A DNA stretch of 63,825 nucleotides, the filler included, from an uncultured Methanosarcinales archaeon (lineage in GTDB: Archaea; Nanobdellota; Nanobdellia; Woesearchaeales; DATDXC01): NCBI GenBank assembly GCA_964510025.1. It is 4 parts of 4 records of this genome, joined end to end, with 100 filler letters (N's around TTAATTAATTAA, not from the genome) between each part and the next. Parts side by side here need not be neighbours in the genome. Positions count along the whole stretch, not along the records: positions 1 to 28,090 come from CAZDZV010000017.1; 3 more parts are not named here. One strand, 5' to 3'. Positions 1-63,825 of the stretch are shown here, one piece after another. Numbering within the stretch: position 1 is the stretch's first letter; every line of letters starts with the position of its first letter. Below the pieces are notes generated by a model that was not told the origin of the DNA, did not search any database, and was given only the letters and a program-made list of their open reading frames with translations. The position numbers were made by a program, and so were the translations under genes.

Positions 1-90
1 CTGGAATTCCCTGAGCTCTTCAGGGCTCATATTCTTTATCTTTTCTTTAAGCTCTGCTATCTGCTCAGGGCTCATCTGCTGTTCAGCCAT
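1..90 (-). CDS. 5' fragment of a gene (MAEQQMSPEQIAELKEKIKNMSPEELREFQ...), possibly HIT-family; runs off the window edge
   Basis: Read manually: ATG at 90, open to base 1, TATA-like element ~20-30 nt upstream. The family guess rests on recalled similarity to N-termini of DPANN HIT proteins. Confidence 0.5.
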   Translation of the reverse strand, partial: MAEQQMSPEQIAELKEKIKNMSPEELREFQ

Positions 91-125
91 AATAAACTAA
101 GAACAACTTTATTATATAAACCTTT

Positions 126-3100
126 TTATCCGATGTTCAAGGTAAGCTCAGAATTTGAAAAAAGCCAATATCCTGTGAAACTGTCAGCATAGTCAGAATC
201 TCCCGGCACAAACCGGTAGTATCCATCATAGTAGTAAGCTACAGGCTGCAGCCACGCTGTAGCATCCATTATCTGCATTGTCTGGCTGCCGTTGTGTACT
301 GTGGCTCTGCTCCATTCATATGATTCAAGAGAAACATCCACTTCCGGCAGCCCCAATGTCAGGCTGTCCTCAAAAGAATAAAGCCAGTAGCCTTTGCCTT
401 CCCGAAGATATTCGTCGTCATCAGGCACAAATTTATATGTCTGGCTATTGCTATCAAAATAATACAGGATTGGCTGTATCATACCTGATGCTTCCCCGAA
501 CAGCATAGAATGTGAACTGTTAGAGATGATGATATTGCTCCAGTAGAAGGGAAATCTGCCTGAGTAGCCTATGAGATTCCAGCCATGGCTTAGGGATAAG
601 TTCACCTGCCCTGGCGAATGGCCTGCGATCGGAGAGAAAAGATTCCAGTTCTTGTGGAGCGTGATGTTCAGTTCCTGGCATCCTTCATCTGTATGCCCAT
701 CACAATCATTGTCTATGCCGTCACATAGTTCTTCAGCTCCGGGATTGATATGCTCATCGCTGTCATTGCAGTCAGATGCAGCATAATCACACATTTCCCC
801 TTCGTTCCCATACCCATCATAATCTTCATCTACGCAGCTATTTGACCATCCGATATAAGGGGTATAATAAGGGTCTGCTGCAGCTGGATGCCTTGATAGA
901 TAGCCGGCTTCATCTCCTTCTGGACACCTGTATGTGATTCCCTGGCAGTCGACATCATTGCACCCGCCCAAACCTGCAGCCAGCAGCATCATCTTAGCTG
1001 TTTTTGCAACATCGATGCCGCCGTCTTCCACTGCATACAGCCTAGCATCTCCGTTTTTTGGCATTACCCACATGCTGAAATTTACCGGACCATGATATCC
1101 TGTATCTGACTTGATGGTATAGCTTTTATCAGTAACTATCTCCTCCATATTCTCCGGAACATTAGCTGAGCCGTAATCGAGGAGATCTGAACTGCTTCTA
1201 AGGGAAAAAAGTATAGGCATGTCTGTATCATAATCCCTCTCTATTCTCTTTATCACCATGCCGTCTTGGGAGGATATATATCCGGCTAATGACACGGGCT
1301 CGCTGCACCCGGCTTCTCCACCTCCGTGGCAGTTTCCCGCTACTGGTGTTCCCTGGCTCATCCTCAGTGCAAAATTAACATCTGCTTCATAATCACAGTA
1401 TACTGTATTTTCAAAATATTTATCCGGTATGCCTAGATAGCATTGCAGCGCCCTGTAGCCGTCCTCATACCAATAAGTGAATCTTGTCCATGTATTCTCA
1501 TGAACGTATACTATCCTGTTCAGGTGCCTGTAGTTGTGCACAGTCCCGTTGATGTGGGTCAATCTGCAGTTCTTTATCAGCCAGTTGTTGGTCTTATCGA
1601 TGTTATCTGTCGCTTTTAGTGTATAGCTGAGGCCTAGCTCGCCAAAATCCAGGCTGCTGTTCAGTGCAGTGGTTATTTCAAAGAGCTCTCCAGCAGAATC
1701 CTCAATCCTGCAGCTTAGGGCGCTTCCTGCTTCAGCTTTAAGATAGTCAAAGATTATGTAAAATGTATTGATATGCGTGCCTGCTAGCTCATCGCCGCTG
1801 TCACAATTTATGTCCTCCTCGCTGCTGCAGCCGCCTCCGCCTCCAGGGCAGCATAATGGCTCATATATCCCATCTGGAAACCTGATGATCCCGTAGTCAT
1901 CATCCAGGCATATCCCATCCCGGCATTTGTAGGAACAGTCTTCCATGACTACAGGATAGTCTGTAAGATTGCAGTAAGCGCCCATAGTGCCTGGATAGAT
2001 GCATTCATAGCTCCGATTGTCCCTGTACACCTTGTCTCCCGAGCAGTATCTCTCATCCACCAAGCCTGAAACACCGCAGTCTATGTCAGCATAGCAGGCT
2101 GGAACAGGCCTTACATGCACCCTTTCGTTCGCCTGGTTGTCTGAATAGTCCGTCTCCATGATATCAAAGCTGTCAGCCAGGACATAGATATATCTTGTTG
2201 TCCTGTTTGCATTCCAGACAAAGCTTATGTTGTTTAAGCCAGGGCTTAAATGACTGGACTGCCCATAGATGACCTTACCTTTGCCTGGTGAATCATCATA
2301 GAACTTGATGGCTGTATCTTCAGTCTCAGCGTTCGTAAAGACAAGAGCGGAAACCTGGACTCTGTCTTTCTCCGAGGGTGTTGCATTCAGTATAAGTGCA
2401 TCCACAGAGATATTGAAAGGCTCAAACACTTCAGTCTCCAAATTAGCCTGCCTTATGAAGGAAATGCTCTCCAGACTACCGTTCGCCTTAGCGGTGATCT
2501 CGTAGATGCCCTTTAGTGAGGTATCAGCAAAGGAATTTGCATATAATCCATCTTCAGCAGCGCCATCATCATGCATCCCGTCATCATATAGGCTTAACCT
2601 GGCTGTCTCTTCATTTGGCTTCCTTATGCTGGCCTCAACAGCAGATGCAATAGGCAGAAGGTGATTGGTCACGTTTGCGCTTATTATGATGTTCTCATTC
2701 CTGTGATAGTTATGCTTATCTGTGAAAAGATTTAGCCTTAGGCTGCTATCTATCATAGCTATTGCTGTGTAGTCTGTAGATCCGTTATTATGGACAACCA
2801 TGGCCTGCCAGACACCATCCACAGGATTTTGCACGATAAAACCTTCAAAGGTCTCATTTGCAGAGTGATTTGCAGGATTATATTCTATGCCTTCACGAGA
2901 GCTGTTCAGCAAGGTCCCGTTTGGCATTACAAGGTTCAATTTAAGTCTGGCTGCTGGATCATACCAGCTTAGAAGAAAAATAGAGGCATTGCTATGGCCT
3001 ATGAGGATATCATGCAGGTTGTAGCCACCTGAAATGCTGGCGCCGATATAGGCTGCTTCCTGTATCTGGTTATCTTGGTTTTGCTGGTCTGGCATCAGCA

Positions 3101-4514
3101 CTGCTTGGGCATCTCCTTCCAAAATACCTAAGATATCATAAAAAACATCTGCAGAATGTACAAGTGTACCGTGGTTCACCGGATACATCTTGTTCTGCAG
3201 GTTGTCCAGCTCGACGCTTTTCAGCCGTACAAGACAGTCATCTTCACCATATAGGAAAAAGCTTGTCAGCCAGCAGTCGTCTGTACCCCCAAACGTGTGA
3301 TGACTGACCTCCCCATTGATGATATCGTCAGACCTCAGCCTTTTCTCAGCAGGCACACCATAGTTAAGGGTGTTCAGGAAGACGCTGTTTGGCGTCATCT
3401 GCTTTCCGGCAGCCCCCACCCCTATGCCGACTATCTCATCTATAGCCCTTATTATCTTCAGTTTGAAAAGAATTTTGCTCAGTATAGAAAGATCATACTT
3501 CACATAAAAGAGCTCTGAACCATGATTCGGTGTCCCAAGCATTATAAGGTTCCTTACATCTCCCTTATACCCAAATCGCGTATACCATCTTGACACAAGT
3601 CCTCCCATGCTGTGCCCTATTATGTCCACCTTAGAGGCACCTGTGCTCTCCAAAATCTCCTTTATCTTAATGTCTACTTTTTTTGAATACTTCCTTATAT
3701 CGTCATTGGTGGGAAATACAGTCTCCAGGTCTATGATATGAACATCATATCCAAAGCTCTCAAGCCATGATCCCATGCTGCTCCAGGTTACGTTTGGGTC
3801 CATTATCCAGTAGCCATGCACCAGCAGGATTGGGCACTTCTGTTCTGCTGCATCATAATCGTTGCAGTCATCCCCTCCGCACCTGATATCCTGATGCCCA
3901 TCTTCATCAAAGTCCAGGCATCCGCAGATGCTGTTTGCATTGCAGTAGTCTGCCAGGCAGTCATGCCTGCTTAAGCAGCTTTTGCCGTGAGCGCATTTTT
4001 CACAGCTGCCTCCGCAGTCAACATCTGTCTCATCGCCGTCATGCATCCCGTTGTCGCAGCTTCCGAAGCAGCCGAGATTGCAGGCAGTCTCACTATCATA
4101 GTAAGCGTCATTTTCCCAGCAATAATAGCTGCCAGCAGGCACAATATCATCTGCCCCTAGACAGTCATTTTCATTAAAAAGGCAGCTGGAGCTGCAGGCA
4201 GCTAACGCACCAGAACAAATATCCTCGCATAGTTCAGATGGCGCGTCATGAGAGGTGCCCCCATACACCCCATCGCATACCCCTCTCAGCACATATCCAT
4301 GACTATCGCCATGGCAGCAGCACACATGATCACATTGGGCCACATCACTGCATGACCTGTTATAATAATCGCCCATGTACCAGTCGCAATCAAGCTCATC
4401 ATATCCCTCAGTGCACATGGCCCATGCTGCTATGAAGCAGCACTGCTCTGCAGCTGCAATAGATGAAAGCGTACCTAATAGAATAAAGAATACAGCACTG
4501 AATCTGAGTCCCAT
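126..4514 (-). CDS. Large secreted multidomain protein: Cys-rich N-terminus, alpha/beta-hydrolase (lipase/esterase) domain, choice-of-anchor-X/CARDB-like beta domains, Cys/Asp metal-binding motif, C-terminal GWNL/GYW module
   Basis: Signal peptide; PILLVHG, GHSMGG nucleophile elbow and GTPNHGS; LYDDGMHDDGAAEDGLY motif; DCNDSDEHINPGAEELCDGIDNDCDG motif. Confidence 0.8.
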   Translation of the reverse strand: MGLRFSAVFFILLGTLSSIAAAEQCCFIAAWAMCTEGYDELDCDWYMGDYYNRSCSDVAQCDHVCCCHGDSHGYVLRGVCDGVYGGTSHDAPSELCEDICSGALAACSSSCLFNENDCLGADDIVPAGSYYCWENDAYYDSETACNLGCFGSCDNGMHDGDETDVDCGGSCEKCAHGKSCLSRHDCLADYCNANSICGCLDFDEDGHQDIRCGGDDCNDYDAAEQKCPILLVHGYWIMDPNVTWSSMGSWLESFGYDVHIIDLETVFPTNDDIRKYSKKVDIKIKEILESTGASKVDIIGHSMGGLVSRWYTRFGYKGDVRNLIMLGTPNHGSELFYVKYDLSILSKILFKLKIIRAIDEIVGIGVGAAGKQMTPNSVFLNTLNYGVPAEKRLRSDDIINGEVSHHTFGGTDDCWLTSFFLYGEDDCLVRLKSVELDNLQNKMYPVNHGTLVHSADVFYDILGILEGDAQAVLMPDQQNQDNQIQEAAYIGASISGGYNLHDILIGHSNASIFLLSWYDPAARLKLNLVMPNGTLLNSSREGIEYNPANHSANETFEGFIVQNPVDGVWQAMVVHNNGSTDYTAIAMIDSSLRLNLFTDKHNYHRNENIIISANVTNHLLPIASAVEASIRKPNEETARLSLYDDGMHDDGAAEDGLYANSFADTSLKGIYEITAKANGSLESISFIRQANLETEVFEPFNISVDALILNATPSEKDRVQVSALVFTNAETEDTAIKFYDDSPGKGKVIYGQSSHLSPGLNNISFVWNANRTTRYIYVLADSFDIMETDYSDNQANERVHVRPVPACYADIDCGVSGLVDERYCSGDKVYRDNRSYECIYPGTMGAYCNLTDYPVVMEDCSYKCRDGICLDDDYGIIRFPDGIYEPLCCPGGGGGCSSEEDINCDSGDELAGTHINTFYIIFDYLKAEAGSALSCRIEDSAGELFEITTALNSSLDFGELGLSYTLKATDNIDKTNNWLIKNCRLTHINGTVHNYRHLNRIVYVHENTWTRFTYWYEDGYRALQCYLGIPDKYFENTVYCDYEADVNFALRMSQGTPVAGNCHGGGEAGCSEPVSLAGYISSQDGMVIKRIERDYDTDMPILFSLRSSSDLLDYGSANVPENMEEIVTDKSYTIKSDTGYHGPVNFSMWVMPKNGDARLYAVEDGGIDVAKTAKMMLLAAGLGGCNDVDCQGITYRCPEGDEAGYLSRHPAAADPYYTPYIGWSNSCVDEDYDGYGNEGEMCDYAASDCNDSDEHINPGAEELCDGIDNDCDGHTDEGCQELNITLHKNWNLFSPIAGHSPGQVNLSLSHGWNLIGYSGRFPFYWSNIIISNSSHSMLFGEASGMIQPILYYFDSNSQTYKFVPDDDEYLREGKGYWLYSFEDSLTLGLPEVDVSLESYEWSRATVHNGSQTMQIMDATAWLQPVAYYYDGYYRFVPGDSDYADSFTGYWLFSNSELTLNIG

Positions 4515-4562
4515 CCCAGCTGCAGTAACATCCCGTTATTTAAAAATATTTTCAATATAGAA

Positions 4563-7463
4563 TTAAAAAACCTGCCTGAAGACCAGTTCCTTTATATCCT
4601 GGGGCCAGCTCTTCTCGATCTCTTTTTTATACTTATGGACTGAATCGATAAATTTTTGGGAAAGCTCTTTCTTCCCGTCTATCATCTCTACGATTTCCTG
4701 TCTCGCAAATGCTGGAGTCTTCTTGAGGTTCCATGCCCTGCGCTTTAGTCTTTCTTTTTTCTCGTCCTTCTGGATTGCCAGCTTCTTTTCCATCTTCTTC
4801 CACTCTTTATGATAGTTGAATTCCTCGATATCTTCTTTTTTGATGCCTTTTTTCTTGCTTAGCTTTGCAATAACGTTCTTATGCATTCTTCGGAGGAATT
4901 CCTGCTTGTCCTCTATCTTCATGATATCTGTATGGCCAAGTGTTATCAGGTTCATGGCGAATGGGCTTGGAACAGTTGTAGAGATCTCAGTGATCTTTAT
5001 CTTCTTGGACTCTATGCCTTGCAGCACAAGCTTGGCATTGTCTATATCCATAAGGTCCTCCAAAACCTCTCTTCTTGCTTCCTTCAGTATGGGAAAATCA
5101 TTGGATATTCTTTTGACAGCGCTCATAAGTATCATCGATTTGACCTGCTGCCTGCCGACCCTTTTTGTTCTTCCCTTGTAGTTCCTCAGTATCATCAGCG
5201 CCCTGTTTGCGCAGTGCCTGAACCTCCTGTTCAATATCTCTGTCCTTTCTATGGCCTGGTCCATCACCTTTCTCAGCTCCTTGCTCTTTATCAGCTTAAA
5301 TGCCTTAGGTGCATTTATCTTTTTTTCTGATGCGACATAGAAGCCGTTGTCGCTAATGCCTATCTCGACGTTCTTGTGCTGGGTCCTGCCTACTGCAAAC
5401 GCCAAGGCCCTGCTTAGGCAGTCATTGACCCTTCTTCCGTATAGCGAATGGAATACGATATAATGTTTCTGGCCGTCAAAATAGTCCTCGATGACTATCC
5501 GGGTGTGGGATGGTATCTCTGCATAATTGAACTGTTCCCAGAAATATCTGTAGATAGAGGATGCGCTGTTCTTGTCGATGTACAGATAGTCGTTTATGAA
5601 TTTCAGTATCTCTGTCTTTTTCTTGTTGTAGCAGAATTTCTCTCCCAGCAGCTTCCTGAATCTCCCGATATCGATAGCTAGATCAAAGCTCAGCGGCAGC
5701 ATCTCTGAAAACCAGGATGGGACAGTGGGGGGCCTGTTTGCAGACGCCTTTACCTGCGCAACTGTTCCTCTTGCAAACTTGAACTGGTACACCTGGCCGC
5801 CCAGAACAAAGATATCCCCCGGTCTAAGCCTCTCCAAGAAAGCTTCCTCTATTCTGCCGACCGTCTGGTCTCCTATCTTGACCATTATCTGGTGCTCTTC
5901 AGGAATCGTCCCTATATTGGTCATGTATATGACCCTCCCGAGCCTGCCCTTCCTCCCTATCATCCCTGTCTCTTCATCATGCCATATCTTAGCATATACA
6001 TATCTATCTTCCAGGTCGATAAACTTTCCAGCCAGATAATCGATAACATCATTGAAATCTTTCCTCGTAAGGTTTCGATAGCAATAGCTCTGCTTTATGA
6101 GGCTGAACAGATCATTGATATGTATCTTATCGCTTATCGCTATCCCGTCTATCTGCTGGGCCAGCACGTCCAGGGCATTCTCTGGGATATGGATCTTGTC
6201 TATCTTCTTTTCGACAGCTGACTTCAAGAGGACAGCGCACTCTACCAGGTCATCCCTGTTGAGTACGATTATCCTTCCCTTTGTTGTGCTGTGGAGCTTA
6301 TGGCCGGACCTTCCGCATCTTTGAAGGGCTCTTGCGACAGACTTAGGGCTGCTGAGCATTATTACAAGGTCAATATAGCCTATATCGATGCCCAGCTCGA
6401 GGCTTGTAGAGCAGACAACACACTTAAGCTTGCCCTCCCTCAGGGCATTTTCTATCTGCAGCCTGTGCTCTTTGGAAAGGCTCCCATGATGCGCGCCGAT
6501 AAGGCTTTGCTTGGATGTATTATCCTCATCCTTTATCTCCTGCACGTAATTCTTTGGGAACTTCTCCTTGAGGTGGTGCACTACCCTTTCTGTCGCAGAC
6601 CGGGTATTTGTAAAGACAAGAGTGGTCTTGTGTTCCTGTATCAGCTTATCCATGAGCTCATACATTGAATGATGCATCTTTCCGTGCTCAATATCTATAA
6701 GGTCTGGCACAGGACTAAGCACCTTGAGGTCCATATCCTTTATGAACTGGACGTCGACGATCTTGCACTCCCTCGATTTGCCTTCTTGATATCCTGCCAG
6801 AAACTCAGCGACCTTCTCTAAGGGCGCAATGGTGGCTGACAATCCGATCCTGGCCATGCCCGGGCTTTGCCGCTGAAGCATCTCCATCGTAAGGCTTAAG
6901 TGCACGCCCCTCTTGTTCTCGGCTAAGGCATGCACCTCATCACATATGAACCACTCTACATTCTTGAGATGGTCGACAAATTTGATTGACAGTAGCAGGA
7001 TAGCCAGGCTCTCTGGCGTTGTTATGAGTATATGCGGCGGATTCTTCAGCATCTTTGTCCTTTCCTTGGTTGATGTGTCCCCTGTCCTGACACCTACCCT
7101 TATGCCAAGTTTCCTCCCGGCAATCTTCTCGATCTCTTTCAGGGGCTCCTGAAGATTTCTGGATATGTCATTGTTCAGAGCCTTAAGCGGGCTCACATAG
7201 ATACAATATACTCGGTCCTCCAAGATGCCCTTTTCAGCTGAATCAACTAGTTCATTTAAGATGCTTAAAAATCCAGTCAGTGTCTTGGTAGCTCCTGTAG
7301 GGGCGCTTACAAGTATATTGTTCCTTGAGTGAATCTCCATAACTCCGTAAAGCTGAGGCAGTGAAAACTCCTTAAACCTGCTGAAAAACCACTTTTTTAC
7401 AGTAGAATTCAGTATATTCTCCACTTCTTTTGGCTTATAAGGCTTTTTCATGAATTTTACCAT
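4563..7463 (-). CDS. lhr: ATP-dependent helicase, Lhr family
   Basis: SPLKALNND, VRTGDT, HILITTPESL, DEVH, GLSAT, HHGSLS, SLELGIDIG, QRCGRSGH; Walker A reads APTGATKT. Confidence 0.93.
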   Translation of the reverse strand: MVKFMKKPYKPKEVENILNSTVKKWFFSRFKEFSLPQLYGVMEIHSRNNILVSAPTGATKTLTGFLSILNELVDSAEKGILEDRVYCIYVSPLKALNNDISRNLQEPLKEIEKIAGRKLGIRVGVRTGDTSTKERTKMLKNPPHILITTPESLAILLLSIKFVDHLKNVEWFICDEVHALAENKRGVHLSLTMEMLQRQSPGMARIGLSATIAPLEKVAEFLAGYQEGKSRECKIVDVQFIKDMDLKVLSPVPDLIDIEHGKMHHSMYELMDKLIQEHKTTLVFTNTRSATERVVHHLKEKFPKNYVQEIKDEDNTSKQSLIGAHHGSLSKEHRLQIENALREGKLKCVVCSTSLELGIDIGYIDLVIMLSSPKSVARALQRCGRSGHKLHSTTKGRIIVLNRDDLVECAVLLKSAVEKKIDKIHIPENALDVLAQQIDGIAISDKIHINDLFSLIKQSYCYRNLTRKDFNDVIDYLAGKFIDLEDRYVYAKIWHDEETGMIGRKGRLGRVIYMTNIGTIPEEHQIMVKIGDQTVGRIEEAFLERLRPGDIFVLGGQVYQFKFARGTVAQVKASANRPPTVPSWFSEMLPLSFDLAIDIGRFRKLLGEKFCYNKKKTEILKFINDYLYIDKNSASSIYRYFWEQFNYAEIPSHTRIVIEDYFDGQKHYIVFHSLYGRRVNDCLSRALAFAVGRTQHKNVEIGISDNGFYVASEKKINAPKAFKLIKSKELRKVMDQAIERTEILNRRFRHCANRALMILRNYKGRTKRVGRQQVKSMILMSAVKRISNDFPILKEARREVLEDLMDIDNAKLVLQGIESKKIKITEISTTVPSPFAMNLITLGHTDIMKIEDKQEFLRRMHKNVIAKLSKKKGIKKEDIEEFNYHKEWKKMEKKLAIQKDEKKERLKRRAWNLKKTPAFARQEIVEMIDGKKELSQKFIDSVHKYKKEIEKSWPQDIKELVFRQVF

Positions 7464-7484
7464 GCTAGAAGTGAACAGAATTCG

Positions 7485-7560
7485 CTTTATAAAGCTTTAT
7501 TTTAATTGAAAATCCCTTATTACTATTATAAAGTAGATAAAAAATGATAAGATTTAAATA
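7485..7560. promoter_or_regulatory. Divergent archaeal promoters (TATA boxes) for lhr and the 7584 ORF
   Basis: CTTTATAAAG at 7485-7494 lies ~22-30 nt upstream of the lhr ATG; TTTAAATA at 7553-7560 lies ~24 nt upstream of ATG 7584. Confidence 0.55.
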
Positions 7561-7583
7561 ATGGTATAAAATCCATCATCCGT

Positions 7584-8039
7584 ATGAACCCGCCTGTCTA
7601 TAAAGCAACTGTCTATGCTGTTTTTCTGTTCACAGCAGCTGGCTGCTCATCTCCACAAGCCAGGATGCCCTATCTTACCAGAGGAAGGGATTCTGCAGGC
7701 CAATATTCAACACTAAATGTCCATTTTCCCCAAACAGGCAGGTTTGACAGCATAGTGATTGACGATTTCATGACAGATGAATCCTTTGACATTACAAAAG
7801 CAGTAGATCCCCAAAGCAGAAATATCTGCGACCTACAGCCTGTTTCTGTAAGAAATCAGAATGGAGAATTAGTTATCACATATGAATTTGATCATAGGCT
7901 TAAGCCTGATCACTGGTATGGAATTTATGGCGAAAGTAAGCATAGTCCGAAAATAATTGTCGGTATCGAAAGACCAAGCGGATTCTTCAGACAGTTCTTT
8001 ATGCATAGGAATCAGCACAGGCCAGAAAGAGGACGCTAA
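7584..8039 (+). CDS. Hypothetical lipoprotein-like protein
   Basis: Hydrophobic N-terminus ending in AAGC; upstream TATA box; fills the gap between flanking genes. Confidence 0.6.
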   Translation: MNPPVYKATVYAVFLFTAAGCSSPQARMPYLTRGRDSAGQYSTLNVHFPQTGRFDSIVIDDFMTDESFDITKAVDPQSRNICDLQPVSVRNQNGELVITYEFDHRLKPDHWYGIYGESKHSPKIIVGIERPSGFFRQFFMHRNQHRPERGR

Positions 8040-8042
8040 ATT

Positions 8043-9161
8043 TTAGGAACTGCATGATTGACCGACATTATCCAGTACAAAATAGACATCAGTAAAATCC
8101 ACCTTATTGTCTTCATTGACATCGGTTTGCTCGCATGGCAGCTTATCTACAGATTCGCACATGAGATTTATTTTTTCCAGTGTAATGTTGATTGGAGTAT
8201 CCACTGCACCGGCCGGGATTTCAGTTCTAGCGCTATGATCAGGTAATTCTACTATGTTATTTCTATCAGGATATACTATCTGGACCAACTTATCTAGAAC
8301 AATTACGTTGCACATATACTCGATATCGCTGTCCTGATAGCTTTGCCATGTCAAATTTCTTGAACCTTCATAAGGCACAGTGCCATCCGGAGATAATGCA
8401 ATGGTTACATCTTGCAGAAATTGCAAATCAGAAGGATTAATTCTATATCCTATACCATCTAGAACATAATTGTTGAAATCACGCAATATATAAGTGCATC
8501 CGTAATTAGTGACAGTTGCTATTGGCAGACCAAACAACGGTCCTTCCCTAATATCCGTTATTTCCTGATCCTTTGGTTTTGGTTTGCACCTGCCATTCGT
8601 CCTTCGGCCCCACCGTGGATAATCATAGCACCTTTCATGCGATTGGCATGCAGTGTAAAGATCTTCATTAACTTTCCATTCATTGTCAGTACATACTTCT
8701 TGGTAATATCCATTATTAGACCGATCACATTTTCCATCTCTCCTATCTTTATCCTGACCGCTAGGATCGATACATCCTCCCCAACACAAGACTTTTTCTT
8801 CCTGCCACTCCTCCCACCAGCCGTCTCTGCTTACACCTACACAGATCTCATTTTCAGCGCACTCGCTTAATTCAGCCTTGCTGCTCCAGTCACACTCATT
8901 ATTGCTTTCATCTTCCCATTCACAAATCTTATAATACCTCTTTTGGTCATCTACTGAACTGCAGCGATATAAGGTTGCACCGATAGGAAATTCCTTTTCA
9001 CGCGCCACAGAGTCATATCTATTATCCTTTACCTCTTCTTTGCACTTGCAGGTGCCATAACCCAAAAGCACAGCTTCTCCTGTCTTCTCGATAAAAACCT
9101 CTTCGCAGCCGCTAAGAATGAATATCACCAGAACCGCTATAGCAAAGGCCAGTTTTTTCAT
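8043..9161 (-). CDS. Secreted Cys-rich lipoprotein with a C-terminal dockerin/EF-hand-like repeat
   Basis: MKKLAFAIAVLVIFILSGC lipobox-like start (start moved from 9185); many Cys; C-terminal DVNEDNKVDFTDV. Confidence 0.65.
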   Translation of the reverse strand: MKKLAFAIAVLVIFILSGCEEVFIEKTGEAVLLGYGTCKCKEEVKDNRYDSVAREKEFPIGATLYRCSSVDDQKRYYKICEWEDESNNECDWSSKAELSECAENEICVGVSRDGWWEEWQEEKVLCWGGCIDPSGQDKDRRDGKCDRSNNGYYQEVCTDNEWKVNEDLYTACQSHERCYDYPRWGRRTNGRCKPKPKDQEITDIREGPLFGLPIATVTNYGCTYILRDFNNYVLDGIGYRINPSDLQFLQDVTIALSPDGTVPYEGSRNLTWQSYQDSDIEYMCNVIVLDKLVQIVYPDRNNIVELPDHSARTEIPAGAVDTPINITLEKINLMCESVDKLPCEQTDVNEDNKVDFTDVYFVLDNVGQSCSS

Positions 9162-9171
9162 TATTTGCTGG

Positions 9172-9507
9172 TTATTGGGTTTCATATTTATAAATATTTC
9201 TATACTTCAGCAGAGCCGGTTTGCAGCTTTCAATCCTGTCTGACTTCACAAAAGGGTATTTTCTGCATACCTTAGGCCTTATCCTGTATATCTTGCAGTA
9301 GTACCTGTCCCCTTTTTTGCCCAGGAATATGCATCCCTTGTCCGTCAGTCTCAGAACATTGCTTCTGATATGGTCATCATACTCAAAGAATTCATCATAT
9401 CCTTCTTTTTTTATCTTTTCAATCTCCTTTTTGGTGACCTTCACTGTAAGGTATCTGCAGCAGTCTGCGCACTTTCTATCGCACTTGAAGTTGGCTGGCG
9501 TTATCAT
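9172..9507 (-). CDS. YkgJ-family cysteine-cluster protein
   Basis: FKCDRKCADCC, GCIFL, CKIYRIRPKVCRKYPF. Confidence 0.85.
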   Translation of the reverse strand: MITPANFKCDRKCADCCRYLTVKVTKKEIEKIKKEGYDEFFEYDDHIRSNVLRLTDKGCIFLGKKGDRYYCKIYRIRPKVCRKYPFVKSDRIESCKPALLKYRNIYKYETQ

Positions 9508-9538
9508 AGTGTAACTTAGATTCCATAATATAAAAAGA

Positions 9539-10207
9539 TTACTGGGCCCTAACTCCCCTCATCCTTATTTTGGGGTCATGCCAGTTAAGGTCCATTCCTG
9601 CAAGGTTTGCCTGATACCTGAATTCCCTTGAGCTGGTGACACATATGCATGCCAGTAATGAGCCTTTTGGCTTGTCCATAAGATATTGCCTTACTGGTCC
9701 GGGATGAAACATGTCTATCTCTGTATATCCTTCTTCAAGAAAAGGACTGAAGATTGTATCCCTGCCGTATATCTCTTGGCCATGGACAGCTTCGGTGAAT
9801 CTGGCAATATCTTCCCCATAGCATTCTAAAAAACGCTCCCTGCCCTGGCTCAAACCGCGGAGAGGAACATCAAATCTTAGAACCTTCCCTTTTTTTCTTG
9901 ATATAAAATTAGGTCTGCCCTTTAATTCCGATAGATTGAACCCTACAAGATTACCCAAATCCTGTTCTACAAGATGACTTACAGCTCCTGAGAGAAAGGG
10001 GTTCTGTGAAGAATCAGCAAGATATAGCATGACCTGGTCATCTACAAGGCCGTATAAGGCGCAATCCCCTCCAAAAAACTTGTAGTCTCTTAGCCGTGCA
10101 TCATTTTTCCTGTCACACTGTACTTCTCTGAGAAGCTGTATAGAATCCGGCCTAAGCTCTGCAGCCATCTCCAGATATCTTCCTGGCCCTACTGTTGCTA
10201 TAGCCAT
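9539..10207 (-). CDS. Hypothetical protein
   Basis: 222-aa ORF filling the space between co-oriented genes; no motif recognised. Confidence 0.65.
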   Translation of the reverse strand: MAIATVGPGRYLEMAAELRPDSIQLLREVQCDRKNDARLRDYKFFGGDCALYGLVDDQVMLYLADSSQNPFLSGAVSHLVEQDLGNLVGFNLSELKGRPNFISRKKGKVLRFDVPLRGLSQGRERFLECYGEDIARFTEAVHGQEIYGRDTIFSPFLEEGYTEIDMFHPGPVRQYLMDKPKGSLLACICVTSSREFRYQANLAGMDLNWHDPKIRMRGVRAQ

Positions 10208-10232
10208 AGCACCAGAGAATCCGGCTTCTTTT

Positions 10233-11000
10233 TTATAGCTTTCCGCCGCCTATCCTTTTCAGGGCAAGCAGAGCTTCCTTTGGGATAGCATATACTATTG
10301 TGTTGCTTCTGTCTGAGCTCAGGTCATTGATGCTCTGAAGCGTCCTGAGGTGCAGGGCTCCAGGAAACTTGGTGAGGTTCTTTGCAGCCTCTGATAGGTT
10401 CTGCGCAGCGCTGACCTCACCTGCGGATTTGATGATTACAGATCTTCTCTCCCTTTCTGCTTCAGCCTGCCTTGCCATGACCCTCTGCATCTCCTTTGGT
10501 ATCTCAATATGCTTAAGTTCCACTGACTCTATCTTTATCCCCCAGGGATCTGTTGCCTTGTCTACAACAACCTGTATTTTATCTGATATCGTATCCCTGT
10601 TTGTCAGAAGATTGTCCAAGGTTACAGATCCGACCACATCCCTCAAGGTTGTCTGCGCAATCTGGCTGGTAGCATACATGAAATCCCTGACCTCTATGAT
10701 AGCAAGCTTTGCGTCTGTTACCTTATAGTACAACACAGCATTTATCTTGGCAGATACATTGTCCTTGGTTATTGTCTCCTGGTCAGGCACATCTATTGTC
10801 TTTGTCCTTATGTCCACCCTTCTCCATGACTGGAAAATCGGCAGCACTATCTTTAATCCTGGCCCCATTATGCCGGTATATAGCCCAAATGTGAACCTGA
10901 CTCCCCTCTCATACTCATTGACAACCTTCAGCCCGATTAGGATATAGATAAGCACTCCGATACCCAAGGTTGACAGTCCGCCTGTAAGCAAGGTTACCAT
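10233..11000 (-). CDS. SPFH/band 7 stomatin-like protein (copy 2)
   Basis: N-terminal TM, YERGVRF, TKDNVS, AQTTLRDVVG, DPWGIKI, AEAERERR; ATG follows a GAGGTGA SD. Confidence 0.92.
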   Translation of the reverse strand: MVTLLTGGLSTLGIGVLIYILIGLKVVNEYERGVRFTFGLYTGIMGPGLKIVLPIFQSWRRVDIRTKTIDVPDQETITKDNVSAKINAVLYYKVTDAKLAIIEVRDFMYATSQIAQTTLRDVVGSVTLDNLLTNRDTISDKIQVVVDKATDPWGIKIESVELKHIEIPKEMQRVMARQAEAERERRSVIIKSAGEVSAAQNLSEAAKNLTKFPGALHLRTLQSINDLSSDRSNTIVYAIPKEALLALKRIGGGKL

Positions 11001-11005
11001 CTCAA

Positions 11006-11755
11006 TCACCTCTTCCCCATCCCTTCTAGAGCCCCTAGGGTCTCTATAGGAACTGCAAATACTATGGTGTTCGATTGGTCAGAGCTTATGTCATTGAAGT
11101 TCTGCAGTGTCCTGAGATGCAAGGCCCCTTTTGACTGCCCCAGTATATGGGCTGCCTTCATAAGGTTCTGGCTTGCCACCTTTTCTCCGTCAGCGCTGAT
11201 GATCAGCGCCCGCCTCTCTCTTTCAGACTCTGCTTCCTTGGCCATTGTCCGTTTCATCTCTTCCGGCAGTGCAATATCCTTTAGGTCTACTGACTGGACA
11301 TCGATCCCCCATGGATCTGTTGCCTTGTCCACGATAGACTCGATTCTCTTGCTTATCTGCTCCCTGTTGCTCAATAGCTCATCCAAGCTTACTTCTCCAA
11401 CTACATTTCTCATGGTGGTCTGGGCAAGCTGTGACACAGCATATATATAGTCCTCGACCTGGATAATAGCCTTTTCTGCAGCCATCACCTTGAAATACAG
11501 TACAGCATTGACGCGTACAGAAACATTGTCTTTGGTTATACAGTCCTGGTCAGGCACATCTATCACATTTACCCGCATATCGACACTTACCCATCTCTGG
11601 AGTATAGGTATGACAAACCTTAGTCCAGGCCCCATTATGCCAGAGTATTTGCCCAGTGTAAATCTTACGCCCCGATTAAACTCATATACGATCTTTATAG
11701 AAGACAGTACAACAACAACTGCCCAGAAAATCCAGAAGCTGGTCCAAAAAGCCAT
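11006..11755 (-). CDS. SPFH/band 7 stomatin-like protein (copy 1)
   Basis: ITKDNVSVRVNAVLYF, AQTTMRNVVG, DPWGIDV, ALHLRTLQ; GGTGA SD. Confidence 0.92.
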   Translation of the reverse strand: MAFWTSFWIFWAVVVVLSSIKIVYEFNRGVRFTLGKYSGIMGPGLRFVIPILQRWVSVDMRVNVIDVPDQDCITKDNVSVRVNAVLYFKVMAAEKAIIQVEDYIYAVSQLAQTTMRNVVGEVSLDELLSNREQISKRIESIVDKATDPWGIDVQSVDLKDIALPEEMKRTMAKEAESERERRALIISADGEKVASQNLMKAAHILGQSKGALHLRTLQNFNDISSDQSNTIVFAVPIETLGALEGMGKR

Positions 11756-11819
11756 ATAGATCACCCGAATCCTGCAAAAATTCTGGAGTATTTAAAATTT
11801 TCTAAAGATTCTTAAAGGT

Positions 11820-12773
11820 ATGGGTATTCTGGTCGTTTGGGGTGGGAGTATTAGGAAATTTTTAATTGTACTATTTATTATGGTTTATGCAGCATCAGCT
11901 GCGGACTTCACCCATGAGCTAAGCGAATCTAATTTCCATCTCAGGTTCAGAAACATCCTTGGGGCTGAATACAGCTTCCCGCTGTATTTCTGCGACCATA
12001 ACAATATAGGGTTTGGCGCAAGCCCCGACCAGAGGATAATTTTCTCAGAGGGAAATGTCGCGTGCGAAAGAGACATGATCGTGCTCCAGAAAAACAATAT
12101 AACTGAGGTCCTGTCCCTGCATAAAATTAGCAGCAGCCACATAGTGATGGAAGACTTGGCCTCTGGACAGGAATACTCTTATCCATTTTTTGAGAAGGAG
12201 CTGAATTTCAGCCTGCATGGAAATAGCTATATGATATCATTTTGGCAGGATTGCATAATACTCGCTGATACGACAGATAATCCTGAGGATACTGCAGCCC
12301 TCACAAGCATCAATGGCCTCAGTCTGACGCTCAAGCAAGACTCCAGGATGTTTGACTTCACAGATACGGGAGATAACGTCATGCTGGAATATATGGATAG
12401 GCTGCACAGCAACGTATCAGCATATCTGCTGTACTGCGCAAATGATAGTCTATATCTAGGGGAAAATAAGGGCAGGCCATTAAAGGTCAGAGAAAAGCAG
12501 CATGTCTGTGAACATGAGACTTTTATCCTTGAAAAGCAGGGATACAGCCATATAATGGAGCTGGCTGAAATAAAAGATGACAGGACTTTTCTTCTTAGAG
12601 AAAATAGCGGCAGTCATTTTAGAACAGGATCTGAACTGAATATTGGCAAAGAGGTTTACAGCCTGGAATATGTCAATTCCACGTGCCTTTTCACAGACGA
12701 CATTACTGACAATGAGGACGGCTATCCCCTGATTGTAGATATTATCGGCAGCATATTGAAGATAATAGAATAG
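11820..12773 (+). CDS. Secreted protein with a two-fold internal repeat; true start may be ATT at 11850
   Basis: Signal-like RKFLIVLFIMVYAASA; repeats ending CIILADTTDN and CLFTDDITDN. Confidence 0.65.
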   Translation: MGILVVWGGSIRKFLIVLFIMVYAASAADFTHELSESNFHLRFRNILGAEYSFPLYFCDHNNIGFGASPDQRIIFSEGNVACERDMIVLQKNNITEVLSLHKISSSHIVMEDLASGQEYSYPFFEKELNFSLHGNSYMISFWQDCIILADTTDNPEDTAALTSINGLSLTLKQDSRMFDFTDTGDNVMLEYMDRLHSNVSAYLLYCANDSLYLGENKGRPLKVREKQHVCEHETFILEKQGYSHIMELAEIKDDRTFLLRENSGSHFRTGSELNIGKEVYSLEYVNSTCLFTDDITDNEDGYPLIVDIIGSILKIIE

Positions 12774-12774
12774 T

Positions 12775-13830
12775 CTATCTATCATCCAGATATTGCCCGA
12801 TCCTCTTCAAGCCTTCTTGGATCTTATCAGTATCTAGAGCATAGCTTAATCTTATCCTATCTGGAGAGCCAAACCATTCGCCCAGATAGGTGATTACCTT
12901 ATATCTCTTGTATAGATTCCATACTGCATCCCTTGGCTTTTCTATCTTTGGAAAGACGTAGAAAGCTCCTTCAGGCTTCCATAGCTCAAGCCCAAGCTTG
13001 ACGAGCCCCTCATAGATGACATTTCTTCTTTCTTTCCATATAGCCACCTGTCTTTTGATGTAGTCCTTAGGGACCTTTGTAGCTTCGTAAGCCATCTCCT
13101 GGCTGAGTATGTTTGTATTCATCGATGTATGGGTCTTCATCTCCACTACATTGTCAACAATCTGCTTGTCGTTTGAGTAGAGGTAGCCTACCCTGAATCC
13201 GCACATTGCAAAAGTCTTGGAGAAGGAATTAACAGTCACTACGTGCGGCCCGTGCAGCATGTAATTTTCTCTTTCATAGATCAGGTCCTTATAAACCTCA
13301 TCAGATATTATGATTATATCAAGGTCTGCACACAGCTTCTCGATCTTCTTAAGGGTATTAATCTCCTGTATCCTTCCTGTTGGATTGGATGGAGAGTTGA
13401 TCAGCACAGCCTTGCAGCTCCTCACTTTTTCATCGAAGTCATCAAAGTCGATTTTGCCCTTAATAGTCTCAGTAAATACAGGTTTTAGGTGATTCATGGA
13501 AACAAGAGGGGGATAAGAATAATAATATGGCTTATGCAGCAGTATTTTTTCTCCTGGTTTTGAGATGGACCTGAACAGGATATCCAGCGCTTCAGAAGCT
13601 CCGTTTGTAATGACAAAATTCTCAGCAGCAGATCCAGGGTACTGTTTAGCCAAAGCTTCTCTAAGATTAACCTGGCCAGTTATAAGGCCGTACTTAAATT
13701 GGCAGTAATTTGGCAGTATCTCAAAGACCCTGTCAGGCGGGGGCAGATCTGGCTGGCCAGAGCCAAAGCTGATTACTCCGTTCCCTTGAATTCCGATAAA
13801 GATTGATGGGCTTCTTAGTTGGTCTGCCAT
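12775..13830 (-). CDS. PLP-dependent aminotransferase, class I/II
   Basis: ITNGASEAL, NSPSNPTG, ISDEVY, SFSKTFAMCGFRVG, IRLSY. Confidence 0.92.
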   Translation of the reverse strand: MADQLRSPSIFIGIQGNGVISFGSGQPDLPPPDRVFEILPNYCQFKYGLITGQVNLREALAKQYPGSAAENFVITNGASEALDILFRSISKPGEKILLHKPYYYSYPPLVSMNHLKPVFTETIKGKIDFDDFDEKVRSCKAVLINSPSNPTGRIQEINTLKKIEKLCADLDIIIISDEVYKDLIYERENYMLHGPHVVTVNSFSKTFAMCGFRVGYLYSNDKQIVDNVVEMKTHTSMNTNILSQEMAYEATKVPKDYIKRQVAIWKERRNVIYEGLVKLGLELWKPEGAFYVFPKIEKPRDAVWNLYKRYKVITYLGEWFGSPDRIRLSYALDTDKIQEGLKRIGQYLDDR

Positions 13831-13913
13831 TTTTATAAACTACAAAAGAATATCCTATCCCGCCGCTGCTACTCTAAACATAACACGATATAAATAGAAA
13901 TATATATTTAAAT

Positions 13914-14756
13914 TTATGCTTTTTTCATCCAGACATCCCGCTGCGGGAAGGGGATGGTAATCTTGTTCTTGTCAAACTCTTCTTTTATCTTTCTTATGGT
14001 CTCGAAATAAACATCCCAGTAATCTTCTTTCTTGACAGCTGGTCTTACCGCTATATTGACAGAGCTGTCTCCGAGGCTTTTTACAACAACCTGCGGCTTC
14101 GGATCTTTAAGCACCCTTTTATCCTTGCTTAATATGGAGTTTATTACTTTTATTGCCTTGCCTATATCATCTGAATAGCTTATGCCCACTTCGAGATTGA
14201 AGATCTTTCTGACAGAATTTCCAGTATAATTCTGTATCGTATCGCCCCATATCTTGCTGTTGGGTATTGTTATCTTGACGCCGTCTGGAGACTTGAGCGT
14301 GCATGCCGCGATCCCTATTTGCTCCACTCCCCCGACTACGCCTCCGATATTCACCCAGTCATCGACCTTGAAAGGTTTATGAAAAAGTATAAACAGCCCT
14401 GATGCCAGGTTTCCAAGCGTATCTTTGAGTGCAAACCCCACTATAAATCCCATTATCCCTAATCCAGCTATGAGTCCGGAAACATCCACTCCAAGATTAG
14501 CCAGTATTATCACTGCCAGGATTATCCATAATAATACCCCGGCCACGTTCTCGATAAATATCTCCATTGACCTGTCAAAATCGACCTTATCAAAGAACTT
14601 GCTGATCGCTTTCCTTAGGAATTTTATGATAAAGAATCCTATTGCGAATACTATTAGCGAGAAGATCAGCTTGGGCATGTAATCAGCTGCCTTAGCTATA
14701 AGCTCATCCTTAAGGTTTGCAAAAAAACCTAGCTCCTGGGCGATTGTATGATTCAT
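13914..14756 (-). CDS. mscS: Small-conductance mechanosensitive channel (MscS family)
   Basis: Three TM helices, GFALKDTLGNLASG, TIPNSKI, VGISYSDD, IPFPQRDV; GAGGA SD before ATG 14756. Confidence 0.92.
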   Translation of the reverse strand: MNHTIAQELGFFANLKDELIAKAADYMPKLIFSLIVFAIGFFIIKFLRKAISKFFDKVDFDRSMEIFIENVAGVLLWIILAVIILANLGVDVSGLIAGLGIMGFIVGFALKDTLGNLASGLFILFHKPFKVDDWVNIGGVVGGVEQIGIAACTLKSPDGVKITIPNSKIWGDTIQNYTGNSVRKIFNLEVGISYSDDIGKAIKVINSILSKDKRVLKDPKPQVVVKSLGDSSVNIAVRPAVKKEDYWDVYFETIRKIKEEFDKNKITIPFPQRDVWMKKA

Positions 14757-14815
14757 ATATTCCTCTTTTTCATGGGAAATTAACAATAAGTTTTATATAA
14801 AGGTTATGGTTTTAT

Positions 14816-15031
14816 ATGCATATGAGAAAAGGTATTTTCTTCCTGGTGATACTACTTATTACAATAGCTATTTTTTTGAACAGCTGCGCGGACGAGCAAA
14901 AGCAGATGCAGGAACAGTATGAGAAATGCACTTCTGTCTGCTCCTCTGTTATCGTTACAGAAGATTATGTCACATTGCATCTTTGCAATGAAGAATGCAA
15001 AAAGAAATTTCTTAACTCTAGTTCTCAGTGA
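14816..15031 (+). CDS. Small Cys-containing lipoprotein
   Basis: Basic-hydrophobic leader ending FLNSC; CxxxC...CxxxC. Confidence 0.55.
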   Translation: MHMRKGIFFLVILLITIAIFLNSCADEQKQMQEQYEKCTSVCSSVIVTEDYVTLHLCNEECKKKFLNSSSQ

Positions 15032-15539
15032 TATTGATTGTAGTGGAACATGGCAGCTTTGTAGCAGCCCTTCTTAGCGCTTTCCTGGCCAGTGGAAGAT
15101 TGCTTTTGTCTACCTTGACCTCAAAAATGATATCGCCTTTCTTGAACCTAGCAGCCTGGCCGATCGGCTTGCCAAAGGATTTCTGCATCCCTGTGCTGAA
15201 TCTGTCTGCACCAGCTCCAGAGGCCAAAGGATTTTCCCTTAAAATATGATGAGGGTATGCTCGGATCCTCATGTAATACCCGCCGGTTCCAAGCGCGCCT
15301 TCCAGCACCCTGTTTGAGGTTGTTCTTGCGCTCTCAAGCGCATTATCTCTGATCTGCATATTCTTGTTTATAAGAAGCTTTAGGGTATAGCTGAATTTAC
15401 GCTTTGGATTCCCCATCTGGAACCGGATAACCTTTGTATTGGGAGTTACCCTGATGAAAGACTTCTTCCTCTTGCTGGATACCCGGGTATATGGGCGCTC
15501 AACTGACCTATAAGCTGAAAATTTCCTTAATTTTGCCAT
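15018..15539 (-). CDS. rpl10e: 50S ribosomal protein uL16 (L10e)
   Basis: RPYTR, QIRDNALESAR, PHHILRENPLASGAGADR, GMQKSFGKPIG, KLP. Confidence 0.96.
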   Translation of the reverse strand: MAKLRKFSAYRSVERPYTRVSSKRKKSFIRVTPNTKVIRFQMGNPKRKFSYTLKLLINKNMQIRDNALESARTTSNRVLEGALGTGGYYMRIRAYPHHILRENPLASGAGADRFSTGMQKSFGKPIGQAARFKKGDIIFEVKVDKSNLPLARKALRRAATKLPCSTTINITEN

Positions 15540-15574
15540 TTAGTTCAGAAATAAAGGTTGATTTTTAAAAGTTT

Positions 15575-17107
15575 CTATTCATATTCTATTGTGCCTGGGG
15601 GTTTCTGGGTGATGTCATAGACCACCCTATTCACTCCCTGCACCTCGTTTATTATCTTGTTTGAGACCTTTTCAAGAAATGATGCTGGCAGCTTAGCCCA
15701 ATCAGCTGTCATCGCATCTTTGGAAGTGACCGCCCTTAGGGATATGACATATTCATAGGTCCTGGAATCACCCATGACTCCTACAGACTTGACAGGCAGC
15801 AGCGCTGCAAAAGCCTGCCATGTCTTTTCATATAGCCTGTTTTTCTTGAGTTCCATGATGAAGATGTGGTCTGCCTCTCTCAAGATAGCCAGACGCTCAT
15901 CTGTTACCTGGCCTAAGATCCTTATAGCCAGTCCCGGCCCTGGAAACGGGTGCCTGTATAATAGCTCTTCCGGAATCCTGAGCTGCCTGCCTAGTTTCCT
16001 GACACCATCTTTATACAGTTCCTTGATGGGCTCAAGAACCTTAAGTCTCATATTCTTCGGCAAAGTAAGGTTATGATGGCTTTTGATCTTATCTGCCTGT
16101 TTGCTTGGCTGAGCAGATTCGATCCTGTCTGGATATATTGTGCCCATGGCCAGGAATCTCACATTCTTGTATTTCCGGCCTATCTTGACAGCTTCTTTTT
16201 CAAAAACATCGATAAAGGTATGGCCGATTATCCGTCTCTTCTTCTCTGGGTCCCTCACTCCTTTAAGTCTCTTTAGGAAAATCCTTGAAGCATCCACATA
16301 TCTTACATTCAGTTTAAGTCTGGAGTAGCGCTGCTTTATAATTTCAATCTCATTCTTCCTTAGCAGCCCGTGATCTATTAATATGCAGTGCAGCTTTCTT
16401 CCTATCGCCCTGCTGATCAGCGTTGCTGCAACAGTGGAATCAACGCCCCCAGAGATGCCCATTATTGCAGAATTGTTGCCTACTGTTCTCTTGATCTCCT
16501 GTACCAGTTTTTTTGGCAGATTTTCTATTCTAAAATCCCTCTTGGAGCCGCATATATCAAACGCAAAATTTGCAAGCATCTGGTTGCCGTTTTCAGTGTG
16601 GACCACTTCAGGGTGAAACTGGACTCCGAAGATATTCTTGCCTAAATCCCCAATTGCCGCATTTCTGCAGGCATCGGTTGACGCTAAGCTCATGAAGTTA
16701 GGAGGTAGCTTTTCGATCAGATCGCCATGGGACATCCAGACTTTCTGCTTAGGCCTAAGGTGCTTGAAGAGCTTATCCCTGTTCCTCACCTTGAGTGTCT
16801 TTTTTCCATACTCCTTGATTGAATTTGCAATGACTTTTCCCCCAAAATGCTTGCCGATCAGGTGGTGCCCATAGCAAATGCCAAGTATAGGGATTCCAAG
16901 TTCAAACAGGCCTTTGCTTGGTTTAGGGGCACCCTTACGATAAACAGACGAAGGCCCTCCTGAAAGGATTATTCCGTCTGGATTAAGACCTCTTATCTTA
17001 TCCAATTTCACATTAAAAGGTAGAATTTCAGAATAAACATGGAGATCCCTTATCCTTCTTGCGATAAGGTGGCAGTATTGCCCCCCAAAGTTTATTATCA
17101 CAATCAT
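15575..17107 (-). CDS. guaA: GMP synthase (glutamine-hydrolysing), fused GATase and ATPPase
   Basis: GICYG, VQFHPEV, SGGVDS, IKSHHN, HPFPGPGL, KPPGTIEYE. Confidence 0.96.
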   Translation of the reverse strand: MIVIINFGGQYCHLIARRIRDLHVYSEILPFNVKLDKIRGLNPDGIILSGGPSSVYRKGAPKPSKGLFELGIPILGICYGHHLIGKHFGGKVIANSIKEYGKKTLKVRNRDKLFKHLRPKQKVWMSHGDLIEKLPPNFMSLASTDACRNAAIGDLGKNIFGVQFHPEVVHTENGNQMLANFAFDICGSKRDFRIENLPKKLVQEIKRTVGNNSAIMGISGGVDSTVAATLISRAIGRKLHCILIDHGLLRKNEIEIIKQRYSRLKLNVRYVDASRIFLKRLKGVRDPEKKRRIIGHTFIDVFEKEAVKIGRKYKNVRFLAMGTIYPDRIESAQPSKQADKIKSHHNLTLPKNMRLKVLEPIKELYKDGVRKLGRQLRIPEELLYRHPFPGPGLAIRILGQVTDERLAILREADHIFIMELKKNRLYEKTWQAFAALLPVKSVGVMGDSRTYEYVISLRAVTSKDAMTADWAKLPASFLEKVSNKIINEVQGVNRVVYDITQKPPGTIEYE

Positions 17108-17138
17108 AGAAACAGAGAGCGCTATTTATTTATAAAGG

Positions 17139-18233
17139 TTATGGTTCAATATACTCTACCAGTTCACCTTTGTAGTTCTTGAACACTATCTTATCTCCGG
17201 TCTTCTCCACGATATAATCAGGGAGTATTGGGATCTTGCCTTTTCCTCCTTCTGCATCGATTATAAGCTGAGGGACAGCTACACCAGAGGTGAAGCCCCT
17301 AAGTGCATGGATTATCTTAAGCCCTTCCTCTAGCCTTGGGCGGAAATGGGAAGTGCCTTTAACTAAGTCAGGCATATAGATATAGTACGGCTTGACCCTC
17401 ATCTTTAAAAGGCCATGCATAAGTTTTTTCATGACTTCCGGGCTATCATTAACCCCTTTGAGCAGCACACTCTGGTTGCCTAAAGGTATGCCTGCATCTG
17501 CAAGCATCTCGCATGCTTTAATGCTGTCATCTGTTATTTCTGAAGGATGGTTGAAATGTGTGTTGATGAAAAGAGGATGATATTTTTTTAGCATGTTGCA
17601 CAGCTCTGGCGTTATCCTCTGCGGCAGAGCACACGGGGTCCTTGTGTCTATCCGTATCATCTCTACATGGGGTATCTTCTTAAGTTCCTTCAGGATGAAT
17701 TCTAGATAGATGTCTGACAGCAGGAAAGGGTCGCCTCCGCTCAAGATGACATCCCTGACCTCTGGATGGAACTGGATGTACTGTATGCCCCCCATTATCT
17801 GTTCCTTGGTGATCCTCTTGAATGGGTTGCCGACTCTTCTTTTCCTTGTGCAGAACCTGCAGTACATAGCACAGTTGTTTGATACCATAAGCAGTACTCT
17901 GTCAGGATAACGATGGACCAGTCCCGTTACAGGTGAGTCTCTTTCCTCGCATAAAGGATCAGGCATGCCCCTGATATCATTAAGCTCTGCTTCATCAGGT
18001 ATGCACTGCTTCCAGATGGGATCATCTTTCTTCTGGATGAGGCTGAGATAATAGGGATTGATTCGCATAGGGTATTTCTTTATGACATCAGCTACTGTCT
18101 CTTTCCTTACATCTCCTTTGCAGACAGAGTCCAGCTGCTGCTCATCAACTATGCTTTTCTTAAGAAGCTCCCGCCACAACTCTACCTGGACCACTTCTTT
18201 CACAAAGCTTTTTTTCAAGAGTGTCTTTTCCAT
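17139..18233 (-). CDS. kamA: KamA-family radical SAM/PLP aminomutase (lysine 2,3-aminomutase-like)
   Basis: HRYPDRVL, CAMYCRFCTR (CxxxCxxC), LSGGDP, NQSVLLKGVND, PLP-Lys motif DAEGGKGKIP. Confidence 0.9.
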   Translation of the reverse strand: MEKTLLKKSFVKEVVQVELWRELLKKSIVDEQQLDSVCKGDVRKETVADVIKKYPMRINPYYLSLIQKKDDPIWKQCIPDEAELNDIRGMPDPLCEERDSPVTGLVHRYPDRVLLMVSNNCAMYCRFCTRKRRVGNPFKRITKEQIMGGIQYIQFHPEVRDVILSGGDPFLLSDIYLEFILKELKKIPHVEMIRIDTRTPCALPQRITPELCNMLKKYHPLFINTHFNHPSEITDDSIKACEMLADAGIPLGNQSVLLKGVNDSPEVMKKLMHGLLKMRVKPYYIYMPDLVKGTSHFRPRLEEGLKIIHALRGFTSGVAVPQLIIDAEGGKGKIPILPDYIVEKTGDKIVFKNYKGELVEYIEP

Positions 18234-18263
18234 TTTATAGCTTACACTAGTTTGCGTCTAAAA

Positions 18264-18374
18264 TTATACATAAAATACTGTAGATACCTGCTGGCCTGAC
18301 TTTTTTGGAACAAAAATCGATCTGAAAACAGATAAAGTCAGTCTTTTTGTATTTTTTTTGTTTTCCAAAAACAT
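18264..18374 (-). CDS. Possible 36-aa small ORF upstream of kamA (MFLENKKNTKRLTLSVFRSIFVPKKSGQQVSTVFYV)
   Basis: Read manually; ATG 18374 to TAA 18264, downstream of a TTTAAATA box at ~18409-18416; below the ORF-track cutoff. Confidence 0.25.
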   Translation of the reverse strand: MFLENKKNTKRLTLSVFRSIFVPKKSGQQVSTVFYV

Positions 18375-18557
18375 TTGATTTTTCTGATTTAACCTATGTG
18401 GGTTCTAATATTTAAATGTAACTGTTTTCTCTTTTTTACCGACGACATTTTTGAATATTTTTTTTGATTTTTTTGCCGATTTTCATTGCTGAGATTTTTG
18501 TTTTATAATTTCTCGACGAAATATCTTCATAGAAATTTTATTGCTCTCCAAAAAATC

Positions 18558-18893
18558 TTACAGAAATCTGTCCACCTTGTTTTCTTTGTTCAGCAGAAGA
18601 ATCTTTGGATCAGCTGGCTTATCGCTAAGCTCAAATCCCATGACTATTATCTCTTCTCCTTCCTTTATCAGATGGGCTGCAGCTCCGTTCATGGCAATCA
18701 TGCCGCTTTCCCCCGGTATGACATAAGTCTCAAGCCGGTTCCCGGATGTGTTGCTTACCACAAGGACTTTTTCTCCCTCGATAAGTCCGGATTTTTCCAT
18801 AAGTTTCCTGTCTATCGTTATGCTGCCTACATAGTCTACATTAGCCTCCCTGACATTGGCCTTAAGGAGCTTTGACCTTAATATCCATCTCAT
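18558..18893 (-). CDS. panD: Aspartate 1-decarboxylase (pyruvoyl, bacterial type)
   Basis: LRSKL, YVGSITID (G-S autocleavage site), GNRLETYVI, MNGAAAHL. Confidence 0.9.
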   Translation of the reverse strand: MRWILRSKLLKANVREANVDYVGSITIDRKLMEKSGLIEGEKVLVVSNTSGNRLETYVIPGESGMIAMNGAAAHLIKEGEEIIVMGFELSDKPADPKILLLNKENKVDRFL

Positions 18894-18928
18894 ATTGCTG
18901 AGTATTCAATCTTGCTTTAAAAAATTTT

Positions 18929-20251
18929 TCAAAATCGGCAGCCTGCATACCTGTCACTAAACTTTTCCCTGCTCTTTGCTATATATATCTTATCAGAACT
19001 TTTTGCGATATATGGTGCAATGGGCTTGATGAATCGCCAGGCGCAGCAGAAAGTGTAGGCTCCTTGGTGCAGCACAGCCAGGACATCTCCTTTTTTTATT
19101 TCTTTTCCGTAATAGCTGTAGCCCCATAGGTCGGACGGATCGCATAGGGCCCCATATATCACCTTTCGTTTAAGCTGAAGGGAAGGACTAGAAAGATTGA
19201 CTATCGGTGCAAAGCTATATTCCTCAAATCGATAGTCCCCTACAAGGTTTATCCCGCCATCGGTGATGACGCAGCCGCCCTTTACTGAACTGACCCTAAC
19301 TAGTATAGACGTAGAATGGGTTGCGATAAACCTGCCCGGCTCAAGATAGATCTTGCATCCTAGCTTCTCTTTTTTCAGGGCAGCAGCTATGCTTCTGGCA
19401 AATTTTTCTAGTGGATCGACTTTTTCAACTGAAAACAGATAAGGGTCCATATCTGTCTTGGTTATTTCTAGCTCCGAGAGTATCTTTATTAGATCATATT
19501 TTAGGCTGTATTTGTGCAGCTCGCCGATATCTTCCGGATAGAAGCCGCCACCTAGATCCAGAAACTCCAGATTATATTTCCGGATATACTTCCCAAGTGC
19601 ACGGATGCCTTCTATATATCTTGCAGGCTCCTGGTTCCAGCTGCAGTGGAAATGCAGCCCTTTGAGCTGCAGGCTGCTGGAAGCCCTTACCATATTGATC
19701 GCTTTATCAAGTTCGTCCATATTTACCCCGAATTTAGACCATGCCTTTGTCAATGTGTCGGAAGGATTGACCCTTATGCCAACCTTTACCGGTTTTTTAG
19801 GTCTCATCGAGATGATCTTCTCGATCTCATCGATATTATCCACATTGATGACCAGATCATGCTCGATGGCTAACCTTAGTTCCTCATGGCCCTTGCCTGG
19901 TCCAGTGAATACAATTTTCCTGAACCCGAGTTTTATCGCCAGCTGAAGCTCATATATCCCCGCAACATCAGCATGGTATCCTTCGTCCAGCACCGTCTTT
20001 GCTATTTCAGGCAGATCATTGCATTTGAAAGCATAAAAAACCTCAACATCTGGTACATGTTTCCTGAAGGTATGCAGAAAGAATCTTGCCCTGGCTCTCA
20101 GCATGTCGGTGTCCAGAAAATACTGCGGCGTACCGAATCTCCTGGCGCTTTTAAGCATACTATCTATGTCCAGTTTTCTGATATATTTGTTATATACGCC
20201 GGGTTTGTCAGACTCCAGCTTCTTCTTCAAAAGCTTTTCAAGCGCCTTCAT
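18929..20251 (-). CDS. PLP-dependent fold-III decarboxylase (DAP/ornithine/arginine decarboxylase family)
   Basis: FYAFKCN (PLP Lys), FTGPGK, SKFG, LHFH, DLGGGF, EPGRF, GALCDPSD, GAY. Confidence 0.88.
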   Translation of the reverse strand: MKALEKLLKKKLESDKPGVYNKYIRKLDIDSMLKSARRFGTPQYFLDTDMLRARARFFLHTFRKHVPDVEVFYAFKCNDLPEIAKTVLDEGYHADVAGIYELQLAIKLGFRKIVFTGPGKGHEELRLAIEHDLVINVDNIDEIEKIISMRPKKPVKVGIRVNPSDTLTKAWSKFGVNMDELDKAINMVRASSSLQLKGLHFHCSWNQEPARYIEGIRALGKYIRKYNLEFLDLGGGFYPEDIGELHKYSLKYDLIKILSELEITKTDMDPYLFSVEKVDPLEKFARSIAAALKKEKLGCKIYLEPGRFIATHSTSILVRVSSVKGGCVITDGGINLVGDYRFEEYSFAPIVNLSSPSLQLKRKVIYGALCDPSDLWGYSYYGKEIKKGDVLAVLHQGAYTFCCAWRFIKPIAPYIAKSSDKIYIAKSREKFSDRYAGCRF

Positions 20252-21476
20252 TCTCAATCTCCAGTTTTAGATGTCTTTTCACCAGCTTAAAAATGTTTTG
20301 TATATCATTGACCTCATCAAATATAAGATAGCCTAGAAACATCTCCGTAGGATCGACCTGATTGAAGCGGACTATGTCTCCAGGTTGATTATAAAAAAAA
20401 TGACCGTCAAGGCCCCTAAAATCATCTATATCAAGCCTGATGATTTTGCCTTGCATGGGAGCGATTATGTGGACAGCCAGGCCCTGGCGTCTGTTGATCC
20501 CATATCTTGTTTTCCTTTGCATCTTAAGGTCGATCATTGCGCCTATAGAGCTGTAGCCGTATACCCTTTGCATCAGCACTATAAAAGTGCCGAATCCCGG
20601 CCTAATCGAGCATTCTACAACGAACATCCCGTCCCTGTTAATCTTGAAATCCACCATGCATACCCCTTCACCTATATGCAGGGATGTTGCCACCTTGCCG
20701 CACACTTCCAGTAGCTTTTCAAACTCTATTCCCTCGGATTTCATTGTATCCCTGTTCATCAGGAAATATCCTCCAAAAAGGCCAAAATAGCTGCTTGGCA
20801 GCTTCTTGACAGTCCTTAGAAGGCTGATGCGGCCGCCTGAAACCATAAAATCACAGCTGTACTCCTGGCCATCTATGAATTCTTCCACAAGATACTGTCT
20901 TCTTGAGTCAAACCATTTTTGTCCCCATTGCAGCTCCCTAAATCTCTTATCATCTTTGTCGATGCTTGCTTTGAATGCGAGCAAATTTCTCTTGAGGCTG
21001 GCCATATCTTTGTTGAAGAGCACAAACTCGCTGCCGCTCCCGCATATCGGCTTCAGCACATTCGGAAAGCTGATTTTGTTGTCTTCAGCAGTTTCTATCA
21101 TGCAATAATCTGCGCTAGGCACATCGCATGCTGAGAATCTTTTCTTCATGGCATATTTGTTGGATGCTATCTGCAGCACTTCTTCTGTATAGAAATCAAG
21201 CGAAAAGTGTTCTGCCAGGGCCTTTGTGAGCAGGAACTGCTCCTCGTCATCGATGCCCACTATACCCTGCAGCTTTATGTCATTCTTGTATATGTATTCC
21301 TCTATCTTGCTTATCAGCAGCTTTGTCGAGCTGAAATCATCGACTATATAGTGGCCATCATAATTGTAATCTTCCCTGAAATCCCTAGTGCATACCAGCA
21401 GCACATCCTTATGCTTGCCTATTAAAGAGTAGGAAAGTTCTTCATTAGGGATGTAGCTGGCAGGAAATAATATCAT
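20238..21476 (-). CDS. ATP-grasp ligase (L-amino-acid-ligase/carboxylate-amine ligase-like)
   Basis: NKYAMK, FPNVLKPICGSGSEFV, LVEEFIDGQEYSCD, MVDFK, VECSIRPG. Confidence 0.85.
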   Translation of the reverse strand: MILFPASYIPNEELSYSLIGKHKDVLLVCTRDFREDYNYDGHYIVDDFSSTKLLISKIEEYIYKNDIKLQGIVGIDDEEQFLLTKALAEHFSLDFYTEEVLQIASNKYAMKKRFSACDVPSADYCMIETAEDNKISFPNVLKPICGSGSEFVLFNKDMASLKRNLLAFKASIDKDDKRFRELQWGQKWFDSRRQYLVEEFIDGQEYSCDFMVSGGRISLLRTVKKLPSSYFGLFGGYFLMNRDTMKSEGIEFEKLLEVCGKVATSLHIGEGVCMVDFKINRDGMFVVECSIRPGFGTFIVLMQRVYGYSSIGAMIDLKMQRKTRYGINRRQGLAVHIIAPMQGKIIRLDIDDFRGLDGHFFYNQPGDIVRFNQVDPTEMFLGYLIFDEVNDIQNIFKLVKRHLKLEIENEGA

Positions 21477-21477
21477 T

Positions 21478-22785
21478 TCAGACTACTTCCTTTATTATGC
21501 TGCCTATCTTGGAGCTCAGCTTAGCCGGCATGCTCAACGATCTGTGTATGCCAAAAAATTTCTTAAAAAGCTCATCTTCTCTGGACTTTGCTTCATCCAG
21601 GAAGCTTTTCTTAAAAAGCTCAAGAAGATCGCCTCTGACCCCTCTTTTATGGGCCAGATAGAAGGCAAAAAGCTGCTCATCTCTTACAGCTCGGGGCTTT
21701 TCATATGCCCTTCCTGGTTTTGAGAAAAGTGGGTAGTATCTTTTGAACTCTTTGCTGAAAAAATCTATTTGAAAGCCTGCTTTTTTTGGATCGACGCCGA
21801 CTGCTTTGCTATAAAGATAGTTTTTTGCGCACATAGGGCATTTATAACACCATCTGCCTTTTCTGTTCCCCCCGCAGGACATCAGGAAAGGAAGGAGTTT
21901 TTTATACCTCTCGTTAAGCATCTTATACTCCACAATATTGTAAATAGGCTCAATGAGGCTTACAACACGGAAGCCTGTGCCAAATCTTTCCAGACTTAGG
22001 TTGGAAAGATACATATACTCTGAAGTCTGATCATATGAAGGATAAGCTCTGTAGCCATCCTTGTTCATAAAGCTATCGTTGAAGTTCTGTTCATTCCCCA
22101 TTATTAAATATTTAGCATCCACATTATGCGCTATGGGAAGCACCTCGAGTGTATACGATAACATGGCATTTGTTCTGATAAACTCATGGTACATATATGA
22201 GCCGCGGTTGAAAAGACGGTCTGTATTATCCCTAACAAAGATTACATCCTCTCCAAGCATTTGTTTAAATCTCCTTATTATTGACAATTTATGCCTATAT
22301 TCATTCCTGTCCACCTCTTCAGTATCATTAAAAAAAACTAAGGTAACATGCATCCCAAGCTCTTTAGCCAGACCATAGCTAAGAAGGCTGTCTTTTCCAA
22401 AGGACATGCCGATTAGAGCATCATCAGGGCTAGGTGCTCGCAGCGAAATCTTCGGCTTATCTTTGTGCTTAAAAAAAACTCTCCTTCTGTTAAAAGAATC
22501 CACCAAAGACTTAGTGCTGCAGTCCAGCTCATCTGCAACAAGCGGTAGTTCCTTATATATGCCCTTGTCGATCAGGTTTTCAAAAAAAACCTTTTGATCA
22601 AAACTAAGCCTTCTTTCAAGGCATTTCGGAGCAGTTAATAGATATAAAAGGTTCTCTGCTATCCTTCTTGTGTTATCAAGACCAAAATCAGTGTAATCCT
22701 CAGAGTATTCAATCACATATTTGTGCTTTCCTACTAAAATCTGGATTTTGTCTGCAGAAACGGATAAACCAGCCATCCTAAACAT
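21478..22785 (-). CDS. MurL-like / PP-loop adenine-nucleotide alpha-hydrolase superfamily protein (paralog B)
   Basis: MSFGKDSLLSY PP-loop-like motif, GNEQ, YPSYDQ, LMSC, WCYKCPMC; clear paralog of the upstream gene; start uncertain (22815/22785/22776). Confidence 0.65.
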   Translation of the reverse strand: MFRMAGLSVSADKIQILVGKHKYVIEYSEDYTDFGLDNTRRIAENLLYLLTAPKCLERRLSFDQKVFFENLIDKGIYKELPLVADELDCSTKSLVDSFNRRRVFFKHKDKPKISLRAPSPDDALIGMSFGKDSLLSYGLAKELGMHVTLVFFNDTEEVDRNEYRHKLSIIRRFKQMLGEDVIFVRDNTDRLFNRGSYMYHEFIRTNAMLSYTLEVLPIAHNVDAKYLIMGNEQNFNDSFMNKDGYRAYPSYDQTSEYMYLSNLSLERFGTGFRVVSLIEPIYNIVEYKMLNERYKKLLPFLMSCGGNRKGRWCYKCPMCAKNYLYSKAVGVDPKKAGFQIDFFSKEFKRYYPLFSKPGRAYEKPRAVRDEQLFAFYLAHKRGVRGDLLELFKKSFLDEAKSREDELFKKFFGIHRSLSMPAKLSSKIGSIIKEVV

Positions 22786-24130
22786 CCAGCTCTTCTTTGT
22801 AGATTGATTCCACATCTGTTCTTATCTTGGCAGGTAAGGTCTTGGACCGATACACCGAAAAAAAGGCATTCATCAGGTCTTCTTCCTTTTCCTTGGCTAG
22901 CGCAAGATATTTTTTCTTGAAAACATCTATGAGCTGTCCTTTTACTCCTCTTTTGTATGCCATATAAAAAGCCAGCAGCTGCTCTTCTCTCCCACAACCG
23001 CTAGCATCATAGCCAGTTTTTGCTCCGGCATCTAATCCGAATATAGAATACAATTTCCGGAATTTCATATCGAGCATGTTCGTGTTATAACCGAATGATT
23101 TAGGATCAAATCCATTAGCTAGTAGAAAAATGAAAATTCTGGCGCATTTGGGGCAATGCTGGCAAAGGTAGTAATCGGAACCGTGCTCGGTGTCATCAGG
23201 AAAGCAGGAAATCTGATACCTGCCTAGATTAGGATATCTGCTATGGAGTATTTTGATGATAGCCAGCTCATTCAGCGGTTCTACCAAGCTAACCACACAT
23301 CCTTGCGAGCTTGTCAACGCCTTTATCATCCTATCGAGCTGGATCATCCATTCGCTTGATTGGTCATAGACAGGATAAGCCTTATAGCCATCTTTATTTA
23401 TATAAAAATCATTACAGCTTTGCTCATTTCCTAGGATGAGATATTTTGCTTTTAGATAATGCGCAAATGGAAGCAGATTTAGGGATAGCTCTGTAAGAAG
23501 ATGGCCATATCCCCATTCGCTTTTTCTGTTCCCCCAGAACATCGACCTGTGTATGATGGAGGTATTGTTTACGAGCTCCCACACTTTCGTCTTGAACTCT
23601 CTTGAAAATTTTTGGGCAATACTCTTTTTATGTTTGTTCTCGATTGGACAGTCTACATCAGAAGTCTGTACCGGCTTAGGCTCAAGCTTTATCTCATCAG
23701 CCACCCCATAGCTTAGAAGGCTTTCTTTGCCGAACGACATGGACAATATCGCCTTTTCATCCAGGATTCCTGGGTACTCTGCAATCTGCGTGGATATGCC
23801 TTTGAAATCAAAATCAAGATTCATGAACCTCTTTATCTCTTCAGCAGTTGAAAGATTGTCCACATCCGCACAAAAAGAAATATTATTTAGTATGCAGTTA
23901 AAAATCGCGTGCTTGAACATCGGATTCTTTGTGCTGTAATATATCTTCTTGGTGGATTCCATAAACTGGGGAAGGTGTATTGTTTTAAGGAAGGCATAGT
24001 TATTTACCATGATCTCCTTAAATTCAGTGGGGTAGCTGCCCCAGATTTCCTCAGGATAATCTAGTGAAAATTTCTTGTCATCTATATGCAGCTCTATGCC
24101 CTGCGCAGTTGCCTTACAACCTACTTTCAT
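22778..24130 (-). CDS. MurL-like / PP-loop adenine-nucleotide alpha-hydrolase superfamily protein (paralog A)
   Basis: MSFGKESLLSY, GYGHL, GNEQSCN, YPVYDQS, ISC, CQHCPKCARIFIFL; motif order matches MurL as recalled. Confidence 0.65.
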   Translation of the reverse strand: MKVGCKATAQGIELHIDDKKFSLDYPEEIWGSYPTEFKEIMVNNYAFLKTIHLPQFMESTKKIYYSTKNPMFKHAIFNCILNNISFCADVDNLSTAEEIKRFMNLDFDFKGISTQIAEYPGILDEKAILSMSFGKESLLSYGVADEIKLEPKPVQTSDVDCPIENKHKKSIAQKFSREFKTKVWELVNNTSIIHRSMFWGNRKSEWGYGHLLTELSLNLLPFAHYLKAKYLILGNEQSCNDFYINKDGYKAYPVYDQSSEWMIQLDRMIKALTSSQGCVVSLVEPLNELAIIKILHSRYPNLGRYQISCFPDDTEHGSDYYLCQHCPKCARIFIFLLANGFDPKSFGYNTNMLDMKFRKLYSIFGLDAGAKTGYDASGCGREEQLLAFYMAYKRGVKGQLIDVFKKKYLALAKEKEEDLMNAFFSVYRSKTLPAKIRTDVESIYKEELDV

Positions 24131-25122
24131 ATGGAGCCCCCATGTTTACCTCTGGACAAAGCGCTTTCTATTATAACCGATATCATTTTTTTGTACTCAT
24201 ATCCCTGCACTTTTACCATTGCAGCCAGCCCTGCATCGAGGGATATATCTGGGTTGGGATTGACCTCCAGTATGTAGGGGTTCCCTTTCTTGTCTACACG
24301 AAAATCTACCCTAAAATAATCCCGGCATAGCATCAGGTTTGCGGCCCGCAATGCCAGCTTCACCAGCCTCTTTTTCAGCGCTGAGGTGATATTAGCAGGG
24401 CATTGCCTTACTGTACCATTGTAGTCTATGCTTCCTTCTTTCCATTTCGCCGAGTAATTCACTATCCTGGGCTTCCCGGATGGTAAGTCGAATTTAATCT
24501 CTGATACAGGAAGTACGATATCACCGATAACACCAACATTATACTCACTGCCATCTATGTAGCTTTCTACCAGCGCTGGCTGATTATATTCATCGATAAT
24601 ATGCCTGATCCTCTGGCTGAGCTCATCAGCGTTATTTACGACAGACTCATCTCTGATTCCGATCGAAGCATCTTCATGTACTGGCTTGACAATCAAAGGA
24701 AAATCCAAGCTTGACTTATCTGTTGCCTTCTTAAAAACATTGAACTCAGGAGTAGGTATCTTATGATATGCTAGAAGTTTCTTTGCTCTGGCCTTATTGA
24801 GACATAGCGCCAAGCTCAGATAAGACGATCCAGTATAAGGTATTCCGAGCAAATCAAGCATCGCTGGAACATGCGGCTCTAGCTCTGGATCTGAAAAGAA
24901 GCCGTCATCACACAGGTTAAACACCAGATCAAGATTATTTTTTTCTTTTCTTAGCTTTTCAAAAATATCCAGATCTACATAATAGCTGGTCACATCATGC
25001 CCTAGCTCCTTTAAGGCAGTCATGACAGATTCAGCATCATCATTGGTGTCCCTTCCTTCCCAGTCCTTTTGTGAAGGATCTGCATATTTATCCCTTCTGG
25101 TAAAAATGACGCCGATTTTCAT
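24127..25122 (-). CDS. D-Ala-D-Ala ligase-like ATP-grasp protein (copy 2)
   Basis: DLVFNL, LLGIPYTGS, NKARAK, FPLIVKP, ASIGI, YSAKW, FRVDFR, LEVNPNP. Confidence 0.88.
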   Translation of the reverse strand: MKIGVIFTRRDKYADPSQKDWEGRDTNDDAESVMTALKELGHDVTSYYVDLDIFEKLRKEKNNLDLVFNLCDDGFFSDPELEPHVPAMLDLLGIPYTGSSYLSLALCLNKARAKKLLAYHKIPTPEFNVFKKATDKSSLDFPLIVKPVHEDASIGIRDESVVNNADELSQRIRHIIDEYNQPALVESYIDGSEYNVGVIGDIVLPVSEIKFDLPSGKPRIVNYSAKWKEGSIDYNGTVRQCPANITSALKKRLVKLALRAANLMLCRDYFRVDFRVDKKGNPYILEVNPNPDISLDAGLAAMVKVQGYEYKKMISVIIESALSRGKHGGSI

Positions 25123-25145
25123 CTTTAATTCCTTAATCTGCATTA

Positions 25146-26153
25146 TTATTTAAGTCTTTTCCACCTTTTAATTGCAGAATCCAGGACTTCCTTGATTAGC
25201 CGGTTATAGCTCCATCCAGCTGAGTAAGCAGCTCTCGGAAGCCTTGAGTTTTCCCTGGGATCTTTCATAAATCCAGGCAGCGCATTTACTTCCAGAACAT
25301 TCGGCATGTTACTCTTGTCCAGCCGGATATCGATCCTGCACCAGTCTTTGCAGTCAAGAACCTCGAAGGTCTTAAGCGCTATTTGTCGTATTCTCCTTTC
25401 CAGATCCCTGTCAAGATTTGCGGGGCATTCCAGGGGATCCTTGCCTGATTTAGGATTATCATAAATCCATTTTGCCTCGTATGAGTCCATCGGGTGTATT
25501 CCATTAGGCAGATGGTCAAATCGTATCTCGACAATAGGAAGGACAATGGGGTTATGGTAGCCGATTACTGAGACGGTGAATTCTCTCCCTTGCAAAAACT
25601 CCTCGGCAATTGCCGGCTGTTTATAGTCTTTTTTTATTTTTTTTACGATCTTCTTCAGCTGGCTTTCGTTCTTTACCAGATTCTCGTTGAATAATCCTTT
25701 GGATGATCCCTCAAAAAGAGGTTTCACCAAAAGGGGAAAATCAAGCGAGATTTCATCATCCTCTTCTAATACCTGGAACCTTGGGGTCGGGATCCTGTTT
25801 CTATCTAGTATCTCTTTAGTCTTTGCTTTGTTAAGTGTGTTAATGAGTGTCTTAGAACCTGAAGCGCTGAAGGGTATGTTCAGCTCTTCGCATATCCTCG
25901 GTACAATGGCTTCCCTTTCCTCACCCAGGTTCCCTTCTGCAACATTGAAAACCAAGTCTATTTGGTCTTTCCTCGCCTCCAGTATTCCCCTTATATCCTC
26001 ACCGACATTTACAATTTCCACACTATGACCGTCTGCCCTGATCGCATCTGCTAGATCGTCTATGGTTTTTTCACTGTCAAATTCAGCGTATTTATCATCA
26101 CTGACATTATCTGGCTTGATGCTGGCTGTCAATAAGATCCTGATAAAAATCAC
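25146..26153 (-). CDS. D-Ala-D-Ala ligase-like ATP-grasp protein (copy 1); start possibly ATC at 26144
   Basis: DLVFNVAEG, NIPFSAS, FPLLVKPLFEGSSKG, GREFTV, YEAKW, CRIDIR, LEVNALPG. Confidence 0.88.
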   Translation of the reverse strand: MIFIRILLTASIKPDNVSDDKYAEFDSEKTIDDLADAIRADGHSVEIVNVGEDIRGILEARKDQIDLVFNVAEGNLGEEREAIVPRICEELNIPFSASGSKTLINTLNKAKTKEILDRNRIPTPRFQVLEEDDEISLDFPLLVKPLFEGSSKGLFNENLVKNESQLKKIVKKIKKDYKQPAIAEEFLQGREFTVSVIGYHNPIVLPIVEIRFDHLPNGIHPMDSYEAKWIYDNPKSGKDPLECPANLDRDLERRIRQIALKTFEVLDCKDWCRIDIRLDKSNMPNVLEVNALPGFMKDPRENSRLPRAAYSAGWSYNRLIKEVLDSAIKRWKRLK

Positions 26154-26201
26154 CTGAGAAAAACTGATTGTTAAGGCTATTTAAATATTTTTATTTAATC
26201 A

Positions 26202-27512
26202 TTATGATCGATAGCTGACGATATCGCTTAGCAAAACAAATGTGCCTTTGAATATTTGTTCAGGAGATGAATACTCTTCAGGTCGGTGGCTTCTGCCAAG
26301 TCTGCAGGGGATGAATCTCATTCCTACAGGTATCGCTGAATCATCAGACCTTTGTTGACCTGCTATGATCATACCATCATGGCCGGCTCCGCTTGGCATT
26401 ACTTTATATGAATACCCCAAATCACGACACGAGGAAATCCCCACTCTTTTCAGGTTATCATCCAACAAGGCTATTGGTTCTCCTTGGCTTACTGTAGAGA
26501 TCTCTGCAGATATATTATTCTTAGGCGAATACTGGGATACAATATTCCTGATGTACTCTACAAACCCATTAAGGGCAGCCTTATTATATCCACGGATGTC
26601 CAAATAAAACTCTAAATAGTCAGGGACTATATTAATCGCTGCATCCTCTCCAGTTTGTATCATAGTCACGTCCCAGACAATGTCTTCCTGTTTTTCCCTT
26701 ATTCTTCTCCAGCCCTCTCTTTCTATGGCATGATACATATGTGCAAAAGCTCTCGTAGTGCTGCTTCTTAATTCCATGGGGGTTGCACCGGAATGGTCAG
26801 GTTCTCCATATAGTCTTACTCTCAGGCGTTCATACCCCCTAATAGAGTTCACGATACCCATATCAAGATGAGAATGCTCCAGATCTCTCGCCTGCTCTAT
26901 GTGCAATTCGAGGTATGCTTCGACCAGATCTGGACTGATGCTTCCTTCCCCTTTTGCAACAGCCTCAATATCATAGTGATTGCCCACAAGCACATGTTCA
27001 AGAGTGATACCATTTGAATCCTCATATTTCAAAACTTCTGGGTCCAGTACGCCAAAAGCACATCTGGAGCCGATATATGGAACTTTAAATCTTGAAGATT
27101 CTTCACCTCGCCATATTACAACTGAAACGTTGAACTCAGGCTGAAAACCAATCCTTTTGATTGCTTTTAACGCTTCAAGTCCACCCACAATGCCCACAAT
27201 TCCATCGTAATTTCCACCATTAGGAACAGTATCAGCATGAGATCCCACAAAAAATGTCCTCCTATGCAGTGGATTCTCCACTAAGCTGATATACCTATTG
27301 CCGAATTCATCTTGCTCTACAAACAGGCCTTCTTTTTGCCCTACACTAGACAGATAATCCATAACTGCAGTCTCCTCAGGAGAAAAAGCCAGGCGTGTAT
27401 AGCCGCTTCCGCTTCTGCTTCTCCCTATCTCCGCAATTTTGGTTATATGCTGACAAATGCCTGTAGTCGTTATTACATCTCGAGCAGCATTTACTAGTGT
27501 GCGTTTATCCAT
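26202..27512 (-). CDS. M20-family Zn amidohydrolase (N-carbamoyl-amino-acid/allantoate amidohydrolase type)
   Basis: YTRLAFS, GSHADTVPNGGNYDG, EESSRF, ELHIEQ, DHSGATPM, SGAGHD, SHRPEE. Confidence 0.9.
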   Translation of the reverse strand: MDKRTLVNAARDVITTTGICQHITKIAEIGRSRSGSGYTRLAFSPEETAVMDYLSSVGQKEGLFVEQDEFGNRYISLVENPLHRRTFFVGSHADTVPNGGNYDGIVGIVGGLEALKAIKRIGFQPEFNVSVVIWRGEESSRFKVPYIGSRCAFGVLDPEVLKYEDSNGITLEHVLVGNHYDIEAVAKGEGSISPDLVEAYLELHIEQARDLEHSHLDMGIVNSIRGYERLRVRLYGEPDHSGATPMELRSSTTRAFAHMYHAIEREGWRRIREKQEDIVWDVTMIQTGEDAAINIVPDYLEFYLDIRGYNKAALNGFVEYIRNIVSQYSPKNNISAEISTVSQGEPIALLDDNLKRVGISSCRDLGYSYKVMPSGAGHDGMIIAGQQRSDDSAIPVGMRFIPCRLGRSHRPEEYSSPEQIFKGTFVLLSDIVSYRS

Positions 27513-27602
27513 AGGCTAGAGAATCCTTACACCCTATTTAAATCTTTCCAAATGTTATTACTTAAAAAAGACGACTAAAATGACAAAAAGCATTAGAAGA
27601 GT

Positions 27603-28090
27603 TTATGTACATATCCTGTCCAGCTTATCCAGCTCGATTGCCTTTTTTATCTCCATTGCTATCCTTTCACCGTAAGAAATGCTCTCACCGTAGAGATATC
27701 CGGTATGGGGTGTAAACCTGGTGCCAGGACTGCCGGGGATCCTGAAAGAAACATCAAATATTACGATCTCTTCTTTTCCCTCGAATGCAGCGACCGACCC
27801 CTGCAGCGCAAAGGGCCCGATTATTCCTGGAGGATGCTCCTTGCTGCATGTCTCAACAAACCGCTCACCTATCTTGAATATTTTCTCGATAATGCTTTCT
27901 TTGGTGGTAACTGCATAGTGCCCTGTCTCTATAAGCTTAGGCTGATTATACTTCAGTATCTCAAGCTGGATATCTGCCGGCAGTCTTAGGAACCCGTCAA
28001 GGTTAGTCTGCCTTCTGGTGTCTGTGCCCATTAGCTCCAGTTCTTTGTCTATCCCAGAATAAAAATAATTGAAATTGACTTGGGCCCCTA
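27603..28090 (-). CDS. purP: PurP-like formate--phosphoribosylaminoimidazolecarboxamide ligase family, 3' part truncated by the contig edge
   Basis: Frame open to the gap: AQVNFNYFYS...ELMGTDTRRQTNLDG, GIIGPFALQ, DVSFRIPGSP, GERIAMEIK. Confidence 0.82.
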
Positions 28091-28190
28091 NNNNNNNNNN
28101 NNNNNNNNNNNNNNNNNNNNNNNNNNNNNNNNNNTTAATTAATTAANNNNNNNNNNNNNNNNNNNNNNNNNNNNNNNNNNNNNNNNNNNN
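28091..28190. other. Artificial contig spacer (N run with TTAATTAATTAA all-frame stop linker)
   Basis: Identical 100-nt structure occurs three times. Confidence 0.98.
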
Positions 28191-28191
28191 G

Positions 28192-29316
28192 CTTCTTTCA
28201 GCGCTGCAGGAAAAGAAGTTTTCCATAACCGGCCAGTCAGAGAGGTCGGCAGGAGCCATGGTGAGGACAGAGCCAGTGCCATGCGATTTCATACTGGTGG
28301 CAGCAGGCAATCTTGAGACCATAAAAAATATGCATCCTGCTTTAAGGTCAAGGATAAGGGGCTATGGGTATGAGGTCTACATGAATGATACGATGCCCGA
28401 CACAAAAGAGAACAGGGACAAGATAGCTGTTTTTGTCGCCCAGGAAGTGGTCAAGGACAAGAAGATCCCCCATTTCTCCAAAGAGGCTGTTGATGTCATA
28501 ATAGAAGAAGCAAAGAAGATGGCCAACAGGAAAGACCACCTGACCCTGAGATTAAGGGAGCTTGGCGGCCTGATAAGGGCATCTGGGGACCTGGCCACCG
28601 AACAAAATGCAAAACTGGTCCAGCCTAAGCACATCGCGCAATCCAGGAAGACGGCGAGGCCTCTTGAGAAGCAGCTCGCAGATAAGTACATCGAGAGGAA
28701 AAAAGAATATGAGGTCATAATAACAAAAGGAAAGAAAGTGGGCAGGGTCAACGGGCTGGCTGTGATAGGAGCTGAAGCTGCATACTCAGGAATCATCCTG
28801 CCTATTGAAAGCGAAGTTACATATGGCGGGAAGGAGAAAGAGATAATCGCCACAGGGAAGCTGGGAGACATTGCAAAAGAAGCTGTAAAAAATGTCTCTG
28901 CGATAATAAAGAGATACTTTGGAGAAGACATAAAGGAGACATATGATATACATGTCCAGTTCCTGCAGACATATGAGGGAGTAGAGGGCGATTCTGCAAG
29001 CATAGCTGTAGCGACATCAATAATCTCTGCTTTCAAAAAAGTGCCAGTAAAGCAGGACCATGCAATGACAGGAAGCCTTTCTGTCAGGGGGGAGGTGCTG
29101 CCGGTGGGAGGTGTTACGGCAAAAGTAGAAGCTGCGATAGAGGCTGGGCTTAAGAAGGTCCTTGTGCCAAAATCAAACCTGAAGGATATAATAATAGACT
29201 CAAAAAAGCTGAAAAAGATTAAGATAATACCTGTTTCCCATATCTCAGAGGTTCTTAAGGAAGCCTTGGACTGGAATGGCAAAAAGGATATTCTTAAGAG
29301 AATAAGCAATAGCTAA
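28192..29316 (+). CDS. lonB: Archaeal ATP-dependent protease LonB, 5'-truncated
   Basis: [52 protein letters not shown] (Ser) and GGVTAK (Lys) dyad. Confidence 0.93.
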
Positions 29317-29440
29317 AAAATTTGTTTTCTGGTCTTCATTGGTTACTGGATATTATACAGATGATTGGACAGGAATTTTCAGCTGCATGAAAATGGACTT
29401 ACAAAATATTTATATACTTCTCTAGAAATATACCTTATTA

Positions 29441-31717
29441 GTGATGTTGGTGGGTAAAAACAAATTAATATTTTCAATAATAATATCAATCTTATTTTCT
29501 TTAACTTTAGTCTCAGCATTGCAGAATTCCTGTTCGTTTTTTGATTCTTCAAATAATATCTACAACTATAAAGAGCCAGATGGAACGGATAGAATATACC
29601 AGGATCCAAACGCAAAAGATAGTGAGCATTATAATCGTGGATACATAAAGGGTGCTGCAGCATTTAACAACAGAACAGAGTATTTTGTCTTGTATGAAAA
29701 CGGACTTATTGGAAAACATTATGAGACAGGAGAGAATAACCCTCCAGAATATGCTATTATAGATGCTTACAATTCTTATGCAACAGGGATTGCAGAAGTT
29801 CCTGCAGAATACGGCTTCGGAGGCACAGTTGCAGTATCAGATAATTATATGATAACTTTCTTCACTACAGATGGAGAATACAAGGGGTACAGGTATGTGA
29901 ATACTTACAAAGTTATCTCTACTAAACCCGACTTTATGAGTAGGGGAGCAGGAAAGATATCAGATATTGCTTTTGATAAAGAAAAGAACAGGATGATTGT
30001 TCTGAGCATGATTATGGGTGGCGCTAACGCCAGCACTAATGTGATGGTTTCAGAATTACTTCCAAATGGAGATTTAAACCTTTTAGAAGAGCATTTATGG
30101 TCAGAGCCAAATTGGGTTCCGATAAAATATTTAGATATGCAAGAACCTTACTCTGACTTATTGGTGGAAGGATATAAGTTTAGGAGCATGAAAGAAGATG
30201 GAGATATATGGCAGTATTGCGAACCTGTAACAAACCTTAATGTACTAACTGCAGGTTCTAGATTGTACCCTAATTATGGTATGGCCGGATTCGCTATTAC
30301 AAACACCTACATCCGGGGATTCTATCAGGTTTACACGCAGGGTGGAATGGTGGTCTATGAAAAGCTTAAGTTTTATGACTATCTTGAACAGGGAATCCAT
30401 AATCATGCAAATATAACATTAATATCTCCTGAAGAGAACGCAACAAGAATCCAAGACCAAGATATTAATTTCACATATAATATTAATTCAACAACACAGA
30501 TCCAAGATTGCAGTTTGATGATAAGTAATCAATCATTAGACTCAAACAATATCAACAATGGCACTATAAATTATACTCAGACTATGATTAATGGTCTAGA
30601 ATTTACATTAAGCTTGCCGATGGGGGACTATACCTGGCATATTAATTGTATTGATATAAACAACAAGAATTATTATTCAGAATCAAGAAATTTGCATGTT
30701 GTTTCGAGCTCAGTAGAGCTTTGTAATGGTATTGATGATGACGGAGACGGATATACGGATGAATATGATGATCCTGTTTTAGGAAGCCCTAGATATGAGG
30801 ATGAGGCTTGCGTTGGTTATGGAGAATGTGAAATAGGTATAGTTGAGTGTAAATCTGGGGGCAATGAAGTTGATTGTTCAACAAACCCGGAAGGTTCTCA
30901 AGACCAGTCACAACCAGAGCTCTGTGACGGCTTAGATAATGATTGTGATATTCTGACAGATGAAGACTTTTATTATAATGATCCAGTATATGGTGCAAGG
31001 TATCTAGACGAAGCTTGCACAGGAATAGGTGAATGTGGAATTGGCTCTGTTGAATGCTTCGATACCTCTACAGCCTCCTGCTCAACCAATCCAGGCGGAA
31101 CAGATGACGAATCCACCACCGAATCATGCAACAGCCTCGACGACGACTGCGACGGTTTCATAGACGAGACCTGTATTAATCTCAGCTGTGGATGGAATCT
31201 TTTTACGATGATCGGAGATGGCATCGCAGCCTACAACATATCATTGAGCAAGGGCTGGAACCTTTTTGGCCACAGCAGCATTGAGCCATTCAACTGGTCA
31301 GAAGCCCTGGTAAGCGATGGAACTGAGACAAAATCCATTCTGGAGGCAGACGACTGGCTTCAATCCACGATATATTATTTTGACAGTGAAAACCATATAT
31401 ATAGGTTTACCCCTGGGGATGACAGCCATCTAAGGCCTAGCAAAGGCTACTGGCTCTACGCTGTAGAGGATAACCTTACGCTAACCCTGCCGGACGTAGA
31501 AGGTTGTGATAGCTCATTTTACTGGCTCGATGCAGAGCTGTCAGATGTATCAGAGACAAAATCAGTTGAAGATGCCCAGGCAGCAGGCTGGCTGCAGTCT
31601 ACCATATACTACTACGATGACAGGTACAGGTTTGTTCCAGGAGATGATGATTACATCTATTCATGGAAAGGATACTGGCTTTATAGCAACAGGGATCTTG
31701 TGCTTATACAGCAATAA
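29441..31717 (+). CDS. Secreted protein: beta-rich N-terminal region, Ig-like domain, three Cys/Asp metal-binding repeats, C-terminal GWNL/GYW module
   Basis: Signal peptide; ELCNGIDDDGDG, ELCDGLDNDCD, ESCNSLDDDCDG; C-terminal ~180 aa homologous to that of 126..4514. Confidence 0.8.
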   Translation: MMLVGKNKLIFSIIISILFSLTLVSALQNSCSFFDSSNNIYNYKEPDGTDRIYQDPNAKDSEHYNRGYIKGAAAFNNRTEYFVLYENGLIGKHYETGENNPPEYAIIDAYNSYATGIAEVPAEYGFGGTVAVSDNYMITFFTTDGEYKGYRYVNTYKVISTKPDFMSRGAGKISDIAFDKEKNRMIVLSMIMGGANASTNVMVSELLPNGDLNLLEEHLWSEPNWVPIKYLDMQEPYSDLLVEGYKFRSMKEDGDIWQYCEPVTNLNVLTAGSRLYPNYGMAGFAITNTYIRGFYQVYTQGGMVVYEKLKFYDYLEQGIHNHANITLISPEENATRIQDQDINFTYNINSTTQIQDCSLMISNQSLDSNNINNGTINYTQTMINGLEFTLSLPMGDYTWHINCIDINNKNYYSESRNLHVVSSSVELCNGIDDDGDGYTDEYDDPVLGSPRYEDEACVGYGECEIGIVECKSGGNEVDCSTNPEGSQDQSQPELCDGLDNDCDILTDEDFYYNDPVYGARYLDEACTGIGECGIGSVECFDTSTASCSTNPGGTDDESTTESCNSLDDDCDGFIDETCINLSCGWNLFTMIGDGIAAYNISLSKGWNLFGHSSIEPFNWSEALVSDGTETKSILEADDWLQSTIYYFDSENHIYRFTPGDDSHLRPSKGYWLYAVEDNLTLTLPDVEGCDSSFYWLDAELSDVSETKSVEDAQAAGWLQSTIYYYDDRYRFVPGDDDYIYSWKGYWLYSNRDLVLIQQ

Positions 31718-31747
31718 TTATAAAGCATAGTGTATTCTCTACCACTC

Positions 31748-32578
31748 ATGGTTAATACCAAAAGGACAGGGATCCTTGACCCAGCTGGCTGCGAAATCGC
31801 CAGGACAGAGGCACCTGAAGGCACATGGTATCACCGCGCAGATGTACCGTTGGATAAGATAGTTGCATTTAGCCAGGTTGTCGGCCTTAGTTCTCCAAGG
31901 CACACCATTATGATGCCTGACGGAAGTTTTGCAGCTCACAGACCAGGCCCCCAGAGACATGAGGCAGCTAGGCCGATCCGCAAAGCTGGCCTGCTCTCTG
32001 TAGTTACAGCTGGACTTTTTATGGTTGCCAGTGCTCTACCGGCATACGGTGATATATCTATAAGGCTAAGAAGCTCTCTTGGTCCGCATGCCGACACGTT
32101 TACTGCAACAGTAGATTCATCAAGCCCAGGATATGCTATACTGCAGCCGCCCGCGAGCCCTTCCGGGGGCATTGAAGTCTATACCCAGCTTGACCTGATG
32201 AGATATACAGCCTACACAATACCTGATTTCGGCAGTTTTCAGCTAAGAACAAGGGCTGTGGATCCGCTAGATATCGGATTTTCCGGAATAAACACATTTA
32301 GTGTCGATATTACAGGTGATCAGGGAAATCTCGGTATCCAGCTTATAGACTACGGGAATGACGCATCAAGAACCACCCCCATAGCCACGCATGATTTTAT
32401 GGCAGATCCGATTTACGAAAAAAATGTCGACAATGCCCTTGGGACTTATGGATATCTTGATCTGATAATCACGCCTGAGCCAAAGACTGCAGGCCTGCTT
32501 GTGTGTGGGCTTGCCTTTCTGTACTTTGCTGGAAGAAGATTCAGCAAAGAAGGCAGTCTTTATACCCCCACAAAATAA
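31748..32578 (+). CDS. Surface protein with a PEP-CTERM-like C-terminal sorting signal
   Basis: Internal signal-like segment (RKAGLLSVVTAGLFMVASALPAYG); C-terminus TPEPKTAGLLVCGLAFLYFAGRR; TATA-like element ~24 nt before ATG 31748. Confidence 0.72.
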   Translation: MVNTKRTGILDPAGCEIARTEAPEGTWYHRADVPLDKIVAFSQVVGLSSPRHTIMMPDGSFAAHRPGPQRHEAARPIRKAGLLSVVTAGLFMVASALPAYGDISIRLRSSLGPHADTFTATVDSSSPGYAILQPPASPSGGIEVYTQLDLMRYTAYTIPDFGSFQLRTRAVDPLDIGFSGINTFSVDITGDQGNLGIQLIDYGNDASRTTPIATHDFMADPIYEKNVDNALGTYGYLDLIITPEPKTAGLLVCGLAFLYFAGRRFSKEGSLYTPTK

Positions 32579-32634
32579 ATTATCACTACTTAATAACAAA
32601 AAAATTTATAAATCACCTTGCATTTCTGTATCTT

Positions 32635-33585
32635 ATGAAAGCAAAGTTATATTTCTTATATGCAGTATTGATATTGTCATTTGCATCTGCTTACACATCA
32701 GACTGGGAGATAAGGATAGAAACCACCCTGAACGGAAGCTCAGACAGCTTTATAGCTGGTGTTGGGGAACCTGCAACCGACGGGTATGACAACACAGCAG
32801 ATGTTATACAGCCGCCGCAGGCTCCAAAGGGGGTGCAGATCAGGACATTGGTGGACAATGTAGAGCTTACCAAAGACTATAGAGGGTCCATCGAGCTACA
32901 AAAAATATGGAAACTTACATTAAAGGCCAATGATCCTGTTGGGATAGGACTTTCTGGCTTAAATGAGCTGACATGGCAGCTTACAGGTGTTCCAGATGAT
33001 GTTGATTTGGTATTGATCGATTATGGTGAGGATGCGGCCAAAATTAACGCTGTCACTTCAATAGCCCTAAAACAGCAATCCAGCTATAGTTTTGATACAG
33101 AGGGTGCATCCGGCCCATACCGGTATATCGACCTTATAGCAGAGATCTCAGAAGTTCCTGAGCAGCAAGACAGCAATACTAGGACAGCTAACACTGGTGG
33201 AAGCCTGGGGGGGAATCCACCGTCCTGCACACCATCCTGGAGATGCACCGATTGGACAGCCTGCTCAAGCGCAGGTATCAGGAAAAGAAGATGCATAGAT
33301 GAAAACAGCTGTGGTACAGCGCAAGGAAAGCCTTCTGAGATTGAATCTTGTATCTATGTTCCAGAACCTGCGGAAGAGATACCGCCGGAAAACTCAGAGG
33401 ATGATGAGGATGCTGAACCAGATGATGATGCAGAAGAAAACTCTGAAAATCCGAATCTGCAGCAGATAACCGGACAGGCAGTTGCTGTAGGAGAGCAGCC
33501 CAGCTTAGCGGTAGGGTTAACAGTAATGCTTGTTATTGTAATAACAGGTATATTGGCCTATTTCTTTATTGTGAGACTCAAATAG
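32635..33585 (+). CDS. Secreted protein with a C-terminal TM anchor; N-domain paralogous to the upstream PEP-CTERM protein, then a TSP1-like Cys/Trp module and an acidic linker
   Basis: MKAKLYFLYAVLILSFASA signal; CTPSWRCTDWTAC...RRCIDENSC; ITGQAV followed by a TM and RLK. Confidence 0.78.
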   Translation: MKAKLYFLYAVLILSFASAYTSDWEIRIETTLNGSSDSFIAGVGEPATDGYDNTADVIQPPQAPKGVQIRTLVDNVELTKDYRGSIELQKIWKLTLKANDPVGIGLSGLNELTWQLTGVPDDVDLVLIDYGEDAAKINAVTSIALKQQSSYSFDTEGASGPYRYIDLIAEISEVPEQQDSNTRTANTGGSLGGNPPSCTPSWRCTDWTACSSAGIRKRRCIDENSCGTAQGKPSEIESCIYVPEPAEEIPPENSEDDEDAEPDDDAEENSENPNLQQITGQAVAVGEQPSLAVGLTVMLVIVITGILAYFFIVRLK

Positions 33586-33637
33586 AAAACTTTAAATATG
33601 TGTGGATTTTATCATTAGGAAAGGAGGGCGTGTCACA

Positions 33638-34063
33638 ATGGGATTTTTTTCAAAATTCAAGCTTAAGTTCGGAAATGATTCTGAAGTGGAAGAAGAAAAA
33701 GAAGAAGGTTATGTCGAGCTTGGTACCGATGAGGGTGACCAGCGTGCGAAGATTACAGTAAGGCCATACGTCCTTCATGATTTTGACAGCATAAGGCCGA
33801 TTCTTGATGTTCTGCGAGAGGGAAATACTATTGCGCTGGTGAACATAAAGCCATTGAAAGATAAGGATCTTGTGGAGCTTAAAAGGGCAATAAATAAGCT
33901 CAAGAAGACCTGCGACGCAGTAGATGGGGATATAGCAGGATTTGGGGAGGACTGGATTGCTGCTGTTCCGAATTTTGCAAAGATCTACAGGCAGAAGCCT
34001 GAACAGAAGAAAGAAGATGTTCCTGAAGTTACTGAATACGGTACTGATGAATCAATGGAGTGA
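33638..34063 (+). CDS. sepF: Archaeal cell division protein SepF
   Basis: AGGAGG SD; GYVEL, LREGNTIALVNIKPL, ELKRAINKLKKTC, GDIAG. Confidence 0.85.
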   Translation: MGFFSKFKLKFGNDSEVEEEKEEGYVELGTDEGDQRAKITVRPYVLHDFDSIRPILDVLREGNTIALVNIKPLKDKDLVELKRAINKLKKTCDAVDGDIAGFGEDWIAAVPNFAKIYRQKPEQKKEDVPEVTEYGTDESME

Positions 34064-36688
34064 TAGTTCTGCGTGATATATGCCGTCGCTTTCGCTTATC
34101 TTGAATCCCCGCTTGTCGAACATATGCTTCATTATATGGTTATCCTTTAGGAAATCGGCATACACCTTTTTTATGCCTCGTTTCTTCGCTATCTCAAGGA
34201 TGTAGTCTGTAAATTTGTTTCCCAGACCCTGCCGGTGCCATGGGTCTGCGACCACAATAGCAAACTCTGCTGTCTCATTATATGGATCTGCTATCAGCCT
34301 TACGACTCCTGCCATTTTTTTGCTTACTTCAGCGATTATTGCTATCTCCCTGTCGTAGTCTATCTGGGTATATCTTATCAGAAGCTCGTGTGTGATGTCC
34401 TTTATCAGCTGGAAAAACCTGAATCTTTGTGTCTGCTCTGAAAACTTAGTGAACATCTCTGCCTCAAGAGGCTCATCTTCAGGCTTTATGGGCCTTAAGA
34501 TAGCTGTTTTGCCGTTGTTCATGGTAAAGGTGGTTGTGTATTCCTTTGGATAAGGTGATATCACAAGATGTGCATAAGGCTTGACCTTCTTGCTTTGCTT
34601 GTCCAGGATGACCTTTGCATCGAGCACTATCCCCCCCTTTTCATCAACTGCAAAAGGGTTTATGTCGATCTCCTTAATCTCAGGGAAGTCCTGCAGCAGA
34701 TAAGCAAATTTATACAGTAGAAACTGTATGGATTTTATGTCTGAGCCCTTAATATTTCTGTATCCTTTCAAAAGCTTGAATACCTTTGTCTCTTCTATAA
34801 TCCTCATAGAGAGGGCCATATTCAGAGGTGGAAGCCCGACGTTTGTGTCCTTGAATACCTCTACTGCCACGCCGCCCATGCCGAAGACTATCACTGGACC
34901 GAAGATAGGATCTTTTTTGGAGCCTATAAGAAGCTCATATCTCTTTCTTATCATCTTCTCCACTAATACCCCCTTTATGTCTGCTTTTGGCATTTCTTTT
35001 TTTGCTGAGGCCGTGATTTCACGATAGGCTGCTTCAGCCTCTTCACAGGAATTGATGCCTATCTTTACTCCACCAACATCTGTCTTATGCAGTATATCAG
35101 GAGAGAGGATCTTCATTACCACAGGAAATCCGATTTCATCTGCCATCCTTGCTGCAGATTTGGCATCCTTGGCCACTCCGCTTTCAGCTATAGGTATATC
35201 ATAGTTCATAAGCAGCTGCTTTGATTCAGACTCAGTAAGCACATTTCCTGAAGCTCTCCTTATGATCTCTTTGTTCTCCTTGATCTTAGGTACAAAGGCA
35301 TGGGGTATTGTTGCAGGAGTCTCATACAGGGCCTCCAGGTTTCTTGCGTAGCCATGCATGGATAAAAAGCACCTTACTGCGCTTTCCGGTGCATCATAGG
35401 CTGGGATGCTGCCTTTCTTAAGTATCTGTTTGCCTCTTTCCACATCATCTTCCCCCATAAAGGATGCCAGCACAGTCTTTCCATGCTTGTTCATCCTGAC
35501 AAGCTGTTGTGCAACCCCGACTGGATCGGTCATTGATTGTGGGGTGAGTATTACCAGCACACCATCTACATTCCTATCCCTCAGGCATAGCTCAGCTGCC
35601 CCCTCATATCTTTCAGCCCCGGCATCGCCAAGGACATCCACCGGGTTGCCTTTGCTCCAGGCAGCTGGAAGCATCTTATTAAGTCTGCCTATGGTATCTT
35701 GGGATAGATTGGCCAGCTCACCGCCGTTCTCGATTAGATAGTCTGTAGCGATGACGCCCGGTCCTCCTGCATTGGTGATTATGGCAAGCTTGTTCCCTTC
35801 AGGCCTGGGTTGCATTGCCAGCGTCTGCGCGCAGCTGAAAAGCTGCTCTATAGTATTAACTCTTACAACCCCTGCTCTTTTGAAAGCTGCCTCAAAGACA
35901 GCGTCATTGCCAGTAAGGCTGCCTGTATGGGACATTGCTGCTTTGGCTCCTTCGCTGCTCTTGCCCACCTTAAGTATGATTATAGGCTTTGTCCTCGCAA
36001 AAGCCCTTGCTGCACTTAGAAATCTTCGGGCATCCTTAAGCGACTCCATATAGATTAGTATGCTGCTCGTGCCCGGATCACTGCCGAAATAGTCGATAAG
36101 ATGGTGAAAGCCTATGTCGAGCATGCTTCCTATGCTTACGAAATGGCTGAAGCCTACATTATTCCTCACAGCCCAGTCCAGGACAGCTGTGCATAATGCT
36201 CCGCTCTGCGAGATGAACGCTATCTTTCCTGGAAGCGCCATCTTGTTTGCAAAACTGGCATTTAGGCTTATTGAAGGTTTGATGAAACCTAGGCAGTTGG
36301 GCCCGAGTATTCTGATCGAATATCGCTCTGCATATTGTCTTATCTTGTCAGACATCTCCCTGCCTTTTTTTCCTGCCTCGTTGAAACCAGCTGATATTAT
36401 CACTGCTGCAGCTACTCCTGCTTTGCCGCATTCCTGTATTATGCCAGGCACCGTCTTGGCTGGTGTCGCTATGACAGCAAGGTCTATCTTATCAGGCGTT
36501 TCTGAGATAGAAGGGTATGTCTTTACGCCCAGGATGCTGTTTCTTCTGGGATTTACAGGATATACTGTTCCCTGGTATCCTGATCCGAGCAGGTTTCTCA
36601 TAAGGTCTCTGCCCACGCTTCCCTCTTTATTGGTCGCTCCCACAACAGCTATTGTCTTTGGATTGAATAAGACCTCAAGATCTTTCAT
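34052..36688 (-). CDS. Acetate--CoA ligase (ADP-forming) family fused to GNAT (Pat/PatZ-type protein acetyltransferase)
   Basis: IAVVGAT, LGPNCLG, SQSGA, SHTGSL, TNAGGPG, HKTDVGGV, DINP; C-terminal GNAT IRYTQIDYDREIA...AEFAIVVADPWHRQGLG. Confidence 0.92.
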   Translation of the reverse strand: MKDLEVLFNPKTIAVVGATNKEGSVGRDLMRNLLGSGYQGTVYPVNPRRNSILGVKTYPSISETPDKIDLAVIATPAKTVPGIIQECGKAGVAAAVIISAGFNEAGKKGREMSDKIRQYAERYSIRILGPNCLGFIKPSISLNASFANKMALPGKIAFISQSGALCTAVLDWAVRNNVGFSHFVSIGSMLDIGFHHLIDYFGSDPGTSSILIYMESLKDARRFLSAARAFARTKPIIILKVGKSSEGAKAAMSHTGSLTGNDAVFEAAFKRAGVVRVNTIEQLFSCAQTLAMQPRPEGNKLAIITNAGGPGVIATDYLIENGGELANLSQDTIGRLNKMLPAAWSKGNPVDVLGDAGAERYEGAAELCLRDRNVDGVLVILTPQSMTDPVGVAQQLVRMNKHGKTVLASFMGEDDVERGKQILKKGSIPAYDAPESAVRCFLSMHGYARNLEALYETPATIPHAFVPKIKENKEIIRRASGNVLTESESKQLLMNYDIPIAESGVAKDAKSAARMADEIGFPVVMKILSPDILHKTDVGGVKIGINSCEEAEAAYREITASAKKEMPKADIKGVLVEKMIRKRYELLIGSKKDPIFGPVIVFGMGGVAVEVFKDTNVGLPPLNMALSMRIIEETKVFKLLKGYRNIKGSDIKSIQFLLYKFAYLLQDFPEIKEIDINPFAVDEKGGIVLDAKVILDKQSKKVKPYAHLVISPYPKEYTTTFTMNNGKTAILRPIKPEDEPLEAEMFTKFSEQTQRFRFFQLIKDITHELLIRYTQIDYDREIAIIAEVSKKMAGVVRLIADPYNETAEFAIVVADPWHRQGLGNKFTDYILEIAKKRGIKKVYADFLKDNHIMKHMFDKRGFKISESDGIYHAELSLH

Positions 36689-36697
36689 TTCTATCAC

Positions 36698-37654
36698 CTA
36701 TACCTTCCAGTATTCACTTAGGTTCTTCTGCAGCTGGTAGGCCCTTCCCTCGAATTCATCAATGGCTATTATCCTAGAGTCAGTTGTCTGCTCGCTGAAC
36801 CTCAGCTTTTTTTTGTTTATGCCATCTATGAAGTTGAAGAGGCATTTAGAGAGCACGATGGTGTTGTAGCCCCCCTCCATTGTGGCAAAAATTGTGTTGA
36901 ACCTGCTGCTGAGCAGCTGACCTATCCTATGATAACTGTTCATGCTCAGCCTTAGGTCCAGGAGCAGATCCTGATGATGCCCATCAAAACCTGCCGACAC
37001 TGCCACAACATCTGGTTTAAACTGTTCAGCAACAGGCATGAACATATCCACTGCCCGCATATAGATATCATCCCCGGTTCCGGGGGGGAGGGCCACATTT
37101 ATTGTGTAGCCTTTTCCTTCTCCCTCGCCTATCTCATTTACGAATCCACTGCCTGGAAAAGCAGGAAATTGGTGCAAAGACCAGTAGAGCACCTTGTCAG
37201 AATTGTAGAAAAACTTGACAGTACCATCGCCAAGATGTGAATCAAAATCGAATATCAGTACCTTTTTTCCCTCATTGACAAGTCGCTGGACAGCAATAGC
37301 AATATTGTTGAATACGCAGAAGCCTGACGACCTGTCTGGATGGGCATGATGGCCAGGCGGCCTTACCAATGCAAAGTCATTTGTCTTGGATGCCATGACC
37401 GTCGCTCCGACTGCATATATTGCTGCCTCATAGCTTTTTTTAGAGACCACGGTGTCGGGATCAAGATGGCCTCCTTCACTGCATGCTTTCCTGATTTCCT
37501 CTATGTACTCTCTGGTGTGAAAAAGCTCCAGGTATCTTTCACCGTTCTCTACCTTTGTATCCTTCAAACCAGGTATAGACTCGAACCTTTTCTTGTTTTC
37601 AGGATGCATGCCTGTATCATGCTGTAAGAATATCTTGTTAAAGATTATGTCCAT
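36698..37654 (-). CDS. Zn-dependent histone-deacetylase-family protein
   Basis: HPEN, RPPGHHA, GFCVFNNIA, DFDSHLGDGT, SAGFDGH, EGGY. Confidence 0.92.
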   Translation of the reverse strand: MDIIFNKIFLQHDTGMHPENKKRFESIPGLKDTKVENGERYLELFHTREYIEEIRKACSEGGHLDPDTVVSKKSYEAAIYAVGATVMASKTNDFALVRPPGHHAHPDRSSGFCVFNNIAIAVQRLVNEGKKVLIFDFDSHLGDGTVKFFYNSDKVLYWSLHQFPAFPGSGFVNEIGEGEGKGYTINVALPPGTGDDIYMRAVDMFMPVAEQFKPDVVAVSAGFDGHHQDLLLDLRLSMNSYHRIGQLLSSRFNTIFATMEGGYNTIVLSKCLFNFIDGINKKKLRFSEQTTDSRIIAIDEFEGRAYQLQKNLSEYWKV

Positions 37655-37687
37655 GCCAATGTTGGCACCCCAGCCCATATAAATATC

Positions 37688-38074
37688 TTATGCTTTTCTC
37701 CGATAGAGATAGGCTAACCCTATTGCGATGATAGTAAAGAGTATAACTGAGTTGACTGCTATCTTCCACATGTTTGCAGAATGAGGTGTCTTGTAGATAG
37801 GAAAGGTTGCAGCTGCAGTTAGCATGCCGCTATCCTTGCTGTAAGCCTGTCCGCATTCCGACGACAGCCTACAGACACCTATGCCATCCTCAAGGCAGCA
37901 CATTTCATCTTCAAAAAAACAGTCAAGATCTGAGCGGCACAGGTCCTGGCATATACCGTTTTCACAGTACATTGACTGCACAGCATATCCGGTTATGGAA
38001 GTGCCCAGGTAGTATAGCATAACACCTATGCATACCACAAAAAGGCATATAAATGCAATATCTTTTCTTTCCAT
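37688..38074 (-). CDS. Small two-TM membrane protein with an extracellular Cys-rich loop
   Basis: N- and C-terminal hydrophobic helices; ITGYAV after TM1; Cys-rich loop. Confidence 0.7.
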   Translation of the reverse strand: MERKDIAFICLFVVCIGVMLYYLGTSITGYAVQSMYCENGICQDLCRSDLDCFFEDEMCCLEDGIGVCRLSSECGQAYSKDSGMLTAAATFPIYKTPHSANMWKIAVNSVILFTIIAIGLAYLYRRKA

Positions 38075-38112
38075 ATTCACTATAATATCTTCATCACTTA
38101 TAAATATTTCTG

Positions 38113-38727
38113 TCAGTCTTCCTTGATCTCTTCAGCCCTGCCTTTGTTTACCAGCACATCAGCGATTTTTGCCGGCAAGGAAGCCATATCCTGCTCTTCA
38201 AAGGGCCCGAACTCCTCCCCCTCAAGGCCTACAAACTTCGGAACAGCATGCTTGAATATGATCATTTTTGTGGGTTTTTGCTTTATCTCATGCTTATTTT
38301 CAGGCTGGATAGGTCTCCCGTTGATCAGCTTCACCAGGATCTCCTCCCGATATTTGTCTAAACTATCCACAAGGGACCCGAAAAGTCCTTTCTCTGCATC
38401 CAGAAAAGCAGAATTGTCTATAAGCTCAGACTTTGTCCTGCTCTTATCGATCGCCATATTGACTATCTTCTTTTCCCTTCTTTCATAAAGTTCCCTTAAA
38501 ATCTTCTTGATGTTTATCAGCTGCTTCTCTGTCTTTTGCTTCTCTTCTTCAGAAAAAAGCTCCTGCTGCTCTTTTTGCAGCAGTTTCTGTTTTTCGCCTA
38601 TATAAGATACTACATCCTCATAGAATGTCTTGTCCAGGGGTTGAAGGTCCAGCTTGTCTTTCTCCCTTCTCAGCAGGTCGAAAAGGGATTCATAGGTTAT
38701 GATAACGTTTTTATCTTCTTCTCCCAT
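38113..38727 (-). CDS. GINS complex subunit (Gins15/Gins51 type)
   Basis: ITYESLFDLLRREK...LQPLDKTFY, LYERREKKIV, VPKFVGLEGEEFGPF, ADVLVNKGRA. Confidence 0.85.
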   Translation of the reverse strand: MGEEDKNVIITYESLFDLLRREKDKLDLQPLDKTFYEDVVSYIGEKQKLLQKEQQELFSEEEKQKTEKQLINIKKILRELYERREKKIVNMAIDKSRTKSELIDNSAFLDAEKGLFGSLVDSLDKYREEILVKLINGRPIQPENKHEIKQKPTKMIIFKHAVPKFVGLEGEEFGPFEEQDMASLPAKIADVLVNKGRAEEIKED

Positions 38728-38805
38728 ATCATCTGAGAGTAAAAACATATATTTAAATGTTGGCAAACAAAAGCTTTTTATAGTTCTTTATGCAGAGTCA
38801 GCGCT

Positions 38806-39381
38806 ATGGGATTAAAATGCCTGCTATTGATTCTGACGCTATTCATTATAGGCTGCAGCGTTCCTGATGTCACGGAAGCACCGATCGACATGCAGCCTGC
38901 TGTGGAAAACACGTCAGAGCCGCCGGAGAATATTGTCGTAGAGGTGGATGAGCAGCAAGAAGCAAAGCCGGTTGAGAATATTGTGTTCATCAAGACAGGC
39001 TCCTTCTCCCCTGAAAACATGACGATATATAAGGGTGAAAGCATAACCTGGGTAGCAAGCGTTGATAAGATTTCTAAAAACCAGCCCAGAAAGATTGCCT
39101 GCTACAAGGAAGGATACAGGATATATCTTGGAGAAAGACTGATTGAAAATGGCCAGAAAAGCGAATTCACATTTGATGAGCCTGGAGAATACCTTTGCCA
39201 GGAGTTCATTTATGGGCTTAGGGGAAACATCAAGGTTAAGTCATTTGAACGGCCTCAGATAGTTGGATCCTTTATAGATGTTGCAGGTGGGGCAGGCAGC
39301 GGTCTTTCATTTGCTGTTTTTGTCATGATAATGGTATTTCTTGGGATCTACCTCAAGAGAAAGAAGCTTATTCTGATATAG
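38806..39381 (+). CDS. Membrane-anchored cupredoxin-like protein lacking the canonical Cu ligands
   Basis: IIGC lipobox; FSPENMTIYKGESITW; FTFDEPGEY...GNIKV; C-terminal TM and basic tail. Confidence 0.72.
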   Translation: MGLKCLLLILTLFIIGCSVPDVTEAPIDMQPAVENTSEPPENIVVEVDEQQEAKPVENIVFIKTGSFSPENMTIYKGESITWVASVDKISKNQPRKIACYKEGYRIYLGERLIENGQKSEFTFDEPGEYLCQEFIYGLRGNIKVKSFERPQIVGSFIDVAGGAGSGLSFAVFVMIMVFLGIYLKRKKLILI

Positions 39382-39383
39382 AA

Positions 39384-39584
39384 CGCCGTGGCCCGGACTT
39401 TCAGTCCGGAGGCAGCTGCCTCCGCAAGTTTGAATTTCCCCAGCATTTGTCGACCAGTGGAAGATTGTTGCCGGACACAAAAGCTGTCCGGGATATCCTT
39501 TCGGAAACGGGCTCTCAAGGCCCGCGCAGTACCAGATTGCACCCGAGTGAAATGCGCCTTCATCTCGCGTTGTGCCACCACGGC
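39384..39584 (-). tRNA. tRNA-Ser(UGA) with three introns (15/16, 53/54, 59/60); exons 39584-39570, 39536-39488, 39434-39429, 39397-39384
   Basis: The spliced 84-nt sequence GCCGUGGUGGCACAAUCUGGUACUGCGCGGGCCUUGAGAGCCCGUUUCCGAAAGGAUAUCCCGGUUCAAAUCCGGGCCACGGCG folds with a 7-bp acceptor stem, G73, anticodon UGA, long variable arm and UUCAAAU T-loop. Each intron is bounded by a 4-bp helix with 3-nt bulges. TTTATAAA lies ~25 nt upstream. Confidence 0.9.
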
Positions 39585-39598
39585 ATGATTTAGGATAT

Positions 39599-40354
39599 TC
39601 AAGAATTCTTTATAAACTTTATTATAGCTTTGCTGAAACCGAGCGGACCTTTTTCGCTGATCTTGGTTAGTTCTGATTTGATGTATTTGCCGTCATATTG
39701 CCTTACCAGGTAAGCCTCGTCAACAACCGCCAGCATCGAAAGGTCTGCTGACGAATCTCCAACCGCCAGTGTTGTTATTTCCCCGTACTTTTTCCTGTAT
39801 AGTTGCTGCAGCTTTTTCACAGCTTTCCCCTTATCATTGCCCTTCATGATATAGTGGAAGTAAAATCCTTTAGTATATTCCGCACCTTTGATCCTCTTTG
39901 CGATATCCTTCACTTCCGTCACAAAGGGCAGGCTGTACTTCCGCTTCATCGCCATAATGGCCTGCCCTATTGGTAACCCGGTGATATCTGCAACCCTTTT
40001 GACGCCCAGGTCAGCCATATGCCTGATATCTTCATTTTTCAGATATTTCTTTAGTTTCTCTACTGTGACTCCCAGTTCGATAACATAATATCTGTCTGTT
40101 TCCATGCCATAGCGGAACTGAAAATCAAAATATCCTTTGGGTATATATATGGCTCCTCCGTTCTCTGTGATAAACGGATCATTTATCCCCATTTTTCTCT
40201 GCCAAAACTCTGTCTCTTCTTTGGTCTTCGACGTGCAGAAAACAAGGGGGATCTTTTTCCTTTTTATAAGCTGTAACGCAGGTTTAGCTCCCTCAAATGA
40301 ATAGTCCCTGTCAAGCAATGTGCCATCCAGATCGGTAAATATAATCCTTTGCAT
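39599..40354 (-). CDS. mpgP: Glucosyl/mannosyl-3-phosphoglycerate phosphatase (HAD IIB)
   Basis: FTDLDGTLL, CTSKT, PFITENGGAIYIP, DKGKAV, GDSSADLSML; adjacent to gpgS. Confidence 0.88.
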   Translation of the reverse strand: MQRIIFTDLDGTLLDRDYSFEGAKPALQLIKRKKIPLVFCTSKTKEETEFWQRKMGINDPFITENGGAIYIPKGYFDFQFRYGMETDRYYVIELGVTVEKLKKYLKNEDIRHMADLGVKRVADITGLPIGQAIMAMKRKYSLPFVTEVKDIAKRIKGAEYTKGFYFHYIMKGNDKGKAVKKLQQLYRKKYGEITTLAVGDSSADLSMLAVVDEAYLVRQYDGKYIKSELTKISEKGPLGFSKAIIKFIKNS

Positions 40355-41346
40355 TATGTATAGAACCAGGAAGGGTCTTTTTTAAACTTTTTCCTGTACT
40401 GCCTGACTGTGATCATTGGCGGCCTTTGCACATCAGAGATATATTTCTTCTTGATGGTGTAGTTTCCGTCATCTCTCTCTATAATCCTGTACTTCTTCCT
40501 GATATTTCTCACCAGGACGAGTTTGCCTAATGTGTTCGCTCTTTTTGCAAAAACCTGCATTATAGCAAATGCCATGTTGCTAAGGCTGGACAGCTCCTGA
40601 TTCCTGTGGATCCTTCGGTACAGATCAACCTGGGCGATCGATTTCAGGCCGAACTTCTTCACCAGGTCAATGAGCATTGCTGTCTCAACTCCATAACCGG
40701 TAAAATATGGCAGCCTTTCCAGCGTTTTTCTCCTGCCGGCGCCTTCTCCGCTTAAGGGTTGGATAAAGCCGCTCAGCCTAGGAAAGAAAAGGTTGAACAG
40801 TGGCCTTATTGTCAGCTCAGTTACTCTGCCGCCGCCAAGAGGCTGCAGCCTATCCCCGAGCTTAAGCGGCCTTTTATAGAATGGCTTGACAAACCGGATC
40901 TTCTTATGGGTAAGCAGAGGCCCTACCAGCCCATATACAAATCTTGGATGCATGTTCTTTATATCTGCATCCACCCAGCAGATGATGTCTCCTTTCAGCA
41001 CGTAGAGGGCTTTCCAAAGATTTTCTCCTTTGCCGCGGTGGTTGCCCTGCCTCTTCAGGATATTGGAGGAAAGGTAAACTTCAGCCCCTGCTTCTTTTGC
41101 TATCTCTCTTGTCTTGTCTGTAGAGCCTGAATCCATGACAACAATCTCATCCAGAAGCTTGTATTTGTCCATCAGGGATCCCTTAAGGATTGTGACGATG
41201 TTCCTTATAGTGGCCTCTTCATTATATGTCGGGATGCATAGGCTTATCTTCAGCTTCTGCTGCTTCTTCAGGCTCACAAGCCTCTTTACATTAGAGAAAC
41301 TCTTATACTTGAACCGGTTCTTGTGGAACCACTCCTCAACATTCAA
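40354..41346 (-). CDS. gpgS: Glucosyl-3-phosphoglycerate synthase (GT81)
   Basis: IPTYNEEATI, DSGSTD, GKGENLW, DAD, GGGRVTEL, QPLSGE, GYGVE, HRNQEL. Confidence 0.9.
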   Translation of the reverse strand: MNVEEWFHKNRFKYKSFSNVKRLVSLKKQQKLKISLCIPTYNEEATIRNIVTILKGSLMDKYKLLDEIVVMDSGSTDKTREIAKEAGAEVYLSSNILKRQGNHRGKGENLWKALYVLKGDIICWVDADIKNMHPRFVYGLVGPLLTHKKIRFVKPFYKRPLKLGDRLQPLGGGRVTELTIRPLFNLFFPRLSGFIQPLSGEGAGRRKTLERLPYFTGYGVETAMLIDLVKKFGLKSIAQVDLYRRIHRNQELSSLSNMAFAIMQVFAKRANTLGKLVLVRNIRKKYRIIERDDGNYTIKKKYISDVQRPPMITVRQYRKKFKKDPSWFYT

Positions 41347-41443
41347 CCATAACACCCCAGATAGGGAAAATTGCCTGTGTTCATTTATATAGTTTTCGAA
41401 AAAAATAGCAAATTATTTATATCATATACCCGAAACATTTGAT

Positions 41444-42646
41444 ATGAGGATAGGAGTGGTTCATTGGGCGTTTCTTCCGTTCATAGGGGGGGTTGAAAGT
41501 CATCTGGCTGCAGTATATCCTGAGATTGTAAAGCTCGGAGATAAGGTGCACCTCCTGACAGGCCCTTATCCTGGTTCGCCAGCCAAAGGCATGTTCAAGG
41601 GTATGGTTATAGAGAGGGTGAGGCAGCTGCTGCCTTCTGCTATAAAAAACTGGGACAGTAAAAGAAGGACAGAGGAGGCATCAAGATTATTTAGGGGATT
41701 TATTGACAAATTTCAGCCTGATATTGTGCATGCCCATAATTTACATCTTAACTTTCCAGAATATTCAAAAGCCCTCATCAAAGCTTGCAGATCTGAGAAT
41801 ATCCCGGTTATGCTGGTCCTGCATAACGATTATTTCAAGCACAACAGCAAGAAAATTACTGATAAGATTGTCAGCCTGGACTGGGACAAGCTTGTCTGCA
41901 TCAGCAAATATCTCCGCAAAGTCACTCTTGATGTGCATAGGAATGCGGGCTCGAAATGCACAGTCATAGCTCACGGCATTGATCTGGACAACTACAGGCC
42001 TTTGCCTGCAGGACAAAAAAGCAAAGTGAAAAAGAGGCTGGGTCTTTCAGGAAAAAAAGTGATATTTCTTCCTGCGAAGATAATCGAGAAAAAAGGGGCA
42101 CTGCAGGCTGTTAAGGCTATGAAGCAGGTTATCAAAGTATTTCCAGATGCCGTCCTGGTCCTAAAAAAGACCGGCTCATGGATAACAAGCAAAGGAGCTA
42201 CAGACAGGTATGTGAAAAAGGTGCTTAAGCAGGTCCATGATGGAGGCCTTGAAAACAATATACAGACCATCGACAAATATCTGCCGCTTAAGCAGCTGTC
42301 ACAATATTATGCTATAGCTGACATAGTCATTAATCCAAGTGTCTATATACCAGAGCCATTTGGCCTGGTGCCGGTGGAAGGGATGGCCTGCGGGACACCT
42401 GTGATAGTAACCAAAAGCGGAGGCCTGGTTGAATCTGTGGTAGACAACCAGACAGGCTATATCATCTCAGGCGACCCCAGAAAAATCCCTAAAGAGTTAG
42501 CCTCCAGGATAGTATACTTGTTAAAGAACGGCAAAAAAAGGGAGAGGATGGGCAAAGCAGCGGTGAAAAGGATGAGAAGCTTGTTTGACAAGAAAAGGAT
42601 GGCAAAGGATTTATTGGAACTGTCTCGAAAACTAATGCATATTTAA
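41444..42646 (+). CDS. GT4-family glycosyltransferase
   Basis: GGVESH, PDIVHAHN, HGID, KKG, EPFGLVPVEGMACGTPVI. Confidence 0.9.
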   Translation: MRIGVVHWAFLPFIGGVESHLAAVYPEIVKLGDKVHLLTGPYPGSPAKGMFKGMVIERVRQLLPSAIKNWDSKRRTEEASRLFRGFIDKFQPDIVHAHNLHLNFPEYSKALIKACRSENIPVMLVLHNDYFKHNSKKITDKIVSLDWDKLVCISKYLRKVTLDVHRNAGSKCTVIAHGIDLDNYRPLPAGQKSKVKKRLGLSGKKVIFLPAKIIEKKGALQAVKAMKQVIKVFPDAVLVLKKTGSWITSKGATDRYVKKVLKQVHDGGLENNIQTIDKYLPLKQLSQYYAIADIVINPSVYIPEPFGLVPVEGMACGTPVIVTKSGGLVESVVDNQTGYIISGDPRKIPKELASRIVYLLKNGKKRERMGKAAVKRMRSLFDKKRMAKDLLELSRKLMHI

Positions 42647-42728
42647 CTGGCCTTTTTTTGCACATCCGGTAGGCATAATCCGCGACGAAAAACAAAATTT
42701 TATATATGATTAATCCCCAAAACACCAT

Positions 42729-43880
42729 ATGAATGATATTGTGCTGGGAATCCCGTCATTCAATGAGCAAGACTCTATCTCGCACGTTGTGAAGCAGATT
42801 GACAGGTCATTGAAAGTCAATTTCAAAAATAAGAAAGCGATGATCATATGCGTTGACGGCGGCTCGACAGATAAGACAGCATCTGTTTTTCTGAGCACTA
42901 GAACAAAAACAGAGAAGCTTGTTGTGCAGACAGCTCCTGAAAAAAAAGGCAAGGGCAACGGGCTAAAAAAATTCTTTGACTATGCTTCAGAAGCACAGGC
43001 AGCAGCAATAAATGACGCTGACCTGAAGAGCATCAATCCAAAATGGGTAAAGCTTCAGCTGGATGCCATACTCAAAAAGAAGTATGATTATGCTACGCCT
43101 TACTATTCAAGATACAAATATGACGGCACGATAACAAACAACATCTGCTACCCTCTCATCAAATCCGTCTTTGGATATGATATAAGGCAGCCTATAGGCG
43201 GAGATTTTGCATTTTCAGGAAAACTGGCACAATACTGGAAAAAGGCATTCTGGCCTGTGAATGCCCGCCTGTTCGGCATCGATATTTTCATGACAACCAA
43301 TGCTGTTCTAGGGAATTTCAGGCTTTGCCAGCTTAATCTGGGGGCAAAGATACATCGGGCAAAGGATCCGGCCCTGACCCTGGAGCCCATGTTTCGGCAG
43401 GTTGTAAGCACCTTATTCAAGCTCATAATCGAGAACAAGAATTTCCTGAAAAAAGTAAAAAAGATACGGAAGACCCCTATCCTCGGAGCTAAGATAAAGA
43501 AAAAGCCAAAACCCATAAAGGTAAATCTACAGAAGATGCAGGAAAGGTTTATCAACGGCTTTAAGCAGCATTATAGGTCTATGAAACAAAGCCTTTCAAA
43601 GGAAGATTACCACAGCATCAAGATGATGGCCCACTCTGGAAAGATATATGTTCCAGCTGAATTCTGGGCAAAGCTTGTATTTGACCACATAATTGCCTAC
43701 AAGAAAAACGAGAAGAACAGCAGCACCGTATTGAGGAGTTTCGTGCCTTTATGGTTTGCCAGGACATACACATTTGTCAAAGAGACAGAAGATATGCCAA
43801 ACGACAAGGCAGAAAAGCTCATAGAAAAACAGGCAGATGACTTTTTCAGGCAGAGGGATTATCTGATAAGAAGCATATAG
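42729..43880 (+). CDS. Glucosylglycerate/mannosylglycerate synthase-like GT-A enzyme (Ggs/Mgs type)
   Basis: GIPSFNE, DGGSTD, GKG, DADLKSI, RYKYDGTITN, IRQPIGGDF, FGIDIFMT, KIHRAKDP...MFRQVV. Confidence 0.82.
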   Translation: MNDIVLGIPSFNEQDSISHVVKQIDRSLKVNFKNKKAMIICVDGGSTDKTASVFLSTRTKTEKLVVQTAPEKKGKGNGLKKFFDYASEAQAAAINDADLKSINPKWVKLQLDAILKKKYDYATPYYSRYKYDGTITNNICYPLIKSVFGYDIRQPIGGDFAFSGKLAQYWKKAFWPVNARLFGIDIFMTTNAVLGNFRLCQLNLGAKIHRAKDPALTLEPMFRQVVSTLFKLIIENKNFLKKVKKIRKTPILGAKIKKKPKPIKVNLQKMQERFINGFKQHYRSMKQSLSKEDYHSIKMMAHSGKIYVPAEFWAKLVFDHIIAYKKNEKNSSTVLRSFVPLWFARTYTFVKETEDMPNDKAEKLIEKQADDFFRQRDYLIRSI

Positions 43881-43881
43881 C

Positions 43882-45726
43882 TTATATCTGCGATGCGGCT
43901 TTTTGCATGCCTGCATGCATTTGCACATATATTTCTTTAATTTCAGACAGCATAGGCAAAGGTATATTATGCTCTGTAAAGATTGCGTAGGCATTTCCTA
44001 GAGGGAGAATCTTGCCCTGGCCTTTACTAGGAACATCTGGGACAAAACCCTTGACTTCTTTGTAACGTGCTCCCCGCTTGAGTATCTGAAGAAATAAAGA
44101 TAAATCAAAACCATATTGCGGCACGACCAAGGCATCTTGAACAGCAGATGCTCTGAATGCCTGAAAACCTGTCTGGGCTTTGTTTGTCCACGGAAACTTC
44201 GGGAGGATATACAGAAGGTTATATGCGATGTTATCTGTGCTTCTAAGATTGGCAGGAAAGCCCATAGGATCCCATACTGACCTGACAACATCTGCTTTGC
44301 CATCTATGATGGGCTTGCTGAGATTATACATCCATTGGACAATCTGATCCCTGGGATTTCTAGTATCTGTATCGAATTTCAAAATCACGTTTTTCTTTAG
44401 AGACCAGGGAGTGCTGGCCCTATAGCCGGTCGACATGGCAAAGCCAATTCCCTGTCTTGTTTCCTTTAGAACTCTTACACCTGTAGAAAGAGCTGCTTGA
44501 TATGAATTATCCTGCGAATTGTTATCAATCACTATTATTTCAGATTTGATGCCTTGCTTGCCGATAATACTGCAGAACTCTTTTGCACATTCAATCACAT
44601 GTACCACTCTTGGCCCTTCATTATAGCACGGTAGAAGAACAGTGACCAAGGTCTCCCTGGTTGTTGTTGTTCCTTTCCGCAATACCAGTTTTCCGTAAAA
44701 TCCGCTGACTGTCAAATCGATAGCTTCTACTACTGCCCCGTATGGGGTGCATTCCATCAGTGCAAGTATGCTCTTCTTACCTTCATCATTAGCTTCGGAA
44801 AAAGCCCCTGCAAGCAGGAAGAAAACCAAATCCTCAGGTTTTTTTAGCAGCTCCGCTAGACTATATCCGATACGGTAATGATTAAGTCTTCTTGCCAGGT
44901 ACCTTTTTTTGGAGGTTATCGACGTTTTTGTGATATTCTCTGATTTTACTCCGCTTGGCAACAAACCGGGTTCTGCAAATGATGCAGCCTCTAGATGCCT
45001 GGCAAGAGTGTAGCTTCCCTGCACAATAACCGTCTGTCTGAAGTCATCAATAATCTTCCGCTTTCCACTCTCGATTCTAGCCCGGAATTCCAGCTTGTGA
45101 AACAATTCTTGTGCAAACTGGTTCAAGGTTTCCATCAAATACCCCTCTTTCATCAGGTAATACTGCTCTTCTCCCGTAGCAGGCAGGATAACTTGCTCCC
45201 CCTCAACTAAATCACGAAACCATCCTTTTTCAGCAGTCCTTTTTTGCTGGTTCTCCAGGATATCCTCCAGTCTCTCAAGAAATATTTCAAAATCCATTAA
45301 AAAGCTGTTTTCTCTCATTTCTTTACGCACAAATGCTTTTTCTCCCGACAATGTTTCTCTAGCTGGCACAACAGGCAGCCGCATCCTGGCCCTTATCCTG
45401 TCACCTAGCCCATACATGACAATCTTCAGTAGATTCTCTTCTTTTTTATCTTGGGCTTTTATTTCCTTCACCAGTCTTAGCTGTTGTGAGACTATTTGAG
45501 GAATCCTCATAGAGATATAGCCTAGTTTCTGAAATTTGCCTGGCTTATTGGCCACTTTCTCAATTGTCTGCAGCAGTCTGCTTTTTTCATCGTATAAGGT
45601 AACAAACTTATGCAATAGCTGCAGTTCTGTATCAAGATCACGAAGAAATCTGGTTTGCCCCTTCCTAAAAACATCAGATGTCAGATTGAAATTTAAATCG
45701 GAAATTTTAGCAGCCGTCCACATCAC
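43882..45726 (-). CDS. Protein with a ~350-aa helical N-terminal region fused to a C-terminal GT2 domain
   Basis: C-terminal VLLPCYNE, IDNNSQD, QGIG, DTD, QTGFQAFR, YGFD. Confidence 0.72.
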   Translation of the reverse strand: MMWTAAKISDLNFNLTSDVFRKGQTRFLRDLDTELQLLHKFVTLYDEKSRLLQTIEKVANKPGKFQKLGYISMRIPQIVSQQLRLVKEIKAQDKKEENLLKIVMYGLGDRIRARMRLPVVPARETLSGEKAFVRKEMRENSFLMDFEIFLERLEDILENQQKRTAEKGWFRDLVEGEQVILPATGEEQYYLMKEGYLMETLNQFAQELFHKLEFRARIESGKRKIIDDFRQTVIVQGSYTLARHLEAASFAEPGLLPSGVKSENITKTSITSKKRYLARRLNHYRIGYSLAELLKKPEDLVFFLLAGAFSEANDEGKKSILALMECTPYGAVVEAIDLTVSGFYGKLVLRKGTTTTRETLVTVLLPCYNEGPRVVHVIECAKEFCSIIGKQGIKSEIIVIDNNSQDNSYQAALSTGVRVLKETRQGIGFAMSTGYRASTPWSLKKNVILKFDTDTRNPRDQIVQWMYNLSKPIIDGKADVVRSVWDPMGFPANLRSTDNIAYNLLYILPKFPWTNKAQTGFQAFRASAVQDALVVPQYGFDLSLFLQILKRGARYKEVKGFVPDVPSKGQGKILPLGNAYAIFTEHNIPLPMLSEIKEIYVQMHAGMQKAASQI

Positions 45727-46904
45727 CCTTCCTTAACCATAACCCCGATATCTGCCATGTTGCTGCCTGTCAATCCGGTGACTATCCGATCATTCATCTT
45801 CTTGAAGAAAGCATCTGTAGCGTTGTTCTCTTGGTAGTAGTTTATGTCAAGTTTCAGTTTCCTTGATCTTCTCAATGAATGCTCATCAGCTATTGCACCG
45901 GCTGCATCCGCGCTTCCGTCCTTTCCGTCCGTGCCTATCGATATAAGCGCACAGCTGTCGAACCTGGAGAGCTCTTCTATAGCGCCCAGCACAAATTCCT
46001 GGCTTCTTCCGCCTTTGCCCTTCCCGGTCAGCGTGACAGTAGTCTCCCCGGCGAAGAGCATGCAGTTATACCTGCTCTTCCTGAATAGCCCTGCTATCTT
46101 TTTTCCGGCAGCCCTTGCCTCGCCCCTTACCTTGCTGGAATATAGATATGGCCTGAGGCCCAGCTGTTCCGCCTTCTCTTTCATGGCAGACAGCGCAACT
46201 GTGTTGTTCAGGATTAATATATTGTCAGCTCCCTTGGCTGCGGTCGGGCCGGAAGCTATTGTAGCTAGATCGTCGCCGATCACATCAGAAAATATCAGAG
46301 ATACAATCTTCGCCTTCGTGAACCTGACCAGCTTGCCGCCCTTCACATGCGACAGCCGTTTCCTTATCTTGTTCAGCTCCTGTATTTCTATCCCGCTCTT
46401 GTAGCTTTCTTCAATTATCCTCAGGTAGCTCTTGAAGTCTATCTTTGGGTAGCACAATAAAGCGCTTCCTCCGCCTGAAACAAGGCAGAGAACAAGATTA
46501 TCCTTTTCCAGCTTCTCAAGCAGGGCTATCATCTTTTTGGTTGCAGAGATATTAGCACGGGAAGGCATAGGATGGGTGCCTTTTATGACCTCGATTTTTT
46601 TCAATTTTACTTTCTTGTTTGAGATTACAAGGCCGTCATCCACATCGAGAATTTTCTCGATCTCTTTAGCCATCAGCGAAGAGGCTTTTCCGAAGCCAAT
46701 CACTGTTATGCGCTTGTACCTGTCAAGGTTTATCTTGCTTACGCCGCCTTTAGCGTCCTCTATGAGCAGAAATTTTCCCATCCTTCTGACTTTCTTACGC
46801 ATGATCCTCTCTGTCTTTATTGCCTCTAGACCAGAATCAATTATGTTCATAGCCTTTCTTCTCGATGGATTCCTGCCCAATTCAGAATGATTTCTTATGT
46901 TCAT
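45723..46904 (-). CDS. Glycerate 2-kinase (MOFRL family)
   Basis: GFGKAS, HPMPS, SGGGSALL, VKGG, SDVIGDD...IASGPT, GETTV, GGRSQE, TDGKDG, TGSNMAD. Confidence 0.92.
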   Translation of the reverse strand: MNIRNHSELGRNPSRRKAMNIIDSGLEAIKTERIMRKKVRRMGKFLLIEDAKGGVSKINLDRYKRITVIGFGKASSLMAKEIEKILDVDDGLVISNKKVKLKKIEVIKGTHPMPSRANISATKKMIALLEKLEKDNLVLCLVSGGGSALLCYPKIDFKSYLRIIEESYKSGIEIQELNKIRKRLSHVKGGKLVRFTKAKIVSLIFSDVIGDDLATIASGPTAAKGADNILILNNTVALSAMKEKAEQLGLRPYLYSSKVRGEARAAGKKIAGLFRKSRYNCMLFAGETTVTLTGKGKGGRSQEFVLGAIEELSRFDSCALISIGTDGKDGSADAAGAIADEHSLRRSRKLKLDINYYQENNATDAFFKKMNDRIVTGLTGSNMADIGVMVKEG

Positions 46905-47623
46905 CTTGAATAATGCTTTTTTGCTTCAGCCAGTGCTTCAAAGCTTCCGATATCAAACCATTTTCCTCTGAAAACATATGCATAGATCTCCTCCCTAGAA
47001 CAAAGCCATTTCAGGAAAAAGCCCAGTGCATCAGGATTGTTACCCTCATCTAAATACTTCTTGATAAGCCGGATATTCCTCTTTGGAAATATATAGCATG
47101 CTGTGCTGACCAGTGTTGAAGCTGGTTTTTCGGGCTTTTCCTGAAAATCTGACACTTTTTTTTTGTCGATAATGCAAACACCATATCTTCCCTTTACCTT
47201 TTTTTTGCTTCTTATGTCATACAATGCAACTGATGTTTTCCTCACTTTTCTGTAAAATCTGACAAACTCCCCAAGATCAAACTCGAATATATTATCTCCG
47301 CCGACTAACAGAAAATCGTCATTGATTTTGGCTTTCGAAAGGACATAATTCAGCCCTCCTATGCTTCCTAGTTTCTTGCCTTCAGACTGTGACGGCTCTA
47401 TAACAAGCTTCACATCATGCTTTTTTTGCCATTGCCTGAATTTCTTCCCAAACTTGGCGTTTGTGGAGACGATCACACTTGAAATTTCCCCTAAACTTTC
47501 AATCTTCTCAACTATATAGTCAATGATCGGCTTGCCCCCTACCTCTAGCAGCGGTTTCGGCGTATCCTTTGTTAAAGGCCAAAGCCTCTTTGCGTATCCT
47601 CCAGCAAGTATGATTGCCTTCAT
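46901..47623 (-). CDS. Sugar-phosphate nucleotidyltransferase
   Basis: MKAIILAGGYAKRLWPLT...KPLL, GGDN, FQEKP, WFDIG. Confidence 0.92.
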   Translation of the reverse strand: MKAIILAGGYAKRLWPLTKDTPKPLLEVGGKPIIDYIVEKIESLGEISSVIVSTNAKFGKKFRQWQKKHDVKLVIEPSQSEGKKLGSIGGLNYVLSKAKINDDFLLVGGDNIFEFDLGEFVRFYRKVRKTSVALYDIRSKKKVKGRYGVCIIDKKKVSDFQEKPEKPASTLVSTACYIFPKRNIRLIKKYLDEGNNPDALGFFLKWLCSREEIYAYVFRGKWFDIGSFEALAEAKKHYSR

Positions 47624-47640
47624 TGATGCATATGCTAGGA

Positions 47641-48723
47641 TTAATCATTTAAATATCTTTTGAACAGCTGCCCATCGAGGGAGATTTGTGCACCCTTAAA
47701 TACCTGGTCAAGATGTATTATCGCCTTTATCGAGCCCCCGAACCAGTAGTTGGAGCCTATCGCTACGTGGGCCGTGCCTAGCACCTTTTCATCAATTATA
47801 GTAGCGCCTATAAGTTGCGCATCTTTGTTTATCCCTATCCCAAGCTCAGATAAGTACTTCAGCCCCCATGGGTATTTGGCCTTGGCATAGGCAAGCTCCA
47901 GCGACTTGTTGAGAAATTGGGCTTCTATCCCTCCTTTGATTTGAGTGACCTGCCCTCTTTCTACATCGATGACAACTGGCCTTCTTGCAGCAGATGTCCC
48001 CCAATGATGGGTTACAGTGGCATCTACCACTATTCTGCCTTCAACCTTTCTCTTCCTAGGAGCTATGTAGACCTCTCCTGCCGGCAGGTTTCCGCCTGTG
48101 CCTGGCTCCTTGTAATCGCCGTCATTTGATATTGAGCTTCTTCCCCGTATCCCCACCACAAGGTCTGTGCCTTTCTCTGTGCTGACGTGAACTTCTTTTG
48201 CAGAATCGATAGCCTGTTTCAATATGGCTGCTCTCTTCTGCAATCCCTCAAAGTCAGTATCTATTGATCTTACAAAGTATGAGAAGAATTCCGTATTGAT
48301 GCTGCCCAGGCTTGGGCTGGATATGAACCTGTGGTTATGCATCACTGCAAATTTTCTGAAGCTTCTGCCCAGCCCTTTCATCTTTCCAAGCCTGTGGGTA
48401 AGGCACAGCACCACCATAGAATTCTCCCTGAGATCCATCAGTGCATCAACAGTCTCTTTGGATGCATCATCTCCCCTAAGCTTAGGTGCCTGTATTATTA
48501 TCCGTGTCTTCAATCCTAGTTTCTTGGCTGCATAATAGTATGAAAGGCCCATGACAGGTGCTATCCTTTTTTCAGGGTAGCCGCCATCGCAGATTATAAG
48601 GATGTCCTCCCTCCGGGCGTTTAAGCATCTCTGCAGCGCCTTCTTGAAGGGCACAAAATTGTTCTTGGCTATCTGTACAAGCTTCTCCTTCTCCAGCCAG
48701 CTTATGAACTCTTTCTCATTCAT
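47641..48723 (-). CDS. M29-like (aminopeptidase T/AmpS) metallopeptidase
   Basis: GTDL, GNLPAGEVYIAP, ELGIGIN, DEKVLGTAHVAIG, HLD. Confidence 0.85.
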   Translation of the reverse strand: MNEKEFISWLEKEKLVQIAKNNFVPFKKALQRCLNARREDILIICDGGYPEKRIAPVMGLSYYYAAKKLGLKTRIIIQAPKLRGDDASKETVDALMDLRENSMVVLCLTHRLGKMKGLGRSFRKFAVMHNHRFISSPSLGSINTEFFSYFVRSIDTDFEGLQKRAAILKQAIDSAKEVHVSTEKGTDLVVGIRGRSSISNDGDYKEPGTGGNLPAGEVYIAPRKRKVEGRIVVDATVTHHWGTSAARRPVVIDVERGQVTQIKGGIEAQFLNKSLELAYAKAKYPWGLKYLSELGIGINKDAQLIGATIIDEKVLGTAHVAIGSNYWFGGSIKAIIHLDQVFKGAQISLDGQLFKRYLND

Positions 48724-48800
48724 TGATTCTAGCTCGATACGCAGCTTTATAAAGATTTCCACCGCTATCTTTATATACTATCCCACCTCATGAAAACGCT

Positions 48801-49514
48801 ATGGACCATAAGAAGATCTACGATCTGGTTGTCAATGAGGAAGAGATTAGCTGGCAGACCATAATCTATGACCTGATAAGCAAAGGAGAGATAGATCCCT
48901 GGAATGTCAACATCTCCATGCTCACCCAGAAATATATCGACAAGATAAAGCAGCTTCAGGAGCTTGACTTCCGGCTTTCGGGCAAGGTTCTTCTGGCTGC
49001 TGCGATGCTTCTTAAGATAAAATCAAACAAGCTTATGGGAGAAGACCTTGACAACCTTGATAAGCTGCTGTCTCAGACCCAGGACGAGGAAGCTGAGCTG
49101 TTTGAAGAGGATCTGACAGTCCAGAAAGAGGACCATAGCTACACGCTGGTACCCAAAACACCCCAGCCAAGAAAGAGGAAAGTGAGCATATACGACCTGG
49201 TAGGGGCGCTCGAGAAGGCGCTTGAAGTGAAGAAACGGAGGGTTATTGCAAGCATACCTCCCACCGATGTGAACATACCTGCGAAAAGAAGGGATATAAG
49301 CGACATGATCAAGGATATCTATGCCCGGATCAAGACCTTCTTCGACAAGGAAAAGAGGCTTACTTTTTCCCAGCTTATACCTGATGAAACCAAGGAGGGC
49401 AGGGTGTTCACCTTTATCCCGCTGCTCCACCTGACAAACCAGAGAAAGATCGATCTGGAGCAGTACCAGCATTTTGGAGATATCGAGATTATTCTGAAGC
49501 AGAAGCTACCATAA
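48801..49514 (+). CDS. scpA: Segregation/condensation protein A (kleisin)
   Basis: IDPWNVNIS, SGKVLLAAAMLLKIKS, RKVSIYDLV, FIPLLHL...FGDI. Confidence 0.9.
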   Translation: MDHKKIYDLVVNEEEISWQTIIYDLISKGEIDPWNVNISMLTQKYIDKIKQLQELDFRLSGKVLLAAAMLLKIKSNKLMGEDLDNLDKLLSQTQDEEAELFEEDLTVQKEDHSYTLVPKTPQPRKRKVSIYDLVGALEKALEVKKRRVIASIPPTDVNIPAKRRDISDMIKDIYARIKTFFDKEKRLTFSQLIPDETKEGRVFTFIPLLHLTNQRKIDLEQYQHFGDIEIILKQKLP

Positions 49515-49574
49515 TCTTTTTAAATCAATCCCCTTTTCTTATGACAGGTGGTTTAAATAAGCGAAAGACAGGTT

Positions 49575-50525
49575 TTGATAGCAGGTTCTGCCAATAGGCA
49601 GCTGGCAAAGGAGATATCATCCTACCTGAATACAGAGATGACTCCGATGGATGTCCAAAGCTTCAACGACGGGGAGACCTATATCCATATTAAAAAAAGC
49701 GTCAGAGGGGCCAAGGTCTTCATTATACAGCCGACAAGCCCGCCTGTCAACGATAAGCTTATGGAGCTTCTCCTCATAGTCGATGCATGCAAAAGGGCAT
49801 CTGCCAAAGAGATAAACGTCATCGTGCCCTATTTCGGCTATTCAAGGCAGGACAGGAAGGCTATGCCAAGAGAGCCGATAAGCGCCAAGGTAGCGGCAAA
49901 TCTTATCGAAGCTGTAGGTGCGCACAGGGTGGTCACTTTTGACCTGCATGTGGACCAGATCCAGGGCTTTTTCAACATACCCCTGGACAATCTCGAAGCT
50001 CTTCCGCTGATCGCTGATTATCTTTTGGATATGAGGCTGGACAATATAATTGTAGTTGCTCCAGACGTTGGCGGGGCAAAAAGGGCAAGAAAACTCGCCA
50101 GGATGCTGGACACGAAGATCGCCATAATCGACAAGAGAAGGCCTGAGCACGGCGTATCAGAAGTGATCAACATAGTAGGGGACATAAAAGGTAAGAACAC
50201 GGTGATAATCGATGACATCATCGATACTGCAGGCACGATAACAGGCGCTGCAAAAGCTCTCAAGAAAAAAGGCGCTAAGCAGGTTTATATCGCAGCCACC
50301 CATGCTATTTTTTCCGGCAAAGCAACAGAAAAGCTACAGGATGATGCGATAAAGGGGGTAATAGTCACAAATTCGATAAGCCTGCCAGGGGATAAGACCT
50401 TTGAAAAACTGAAGATAATAACGCTTGCTCCTCTGTTGGCTGAGGCTATCAAGAGGATCTACGAAGGTGAGCCAATGGGAGTGCTGTTTGAGGGCTTGTA
50501 CCAGAAGATTGCAGACAAAAGGTGA
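49575..50525 (+). CDS. prs: Ribose-phosphate pyrophosphokinase (class I-like); start may be ATA at 49557
   Basis: FNDGE, PYFGYSRQDRK, DLHVDQIQGFF, PDVGG, IDKRR, DDIIDTAGT, ATHA. Confidence 0.95.
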   Translation: MIAGSANRQLAKEISSYLNTEMTPMDVQSFNDGETYIHIKKSVRGAKVFIIQPTSPPVNDKLMELLLIVDACKRASAKEINVIVPYFGYSRQDRKAMPREPISAKVAANLIEAVGAHRVVTFDLHVDQIQGFFNIPLDNLEALPLIADYLLDMRLDNIIVVAPDVGGAKRARKLARMLDTKIAIIDKRRPEHGVSEVINIVGDIKGKNTVIIDDIIDTAGTITGAAKALKKKGAKQVYIAATHAIFSGKATEKLQDDAIKGVIVTNSISLPGDKTFEKLKIITLAPLLAEAIKRIYEGEPMGVLFEGLYQKIADKR

Positions 50526-50529
50526 TCAT

Positions 50530-50940
50530 ATGGACGATCTTGAAAGGAAATATATGGAATTCCAGAGCTTGGATAAGGAGATAAAGGAAAAATACGAGCA
50601 GATGCAGAAGTTTGAGACCCAGGTCCAGGAGATCAACAGCGTAATCGAAGGTCTTGAATCCATAAAGGAAGTGAAAAAAGGTGAGGGGATCTTGGTGCCG
50701 ATAAGTTCTGGGATTTTTTTGAAGGCTAAGCTGGAAGCTAACCAGGAACTTCTTATGAACGTTGGCGCAGGTGTCGTAGTCAGCAAGAATGTCGAGGATG
50801 CAAAGAGACTCCTAAAGGAACAGATAGAAAAAGCTGACAAGGTAAAAGAGAAGATGTCAGACCAGATATCCAAGATGGTCAGCAAAGCCATTCCTTTGCA
50901 GGAAGAGCTGAAGAAACTGGTGGAGAGCCAGGAAAGCTGA
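50530..50940 (+). CDS. pfdA: Prefoldin subunit alpha
   Basis: Coiled coil, ILVPISSGIFL...LMNVGAGVVV hairpins, coiled coil; GGTGA SD; upstream of ftsY. Confidence 0.9.
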   Translation: MDDLERKYMEFQSLDKEIKEKYEQMQKFETQVQEINSVIEGLESIKEVKKGEGILVPISSGIFLKAKLEANQELLMNVGAGVVVSKNVEDAKRLLKEQIEKADKVKEKMSDQISKMVSKAIPLQEELKKLVESQES

Positions 50941-50942
50941 AA

Positions 50943-52136
50943 ATGTTCAAGTTCTTAAGAGAAAAGCTGAAGCAAGGCATAGCTAAGTTCTCCAAGAAAG
51001 TTGAGGAAGAAGGAGAAGAGAAAACAGTCGAGAAGACCGGAGATGGAGTTCCTGAGGGGCAGGTCTGCAGGAAAGAGCCTGGCGGGAATCCAGCAGAAGA
51101 GACTGCAGCAGGCAAAGAAGTCGAAAAAGAAGATGCTCAAAAGGGTTTTTTTGGGAAGATAAGGCAGAATTTAGCCCCTAAAAAAGATGTCGAGAAAACA
51201 GAGCCTGCAGAAGATGTGCAAGAGAAAGAGCCGCTGCCTGAATCCAAAGGTGAACGCAGGGGCTTTCTGGATACTATAAAGGAAAAAATAACGACCAAGA
51301 AGATTTCTGAGCCGCAGTTTGAGGAACTTTTCTGGGACCTTGAAGTGGCTTTGCTGGAGAACAATGTTGCTATGGAAGTGATTGAGAAGCTGAAGCAGGA
51401 CCTGAAATCTGATATCGTGGACAAGCCTTTGCCAAGATCGCAGATAGAGCAGAAAATCGAGAAGACGCTTGAAAATTCCATAAAGACCATCATCACTGCA
51501 GAATCTTTCGATTTTCTTGATAGGATAAGGGAAAAAAAGCCCTTTGTGATATGCTTTATAGGGGTTAATGGATCCGGAAAAACCACAACAATCGCCAAGG
51601 TCGCTAGGCTGCTTCTCGATAATAAGCTTAGCGTGGTATTGGCGGCAGCCGACACTTTCAGGGCTGCATCGATAGAGCAGCTGCAGAAGCATGCTGACAA
51701 CCTGGGGGTGAAGGCAGTCAAGCATGGGTATGGGTCTGATCCTGCCGCTGTTGCATTTGATGCCATACAGCATGCCAGATCAAAGAGTATAGATGTGGTG
51801 CTTATCGATACAGCAGGCAGGATGCACAGCAATGTAAACCTGGCGGACGAGATGAAGAAGATAGTCAGGGTTGCTAAGCCGGACCTCAAGATATTTGTCG
51901 GTGAATCGATAACAGGAAATGACTGTGTTGAGCAGGCAAAGAAATTCAACGATGCTGTCGGGATAGATGCAGTGATCCTGTCCAAGTCAGATGTAGATGA
52001 GAAGGGCGGAGCAGCTGTATCTGTTAGCTATGTTACAGGAAAACCTATATTATACCTTGGCATAGGTCAGGAATATACTGACCTGCAAAAATTCGATTCT
52101 GATGTGGTATTGAGGCACCTTGGCCTTGAATCCTGA
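50943..52136 (+). CDS. ftsY: SRP receptor FtsY
   Basis: Acidic N-domain, GVNGSGKTTT, DTFRAA, DTAGR, KGGA. Confidence 0.96.
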   Translation: MFKFLREKLKQGIAKFSKKVEEEGEEKTVEKTGDGVPEGQVCRKEPGGNPAEETAAGKEVEKEDAQKGFFGKIRQNLAPKKDVEKTEPAEDVQEKEPLPESKGERRGFLDTIKEKITTKKISEPQFEELFWDLEVALLENNVAMEVIEKLKQDLKSDIVDKPLPRSQIEQKIEKTLENSIKTIITAESFDFLDRIREKKPFVICFIGVNGSGKTTTIAKVARLLLDNKLSVVLAAADTFRAASIEQLQKHADNLGVKAVKHGYGSDPAAVAFDAIQHARSKSIDVVLIDTAGRMHSNVNLADEMKKIVRVAKPDLKIFVGESITGNDCVEQAKKFNDAVGIDAVILSKSDVDEKGGAAVSVSYVTGKPILYLGIGQEYTDLQKFDSDVVLRHLGLES

Positions 52137-52177
52137 AAAACAAAAATTATATAAACCAATCCACTAATTCCGGGACA

Positions 52178-52690
52178 ATGGCAGAATCACTATCAAAGCA
52201 GCCTTGCCCTATGTGCAAGGAAAAGACACTCACTCTCAATGAGGAAGATGTTGAGGTGCCTTACTTCGGCAAGATGAGCATCTTCTCCATGACATGCAGC
52301 AACTGCAGGTTCCACAAGGCTGATGTGGAGGCTTTGGAGAAACAGAAGCCATGCAAATGGTCAATAGATATTTCTTCTAAAGATGACCTGAAGATTAGGA
52401 TAATCAAAAGCTCGCAGGCCACTGTGAAGATACCTTACATTACGACCATAACGCCCGGGCCGGCATCACTTGGCTATATAACCAACGTAGAGGGTATACT
52501 TACAAGGATAAAGCACCAGATAGATTCTGCTAAGGAAGCGGCAGAAGACAAGGATGAGAAGAAGCAGGCCTGGAAGCTCCTGAAGAAGATCAACAGGATA
52601 ATGTGGGGTTCTGAAAAATGCAAGCTTATTATAGAAGACCCGAGCGGGAACAGCGCAATCATAAGCGATAAGGCATCAAAGCTTAACTAA
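52178..52690 (+). CDS. ZPR1 zinc-finger protein
   Basis: CPMC...VPYFG...CSNC, ITNVEG, IEDPSGNSAI. Confidence 0.92.
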   Translation: MAESLSKQPCPMCKEKTLTLNEEDVEVPYFGKMSIFSMTCSNCRFHKADVEALEKQKPCKWSIDISSKDDLKIRIIKSSQATVKIPYITTITPGPASLGYITNVEGILTRIKHQIDSAKEAAEDKDEKKQAWKLLKKINRIMWGSEKCKLIIEDPSGNSAIISDKASKLN

Positions 52691-53148
52691 TGATTTCTGC
52701 TTTTCTGTGAGCGCAGCATATTTCCCTTCCCCCAGGTCTCCAAGTTCGAGCCTGCCGATTTTGGTCCTTTTGATGAAAGCTATTTTATAGCCAAGCTTTT
52801 TCATGATCCTTCTTATGATCCTGTTCCTGCCCTCATGGATCTGTATCTCAAGAAGCCTTGGCTCTGGTTGTGAGACTTGAGCTTCGGTTGTCACTCCATC
52901 CTGCAGCTTCACCCCCTTCCTAATCATCTCGATGTGGCTGCCTGAAACAGGCTTATCTGTTCCCACCAGGTATGTTTTTTTGATCTCATACCTTGGGTGC
53001 ATGATGCTGTTTGCAAAATCACCGTCATTGGTGAGGATCAGCAATCCTGATGTGTTGTAGTCAAGCCTGCCAACGGGAAATATCCTCTGCTTGATATCAA
53101 CGTAGTCCATTATCGTCCTATACCGTCTATCCCATAAGGCAGTTACGC
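52676..53148 (-). CDS. Pseudouridine synthase, RsuA/RluB family, 5'-truncated
   Basis: Frame open to the gap; IFPVGRLDYNTSGLLILTNDG, HPRYEIKKTY, IHEGRNR. Confidence 0.88.
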
Positions 53149-53248
53149 NNNNNNNNNNNNNNNNNNNNNNNNNNNNNNNNNNNNNNNNNNNNTTAATTAA
53201 TTAANNNNNNNNNNNNNNNNNNNNNNNNNNNNNNNNNNNNNNNNNNNN
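53149..53248. other. Artificial contig spacer
   Basis: N run with TTAATTAATTAA. Confidence 0.98.
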
Positions 53249-54058
53249 ACTCCCTGGTTTGGGCTTTTCGGAGCCAATTCAGGCTATGACCGTATCGAAG
53301 ATTGCTTCAAGGATATGACAAAGCATATATTCGCTCTTGAGACAGGCCTTAGCTCTGATCCAGAGATGAACTGGCGCCTTTCAGCTCTTGACAGATACAC
53401 GCTGGTCAGCAATTCTGATCTTCATTCATTCTGGCCATGGAGAATGGGAAGGGAGGCAAATGTGCTCGAGCTGAAGGAGCTAACCTATAGGCAGATAATG
53501 AGGGCTATCAGGACAAGGGAGGGATTCAAGGAGACCATAGAGGTGGATCCTGCTTTCGGTAAATATCACTGGACAGGCCATCGCAACTGCAATGTGAATC
53601 TCAGCCCTTCCCAGGCCATTGAGCTGAATAACATCTGCCCTAAATGCGGACAAAAACTGACAGTAGGTGTCGAGCAGCGCATAGAGGAGCTTGCGGACAG
53701 GCCGGCCGGTTTCAAGCCGGATAACGCAGTGCCTTTCAGGAGGTTGATCCCTCTTTCAGAACTGCTAAGCTGCCTGTTGGGCAAAGCAGTGTCCACCAAA
53801 GCAATATGGGAGCAGTACCGCAGGCTTGTCACACAAGACAGGAATGAATACTATATATTGAGGAAGGCTGGCCTGGAAGAGCTGAAGGCTCTTGTGGACA
53901 ATAAGATTGCAGAGGCCATCCTGAGGAATAGGAAAGGCCAAATCAAGGTAGTTCCTGGATATGATGGAGTGTATGGCAAGCCGGTTTTGGAAGGCAGACT
54001 TCCTGAGCCCACCGAAGTAAGGAAGAAGCAGATGAATCTTTCAGATTACCCTACATGA
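53249..54058 (+). CDS. Endonuclease Q (PHP family), C-terminal part
   Basis: Frame open from the gap: TPWFGLFG..., LETGLSSDP, SNSDLHS, GKYHWTGHRNC, CPKCG, PGYDGVYG. Confidence 0.88.
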   Translation, partial: TPWFGLFGANSGYDRIEDCFKDMTKHIFALETGLSSDPEMNWRLSALDRYTLVSNSDLHSFWPWRMGREANVLELKELTYRQIMRAIRTREGFKETIEVDPAFGKYHWTGHRNCNVNLSPSQAIELNNICPKCGQKLTVGVEQRIEELADRPAGFKPDNAVPFRRLIPLSELLSCLLGKAVSTKAIWEQYRRLVTQDRNEYYILRKAGLEELKALVDNKIAEAILRNRKGQIKVVPGYDGVYGKPVLEGRLPEPTEVRKKQMNLSDYPT

Positions 54059-54545
54059 CATTCACAGTTCCCATCTTCATAGCAAGTCCGGTGCCTGACT
54101 TGTAGATTGGATCCACATACGTGTAGCTGCCTTTCTGGTTAAATCTTACTTTAAATTCATCCTCAAAGCCGATCCTTTTGCTCCTGAAATGATTATAGTG
54201 CGCAGCTACCATATGGACCCTTTCATTAGCACCTATGATATCCTTGTTCACCCATACTACTGTTGTTCCTCTGGTTATGTTTATCTCATTTGGGTGGAAT
54301 GACAGGTCCTGGATCGTCACATATACTGTTTCAGGGTCTGCCTGCTCAGGTTCCTTGAGTACAGGTTCTTCTGTCTTCTCTACCTGTTCATCTTTTTCTA
54401 GCTTTTCTGGCAGCTCAGCTGTATAGCTCGCCCTTCCTGTTGGTCTTGCACCAATGTTAGCCACGATGCTTACAAATCCCAGAGATATCAAGAGTAATAG
54501 CAGTACTACAGATAGCTGTTCTTTATTTGCCCCCCTCTTTTTCAC
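54051..54545 (-). CDS. Membrane-anchored cupredoxin-like protein (Cys-to-Asp variant)
   Basis: N-terminal TM; FHPNEINITRGTTVVWVNKD, VHMV, GSYTYVDPIY...MGTVNV. Confidence 0.75.
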   Translation of the reverse strand: MKKRGANKEQLSVVLLLLLISLGFVSIVANIGARPTGRASYTAELPEKLEKDEQVEKTEEPVLKEPEQADPETVYVTIQDLSFHPNEINITRGTTVVWVNKDIIGANERVHMVAAHYNHFRSKRIGFEDEFKVRFNQKGSYTYVDPIYKSGTGLAMKMGTVNVM

Positions 54546-54555
54546 ACTTATCTTC

Positions 54556-55146
54556 CTATCTACTCTTCTCTTCTATAAAGCTGATTAATGTAAATCCTAA
54601 TGCTATGAAAAGCAAAAGCGTAACCACATTTTTCTGGATCTTAGAGAACTCTATTACATTTTTTGCATAGTTTCCTGTGATGTCAATAAGGTCCCCTTTG
54701 ACATTAATCTCCCCCTGCATATATGTATGGATAGTGTCGATATATTTGTATTCTCCCGCCGAATTGAACCTATAGCTGAAGGACTGGTTCGGCTCGATCC
54801 TTTCGCTGTGAAAAAGGTGCTCAGGAGACCGGTGCTTTATCTGATGCACAAACGTATCCTTGTTTACCCACACCACTGTGGTTCCTTTCTCCACTTCCAA
54901 TGTCTTTGGGCTGAATATGTTATGCAGGATCTCGATAGTTGCTATCTTTGGCAGCTCTTCGGTCTGCACAACCTCTTCTGTCCTGTCCCCCATATCCACC
55001 TCTTCTGCCACCTCATCATCGTCCGTAACCTTATATTGTTTGAGGTCTCTGTCAAGATCTTTCTCTCTTTGAGTATATACATAATAGGACGAAGCGAGCA
55101 GGAGAATGATGACAATCAATATCCAGCCTAGTATATTTCCTTTCAT
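54556..55146 (-). CDS. Two-TM cupredoxin-like protein (Cys-to-Asp variant)
   Basis: FSPKTLEVEKGTTVVWVNKD, VHQI, GEYKYIDTIHTYMQGEINV; TM at both ends. Confidence 0.78.
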   Translation of the reverse strand: MKGNILGWILIVIILLLASSYYVYTQREKDLDRDLKQYKVTDDDEVAEEVDMGDRTEEVVQTEELPKIATIEILHNIFSPKTLEVEKGTTVVWVNKDTFVHQIKHRSPEHLFHSERIEPNQSFSYRFNSAGEYKYIDTIHTYMQGEINVKGDLIDITGNYAKNVIEFSKIQKNVVTLLLFIALGFTLISFIEEKSR

Positions 55147-55186
55147 CTTAAAACCTATTCCATTAATTGATATTTATAGTTTTCTA

Positions 55187-56554
55187 TTAATAGCCGCCGC
55201 CTTCCTGGCATTCGCATGCTGCGTCGCACCATTCACCAACATTACAGTCTGAGTTGTCCTCGCACTCCTCGTTTGCCCCAAACCCGTTAGGTGTCTGGAT
55301 GATGTTGTCGCCGCAGAACGTCCTGGTGCAGTCGTCATAGCACTCGTCGTCGTCATTCCCATTGCTTCCGTCATCGCATTGCTCATCAAATCCCTCTCCG
55401 TTAGGAGCCTGGACTATGCTGTCTCCGCATACTCCTCCAGGCGGTGTCGGCTCAGACTGGCACAGCGGATCGCATAGGTCGCCAGCATCGTTGTTGCCAT
55501 CGTCGCACTCTTCTCCAGGATCTAGATTGCCGTCGCCGCAAACAGCAGGGTTCTCCAACCTGCAATCAGAGCTGCAGCCATCCCCGTCGTCTGTGTTCCC
55601 GTCATCGCATTCCTCACTGAGGACATCAAGCTCTCCGTCCCCACATCCAGGCGCAGCCACTCCCTCTGTTTTGCAGTAAGCATTGCATCCGTCCCCGGCT
55701 CTTGGGACGCATATCTCATCTCCTATTCCCGCACAGTCAGCATGGTCGCTGCATATGCTGAGGTCTTCGCAGTGCTTCCCATCGTCGCATGTTTCGATTC
55801 CATCATTGACCAGCTTGTCGCCGCAGTACTCATCTCGACAGTCTTTTGAGCAACCATCTCCGCTTACGGTGTTTCCATCGTCACACTCTTCGCTTTCGCC
55901 GTTGTGGTTGGGATCCTGCACGTCGTCATCCCCGCAGTACTCATATGGCACCCCCGGCCCTGCTTCTTCCTCTGTACAGCTCGCCGAGCAACCATCTCCG
56001 TTATTATTGTTGCCGTCATCACATGCCTCCCCTCCTTGTTTCTTGCCGTCACCGCATATAGGCGAGGCAGTTCCGCCTGCTACCCTTCCAACCAGCTCTC
56101 CTGTGACCCTTTTTACAAATCCGTCGCTGTCCCTAAGCCCTATATTGAGCCTTGTTCCCAGCTTATTGCCTTCTTCAGCGAGCTCTTCACAGCCTGTTGC
56201 AAAAGCTGGAACATTTCTGTTGAATCTGACAGTAGAGGCTGCTCCGTTTGCCAGATACCTGTCAGTGCTTGAAAAGCATTTTGCTCCATCCTTGTTTATT
56301 ATATATGAATCATCTGTAACAGTAAGGCTCTTATCCATAACGTTCCTCAGCAGCAGATCGACATTCCCTGTGGCAGCTCCCCACTGTTCACATAATAGGC
56401 CGCCGCTTGTGGTAACCACACATTTCTCAGGCAGAAAAGTTGTGGGATTGATGAAATACACCAGAGATCCCATCACCAGCAAGACGCTCAGGATAGCCCA
56501 GCCATAAGTCATCAAGAATTCCATAGCAGCCTGAGCTTTCCTTTTTTTAGCCAT
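55187..56554 (-). CDS. Archaeal type IV pilin-like protein fused to Myxococcus-type Cys-rich (DUF4215-like) repeats
   Basis: Class III signal KKRKAQAAMEFLMTYGWAIL; about 7 repeats of CGDG/CGDx...ExCDDGN...GDGCxxxC. Confidence 0.85.
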   Translation of the reverse strand: MAKKRKAQAAMEFLMTYGWAILSVLLVMGSLVYFINPTTFLPEKCVVTTSGGLLCEQWGAATGNVDLLLRNVMDKSLTVTDDSYIINKDGAKCFSSTDRYLANGAASTVRFNRNVPAFATGCEELAEEGNKLGTRLNIGLRDSDGFVKRVTGELVGRVAGGTASPICGDGKKQGGEACDDGNNNNGDGCSASCTEEEAGPGVPYEYCGDDDVQDPNHNGESEECDDGNTVSGDGCSKDCRDEYCGDKLVNDGIETCDDGKHCEDLSICSDHADCAGIGDEICVPRAGDGCNAYCKTEGVAAPGCGDGELDVLSEECDDGNTDDGDGCSSDCRLENPAVCGDGNLDPGEECDDGNNDAGDLCDPLCQSEPTPPGGVCGDSIVQAPNGEGFDEQCDDGSNGNDDDECYDDCTRTFCGDNIIQTPNGFGANEECEDNSDCNVGEWCDAACECQEGGGY

Positions 56555-56616
56555 ACTCTAAGCCTATAATATTTGCCTTATATAAAATTTACTAATAAAA
56601 AAAGAAAAAGAAATGT

Positions 56617-57030
56617 CTATTCCACCGTGATTTTCAGCTGCTTGCTGAAAGGTATTGACATGACTGTGAACTCTCCGGCCTCTTTAAATACAAGCTCCCC
56701 GGTCTCACCGTCTGCCAGCCTTGCTGTTTTGTCTCCTGTCTCCTTCGTGACAAAAGAATATGCAGCGCTCCCCTCATCATTCACATTTATGTTCAATGTA
56801 GAGCCTTCTGCTATCGTTATCTCCTCCGGATCAAATCCTTCCCTTCCGTTGAAGACAACATCCTCTCCTTCAGGAGCCATCTCTACCTCGGGCGGTTCCA
56901 ATGTCTCTTCCGGCGCCTCTTCCTCCATGGGCGGGGGGGTGGTGACCGGCTCTGTTGTCTCTTCCGGCGCCTGTGTACATCCTACTACAGACAGCACCAT
57001 CAAAATTCCCAATACATATGCTAACTTCAT
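56617..57030 (-). CDS. Lipoprotein with a degenerate cupredoxin-like domain
   Basis: VVGC lipobox, Pro/Glu linker, FDPEEITIAEG, FKEAGEF...ITVE; GGAGGT SD. Confidence 0.7.
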   Translation of the reverse strand: MKLAYVLGILMVLSVVGCTQAPEETTEPVTTPPPMEEEAPEETLEPPEVEMAPEGEDVVFNGREGFDPEEITIAEGSTLNINVNDEGSAAYSFVTKETGDKTARLADGETGELVFKEAGEFTVMSIPFSKQLKITVE

Positions 57031-57052
57031 TTGCAATACCTCCGTTTCTAGT

Positions 57053-57982
57053 CTAGTTCTGTTTTTCTTTTAAATAGTTTTCGCTCTTCAGCACTTCCCT
57101 CAAGGAAGCTATCGCTACCTCTAGCTGTTTGTTGTCTGGCTCCTTTGTCGTGATCTTCTGGATAGCAACTCCAGGCCAGCTAAATAATCTCACAAAAAAA
57201 TTATCCTTGAACCTTGCGCTCAGCTTCAGAAGCTCGTATGATATCCCGGCTATTATAGGTATGACAATGATCCTCAGAGGGAAAAGGATAGACTTTCTTG
57301 CAAAAAGGTTCAGGCTGTTGAAAGCAGGATATATCCTCAAGATCATGATAGGCAGCAGCGAAAAGACAAATATGCTGAAGATAAAGACAATGAAGATGAA
57401 GCTTGTGCCGCATCTCGGGTGCTTGGTTGTAAACTTTTTCGCGTTCTTTACATTAACTTTTTCCCCTGATTCATAGCAGTAGACTGCTTTGTGCTCTGCT
57501 CCATGGTACTCAAAGATCCTTCTGATATCCTTCATGAGAGATATCGCAAAAAGATATGCCAAGAATAGCGCTATCTTGATCAATGCATCTATGAAATTGA
57601 AGAGCACCGGCCTCGTTTCTTCCTTGAAGCCTGCAAGATGTGTAAGAAAATACGGAAGGGCGACAAAGAACAAGATCACGAAAGCGAACGAAAAGAACAG
57701 TGTCCAGAATACCTCAACCTTGGAGAGCTTCTCTTCCTTTTTATCAGACTGCTTGTCAGCGCTCCACACAAGGGTTTTTATCCCGAGCACAAGCATCTCT
57801 ATCAGGTTTACAATGCCCCTGATGAAAAAAAGCCTGAAAAACCAGCCCTTCTCCCCTATTTTGCCTGTCTTGGTTACGACCTTCCCTTTTTCATTCCTCA
57901 CCGAGACAGCATAACAGCTGGGCCCGCGCATCATCACTCCTTCGATGACTGCCTGACCCCCAACGCTCACTTTCTTTTTCAT
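57053..57982 (-). CDS. DUF1385-family membrane protein
   Basis: GGQAVIEGVMM, YHGAEHK, HPRCGTSF, TTKEPD. Confidence 0.92.
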   Translation of the reverse strand: MKKKVSVGGQAVIEGVMMRGPSCYAVSVRNEKGKVVTKTGKIGEKGWFFRLFFIRGIVNLIEMLVLGIKTLVWSADKQSDKKEEKLSKVEVFWTLFFSFAFVILFFVALPYFLTHLAGFKEETRPVLFNFIDALIKIALFLAYLFAISLMKDIRRIFEYHGAEHKAVYCYESGEKVNVKNAKKFTTKHPRCGTSFIFIVFIFSIFVFSLLPIMILRIYPAFNSLNLFARKSILFPLRIIVIPIIAGISYELLKLSARFKDNFFVRLFSWPGVAIQKITTKEPDNKQLEVAIASLREVLKSENYLKEKQN

Positions 57983-58018
57983 CTACAGCAAAAAATTTTT
58001 GTTCCTTTATAAATATAA

Positions 58019-58330
58019 CTAATGCCGCCTGTCAAACCTTAAGAATTCAGGCCTGCAGCTGCCGTCCTGCCTCAGCTCAGAAGGGTAAAGCCTGCATGTC
58101 TCTGGCCTTGCCTTGTAGATGGCGCATGTTGCCTTTTTTCTTTTAATCGAGAGAAAAACACACCTGCCGTCCTTAAGCTTCATGAACTTCTTTCCCCTTA
58201 GCTTCTGCACGAAGAAATCCTCATCATAGCCCAGCTTCCTGATCCTTTTGATATCTGCGGGGCTAAGGAAAGGGGAGATAAGGCAGCATAACCCGCATCT
58301 TTCGCATCTGAAGTCCTTCGGCGTTTTCAT
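58019..58330 (-). CDS. YkgJ-family cysteine-cluster protein
   Basis: FRCERCGLCC, RCVFL, CAIYKARPETCRLYP. Confidence 0.85.
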   Translation of the reverse strand: MKTPKDFRCERCGLCCLISPFLSPADIKRIRKLGYDEDFFVQKLRGKKFMKLKDGRCVFLSIKRKKATCAIYKARPETCRLYPSELRQDGSCRPEFLRFDRRH

Positions 58331-60003
58331 AGGTGTCTCTTTAGCTGCGCTACAAGGTCTTTCAGTGCTGGTTCGTGTGTCATTATCTGCGCGATGTTAT
58401 CCACCTTCGTACCTTTGCCGCTGAAGATATGGTTTATGCCCGCATAGCTTTTGGACCTGCCGTTCAATGCAGAGTAAACACCTTCTAGGACCTCAATCTG
58501 GCTGGCCGGCCTTTTTGGATCGAACATCCTCGCATATTCTTCCTTTGTGTGCCTGACATTGGCTGTTCCAAGTATCTTGTCATTTGTGCCGTACATGAAG
58601 AATTTTGGCACATCCAGCAGGTACCTATCCCTGAAATAGCTGACAAACCTATGGTCGACTGCAAAGAAATTTAGCAGGTTTAGATAATCTGCAGGATTCT
58701 TGACAGTGCTCATATATTTAACAAAAGGCCTTACTTCAGGTATTCTCATGAATATCAGCTGTATGCCTTTATACCTTGGATCCCTCTCGAATCTAGCTAT
58801 CTCTCCTTTTTTCCTAAGCCTGCTCATCACAGGCAGATTCTGGCTCGCATCTATGAAAAATTTCAACAACGGCTTCGGGCAATAGCTGAAAAACCTGGCT
58901 AACGCAGGCGGCATCAGCGCCTGGATCCTGTCCTGCATGGCTATACCAGCCACAAAGTCTATCCTTCCGCTGTGTGCAAGGTTCTCAGCATTGAACCTGC
59001 CTGCCTTGACAGAGTCGATTATGAGGGAGGCTATCTGCCTGTACTTGGATTTGAACTCTTCTTCCAGATTAGGTATTGGTTGTCCGGCGTCCAGTACAGC
59101 ATTGGTCATCTCCGCATATTGCTGCATATACTGGTAGATGCCCTTCTCAACCTGCTGGTTATAGCTTACCAGCGCAAATATCGATGCGATAGCGCTGACA
59201 TTATGGCCGATGACTGCCACCTTATTCACCCGAAAGTATGCCCTGAGCACCTTGACCGAATGCAGTATAAACTCGCTCATAAGCCCCATATTAAAATGCC
59301 CTGAGCTGTCCCCATGAGCAGGCATATCGATAGTGTAGACCAGAAAGCCAGACAGCGCAATAGCTTTTGCCAGCAGATCATATTGCATCCTTGAATTATG
59401 AAAGCCAGCAGCTATGATAACCCCATGATTTGGTATCTTGTCAAAACTCTCAACATAAACTGTTCCTGCAATCCCTCCGATCGAGAAATCCCTCTTCTCA
59501 CAGCCACCGATGCGCTGTGCTGTGTCTATCCTTATCTTTTGAAGCAGATGAAGGACCTCTCTTCTTATGTTCTCAAGATCAGGCTTATCTACATTGAAAA
59601 GTATCTGGGCCTCTTGCCTTACAAGCTGCAGCAGCGCCTGCCTATTTTCCCAACGTTCTGCGTATGATTTGTTGTTCTTGAAAAAATCTATCTGCTGTCC
59701 TAGGTTATTTTCCAGCTCCCTTAGCGATGCCAGCAGTCGCCTCGCAGCTTCAGCTTCTCGTGCAATCATGGGGCTGTCTCCCTGCCTGGTCATGCGCCTT
59801 TCCAGCCCTTGTTTGATCTGAGCTAGGGCATCCATGACGGTTTTCTCCGCTCTTTTGTTTCCGGTTATCTCAAGCCTCTCGAGCCTCTCTATTCTACGTA
59901 TATGTTCCTCGACAACTGAGTCCCTCACGTATCCCATCCTTTTCTCAAAATCAACAAGCAGCCTAGCTTTTCTTTCGTAATTCCGGCAGTGCCTTTCAAA
60001 AAT
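58327..60003 (-). CDS. Helical N-terminal region fused to an alpha/beta-hydrolase-fold domain with a non-canonical elbow (GHNVS); 5'-truncated
   Basis: Frame open from 59937 to the gap; IIAAGF, DMPAHGDS, VAVIGHNVS, YGTNDKI. Confidence 0.7.
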   Translation of the reverse strand: MFERHCRNYERKARLLVDFEKRMGYVRDSVVEEHIRRIERLERLEITGNKRAEKTVMDALAQIKQGLERRMTRQGDSPMIAREAEAARRLLASLRELENNLGQQIDFFKNNKSYAERWENRQALLQLVRQEAQILFNVDKPDLENIRREVLHLLQKIRIDTAQRIGGCEKRDFSIGGIAGTVYVESFDKIPNHGVIIAAGFHNSRMQYDLLAKAIALSGFLVYTIDMPAHGDSSGHFNMGLMSEFILHSVKVLRAYFRVNKVAVIGHNVSAIASIFALVSYNQQVEKGIYQYMQQYAEMTNAVLDAGQPIPNLEEEFKSKYRQIASLIIDSVKAGRFNAENLAHSGRIDFVAGIAMQDRIQALMPPALARFFSYCPKPLLKFFIDASQNLPVMSRLRKKGEIARFERDPRYKGIQLIFMRIPEVRPFVKYMSTVKNPADYLNLLNFFAVDHRFVSYFRDRYLLDVPKFFMYGTNDKILGTANVRHTKEEYARMFDPKRPASQIEVLEGVYSALNGRSKSYAGINHIFSGKGTKVDNIAQIMTHEPALKDLVAQLKRHL

Positions 60004-60103
60004 NNNNNNNNNNNNNNNNNNNNNNNNNNNNNNNNNNNNNNNNNNNNTTAATTAATTAANNNNNNNNNNNNNNNNNNNNNNNNNNNNNNNNNNNNNNNNN
60101 NNN
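60004..60103. other. Artificial contig spacer
   Basis: N run with TTAATTAATTAA. Confidence 0.98.
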
Positions 60104-60104
60104 A

Positions 60105-60245
60105 TCTCCAAACGAAGTAGCGAGGCTTGTTCCCTATATATTTCAATACCGTAAGCAGGGTTATTCTGACCCGCAGATTATCTCTTTTTTGACCAGCAAT
60201 GGATGGCCAGAAGAGCTTGTGCAAGAGGCATTGAGGAGGCGATAA
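60105..60245 (+). CDS. 3' fragment of a gene ending in a small helical module (...LVPYIFQYRKQGYSDPQIISFLTSNGWPEELVQEALRRR*)
   Basis: Read manually; the YI...GYS..I...L...GW pattern resembles cytoplasmic tails recalled from DPANN membrane proteins; stop abuts the next ATG. Confidence 0.6.
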   Translation, partial: SPNEVARLVPYIFQYRKQGYSDPQIISFLTSNGWPEELVQEALRRR

Positions 60246-60246
60246 T

Positions 60247-60681
60247 ATGTTCGGTTTCGGAAGAGGGAGCATCGAGATTAAGCTAAACAACTACAACTAC
60301 AGGCTTGGAGATATAATAGAAGGAACGGTTGCTTTGCGGATAAGGAAGCCTGTCCATGCAAAAGAGCTTACTATACAGCTTATAGCAGAAAGGAGATCGC
60401 CGAGCTACAGCTCAGGGCACCAGAACTACCAGAAGCTTTATGATTTCAAGCAGCCGTTAGCAGGAGAAAAGGACTACCCAGCTACCCAGATGCCTGTTGT
60501 CCTGCCATTCAAGCTGCAGATACCTTCAAATGTAGAGGGAGCTGATATCGTTGGGAAGCTAGGCAGCCTTATAAGGACAGTGCAGATGCTTTCAGGCTCC
60601 AGGATATATTGGTATCTTATAGCAAGGCTGGATGTGAAGGGATTTGACATAACAAAGAGGATACAGATAAACGTAACATAA
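60247..60681 (+). CDS. Hypothetical protein, arrestin-N/SpoOM-like beta-sandwich
   Basis: GDIIEGTV, LAGEKDY, LPFKLQIP, WYLIARLDV; GAGGAGG SD. Confidence 0.65.
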   Translation: MFGFGRGSIEIKLNNYNYRLGDIIEGTVALRIRKPVHAKELTIQLIAERRSPSYSSGHQNYQKLYDFKQPLAGEKDYPATQMPVVLPFKLQIPSNVEGADIVGKLGSLIRTVQMLSGSRIYWYLIARLDVKGFDITKRIQINVT

Positions 60682-60717
60682 TTAAATTTATAAAGTATCC
60701 TCTATTTTATCATTTCT

Positions 60718-62058
60718 ATGGTGCTTGAAAAGCTAGGCGAGAGCCTTAAGAATACCCTGAGCAAGATAGCTAAATCTGTTTTCGTAAGTGAGAAGCTTAT
60801 CAATGAACTTATCAAGGATATCCAGAGAGCCCTGCTCCAGGCAGATGTCAATGTTAAGCTTGTCTTTGAGCTGACCAAGAAGATAAAGGAAAGGGCCATG
60901 AAGGAGGATGTTCCAGGCAGCCTAACCAAGAAAGAGTACCTTATCAAGGTTGTCTATGGCGAGCTTACGGATTTTCTCGGCAAGCAGGCCAGCAAGATAG
61001 AGATAACAAGCAAGCCTTTCAAGATAATGCTGGTTGGCTTGTTCGGCTCTGGCAAGACAACCACAGCCGGAAAGCTGGCCAGGTATTTTACCAAAAGAGG
61101 CTTCAGCGTCGCTCTGGTAGGCCTGGATGTGCACCGGCCTGCAGCCATGGACCAGATCGAGCAGGTTGCAGAAAAGGCAGACGTTCCGGCCTTTCTGGAT
61201 AAGAAGGAGAAAGATCCGCTAAAGATCTGGAAAAACTTTGAAGAGCAGTACAGAAAATATGATATAATAATAATCGATACAGCAGGAAGAGACGCCTTAT
61301 CCAGAGACCTTGTTGAAGAGATAGAAAAGCTTAGCTCTGCAATAGATCCAGATGAACGCCTCCTGGTAATAAGCGCAGATATCGGCCAGGCTGCTCAGCC
61401 GCAGGCAGAGCAGTTCCACAAGTCGTGCAACATCTCAGGTGTTGTCGCAACAAAGATGGACGGTACAGCAAAGGCAGGAGGGGCTCTGTCTGCATGCGCC
61501 GTTACAAAGGCCCCTATAAAGTTTATCGGTGTAGGTGAAAGGCTCGATGACCTTGAGATGTTCAATCCGCCTGGCTTTGTCTCGAGGCTTCTAGGAATGG
61601 GTGACCTGGAAGCTTTGCTGGAGAAGGCTGAAGGTGCGATAAGCGAAGAGCAGGCTGCAGATCTTGGCAAGAGGTTCATGTCAGGCAAATTTAATCTTAT
61701 AGACCTCTATGAGCAGATGGCAGCCATGAAAAAGATGGGGCCTTTGAACAAGCTTGTTGAGATGGTGCCGGGGTTTTCACAGCTGAAGCTGCCGAAAGAG
61801 ATGCTGCAGGTGCAGCAGGGAAAGCTTGAGACATGGAAGCACATAATGCAGTCCATGACGAAAGAAGAGCTGGAAAAGCCTGATGAGGTCATAGACAGTG
61901 GCCGCATAGACAGGATAGCGAAAGGATCCGGCACCTCAGCAAAGGATGTCAGGGAGCTGATAAAGCAGTTTCGGCAGAGCAAGAAGCTGATGAAGATGAT
62001 GAAAGGCAAGGGCGATGTAAACAAGATGATGAAGAAGCTGCAAAACAGGATGCGCTGA
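60718..62058 (+). CDS. srp54: Signal recognition particle protein SRP54
   Basis: IQRALLQADV, GLFGSGKTTT, DTAGR, TKMDG, LLGMGD, SMTKEE, RIAKGSG. Confidence 0.96.
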   Translation: MVLEKLGESLKNTLSKIAKSVFVSEKLINELIKDIQRALLQADVNVKLVFELTKKIKERAMKEDVPGSLTKKEYLIKVVYGELTDFLGKQASKIEITSKPFKIMLVGLFGSGKTTTAGKLARYFTKRGFSVALVGLDVHRPAAMDQIEQVAEKADVPAFLDKKEKDPLKIWKNFEEQYRKYDIIIIDTAGRDALSRDLVEEIEKLSSAIDPDERLLVISADIGQAAQPQAEQFHKSCNISGVVATKMDGTAKAGGALSACAVTKAPIKFIGVGERLDDLEMFNPPGFVSRLLGMGDLEALLEKAEGAISEEQAADLGKRFMSGKFNLIDLYEQMAAMKKMGPLNKLVEMVPGFSQLKLPKEMLQVQQGKLETWKHIMQSMTKEELEKPDEVIDSGRIDRIAKGSGTSAKDVRELIKQFRQSKKLMKMMKGKGDVNKMMKKLQNRMR

Positions 62059-62712
62059 CTATTCTAGCATCGTAGGCTCAAACCTGTCAGAATACGCCCT
62101 TTTCTCATCGAAGGTGGGAACGCCAGCAAATCCCATCGAGCTGGCCTGGCTGTAAAAGTCAATTTTCATGTCTATATCCTGGCTGGCGCCAAAATATGCG
62201 CATATCTTGAATTCAGCGCTTTTTTCATCTGTGATTATATTCTGGTTGTATAGTATCAGTATCTTCTTGTCAGCCATCTTAAGGTATATTGTATCAGCGC
62301 CTTTCTCTGGAAAATAATAGCTCAGGTAAAGTTCATTCTTTATAGCTGATATCTTTTTGGAAAATAATGACGAATCCTCAAGCTTGGCCTCGTCAAATCC
62401 ATTGATGCCTATCGTCCTGAGCCCGGCTATCTTAGATGCTACGTTAAGGAAAAAATCCCTCAAGCTTTCGCCAGACAGGAACAGCCTTAGCCTTACCTCT
62501 TCTGAAGTCTTGTGCACATCTGCCTTTATCCCAGAATATTTCTTGTTCCAGTCCCTTATCAGCGTCCTGTATTTCTTTATATAGTCTGAAGATTTTTCAG
62601 CGGCCCTTGCATAGATCTTGCTCATGCCCCTTGATACCCTGACAAGCTCTTTGAAGTCCTTGCTGAACTCGGCCAGTGCAGCCTTGTCAACGCCATCCAG
62701 GATGTCTGCCAT
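62059..62712 (-). CDS. Hypothetical protein
   Basis: 217-aa ORF with an upstream TTTAAATA box. Confidence 0.7.
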   Translation of the reverse strand: MADILDGVDKAALAEFSKDFKELVRVSRGMSKIYARAAEKSSDYIKKYRTLIRDWNKKYSGIKADVHKTSEEVRLRLFLSGESLRDFFLNVASKIAGLRTIGINGFDEAKLEDSSLFSKKISAIKNELYLSYYFPEKGADTIYLKMADKKILILYNQNIITDEKSAEFKICAYFGASQDIDMKIDFYSQASSMGFAGVPTFDEKRAYSDRFEPTMLE

Positions 62713-62745
62713 AATCCCACATAAATAAATAGAATTATTTAAATC

Positions 62746-63297
62746 TTATTGTTCCACCGTGATCTCGCCGCGCATCCTGTCGATGAAGACTATATCAACA
62801 TACCAGTATTCTCCGGGCTCTTCAAATATATACTCAAAACTGTCATCATAGAACATCCTGTCGCTCCTTTCATAAAATGGCTCGCCTCTTTTGTATATCC
62901 CAATCTGGTGCACTATCTTATCATTATCCTGGTACATGTCCTTGTGGATCCATCTAACCCTTGTTCCAGCCTCTATTGTCATCTCATCTGGCTTGAACTT
63001 GAGGTTCTCTATCTGGATTATCTCAAATGGCTCTTCGCTGTCTTGCTCTTCGCTGTCTTCCCCCACCTCCTCATCTGCATCATCCTGGCCGTTCTCCCCA
63101 TCATCTGTCTCGCCCTGATCATCTGCATCATCTGCCGGCTCATCTTGCTCAACAGGTCCTGCATCCTGCTCTTCTGCTTCAGGTGCGCTAGGTTCCATCG
63201 TGTTTGTTATAGTTATGTTTGCATCCTCTACATCTGCAGGCTGACAGCTAATAAGAAACAGCAATATCACCATCAGCAAACCTATCAATGATTTCAT
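62746..63297 (-). CDS. Lipoprotein with an acidic linker and a cupredoxin-like domain (Cys-to-Asp variant)
   Basis: LISC lipobox; D/E-rich linker; FKPDEMTIEAGTRVRW, VHQI, PGEYWYVDIVF...MRGEITV. Confidence 0.78.
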   Translation of the reverse strand: MKSLIGLLMVILLFLISCQPADVEDANITITNTMEPSAPEAEEQDAGPVEQDEPADDADDQGETDDGENGQDDADEEVGEDSEEQDSEEPFEIIQIENLKFKPDEMTIEAGTRVRWIHKDMYQDNDKIVHQIGIYKRGEPFYERSDRMFYDDSFEYIFEEPGEYWYVDIVFIDRMRGEITVEQ

Positions 63298-63378
63298 TTC
63301 TATGAAGTAATAAAACAATGCCTTTTATTTAAACCTTTCTATAAAACTTTTTATAGTATGGCAATTAACCTGTCTAAC

Positions 63379-63825
63379 ATGGAGATAATAGCTGATCTGC
63401 ATATACATTCCAAGCACAGCAGGGCGACTGGCAAGGATCTCGGCATTGACAATCTTGAAAAATGGGCAAAGGTTAAAGGGGTGAATCTTCTTGGGACAGG
63501 CGATTTTACCCATCCAAAATGGATTGATGAGATAAGGCAGAAGCTGTCAGAGCAGGACGGCATACTGAAAACTTCTTCAGGGTTCCCGTTCATCCTCCAG
63601 ACAGAGATCTCACTGATATATACCGACATGGGAAGGGGCCGCAAGATCCACAATGTTGTATTTGCTCCTGACATGGAAGCAGCAGATAAGATCACAAGAT
63701 GGCTCCTCACCAGGGGCAGGGTAGACTATGATGGAAGGCCTATCTTCAAGATAACCTCTGCAGAATTTGTCGAGCATCTCAAGGATATAGGTCCATCAGG
63801 AACTGATAATCGCGCGACTGGACAA
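63379..63825 (+). CDS. Endonuclease Q (PHP family), N-terminal part, running off the window
   Basis: Read manually (absent from the ORF track): MEIIADLHIHSKHSRAT...KGVNLLGTGDFTHPKW...EIS...KIHNVV...DGRP. Confidence 0.88.
   Translation, partial: MEIIADLHIHSKHSRATGKDLGIDNLEKWAKVKGVNLLGTGDFTHPKWIDEIRQKLSEQDGILKTSSGFPFILQTEISLIYTDMGRGRKIHNVVFAPDMEAADKITRWLLTRGRVDYDGRPIFKITSAEFVEHLKDIGPSGTDNRATGQ

Follow-up and report, generated by a model that had tools for sequence, protein, structure and literature searches.

To our knowledge, MurL is the only ATP-driven enzyme that flips the last residue of a peptide from the L- to the D-configuration. MurD2 is described as adding L-Glu, after which MurL turns the terminal L-Glu unidirectionally into D-Glu, a reaction that requires ATP and Mg and releases AMP, as outlined in PMC5808125 and PMC8788868. 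An amide-forming route is outlined for NAGGN, which is made by the peptide-forming Ngg and the amidating AsnO (PMC8070244), and QueC-family proteins are reported to catalyze nucleobase-protein conjugation (PMC13279940). The gene cluster analyzed here, for which no description was found in the searchable literature, is proposed to follow the same ligate-then-adenylate logic as MurD2 and MurL, with the difference that the partner is an ATP-grasp ligase, whereas that of MurL is a Mur ligase.

Architecture of the gene cluster

The DNA originates from a small-genome archaeon of a microbial mat (genome G000). The window, i.e. the whole stretch of 63,825 nucleotides that was analyzed, carries nine co-oriented ORFs on the minus strand at 17139-27512, in exactly the order given by the original prediction: M20 (27512-26202, 436 aa), DdlA (26153-25146, 335 aa), DdlB (25143-24127, 338 aa), PPa (24130-22778, 450 aa), PPb (22815-21478, 445 aa), AG3 (21476-20238, 412 aa), DC3 (20257-18929, 442 aa), PanD (18893-18558, 111 aa), and KamA (18233-17139, 364 aa). 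The family labels assigned earlier, including that of two "MurL-like" proteins, hold in Pfam, NCBIfam and profile comparisons. M20 and DdlA are separated by 48 nt and DdlA and DdlB by 2 nt, DdlB and PPa overlap by 4 nt and PPa and PPb by 38 nt, a 1-nt gap precedes AG3, which overlaps DC3 by 20 nt, and gaps of 35 nt and 324 nt follow between DC3 and PanD and between PanD and KamA, respectively. The seven genes from DdlA to PanD form a block with some overlaps and no gap above 35 nt, and the coordinates bear out the earlier statements that the central six overlap or abut one another and that the contig ends at 28090, with an N run from 28091. The cluster is flanked by purine genes, occupying a GuaA-PurP slot.

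A TATA-like box, TTTAAATA, is located 25-32 nt 5' of the DdlA start (26178-26185, minus strand) and probably serves the DdlA-to-PanD unit as promoter. In the window the motif has 16 copies vs 3.5 expected, with 0 of 100 shuffles attaining 16, and a motif scan of the window detected none inside 26153-18558. The intergenic region between PanD and KamA (18234-18557, minus strand) harbors a promoter-like block, with a TATA box TTTAAATA at 18409-18416, that is conserved in an alignment of the equivalent gaps of four genomes, and an exact TCGTCGAGAA motif at 18510-18519.

M20 contains a Peptidase_M20 domain (Pfam) and clears the cut-off of the hydantoinase/carbamoylase amidase model TIGR01879 (290.7 bits vs 204), its nearest solved structure being the N-carbamoyl-L-amino acid hydrolase 3n5f (E 5.5e-57). 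A tblastn search gave no match to it in any of 89 related loci. As M20 does not travel with the cluster and possesses a separate TTTAAATA box (27535-27542), it is probably a mere neighbor located outside the cluster, in disagreement with its earlier assignment as a member.

Conservation and modular organization

The original prediction was to be abandoned if the genes were not syntenic elsewhere. Seven of the nine, however, recur as a set, comprising two Ddl-like ligases, a MurL-like protein, a LAL-type ATP-grasp enzyme, a fold-III decarboxylase and KamA, joined in some cases by PanD. In G005, a genome of the same family, the same slot reads GuaA-KamA-PanD-DC3-AG3-PP-DdlB-...-DdlA-...-PurP; G006 has the order DdlA-DdlB-PP-AG3-DC3-KamA, locus L071 the order DdlA-DdlB-PP-AG3-DC3-PanD-KamA, and L068/L102, L020 and L022 contain large subsets. 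The set thus recurs in other DPANN archaea and in differing genomic contexts, indicating that the arrangement is more than chance.

Three sub-modules, namely Ddl-like plus MurL-like, KamA plus Ddl-like plus MurL-like, and LAL-type ligase plus decarboxylase, are widespread in DPANN, CPR, Asgard and Bathyarchaeia. Of 80 loci collected via the PP protein, 48 have a Ddl-like gene no more than 5 kb away, and in 43 the two genes are direct neighbors on the same strand; nine loci have KamA within 5 kb, and a decarboxylase and AG3-like genes are found within 8 kb in 10 and 12, respectively. Detection with the proteins of the window revealed no ligase partner in 21 of the 62 adequately flanked loci. 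KamA and a Ddl-like ligase form single ORFs with clean junctions in L004 (685 aa) and L001 (697 aa), and LAL-Ddl fusions of ~730-840 aa occur in nine CPR loci. G005, G006, L071 and L068 combine two Ddl-like ligases with one PP protein, so a strict pairing of one ligase with one epimerase fails. Three joined modules describe the cluster best: A (KamA, a DdlA-type ligase and a PPa-type protein), B (a DdlB-type ligase and a PPb-type protein) and C (a LAL-type ligase and a decarboxylase).

Co-location of separate housekeeping genes without a common product, with KamA serving beta-lysine osmolyte formation or lysine catabolism, PanD CoA synthesis, DC3 acting as LysA or polyamine decarboxylase and the ligases having other roles, is an unlikely explanation. 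It agrees with the distance of KamA and its own conserved promoter-like block, with the lack of conservation of M20, with the position between purine genes, and with the single copy of PanD and the best structural match of DC3 described below. It is at odds with the recurrence in different contexts, the KamA-ligase fusions in two genomes, the overlapping or abutting central genes and the properties of DC3, and the patchy distribution of the PP family, an accessory family present in nine of the 61 genomes of the order (G000 counted), does not fit a housekeeping role.

KamA, DC3 and PanD

KamA contains Radical_SAM and LAM_C domains (Pfam) and a CxxxCxxC motif. It exceeds the cut-off of the KamA family model TIGR00238 (305.6 vs 199.2) and scores 477.6 on the AblA model, under the cut-off of 525.4. 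In the alignment with 2a5h (E 2.4e-120) both residues corresponding to D293 and D330, which we take to be the lysine side-chain-binding positions, are Asp. KamA is thus a KamA-family radical-SAM aminomutase, predicted to be a lysine 2,3-aminomutase.

DC3 is, by its Orn_Arg_deC_N domain (Pfam, E 6.3e-32), classified as a fold-III PLP decarboxylase. Among single PDB entries a DAP decarboxylase matches it best, but on the LysA model TIGR01048 it reaches 154.3, about half of the 297.9 cut-off, and it travels with AG3 in CPR and DPANN loci. Full-length matches are BtrK (2j66), FslC (7kh2) and a D-Orn/D-Lys decarboxylase (8d2y), with BtrK and FslC both decarboxylating an amino acid after its conjugation.

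PanD (Asp_decarbox, Pfam, E 2.4e-34), whose G-S self-cleavage site can be aligned with 2c45, is assigned as a pyruvoyl-type aspartate 1-decarboxylase, in line with the enzyme identity proposed earlier. Its suggested dedication to monomer supply is weakened: PanD is the single copy in the genome and a PanB-PanC-CoaBC-PanK set resides on another contig (C16), so PanD may feed CoA synthesis or be shared with it. In L071 and L097, unlike in L098, the gene is likewise located 3' of DC3.

The ATP-grasp ligases

DdlA and DdlB, which are 36% identical, contain a Dala_Dala_lig_C domain (Pfam, E 4.8e-35 and 2.3e-29) and score 130.7 and 143.2, respectively, on the Ddl model TIGR01205, both under its cut-off of 245.65. 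DdlA is a Ddl-like ATP-grasp ligase and belongs to the type that adjoins or is fused to KamA, its clade being sister to a clade with KamA-adjacent and KamA-fused forms. The DdlB-type clade is distinct from it (25 rows, SH-like support 99). The ATP-grasp catalytic residues are retained in both ligases; at the positions of E. coli DdlB, H63 is exchanged for Glu or Asp and Y216 for Trp, and L282 is replaced. A basic substrate, e.g. beta-lysine, would be well matched by an acidic side chain in the pocket for the first substrate.

AG3 (ATP-grasp_3 and ATP-grasp_4, Pfam) has the L-amino acid ligase 4wd3 as nearest solved structure (E 1.2e-11, residues 40-406) and is classed as an L-amino-acid-ligase (LAL)-type ATP-grasp enzyme. 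It adjoins the decarboxylase in L020, L022, L071, L097 and L098, and a similar ATP-grasp_3 protein takes its position beside the decarboxylase in the CPR loci L018, L026 and L043.

Ddl-like ligases next to a MurL-like protein, with LD-carboxypeptidase or Fem-like neighbors in CPR loci, could point to cell-wall precursor supply, either a racemase-free D-Ala-D-Ala route or a murein or pseudomurein stem peptide, and two of five CPR genomes checked (G065, G067) have neither Alr nor a Ddl above the cut-off. We consider this reading very improbable. The other three of these cluster-bearing CPR genomes have a canonical Ddl elsewhere (336-363 bits), beside Alr in two, the residues for D-Ala specificity are replaced in the Ddl-like ligases, and on the archaeal pseudomurein Ddl model these reach 65 and 49 bits vs a cut-off of 500. 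The Mur ligases that the original prediction noted as absent from the cluster are represented in a genome-wide search of G000 by one weak Mur_ligase_M match of 38 bits. The equally noted lack of AblB extends to the whole genome, where none was found.

The MurL-like PP-loop proteins

PPa has a SFGKES PP-loop and a SC...CxxCxxC motif, and PPb, 33% identical to it, a SFGKDS motif; neither has a Pfam match. Comparison by hhalign of a profile of 57 PP family sequences with a MurL homologue, which reaches 210 bits on NF041275 and whose gene neighborhood is arranged MurE-PgeF-MurL-MurD, resulted in a probability of 97.8% (E 9e-13). The family and this homologue share the G-K-[DE]-S PP-loop, E236, S281, P285, C323/C326/C329 and E383; Cys239, near-invariant in the PP family, is Ser in the MurL homologue. 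The Atlas clusters closest to PPa are named MurL (PF26298/PF26299, score 0.97). The relationship is distant: on the MurL model NF041275 PPa scores 15.6 bits vs a cut-off of 700 and PPb gives no match, and the BLASTP identity is 25% over 181 residues. PPb belongs to a different clade from PPa (six rows, support 100/99), all six members of which are located in large clusters.

The AF2 model of PPa (pLDDT 93.6) superimposes on QueC (3bl5; Z 15.3, rmsd 2.8, 194 of 199 residues), QatC (Z 15.0, 318 residues, also covering the N-terminal domain) and Cap9 (Z 14.4). PPa and PPb are PP-loop proteins of QueC fold and distant but demonstrable homologues of MurL, and PPa is predicted to adenylate a carboxylate. 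The MurL homology claimed for both is thus real, while their role as two epimerizing tailoring enzymes is extrapolated from a remote relative.

The nearest solved structures, QueC, QatC and Cap9, use the adenylate for amide formation and not for epimerization. The main rival, which we rate as possible, if rather doubtful, therefore keeps the peptide pathway and lets the MurL-like proteins amidate, join to an amine or cyclize via an acyl-adenylate, as in QueC, AsnO, QatC and Cap9, giving a peptide amide or pseudopeptide, e.g. a NAGGN-like compatible solute or a polyamine conjugate. Apart from the top structural matches, it draws on the conjugation chemistry outlined for the QueC family (PMC13279940) and the Ngg/AsnO precedent (PMC8070244), on the family member P0064, which passes Pfam QueC (25.6 bits vs cut-off 22), on SpeD or SpeE near PP genes in L031, L034, L052 and L061, on the lack of AblB to cap beta-lysine, and on the microbial mat as source. 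By sequence, however, the PP family is nearer to MurL than to bona fide QueC (hhalign probability 13.6%), no glutaminase partner was present in any neighborhood scanned, and many carriers are groundwater CPR or sediment Asgard according to record titles, for which the need for an osmolyte is not obvious.

The coverage of QatC including its N-terminal domain and weak TTL and RimK signals in DdlB (Pfam) would also be compatible with modification of a macromolecule, beta-lysine being an attached group rather than part of a free small molecule, by QatC/Cap9-like conjugation to a protein N-terminus, RimK/TTL-type addition to a C-terminus or tRNA modification. PP genes adjoin seryl- or glutamyl-tRNA synthetase genes in some CPR loci, and Fem-like and LPG_synthase_C-type transferases, which use aminoacyl-tRNA, are near in L022, L043, L068 and L076. 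This option appears quite unlikely, as the clusters scanned contain no conserved candidate target gene, the loci with synthetase neighbors belong to a small number of related genomes, an ordinary deoxyhypusine synthase is encoded by the archaeon's genome, and LAL-type and Ddl-type ligases use small substrates in all solved relatives listed.

Discussion

The best reading of the cluster is a pathway of the type "ligate, then adenylate and probably epimerize". KamA would provide beta-lysine, amide bonds would be formed by three ligases (the two Ddl-like enzymes and that of LAL type), PPa and PPb would adenylate the newly made C-terminal carboxylate and, by analogy with MurL, would invert the C-terminal residue from L to D, and DC3 would decarboxylate a diamino or acidic amino acid, either free or ligated. 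We infer every one of the substrates, the order of these steps, epimerization as the sequel to adenylation, the product and its purpose.

Several observations speak for this peptide pathway: the tight DdlA-PanD block with one TATA-like box 5' and none inside, the synteny, the Ddl/PP core pair, the fusions, the MurL homology with its MurD2/MurL precedent, the Asp pair of KamA, the residue exchanges in the Ddl-like ligases, and the BtrK and FslC matches of DC3. Neighbors in other loci also point to D-amino-acid and peptide chemistry, such as proteins of the enolase-type MR_MLE family, which presumably holds dipeptide epimerases (L026, L043, L076, L027), LD-carboxypeptidase (L034), DAP epimerase (L012), a beta-lactamase-family protein (L027) and Fem-like Acetyltransf_6 (L022, L043). 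Against it stand the remoteness of the MurL kinship, the ATP-grasp partner, the amide-forming structural relatives, Cys239 in place of Ser, relatives with one PP protein, partnerless loci, a possible housekeeping role of PanD and the patchiness of the family. Moreover, beta-lysine lacks an alpha-amino stereocenter, making a MurL-type reaction impossible on a C-terminal beta-lysine.

The earlier interpretation of monomer supply, ligases and tailoring enzymes acting together is thus supported in part, by the recurring set, the KamA-Ddl fusions and the MurL homology, and is unsupported for M20 and weakened for PanD. We give an even chance to the view that the conserved cluster builds, independently of the ribosome, a small peptide containing beta-lysine.

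Organization of the gene cluster

The cluster is located on the minus strand of contig C17 (window positions 1-28090) of the window's own genome (G000; 1.70 Mb, 33 contigs, 97.7% complete), and the stretch is present in three DNA runs, all from one microbial-mat study, with no RNA run listed for it. The window joins four contigs, and spacers of N occupy window positions 28091-28190, 53149-53248 and 60004-60103, only 1-28090 being the cluster's contig; a short TTAATTAATTAA linker lies in the middle of the first spacer. The original prediction listed nine open reading frames, all on the minus strand, and their positions match exactly: M20 (27512-26202), the Ddl-like ATP-grasp ligases DdlA (26153-25146) and DdlB (25143-24127), the MurL-like PP-loop proteins PPa (24130-22778) and PPb (22815-21478), the L-amino-acid-ligase (LAL)-type ATP-grasp AG3 (21476-20238), the fold-III PLP decarboxylase DC3 (20257-18929), PanD (18893-18558) and KamA (18233-17139).

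The genes from DdlA to DC3 overlap or are separated by 1-2 nt, and DC3 is followed by PanD after 35 nt. A TTTAAATA box precedes the DdlA start by 25-32 nt and a second copy precedes the M20 start by 23-30 nt; none is present in the interior of the block from DdlA to PanD. The window as a whole contains 16 copies of the motif as compared to 3.5 expected, and 0 of 100 shuffles attained 16. As the boxes precede M20 and DdlA and are absent from the interior of DdlA-PanD, we infer three transcription units, i.e. M20 alone, DdlA-PanD, and KamA, the latter perhaps together with GuaA, which starts 31 nt downstream.

The gap upstream of KamA contains a block, AAAACAGTTACATTTAAATAT, that is conserved in four genomes (window 18234-18557, minus strand; L097:5803-6091; L071:14291-14672; L098:7120-7439, each in the gap upstream of KamA). 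Within this block, a TATA-like box lies about 176 nt ahead of the KamA start, and the gap also bears one or two TCGTCGAG-like motifs. The combination of block and motifs is suggestive of a regulated promoter followed by a long leader, and KamA has a promoter-like block of its own, common to the four genomes. Searching 13000-28090 against Rfam yielded nothing at E up to 0.1.

The cluster is flanked by a truncated PurP gene (DUF1297) at the contig end (27603-28031, minus strand) and by GuaA (15575-17107, minus strand). A purine-gene context recurs in the window, in L097 and in L016, and G005, a genome of the same family, has the identical GuaA...PurP slot; in L016, an Aenigmarchaeota locus, a KamA-Ddl-PP triad is embedded amid PurB, PurC, PurA, PurE, PurQ and PurL. 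Past GuaA and ribosomal protein L10e, at a distance of about 2.4 kb on the downstream side of KamA, there is a gene for an MscS-type mechanosensitive channel (13914-14786, minus strand).

Ligases of the cluster

The family calls of the original prediction are borne out by Pfam and NCBIfam with qualifications, DdlA and DdlB reaching about half of the Ddl cut-off and DC3 half of the LysA cut-off. Both Ddl-like proteins possess the Ddl C-terminal domain, and on TIGR01205 (D-Ala-D-Ala ligase, cut-off 245.65 bits) DdlA scores 130.7 and DdlB 143.2 bits. When aligned with E. coli DdlB, they share the ATP-grasp fold and residues K97, K144, E180, K215, R255, D257, E270 and N272, which we take to be the catalytic and nucleotide-binding residues of the ATP-grasp, are invariant or nearly so. 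The presumed D-Ala pocket (H63, S150, Y216, S281, L282), in contrast, is altered: DdlA has Glu in place of H63, Trp in place of Y216 and Arg in place of L282 but retains S150 and S281, and DdlB has Asp, Trp and Gly at the first three positions and Ala at both S150 and S281. Thus, judged by their residues, DdlA and DdlB are predicted to be ligases, but not D-Ala-D-Ala ligases. The solved structures closest to AG3 are L-amino acid ligases (RizA-type 4wd3, BL00235 3vot).

We rate a supply of murein precursors lower than both the pathway proposed below and its main rival, as G000 has a single weak Mur ligase match (Mur_ligase_M, on another contig) and a separate canonical Ddl is encoded elsewhere in 3 of the 5 murein-bearing CPR carriers checked. 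On these grounds housekeeping D-Ala-D-Ala supply was rejected for G000 and for those three CPR genomes.

KamA, DC3, PanD and M20

KamA passes its family model TIGR00238 (305.6 versus a cut-off of 199.2) and has the radical-SAM CxxxCxxC motif as CAMYCRFC. It matches lysine 2,3-aminomutase 2a5h with an E-value of 2.4e-120 and the residues corresponding to D293 and D330, presumably the lysine-binding residues of 2a5h, are both Asp; a literature search on the roles of these two residues returned nothing relevant. AblA is the best equivalog match (TIGR03820, 477.6 bits), below the cut-off of 525.4. KamA thus resembles the aminomutase of the AblA/AblB system, which makes N-epsilon-acetyl-beta-lysine in methanogens, in its family and in both Asp residues. 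It differs in that AblB is absent from G000 (best match 15 bits, cut-off 205.1) and in that the partner of KamA is an ATP-grasp ligase, the two being fused in two genomes with clean junctions.

DC3 scores 154.3 bits on the LysA model TIGR01048, in two stretches (cut-off 297.9). Its full-length matches in the PDB are BtrK (2j66), FslC (7kh2) and D-Orn/D-Lys decarboxylase, and in the compared loci it always adjoins an ATP-grasp ligase. Both features are reminiscent of the ligate-then-decarboxylate pairs BtrJ/BtrK of butirosin and FslA/FslC of rhizoferrin, BtrJ being an ATP-grasp ligase. Unlike in those systems, the cluster holds neither a carrier protein nor an NIS synthetase.

The assignment of PanD to its family stands, as it scores 118.1 on Pfam PF02261 (cut-off 25) and its VGS aligns with the Gly-Ser self-processing site of 2c45; on TIGR00223 it is slightly below the cut-off (100 versus 106). 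Its proposed role in the cluster is weakened. PanD follows DC3 in three genomes, but it is the sole copy in G000, whose contig C16 carries PanB-PanC-CoaBC-PanK, so that it may simply supply CoA synthesis. On C16 (L107, G000:C16:1500-13500) the genes for a GNAT protein, deoxyhypusine synthase, a small fold-III decarboxylase, PanB, PanC, CoaBC and pantothenate kinase stand in one row, which by gene content represents a bacterial-type pantothenate/CoA route in a DPANN-type archaeon; archaeal phosphopantothenate synthetase (PPS) was not found in G000. That the genes of the cluster serve separate housekeeping functions is likewise rated lower than a joint pathway.

M20 passes the hydantoinase/carbamoylase amidase model TIGR01879 (290.7 bits, cut-off 204), and its nearest solved relative is N-carbamoyl-L-amino acid hydrolase 3n5f (E 5.5e-57). 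None of the 89 loci used for comparison contains a match to M20, which was originally counted as a member and was rejected from the cluster for lack of synteny. In G005 a methyltransferase takes its place.

PPa and PPb are remote homologues of MurL

PPa and PPb each contain an SFGK[DE]S PP-loop and an SC...CxxCxxC cluster. Neither has a match in Pfam, in a release that lacks PF26298, and the QueC model PF06508 did not detect them even at E up to 10; P0064, a relative, scores 25.6 bits on it (cut-off 22). On the MurL model NF041275 (cut-off 700 bits) PPa obtains 15.6 bits (E 0.0044) and PPb no match. For comparison we used a MurL homologue (L081:1297-2667) that scores 210.8 bits on this model, has a GGGKDS loop, is flanked by MurE/PgeF and MurD, and is encoded in a bacterial genome of about 1 Mb that also carries a PP-family member.

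A profile of 57 PP-family sequences aligned with this homologue in hhalign with a probability of 97.8% (E 9e-13) over 154 columns, leaving the N-terminal domains unaligned, and BLASTP gave an E-value of 3e-7. In the joint alignment the invariant residues are spread along the whole length; G134, K135, S137, E236, S281, P285, C323, C326, C329 and E383 are invariant across nine PP-family members and the MurL homologue. Candidates for the catalytic bases of PPa are Glu236, Cys239 and Tyr299. Moreover, the clusters nearest PPa in the protein Atlas bear the Pfam 38.1 families PF26298/PF26299 (MurL_N, MurL_epimerase_C; score 0.97). These lines of evidence and the fold model described below indicate that the label "MurL-like" is right in the sense of remote homology, whereas a score of 15.6 bits against a cut-off of 700 argues against orthology. 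Hence, by sequence, PPa and PPb are best described as remote homologues of MurL and not as MurL orthologues.

In its own genome, which is titled Gammaproteobacteria and is CPR-like in size and gene content, this MurL homologue belongs to a row MurE-PgeF-MurL-MurD (L081, G003:C1:517788-521780). This row suggests that the MurD2/MurL route to D-Glu operates there too. The same genome has a Ddl-like/PP module and a canonical Ddl beside MurF.

An AF2 model of PPa (pLDDT 93.6, pTM 0.93) has its best structural matches in the QueC family: it superimposes on QueC 3bl5 with a Z-score of 15.3 and an rmsd of 2.8 (194 of 199 residues), on QatC with a Z-score of 15.0 (318 residues) and on Cap9 with 14.4, and Foldseek E-values against QueC-family structures range from 3e-6 to 8.6e-5. 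The core of PPa is thus predicted to adopt a QueC-type PP-loop fold, and both PP proteins share with QueC, QatC of QatABCD and Cap9 of type IV CBASS a PP-loop and a Cys-rich zinc-type motif. This likeness underlies the main rival explanation, according to which the MurL-like proteins amidate, ligate or cyclise, as do QueC, QatC/Cap9, or AsnO in NAGGN synthesis. We consider this rival unlikely. PPa and PPb differ from the known QueC-family systems in several respects: alignment of the PP family with bona fide QueC is weak (hhalign probability 13.6%), no deazaguanine or defence genes lie near PPa/PPb, and QueC-family enzymes yield a nitrile or a protein amide rather than a peptide epimer. MurL goes unmentioned in a 2026 survey of the QueC family, and a PDB sequence search with a 12-sequence PP-family profile retrieved nothing meaningful.

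According to PMC8070244, NAGGN is made by Ngg and AsnO, i.e. by a peptide-forming ligase and a second ATP-using enzyme that acts on the C-terminal carboxylate, AsnO being of the glutamine-dependent asparagine-synthetase type. The pathway predicted for the cluster has in common with this system, as a likeness of logic only, a non-ribosomal dipeptide ligase with a second ATP-using enzyme, but the cluster contains neither a GNAT-ligase fusion nor a glutaminase. Modification of a macromolecule, a further alternative for the cluster, is rated lower.

The ligase/PP module recurs in archaea and bacteria

Among the candidates scored, 173 relatives of PPa were found at E ≤ 0.001, those named belonging to Woesearchaeota, Nanoarchaeota, Diapherotrites, Aenigmarchaeota, Gammaproteobacteria and CPR, and when 1.84 billion cluster representatives were searched with a profile, 190 PP-family matches reached E ≤ 1e-30 and 592 reached E ≤ 1e-10. 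The family is patchily distributed in the order: with G000 included, 9 of 61 genomes carry it, as do 5 of the 42 genomes of high quality. A scan with one genome per species confirmed 139 PP loci, of which the best 80 were searched for neighbours by tblastn with the window's proteins (E ≤ 1e-5); 62 of them have at least 1.5 kb on both sides. A Ddl-like gene lies within 5 kb of the PP gene in 48 of these best 80 loci (40 of the 62 adequately flanked ones) and is adjacent on the same strand in 43 (35 of 62). KamA occurs within 5 kb in 9 of 80 (9 of 62), and within 8 kb a decarboxylase is present in 10 (10 of 62) and an AG3-like gene in 12 (11 of 62). At 21 of the 62 adequately flanked loci this search detected no partner.

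The neighbourhood search for the gene set proposed in the original prediction was positive. Locus L071 has the order DdlA-DdlB-PP-AG3-DC3-PanD-KamA, the cluster is present in G006 and, in the matching GuaA-to-PurP slot, in G005, and subsets occur in L022, L020 and L068. In the tree, PPa falls inside a clade of KamA/DdlA-associated proteins (10 rows) and PPb in a clade confined to large clusters (6 rows), each with support 100/99; the clades were named from a first tree, so that only the support values are independent. In the ligase tree the DdlA type and the DdlB type separate. We describe the cluster as three modules: A (KamA, DdlA-type ligase, PPa-type protein), B (DdlB-type ligase, PPb-type protein) and C (LAL-type ligase, decarboxylase).

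Nine CPR loci (L018, L026, L043, L076 and five more) encode a two-ligase fusion of about 800 residues, a LAL-type ATP-grasp with LAL_C2 joined to a Ddl-like part, along with an MR_MLE enolase-family protein, a Fem-like Acetyltransf_6 protein, an extra ATP-grasp, a decarboxylase and several open reading frames without a Pfam family. Across other lineages the neighbours include MR_MLE enolase-family, LD-carboxypeptidase, DAP epimerase and beta-lactamase-family proteins, Fem-like and GNAT transferases, and SpeD/SpeE. In Microgenomates-type CPR a PP gene without ligase lies between seryl-/glutamyl-tRNA synthetase and thioredoxin-reductase-like genes (L055, L056, L072, L021, L060; L063, L079), and SpeD or SpeE adjoins the PP gene in four other loci (L031, L034, L052, L061); as the loci are related, both arrangements amount to few independent cases. 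An apparent MurL-like-Ddl fusion of 803 residues (L033:9998-12409) was discarded as an assembly artefact, since a run of N (XXXX) at the junction is followed by spacer read-through. Fused PPa relatives longer than 788 residues were not found, which is weak evidence.

A putative ligate-then-flip pathway

In its logic the cluster is a variation on the known MurD2/MurL theme. In the Xanthomonas oryzae route, as described in PMC5808125 and PMC8788868, MurL uses ATP, gives off AMP and inverts the new C-terminal residue. In both systems an amide ligase, which in the known route adds an L-amino acid, is encoded beside a MurL-family PP-loop protein, and PPa, PPb and the MurL homologue share the PP-loop, NE.S and [ER]PL motifs, the Cys cluster and overall length. 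They differ in that the partner is a Ddl-type ATP-grasp instead of a MurD2-type Mur ligase, that there is no UDP-MurNAc context, that the carriers are archaea and other lineages, and that the PP proteins score far below the MurL cut-off and do not align with the MurL homologue in the N-terminal domain.

Our best reading, to which we give an even chance, is that modules A-C build a peptide and that the MurL-like proteins adenylate and then probably invert a residue. Module A would make beta-lysine and ligate it, and module B would add a further residue. After each addition a MurL-like protein would, by analogy with MurL, adenylate the new C-terminal carboxylate and probably invert the residue. 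Module C may ligate a residue and then decarboxylate it, in the way BtrK and FslC act on conjugated substrates. Several points speak against it: PPa and PPb are remote from MurL, the enzymes with the nearest solved folds form amides, some relatives have two ligases and one MurL-like protein, and a C-terminal beta-lysine could not undergo MurL-type epimerisation.

More broadly, and as a tentative proposal that we hold to be possible rather than probable, pairs of a Ddl-type ligase and a MurL-type epimerase may constitute a widespread "ligate-then-flip" system in DPANN, CPR, Asgard and Bathyarchaeia that makes short D-/beta-rich peptides without ribosomes, NRPS or free D-amino acids; in the present cluster, two pairs of this kind would work on one product together with a beta-lysine starter and a pair that ligates and then decarboxylates.

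In the papers searched on MurL, ATP-grasp enzymes, D-amino acids and beta-lysine aminomutases we found no description of this gene set. To our knowledge MurL has so far been a one-off, a peptide epimerase whose sole known setting is an alternative murein pathway of a few bacteria. If the ligate-then-flip proposal is true, the PP proteins would for the first time extend MurL-type epimerases beyond murein synthesis and into archaea, and if distant MurL relatives act alike, they would provide a general racemase-free route for D-residues into small peptides. The QueC-fold family has recently gained roles in anti-phage defence; if amidation or ligation holds instead, the PP proteins would form a new, peptide-acting branch of these adenylating enzymes. 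As the module comprises just two or three genes, which are sometimes fused, in vitro tests are feasible without growing the organisms. Recognisable secondary-metabolite genes are scarce in DPANN, CPR and Asgard, and the cluster would give these lineages a dedicated peptide pathway, whose product might serve as an osmolyte, form part of the envelope or mediate between symbiont and host.
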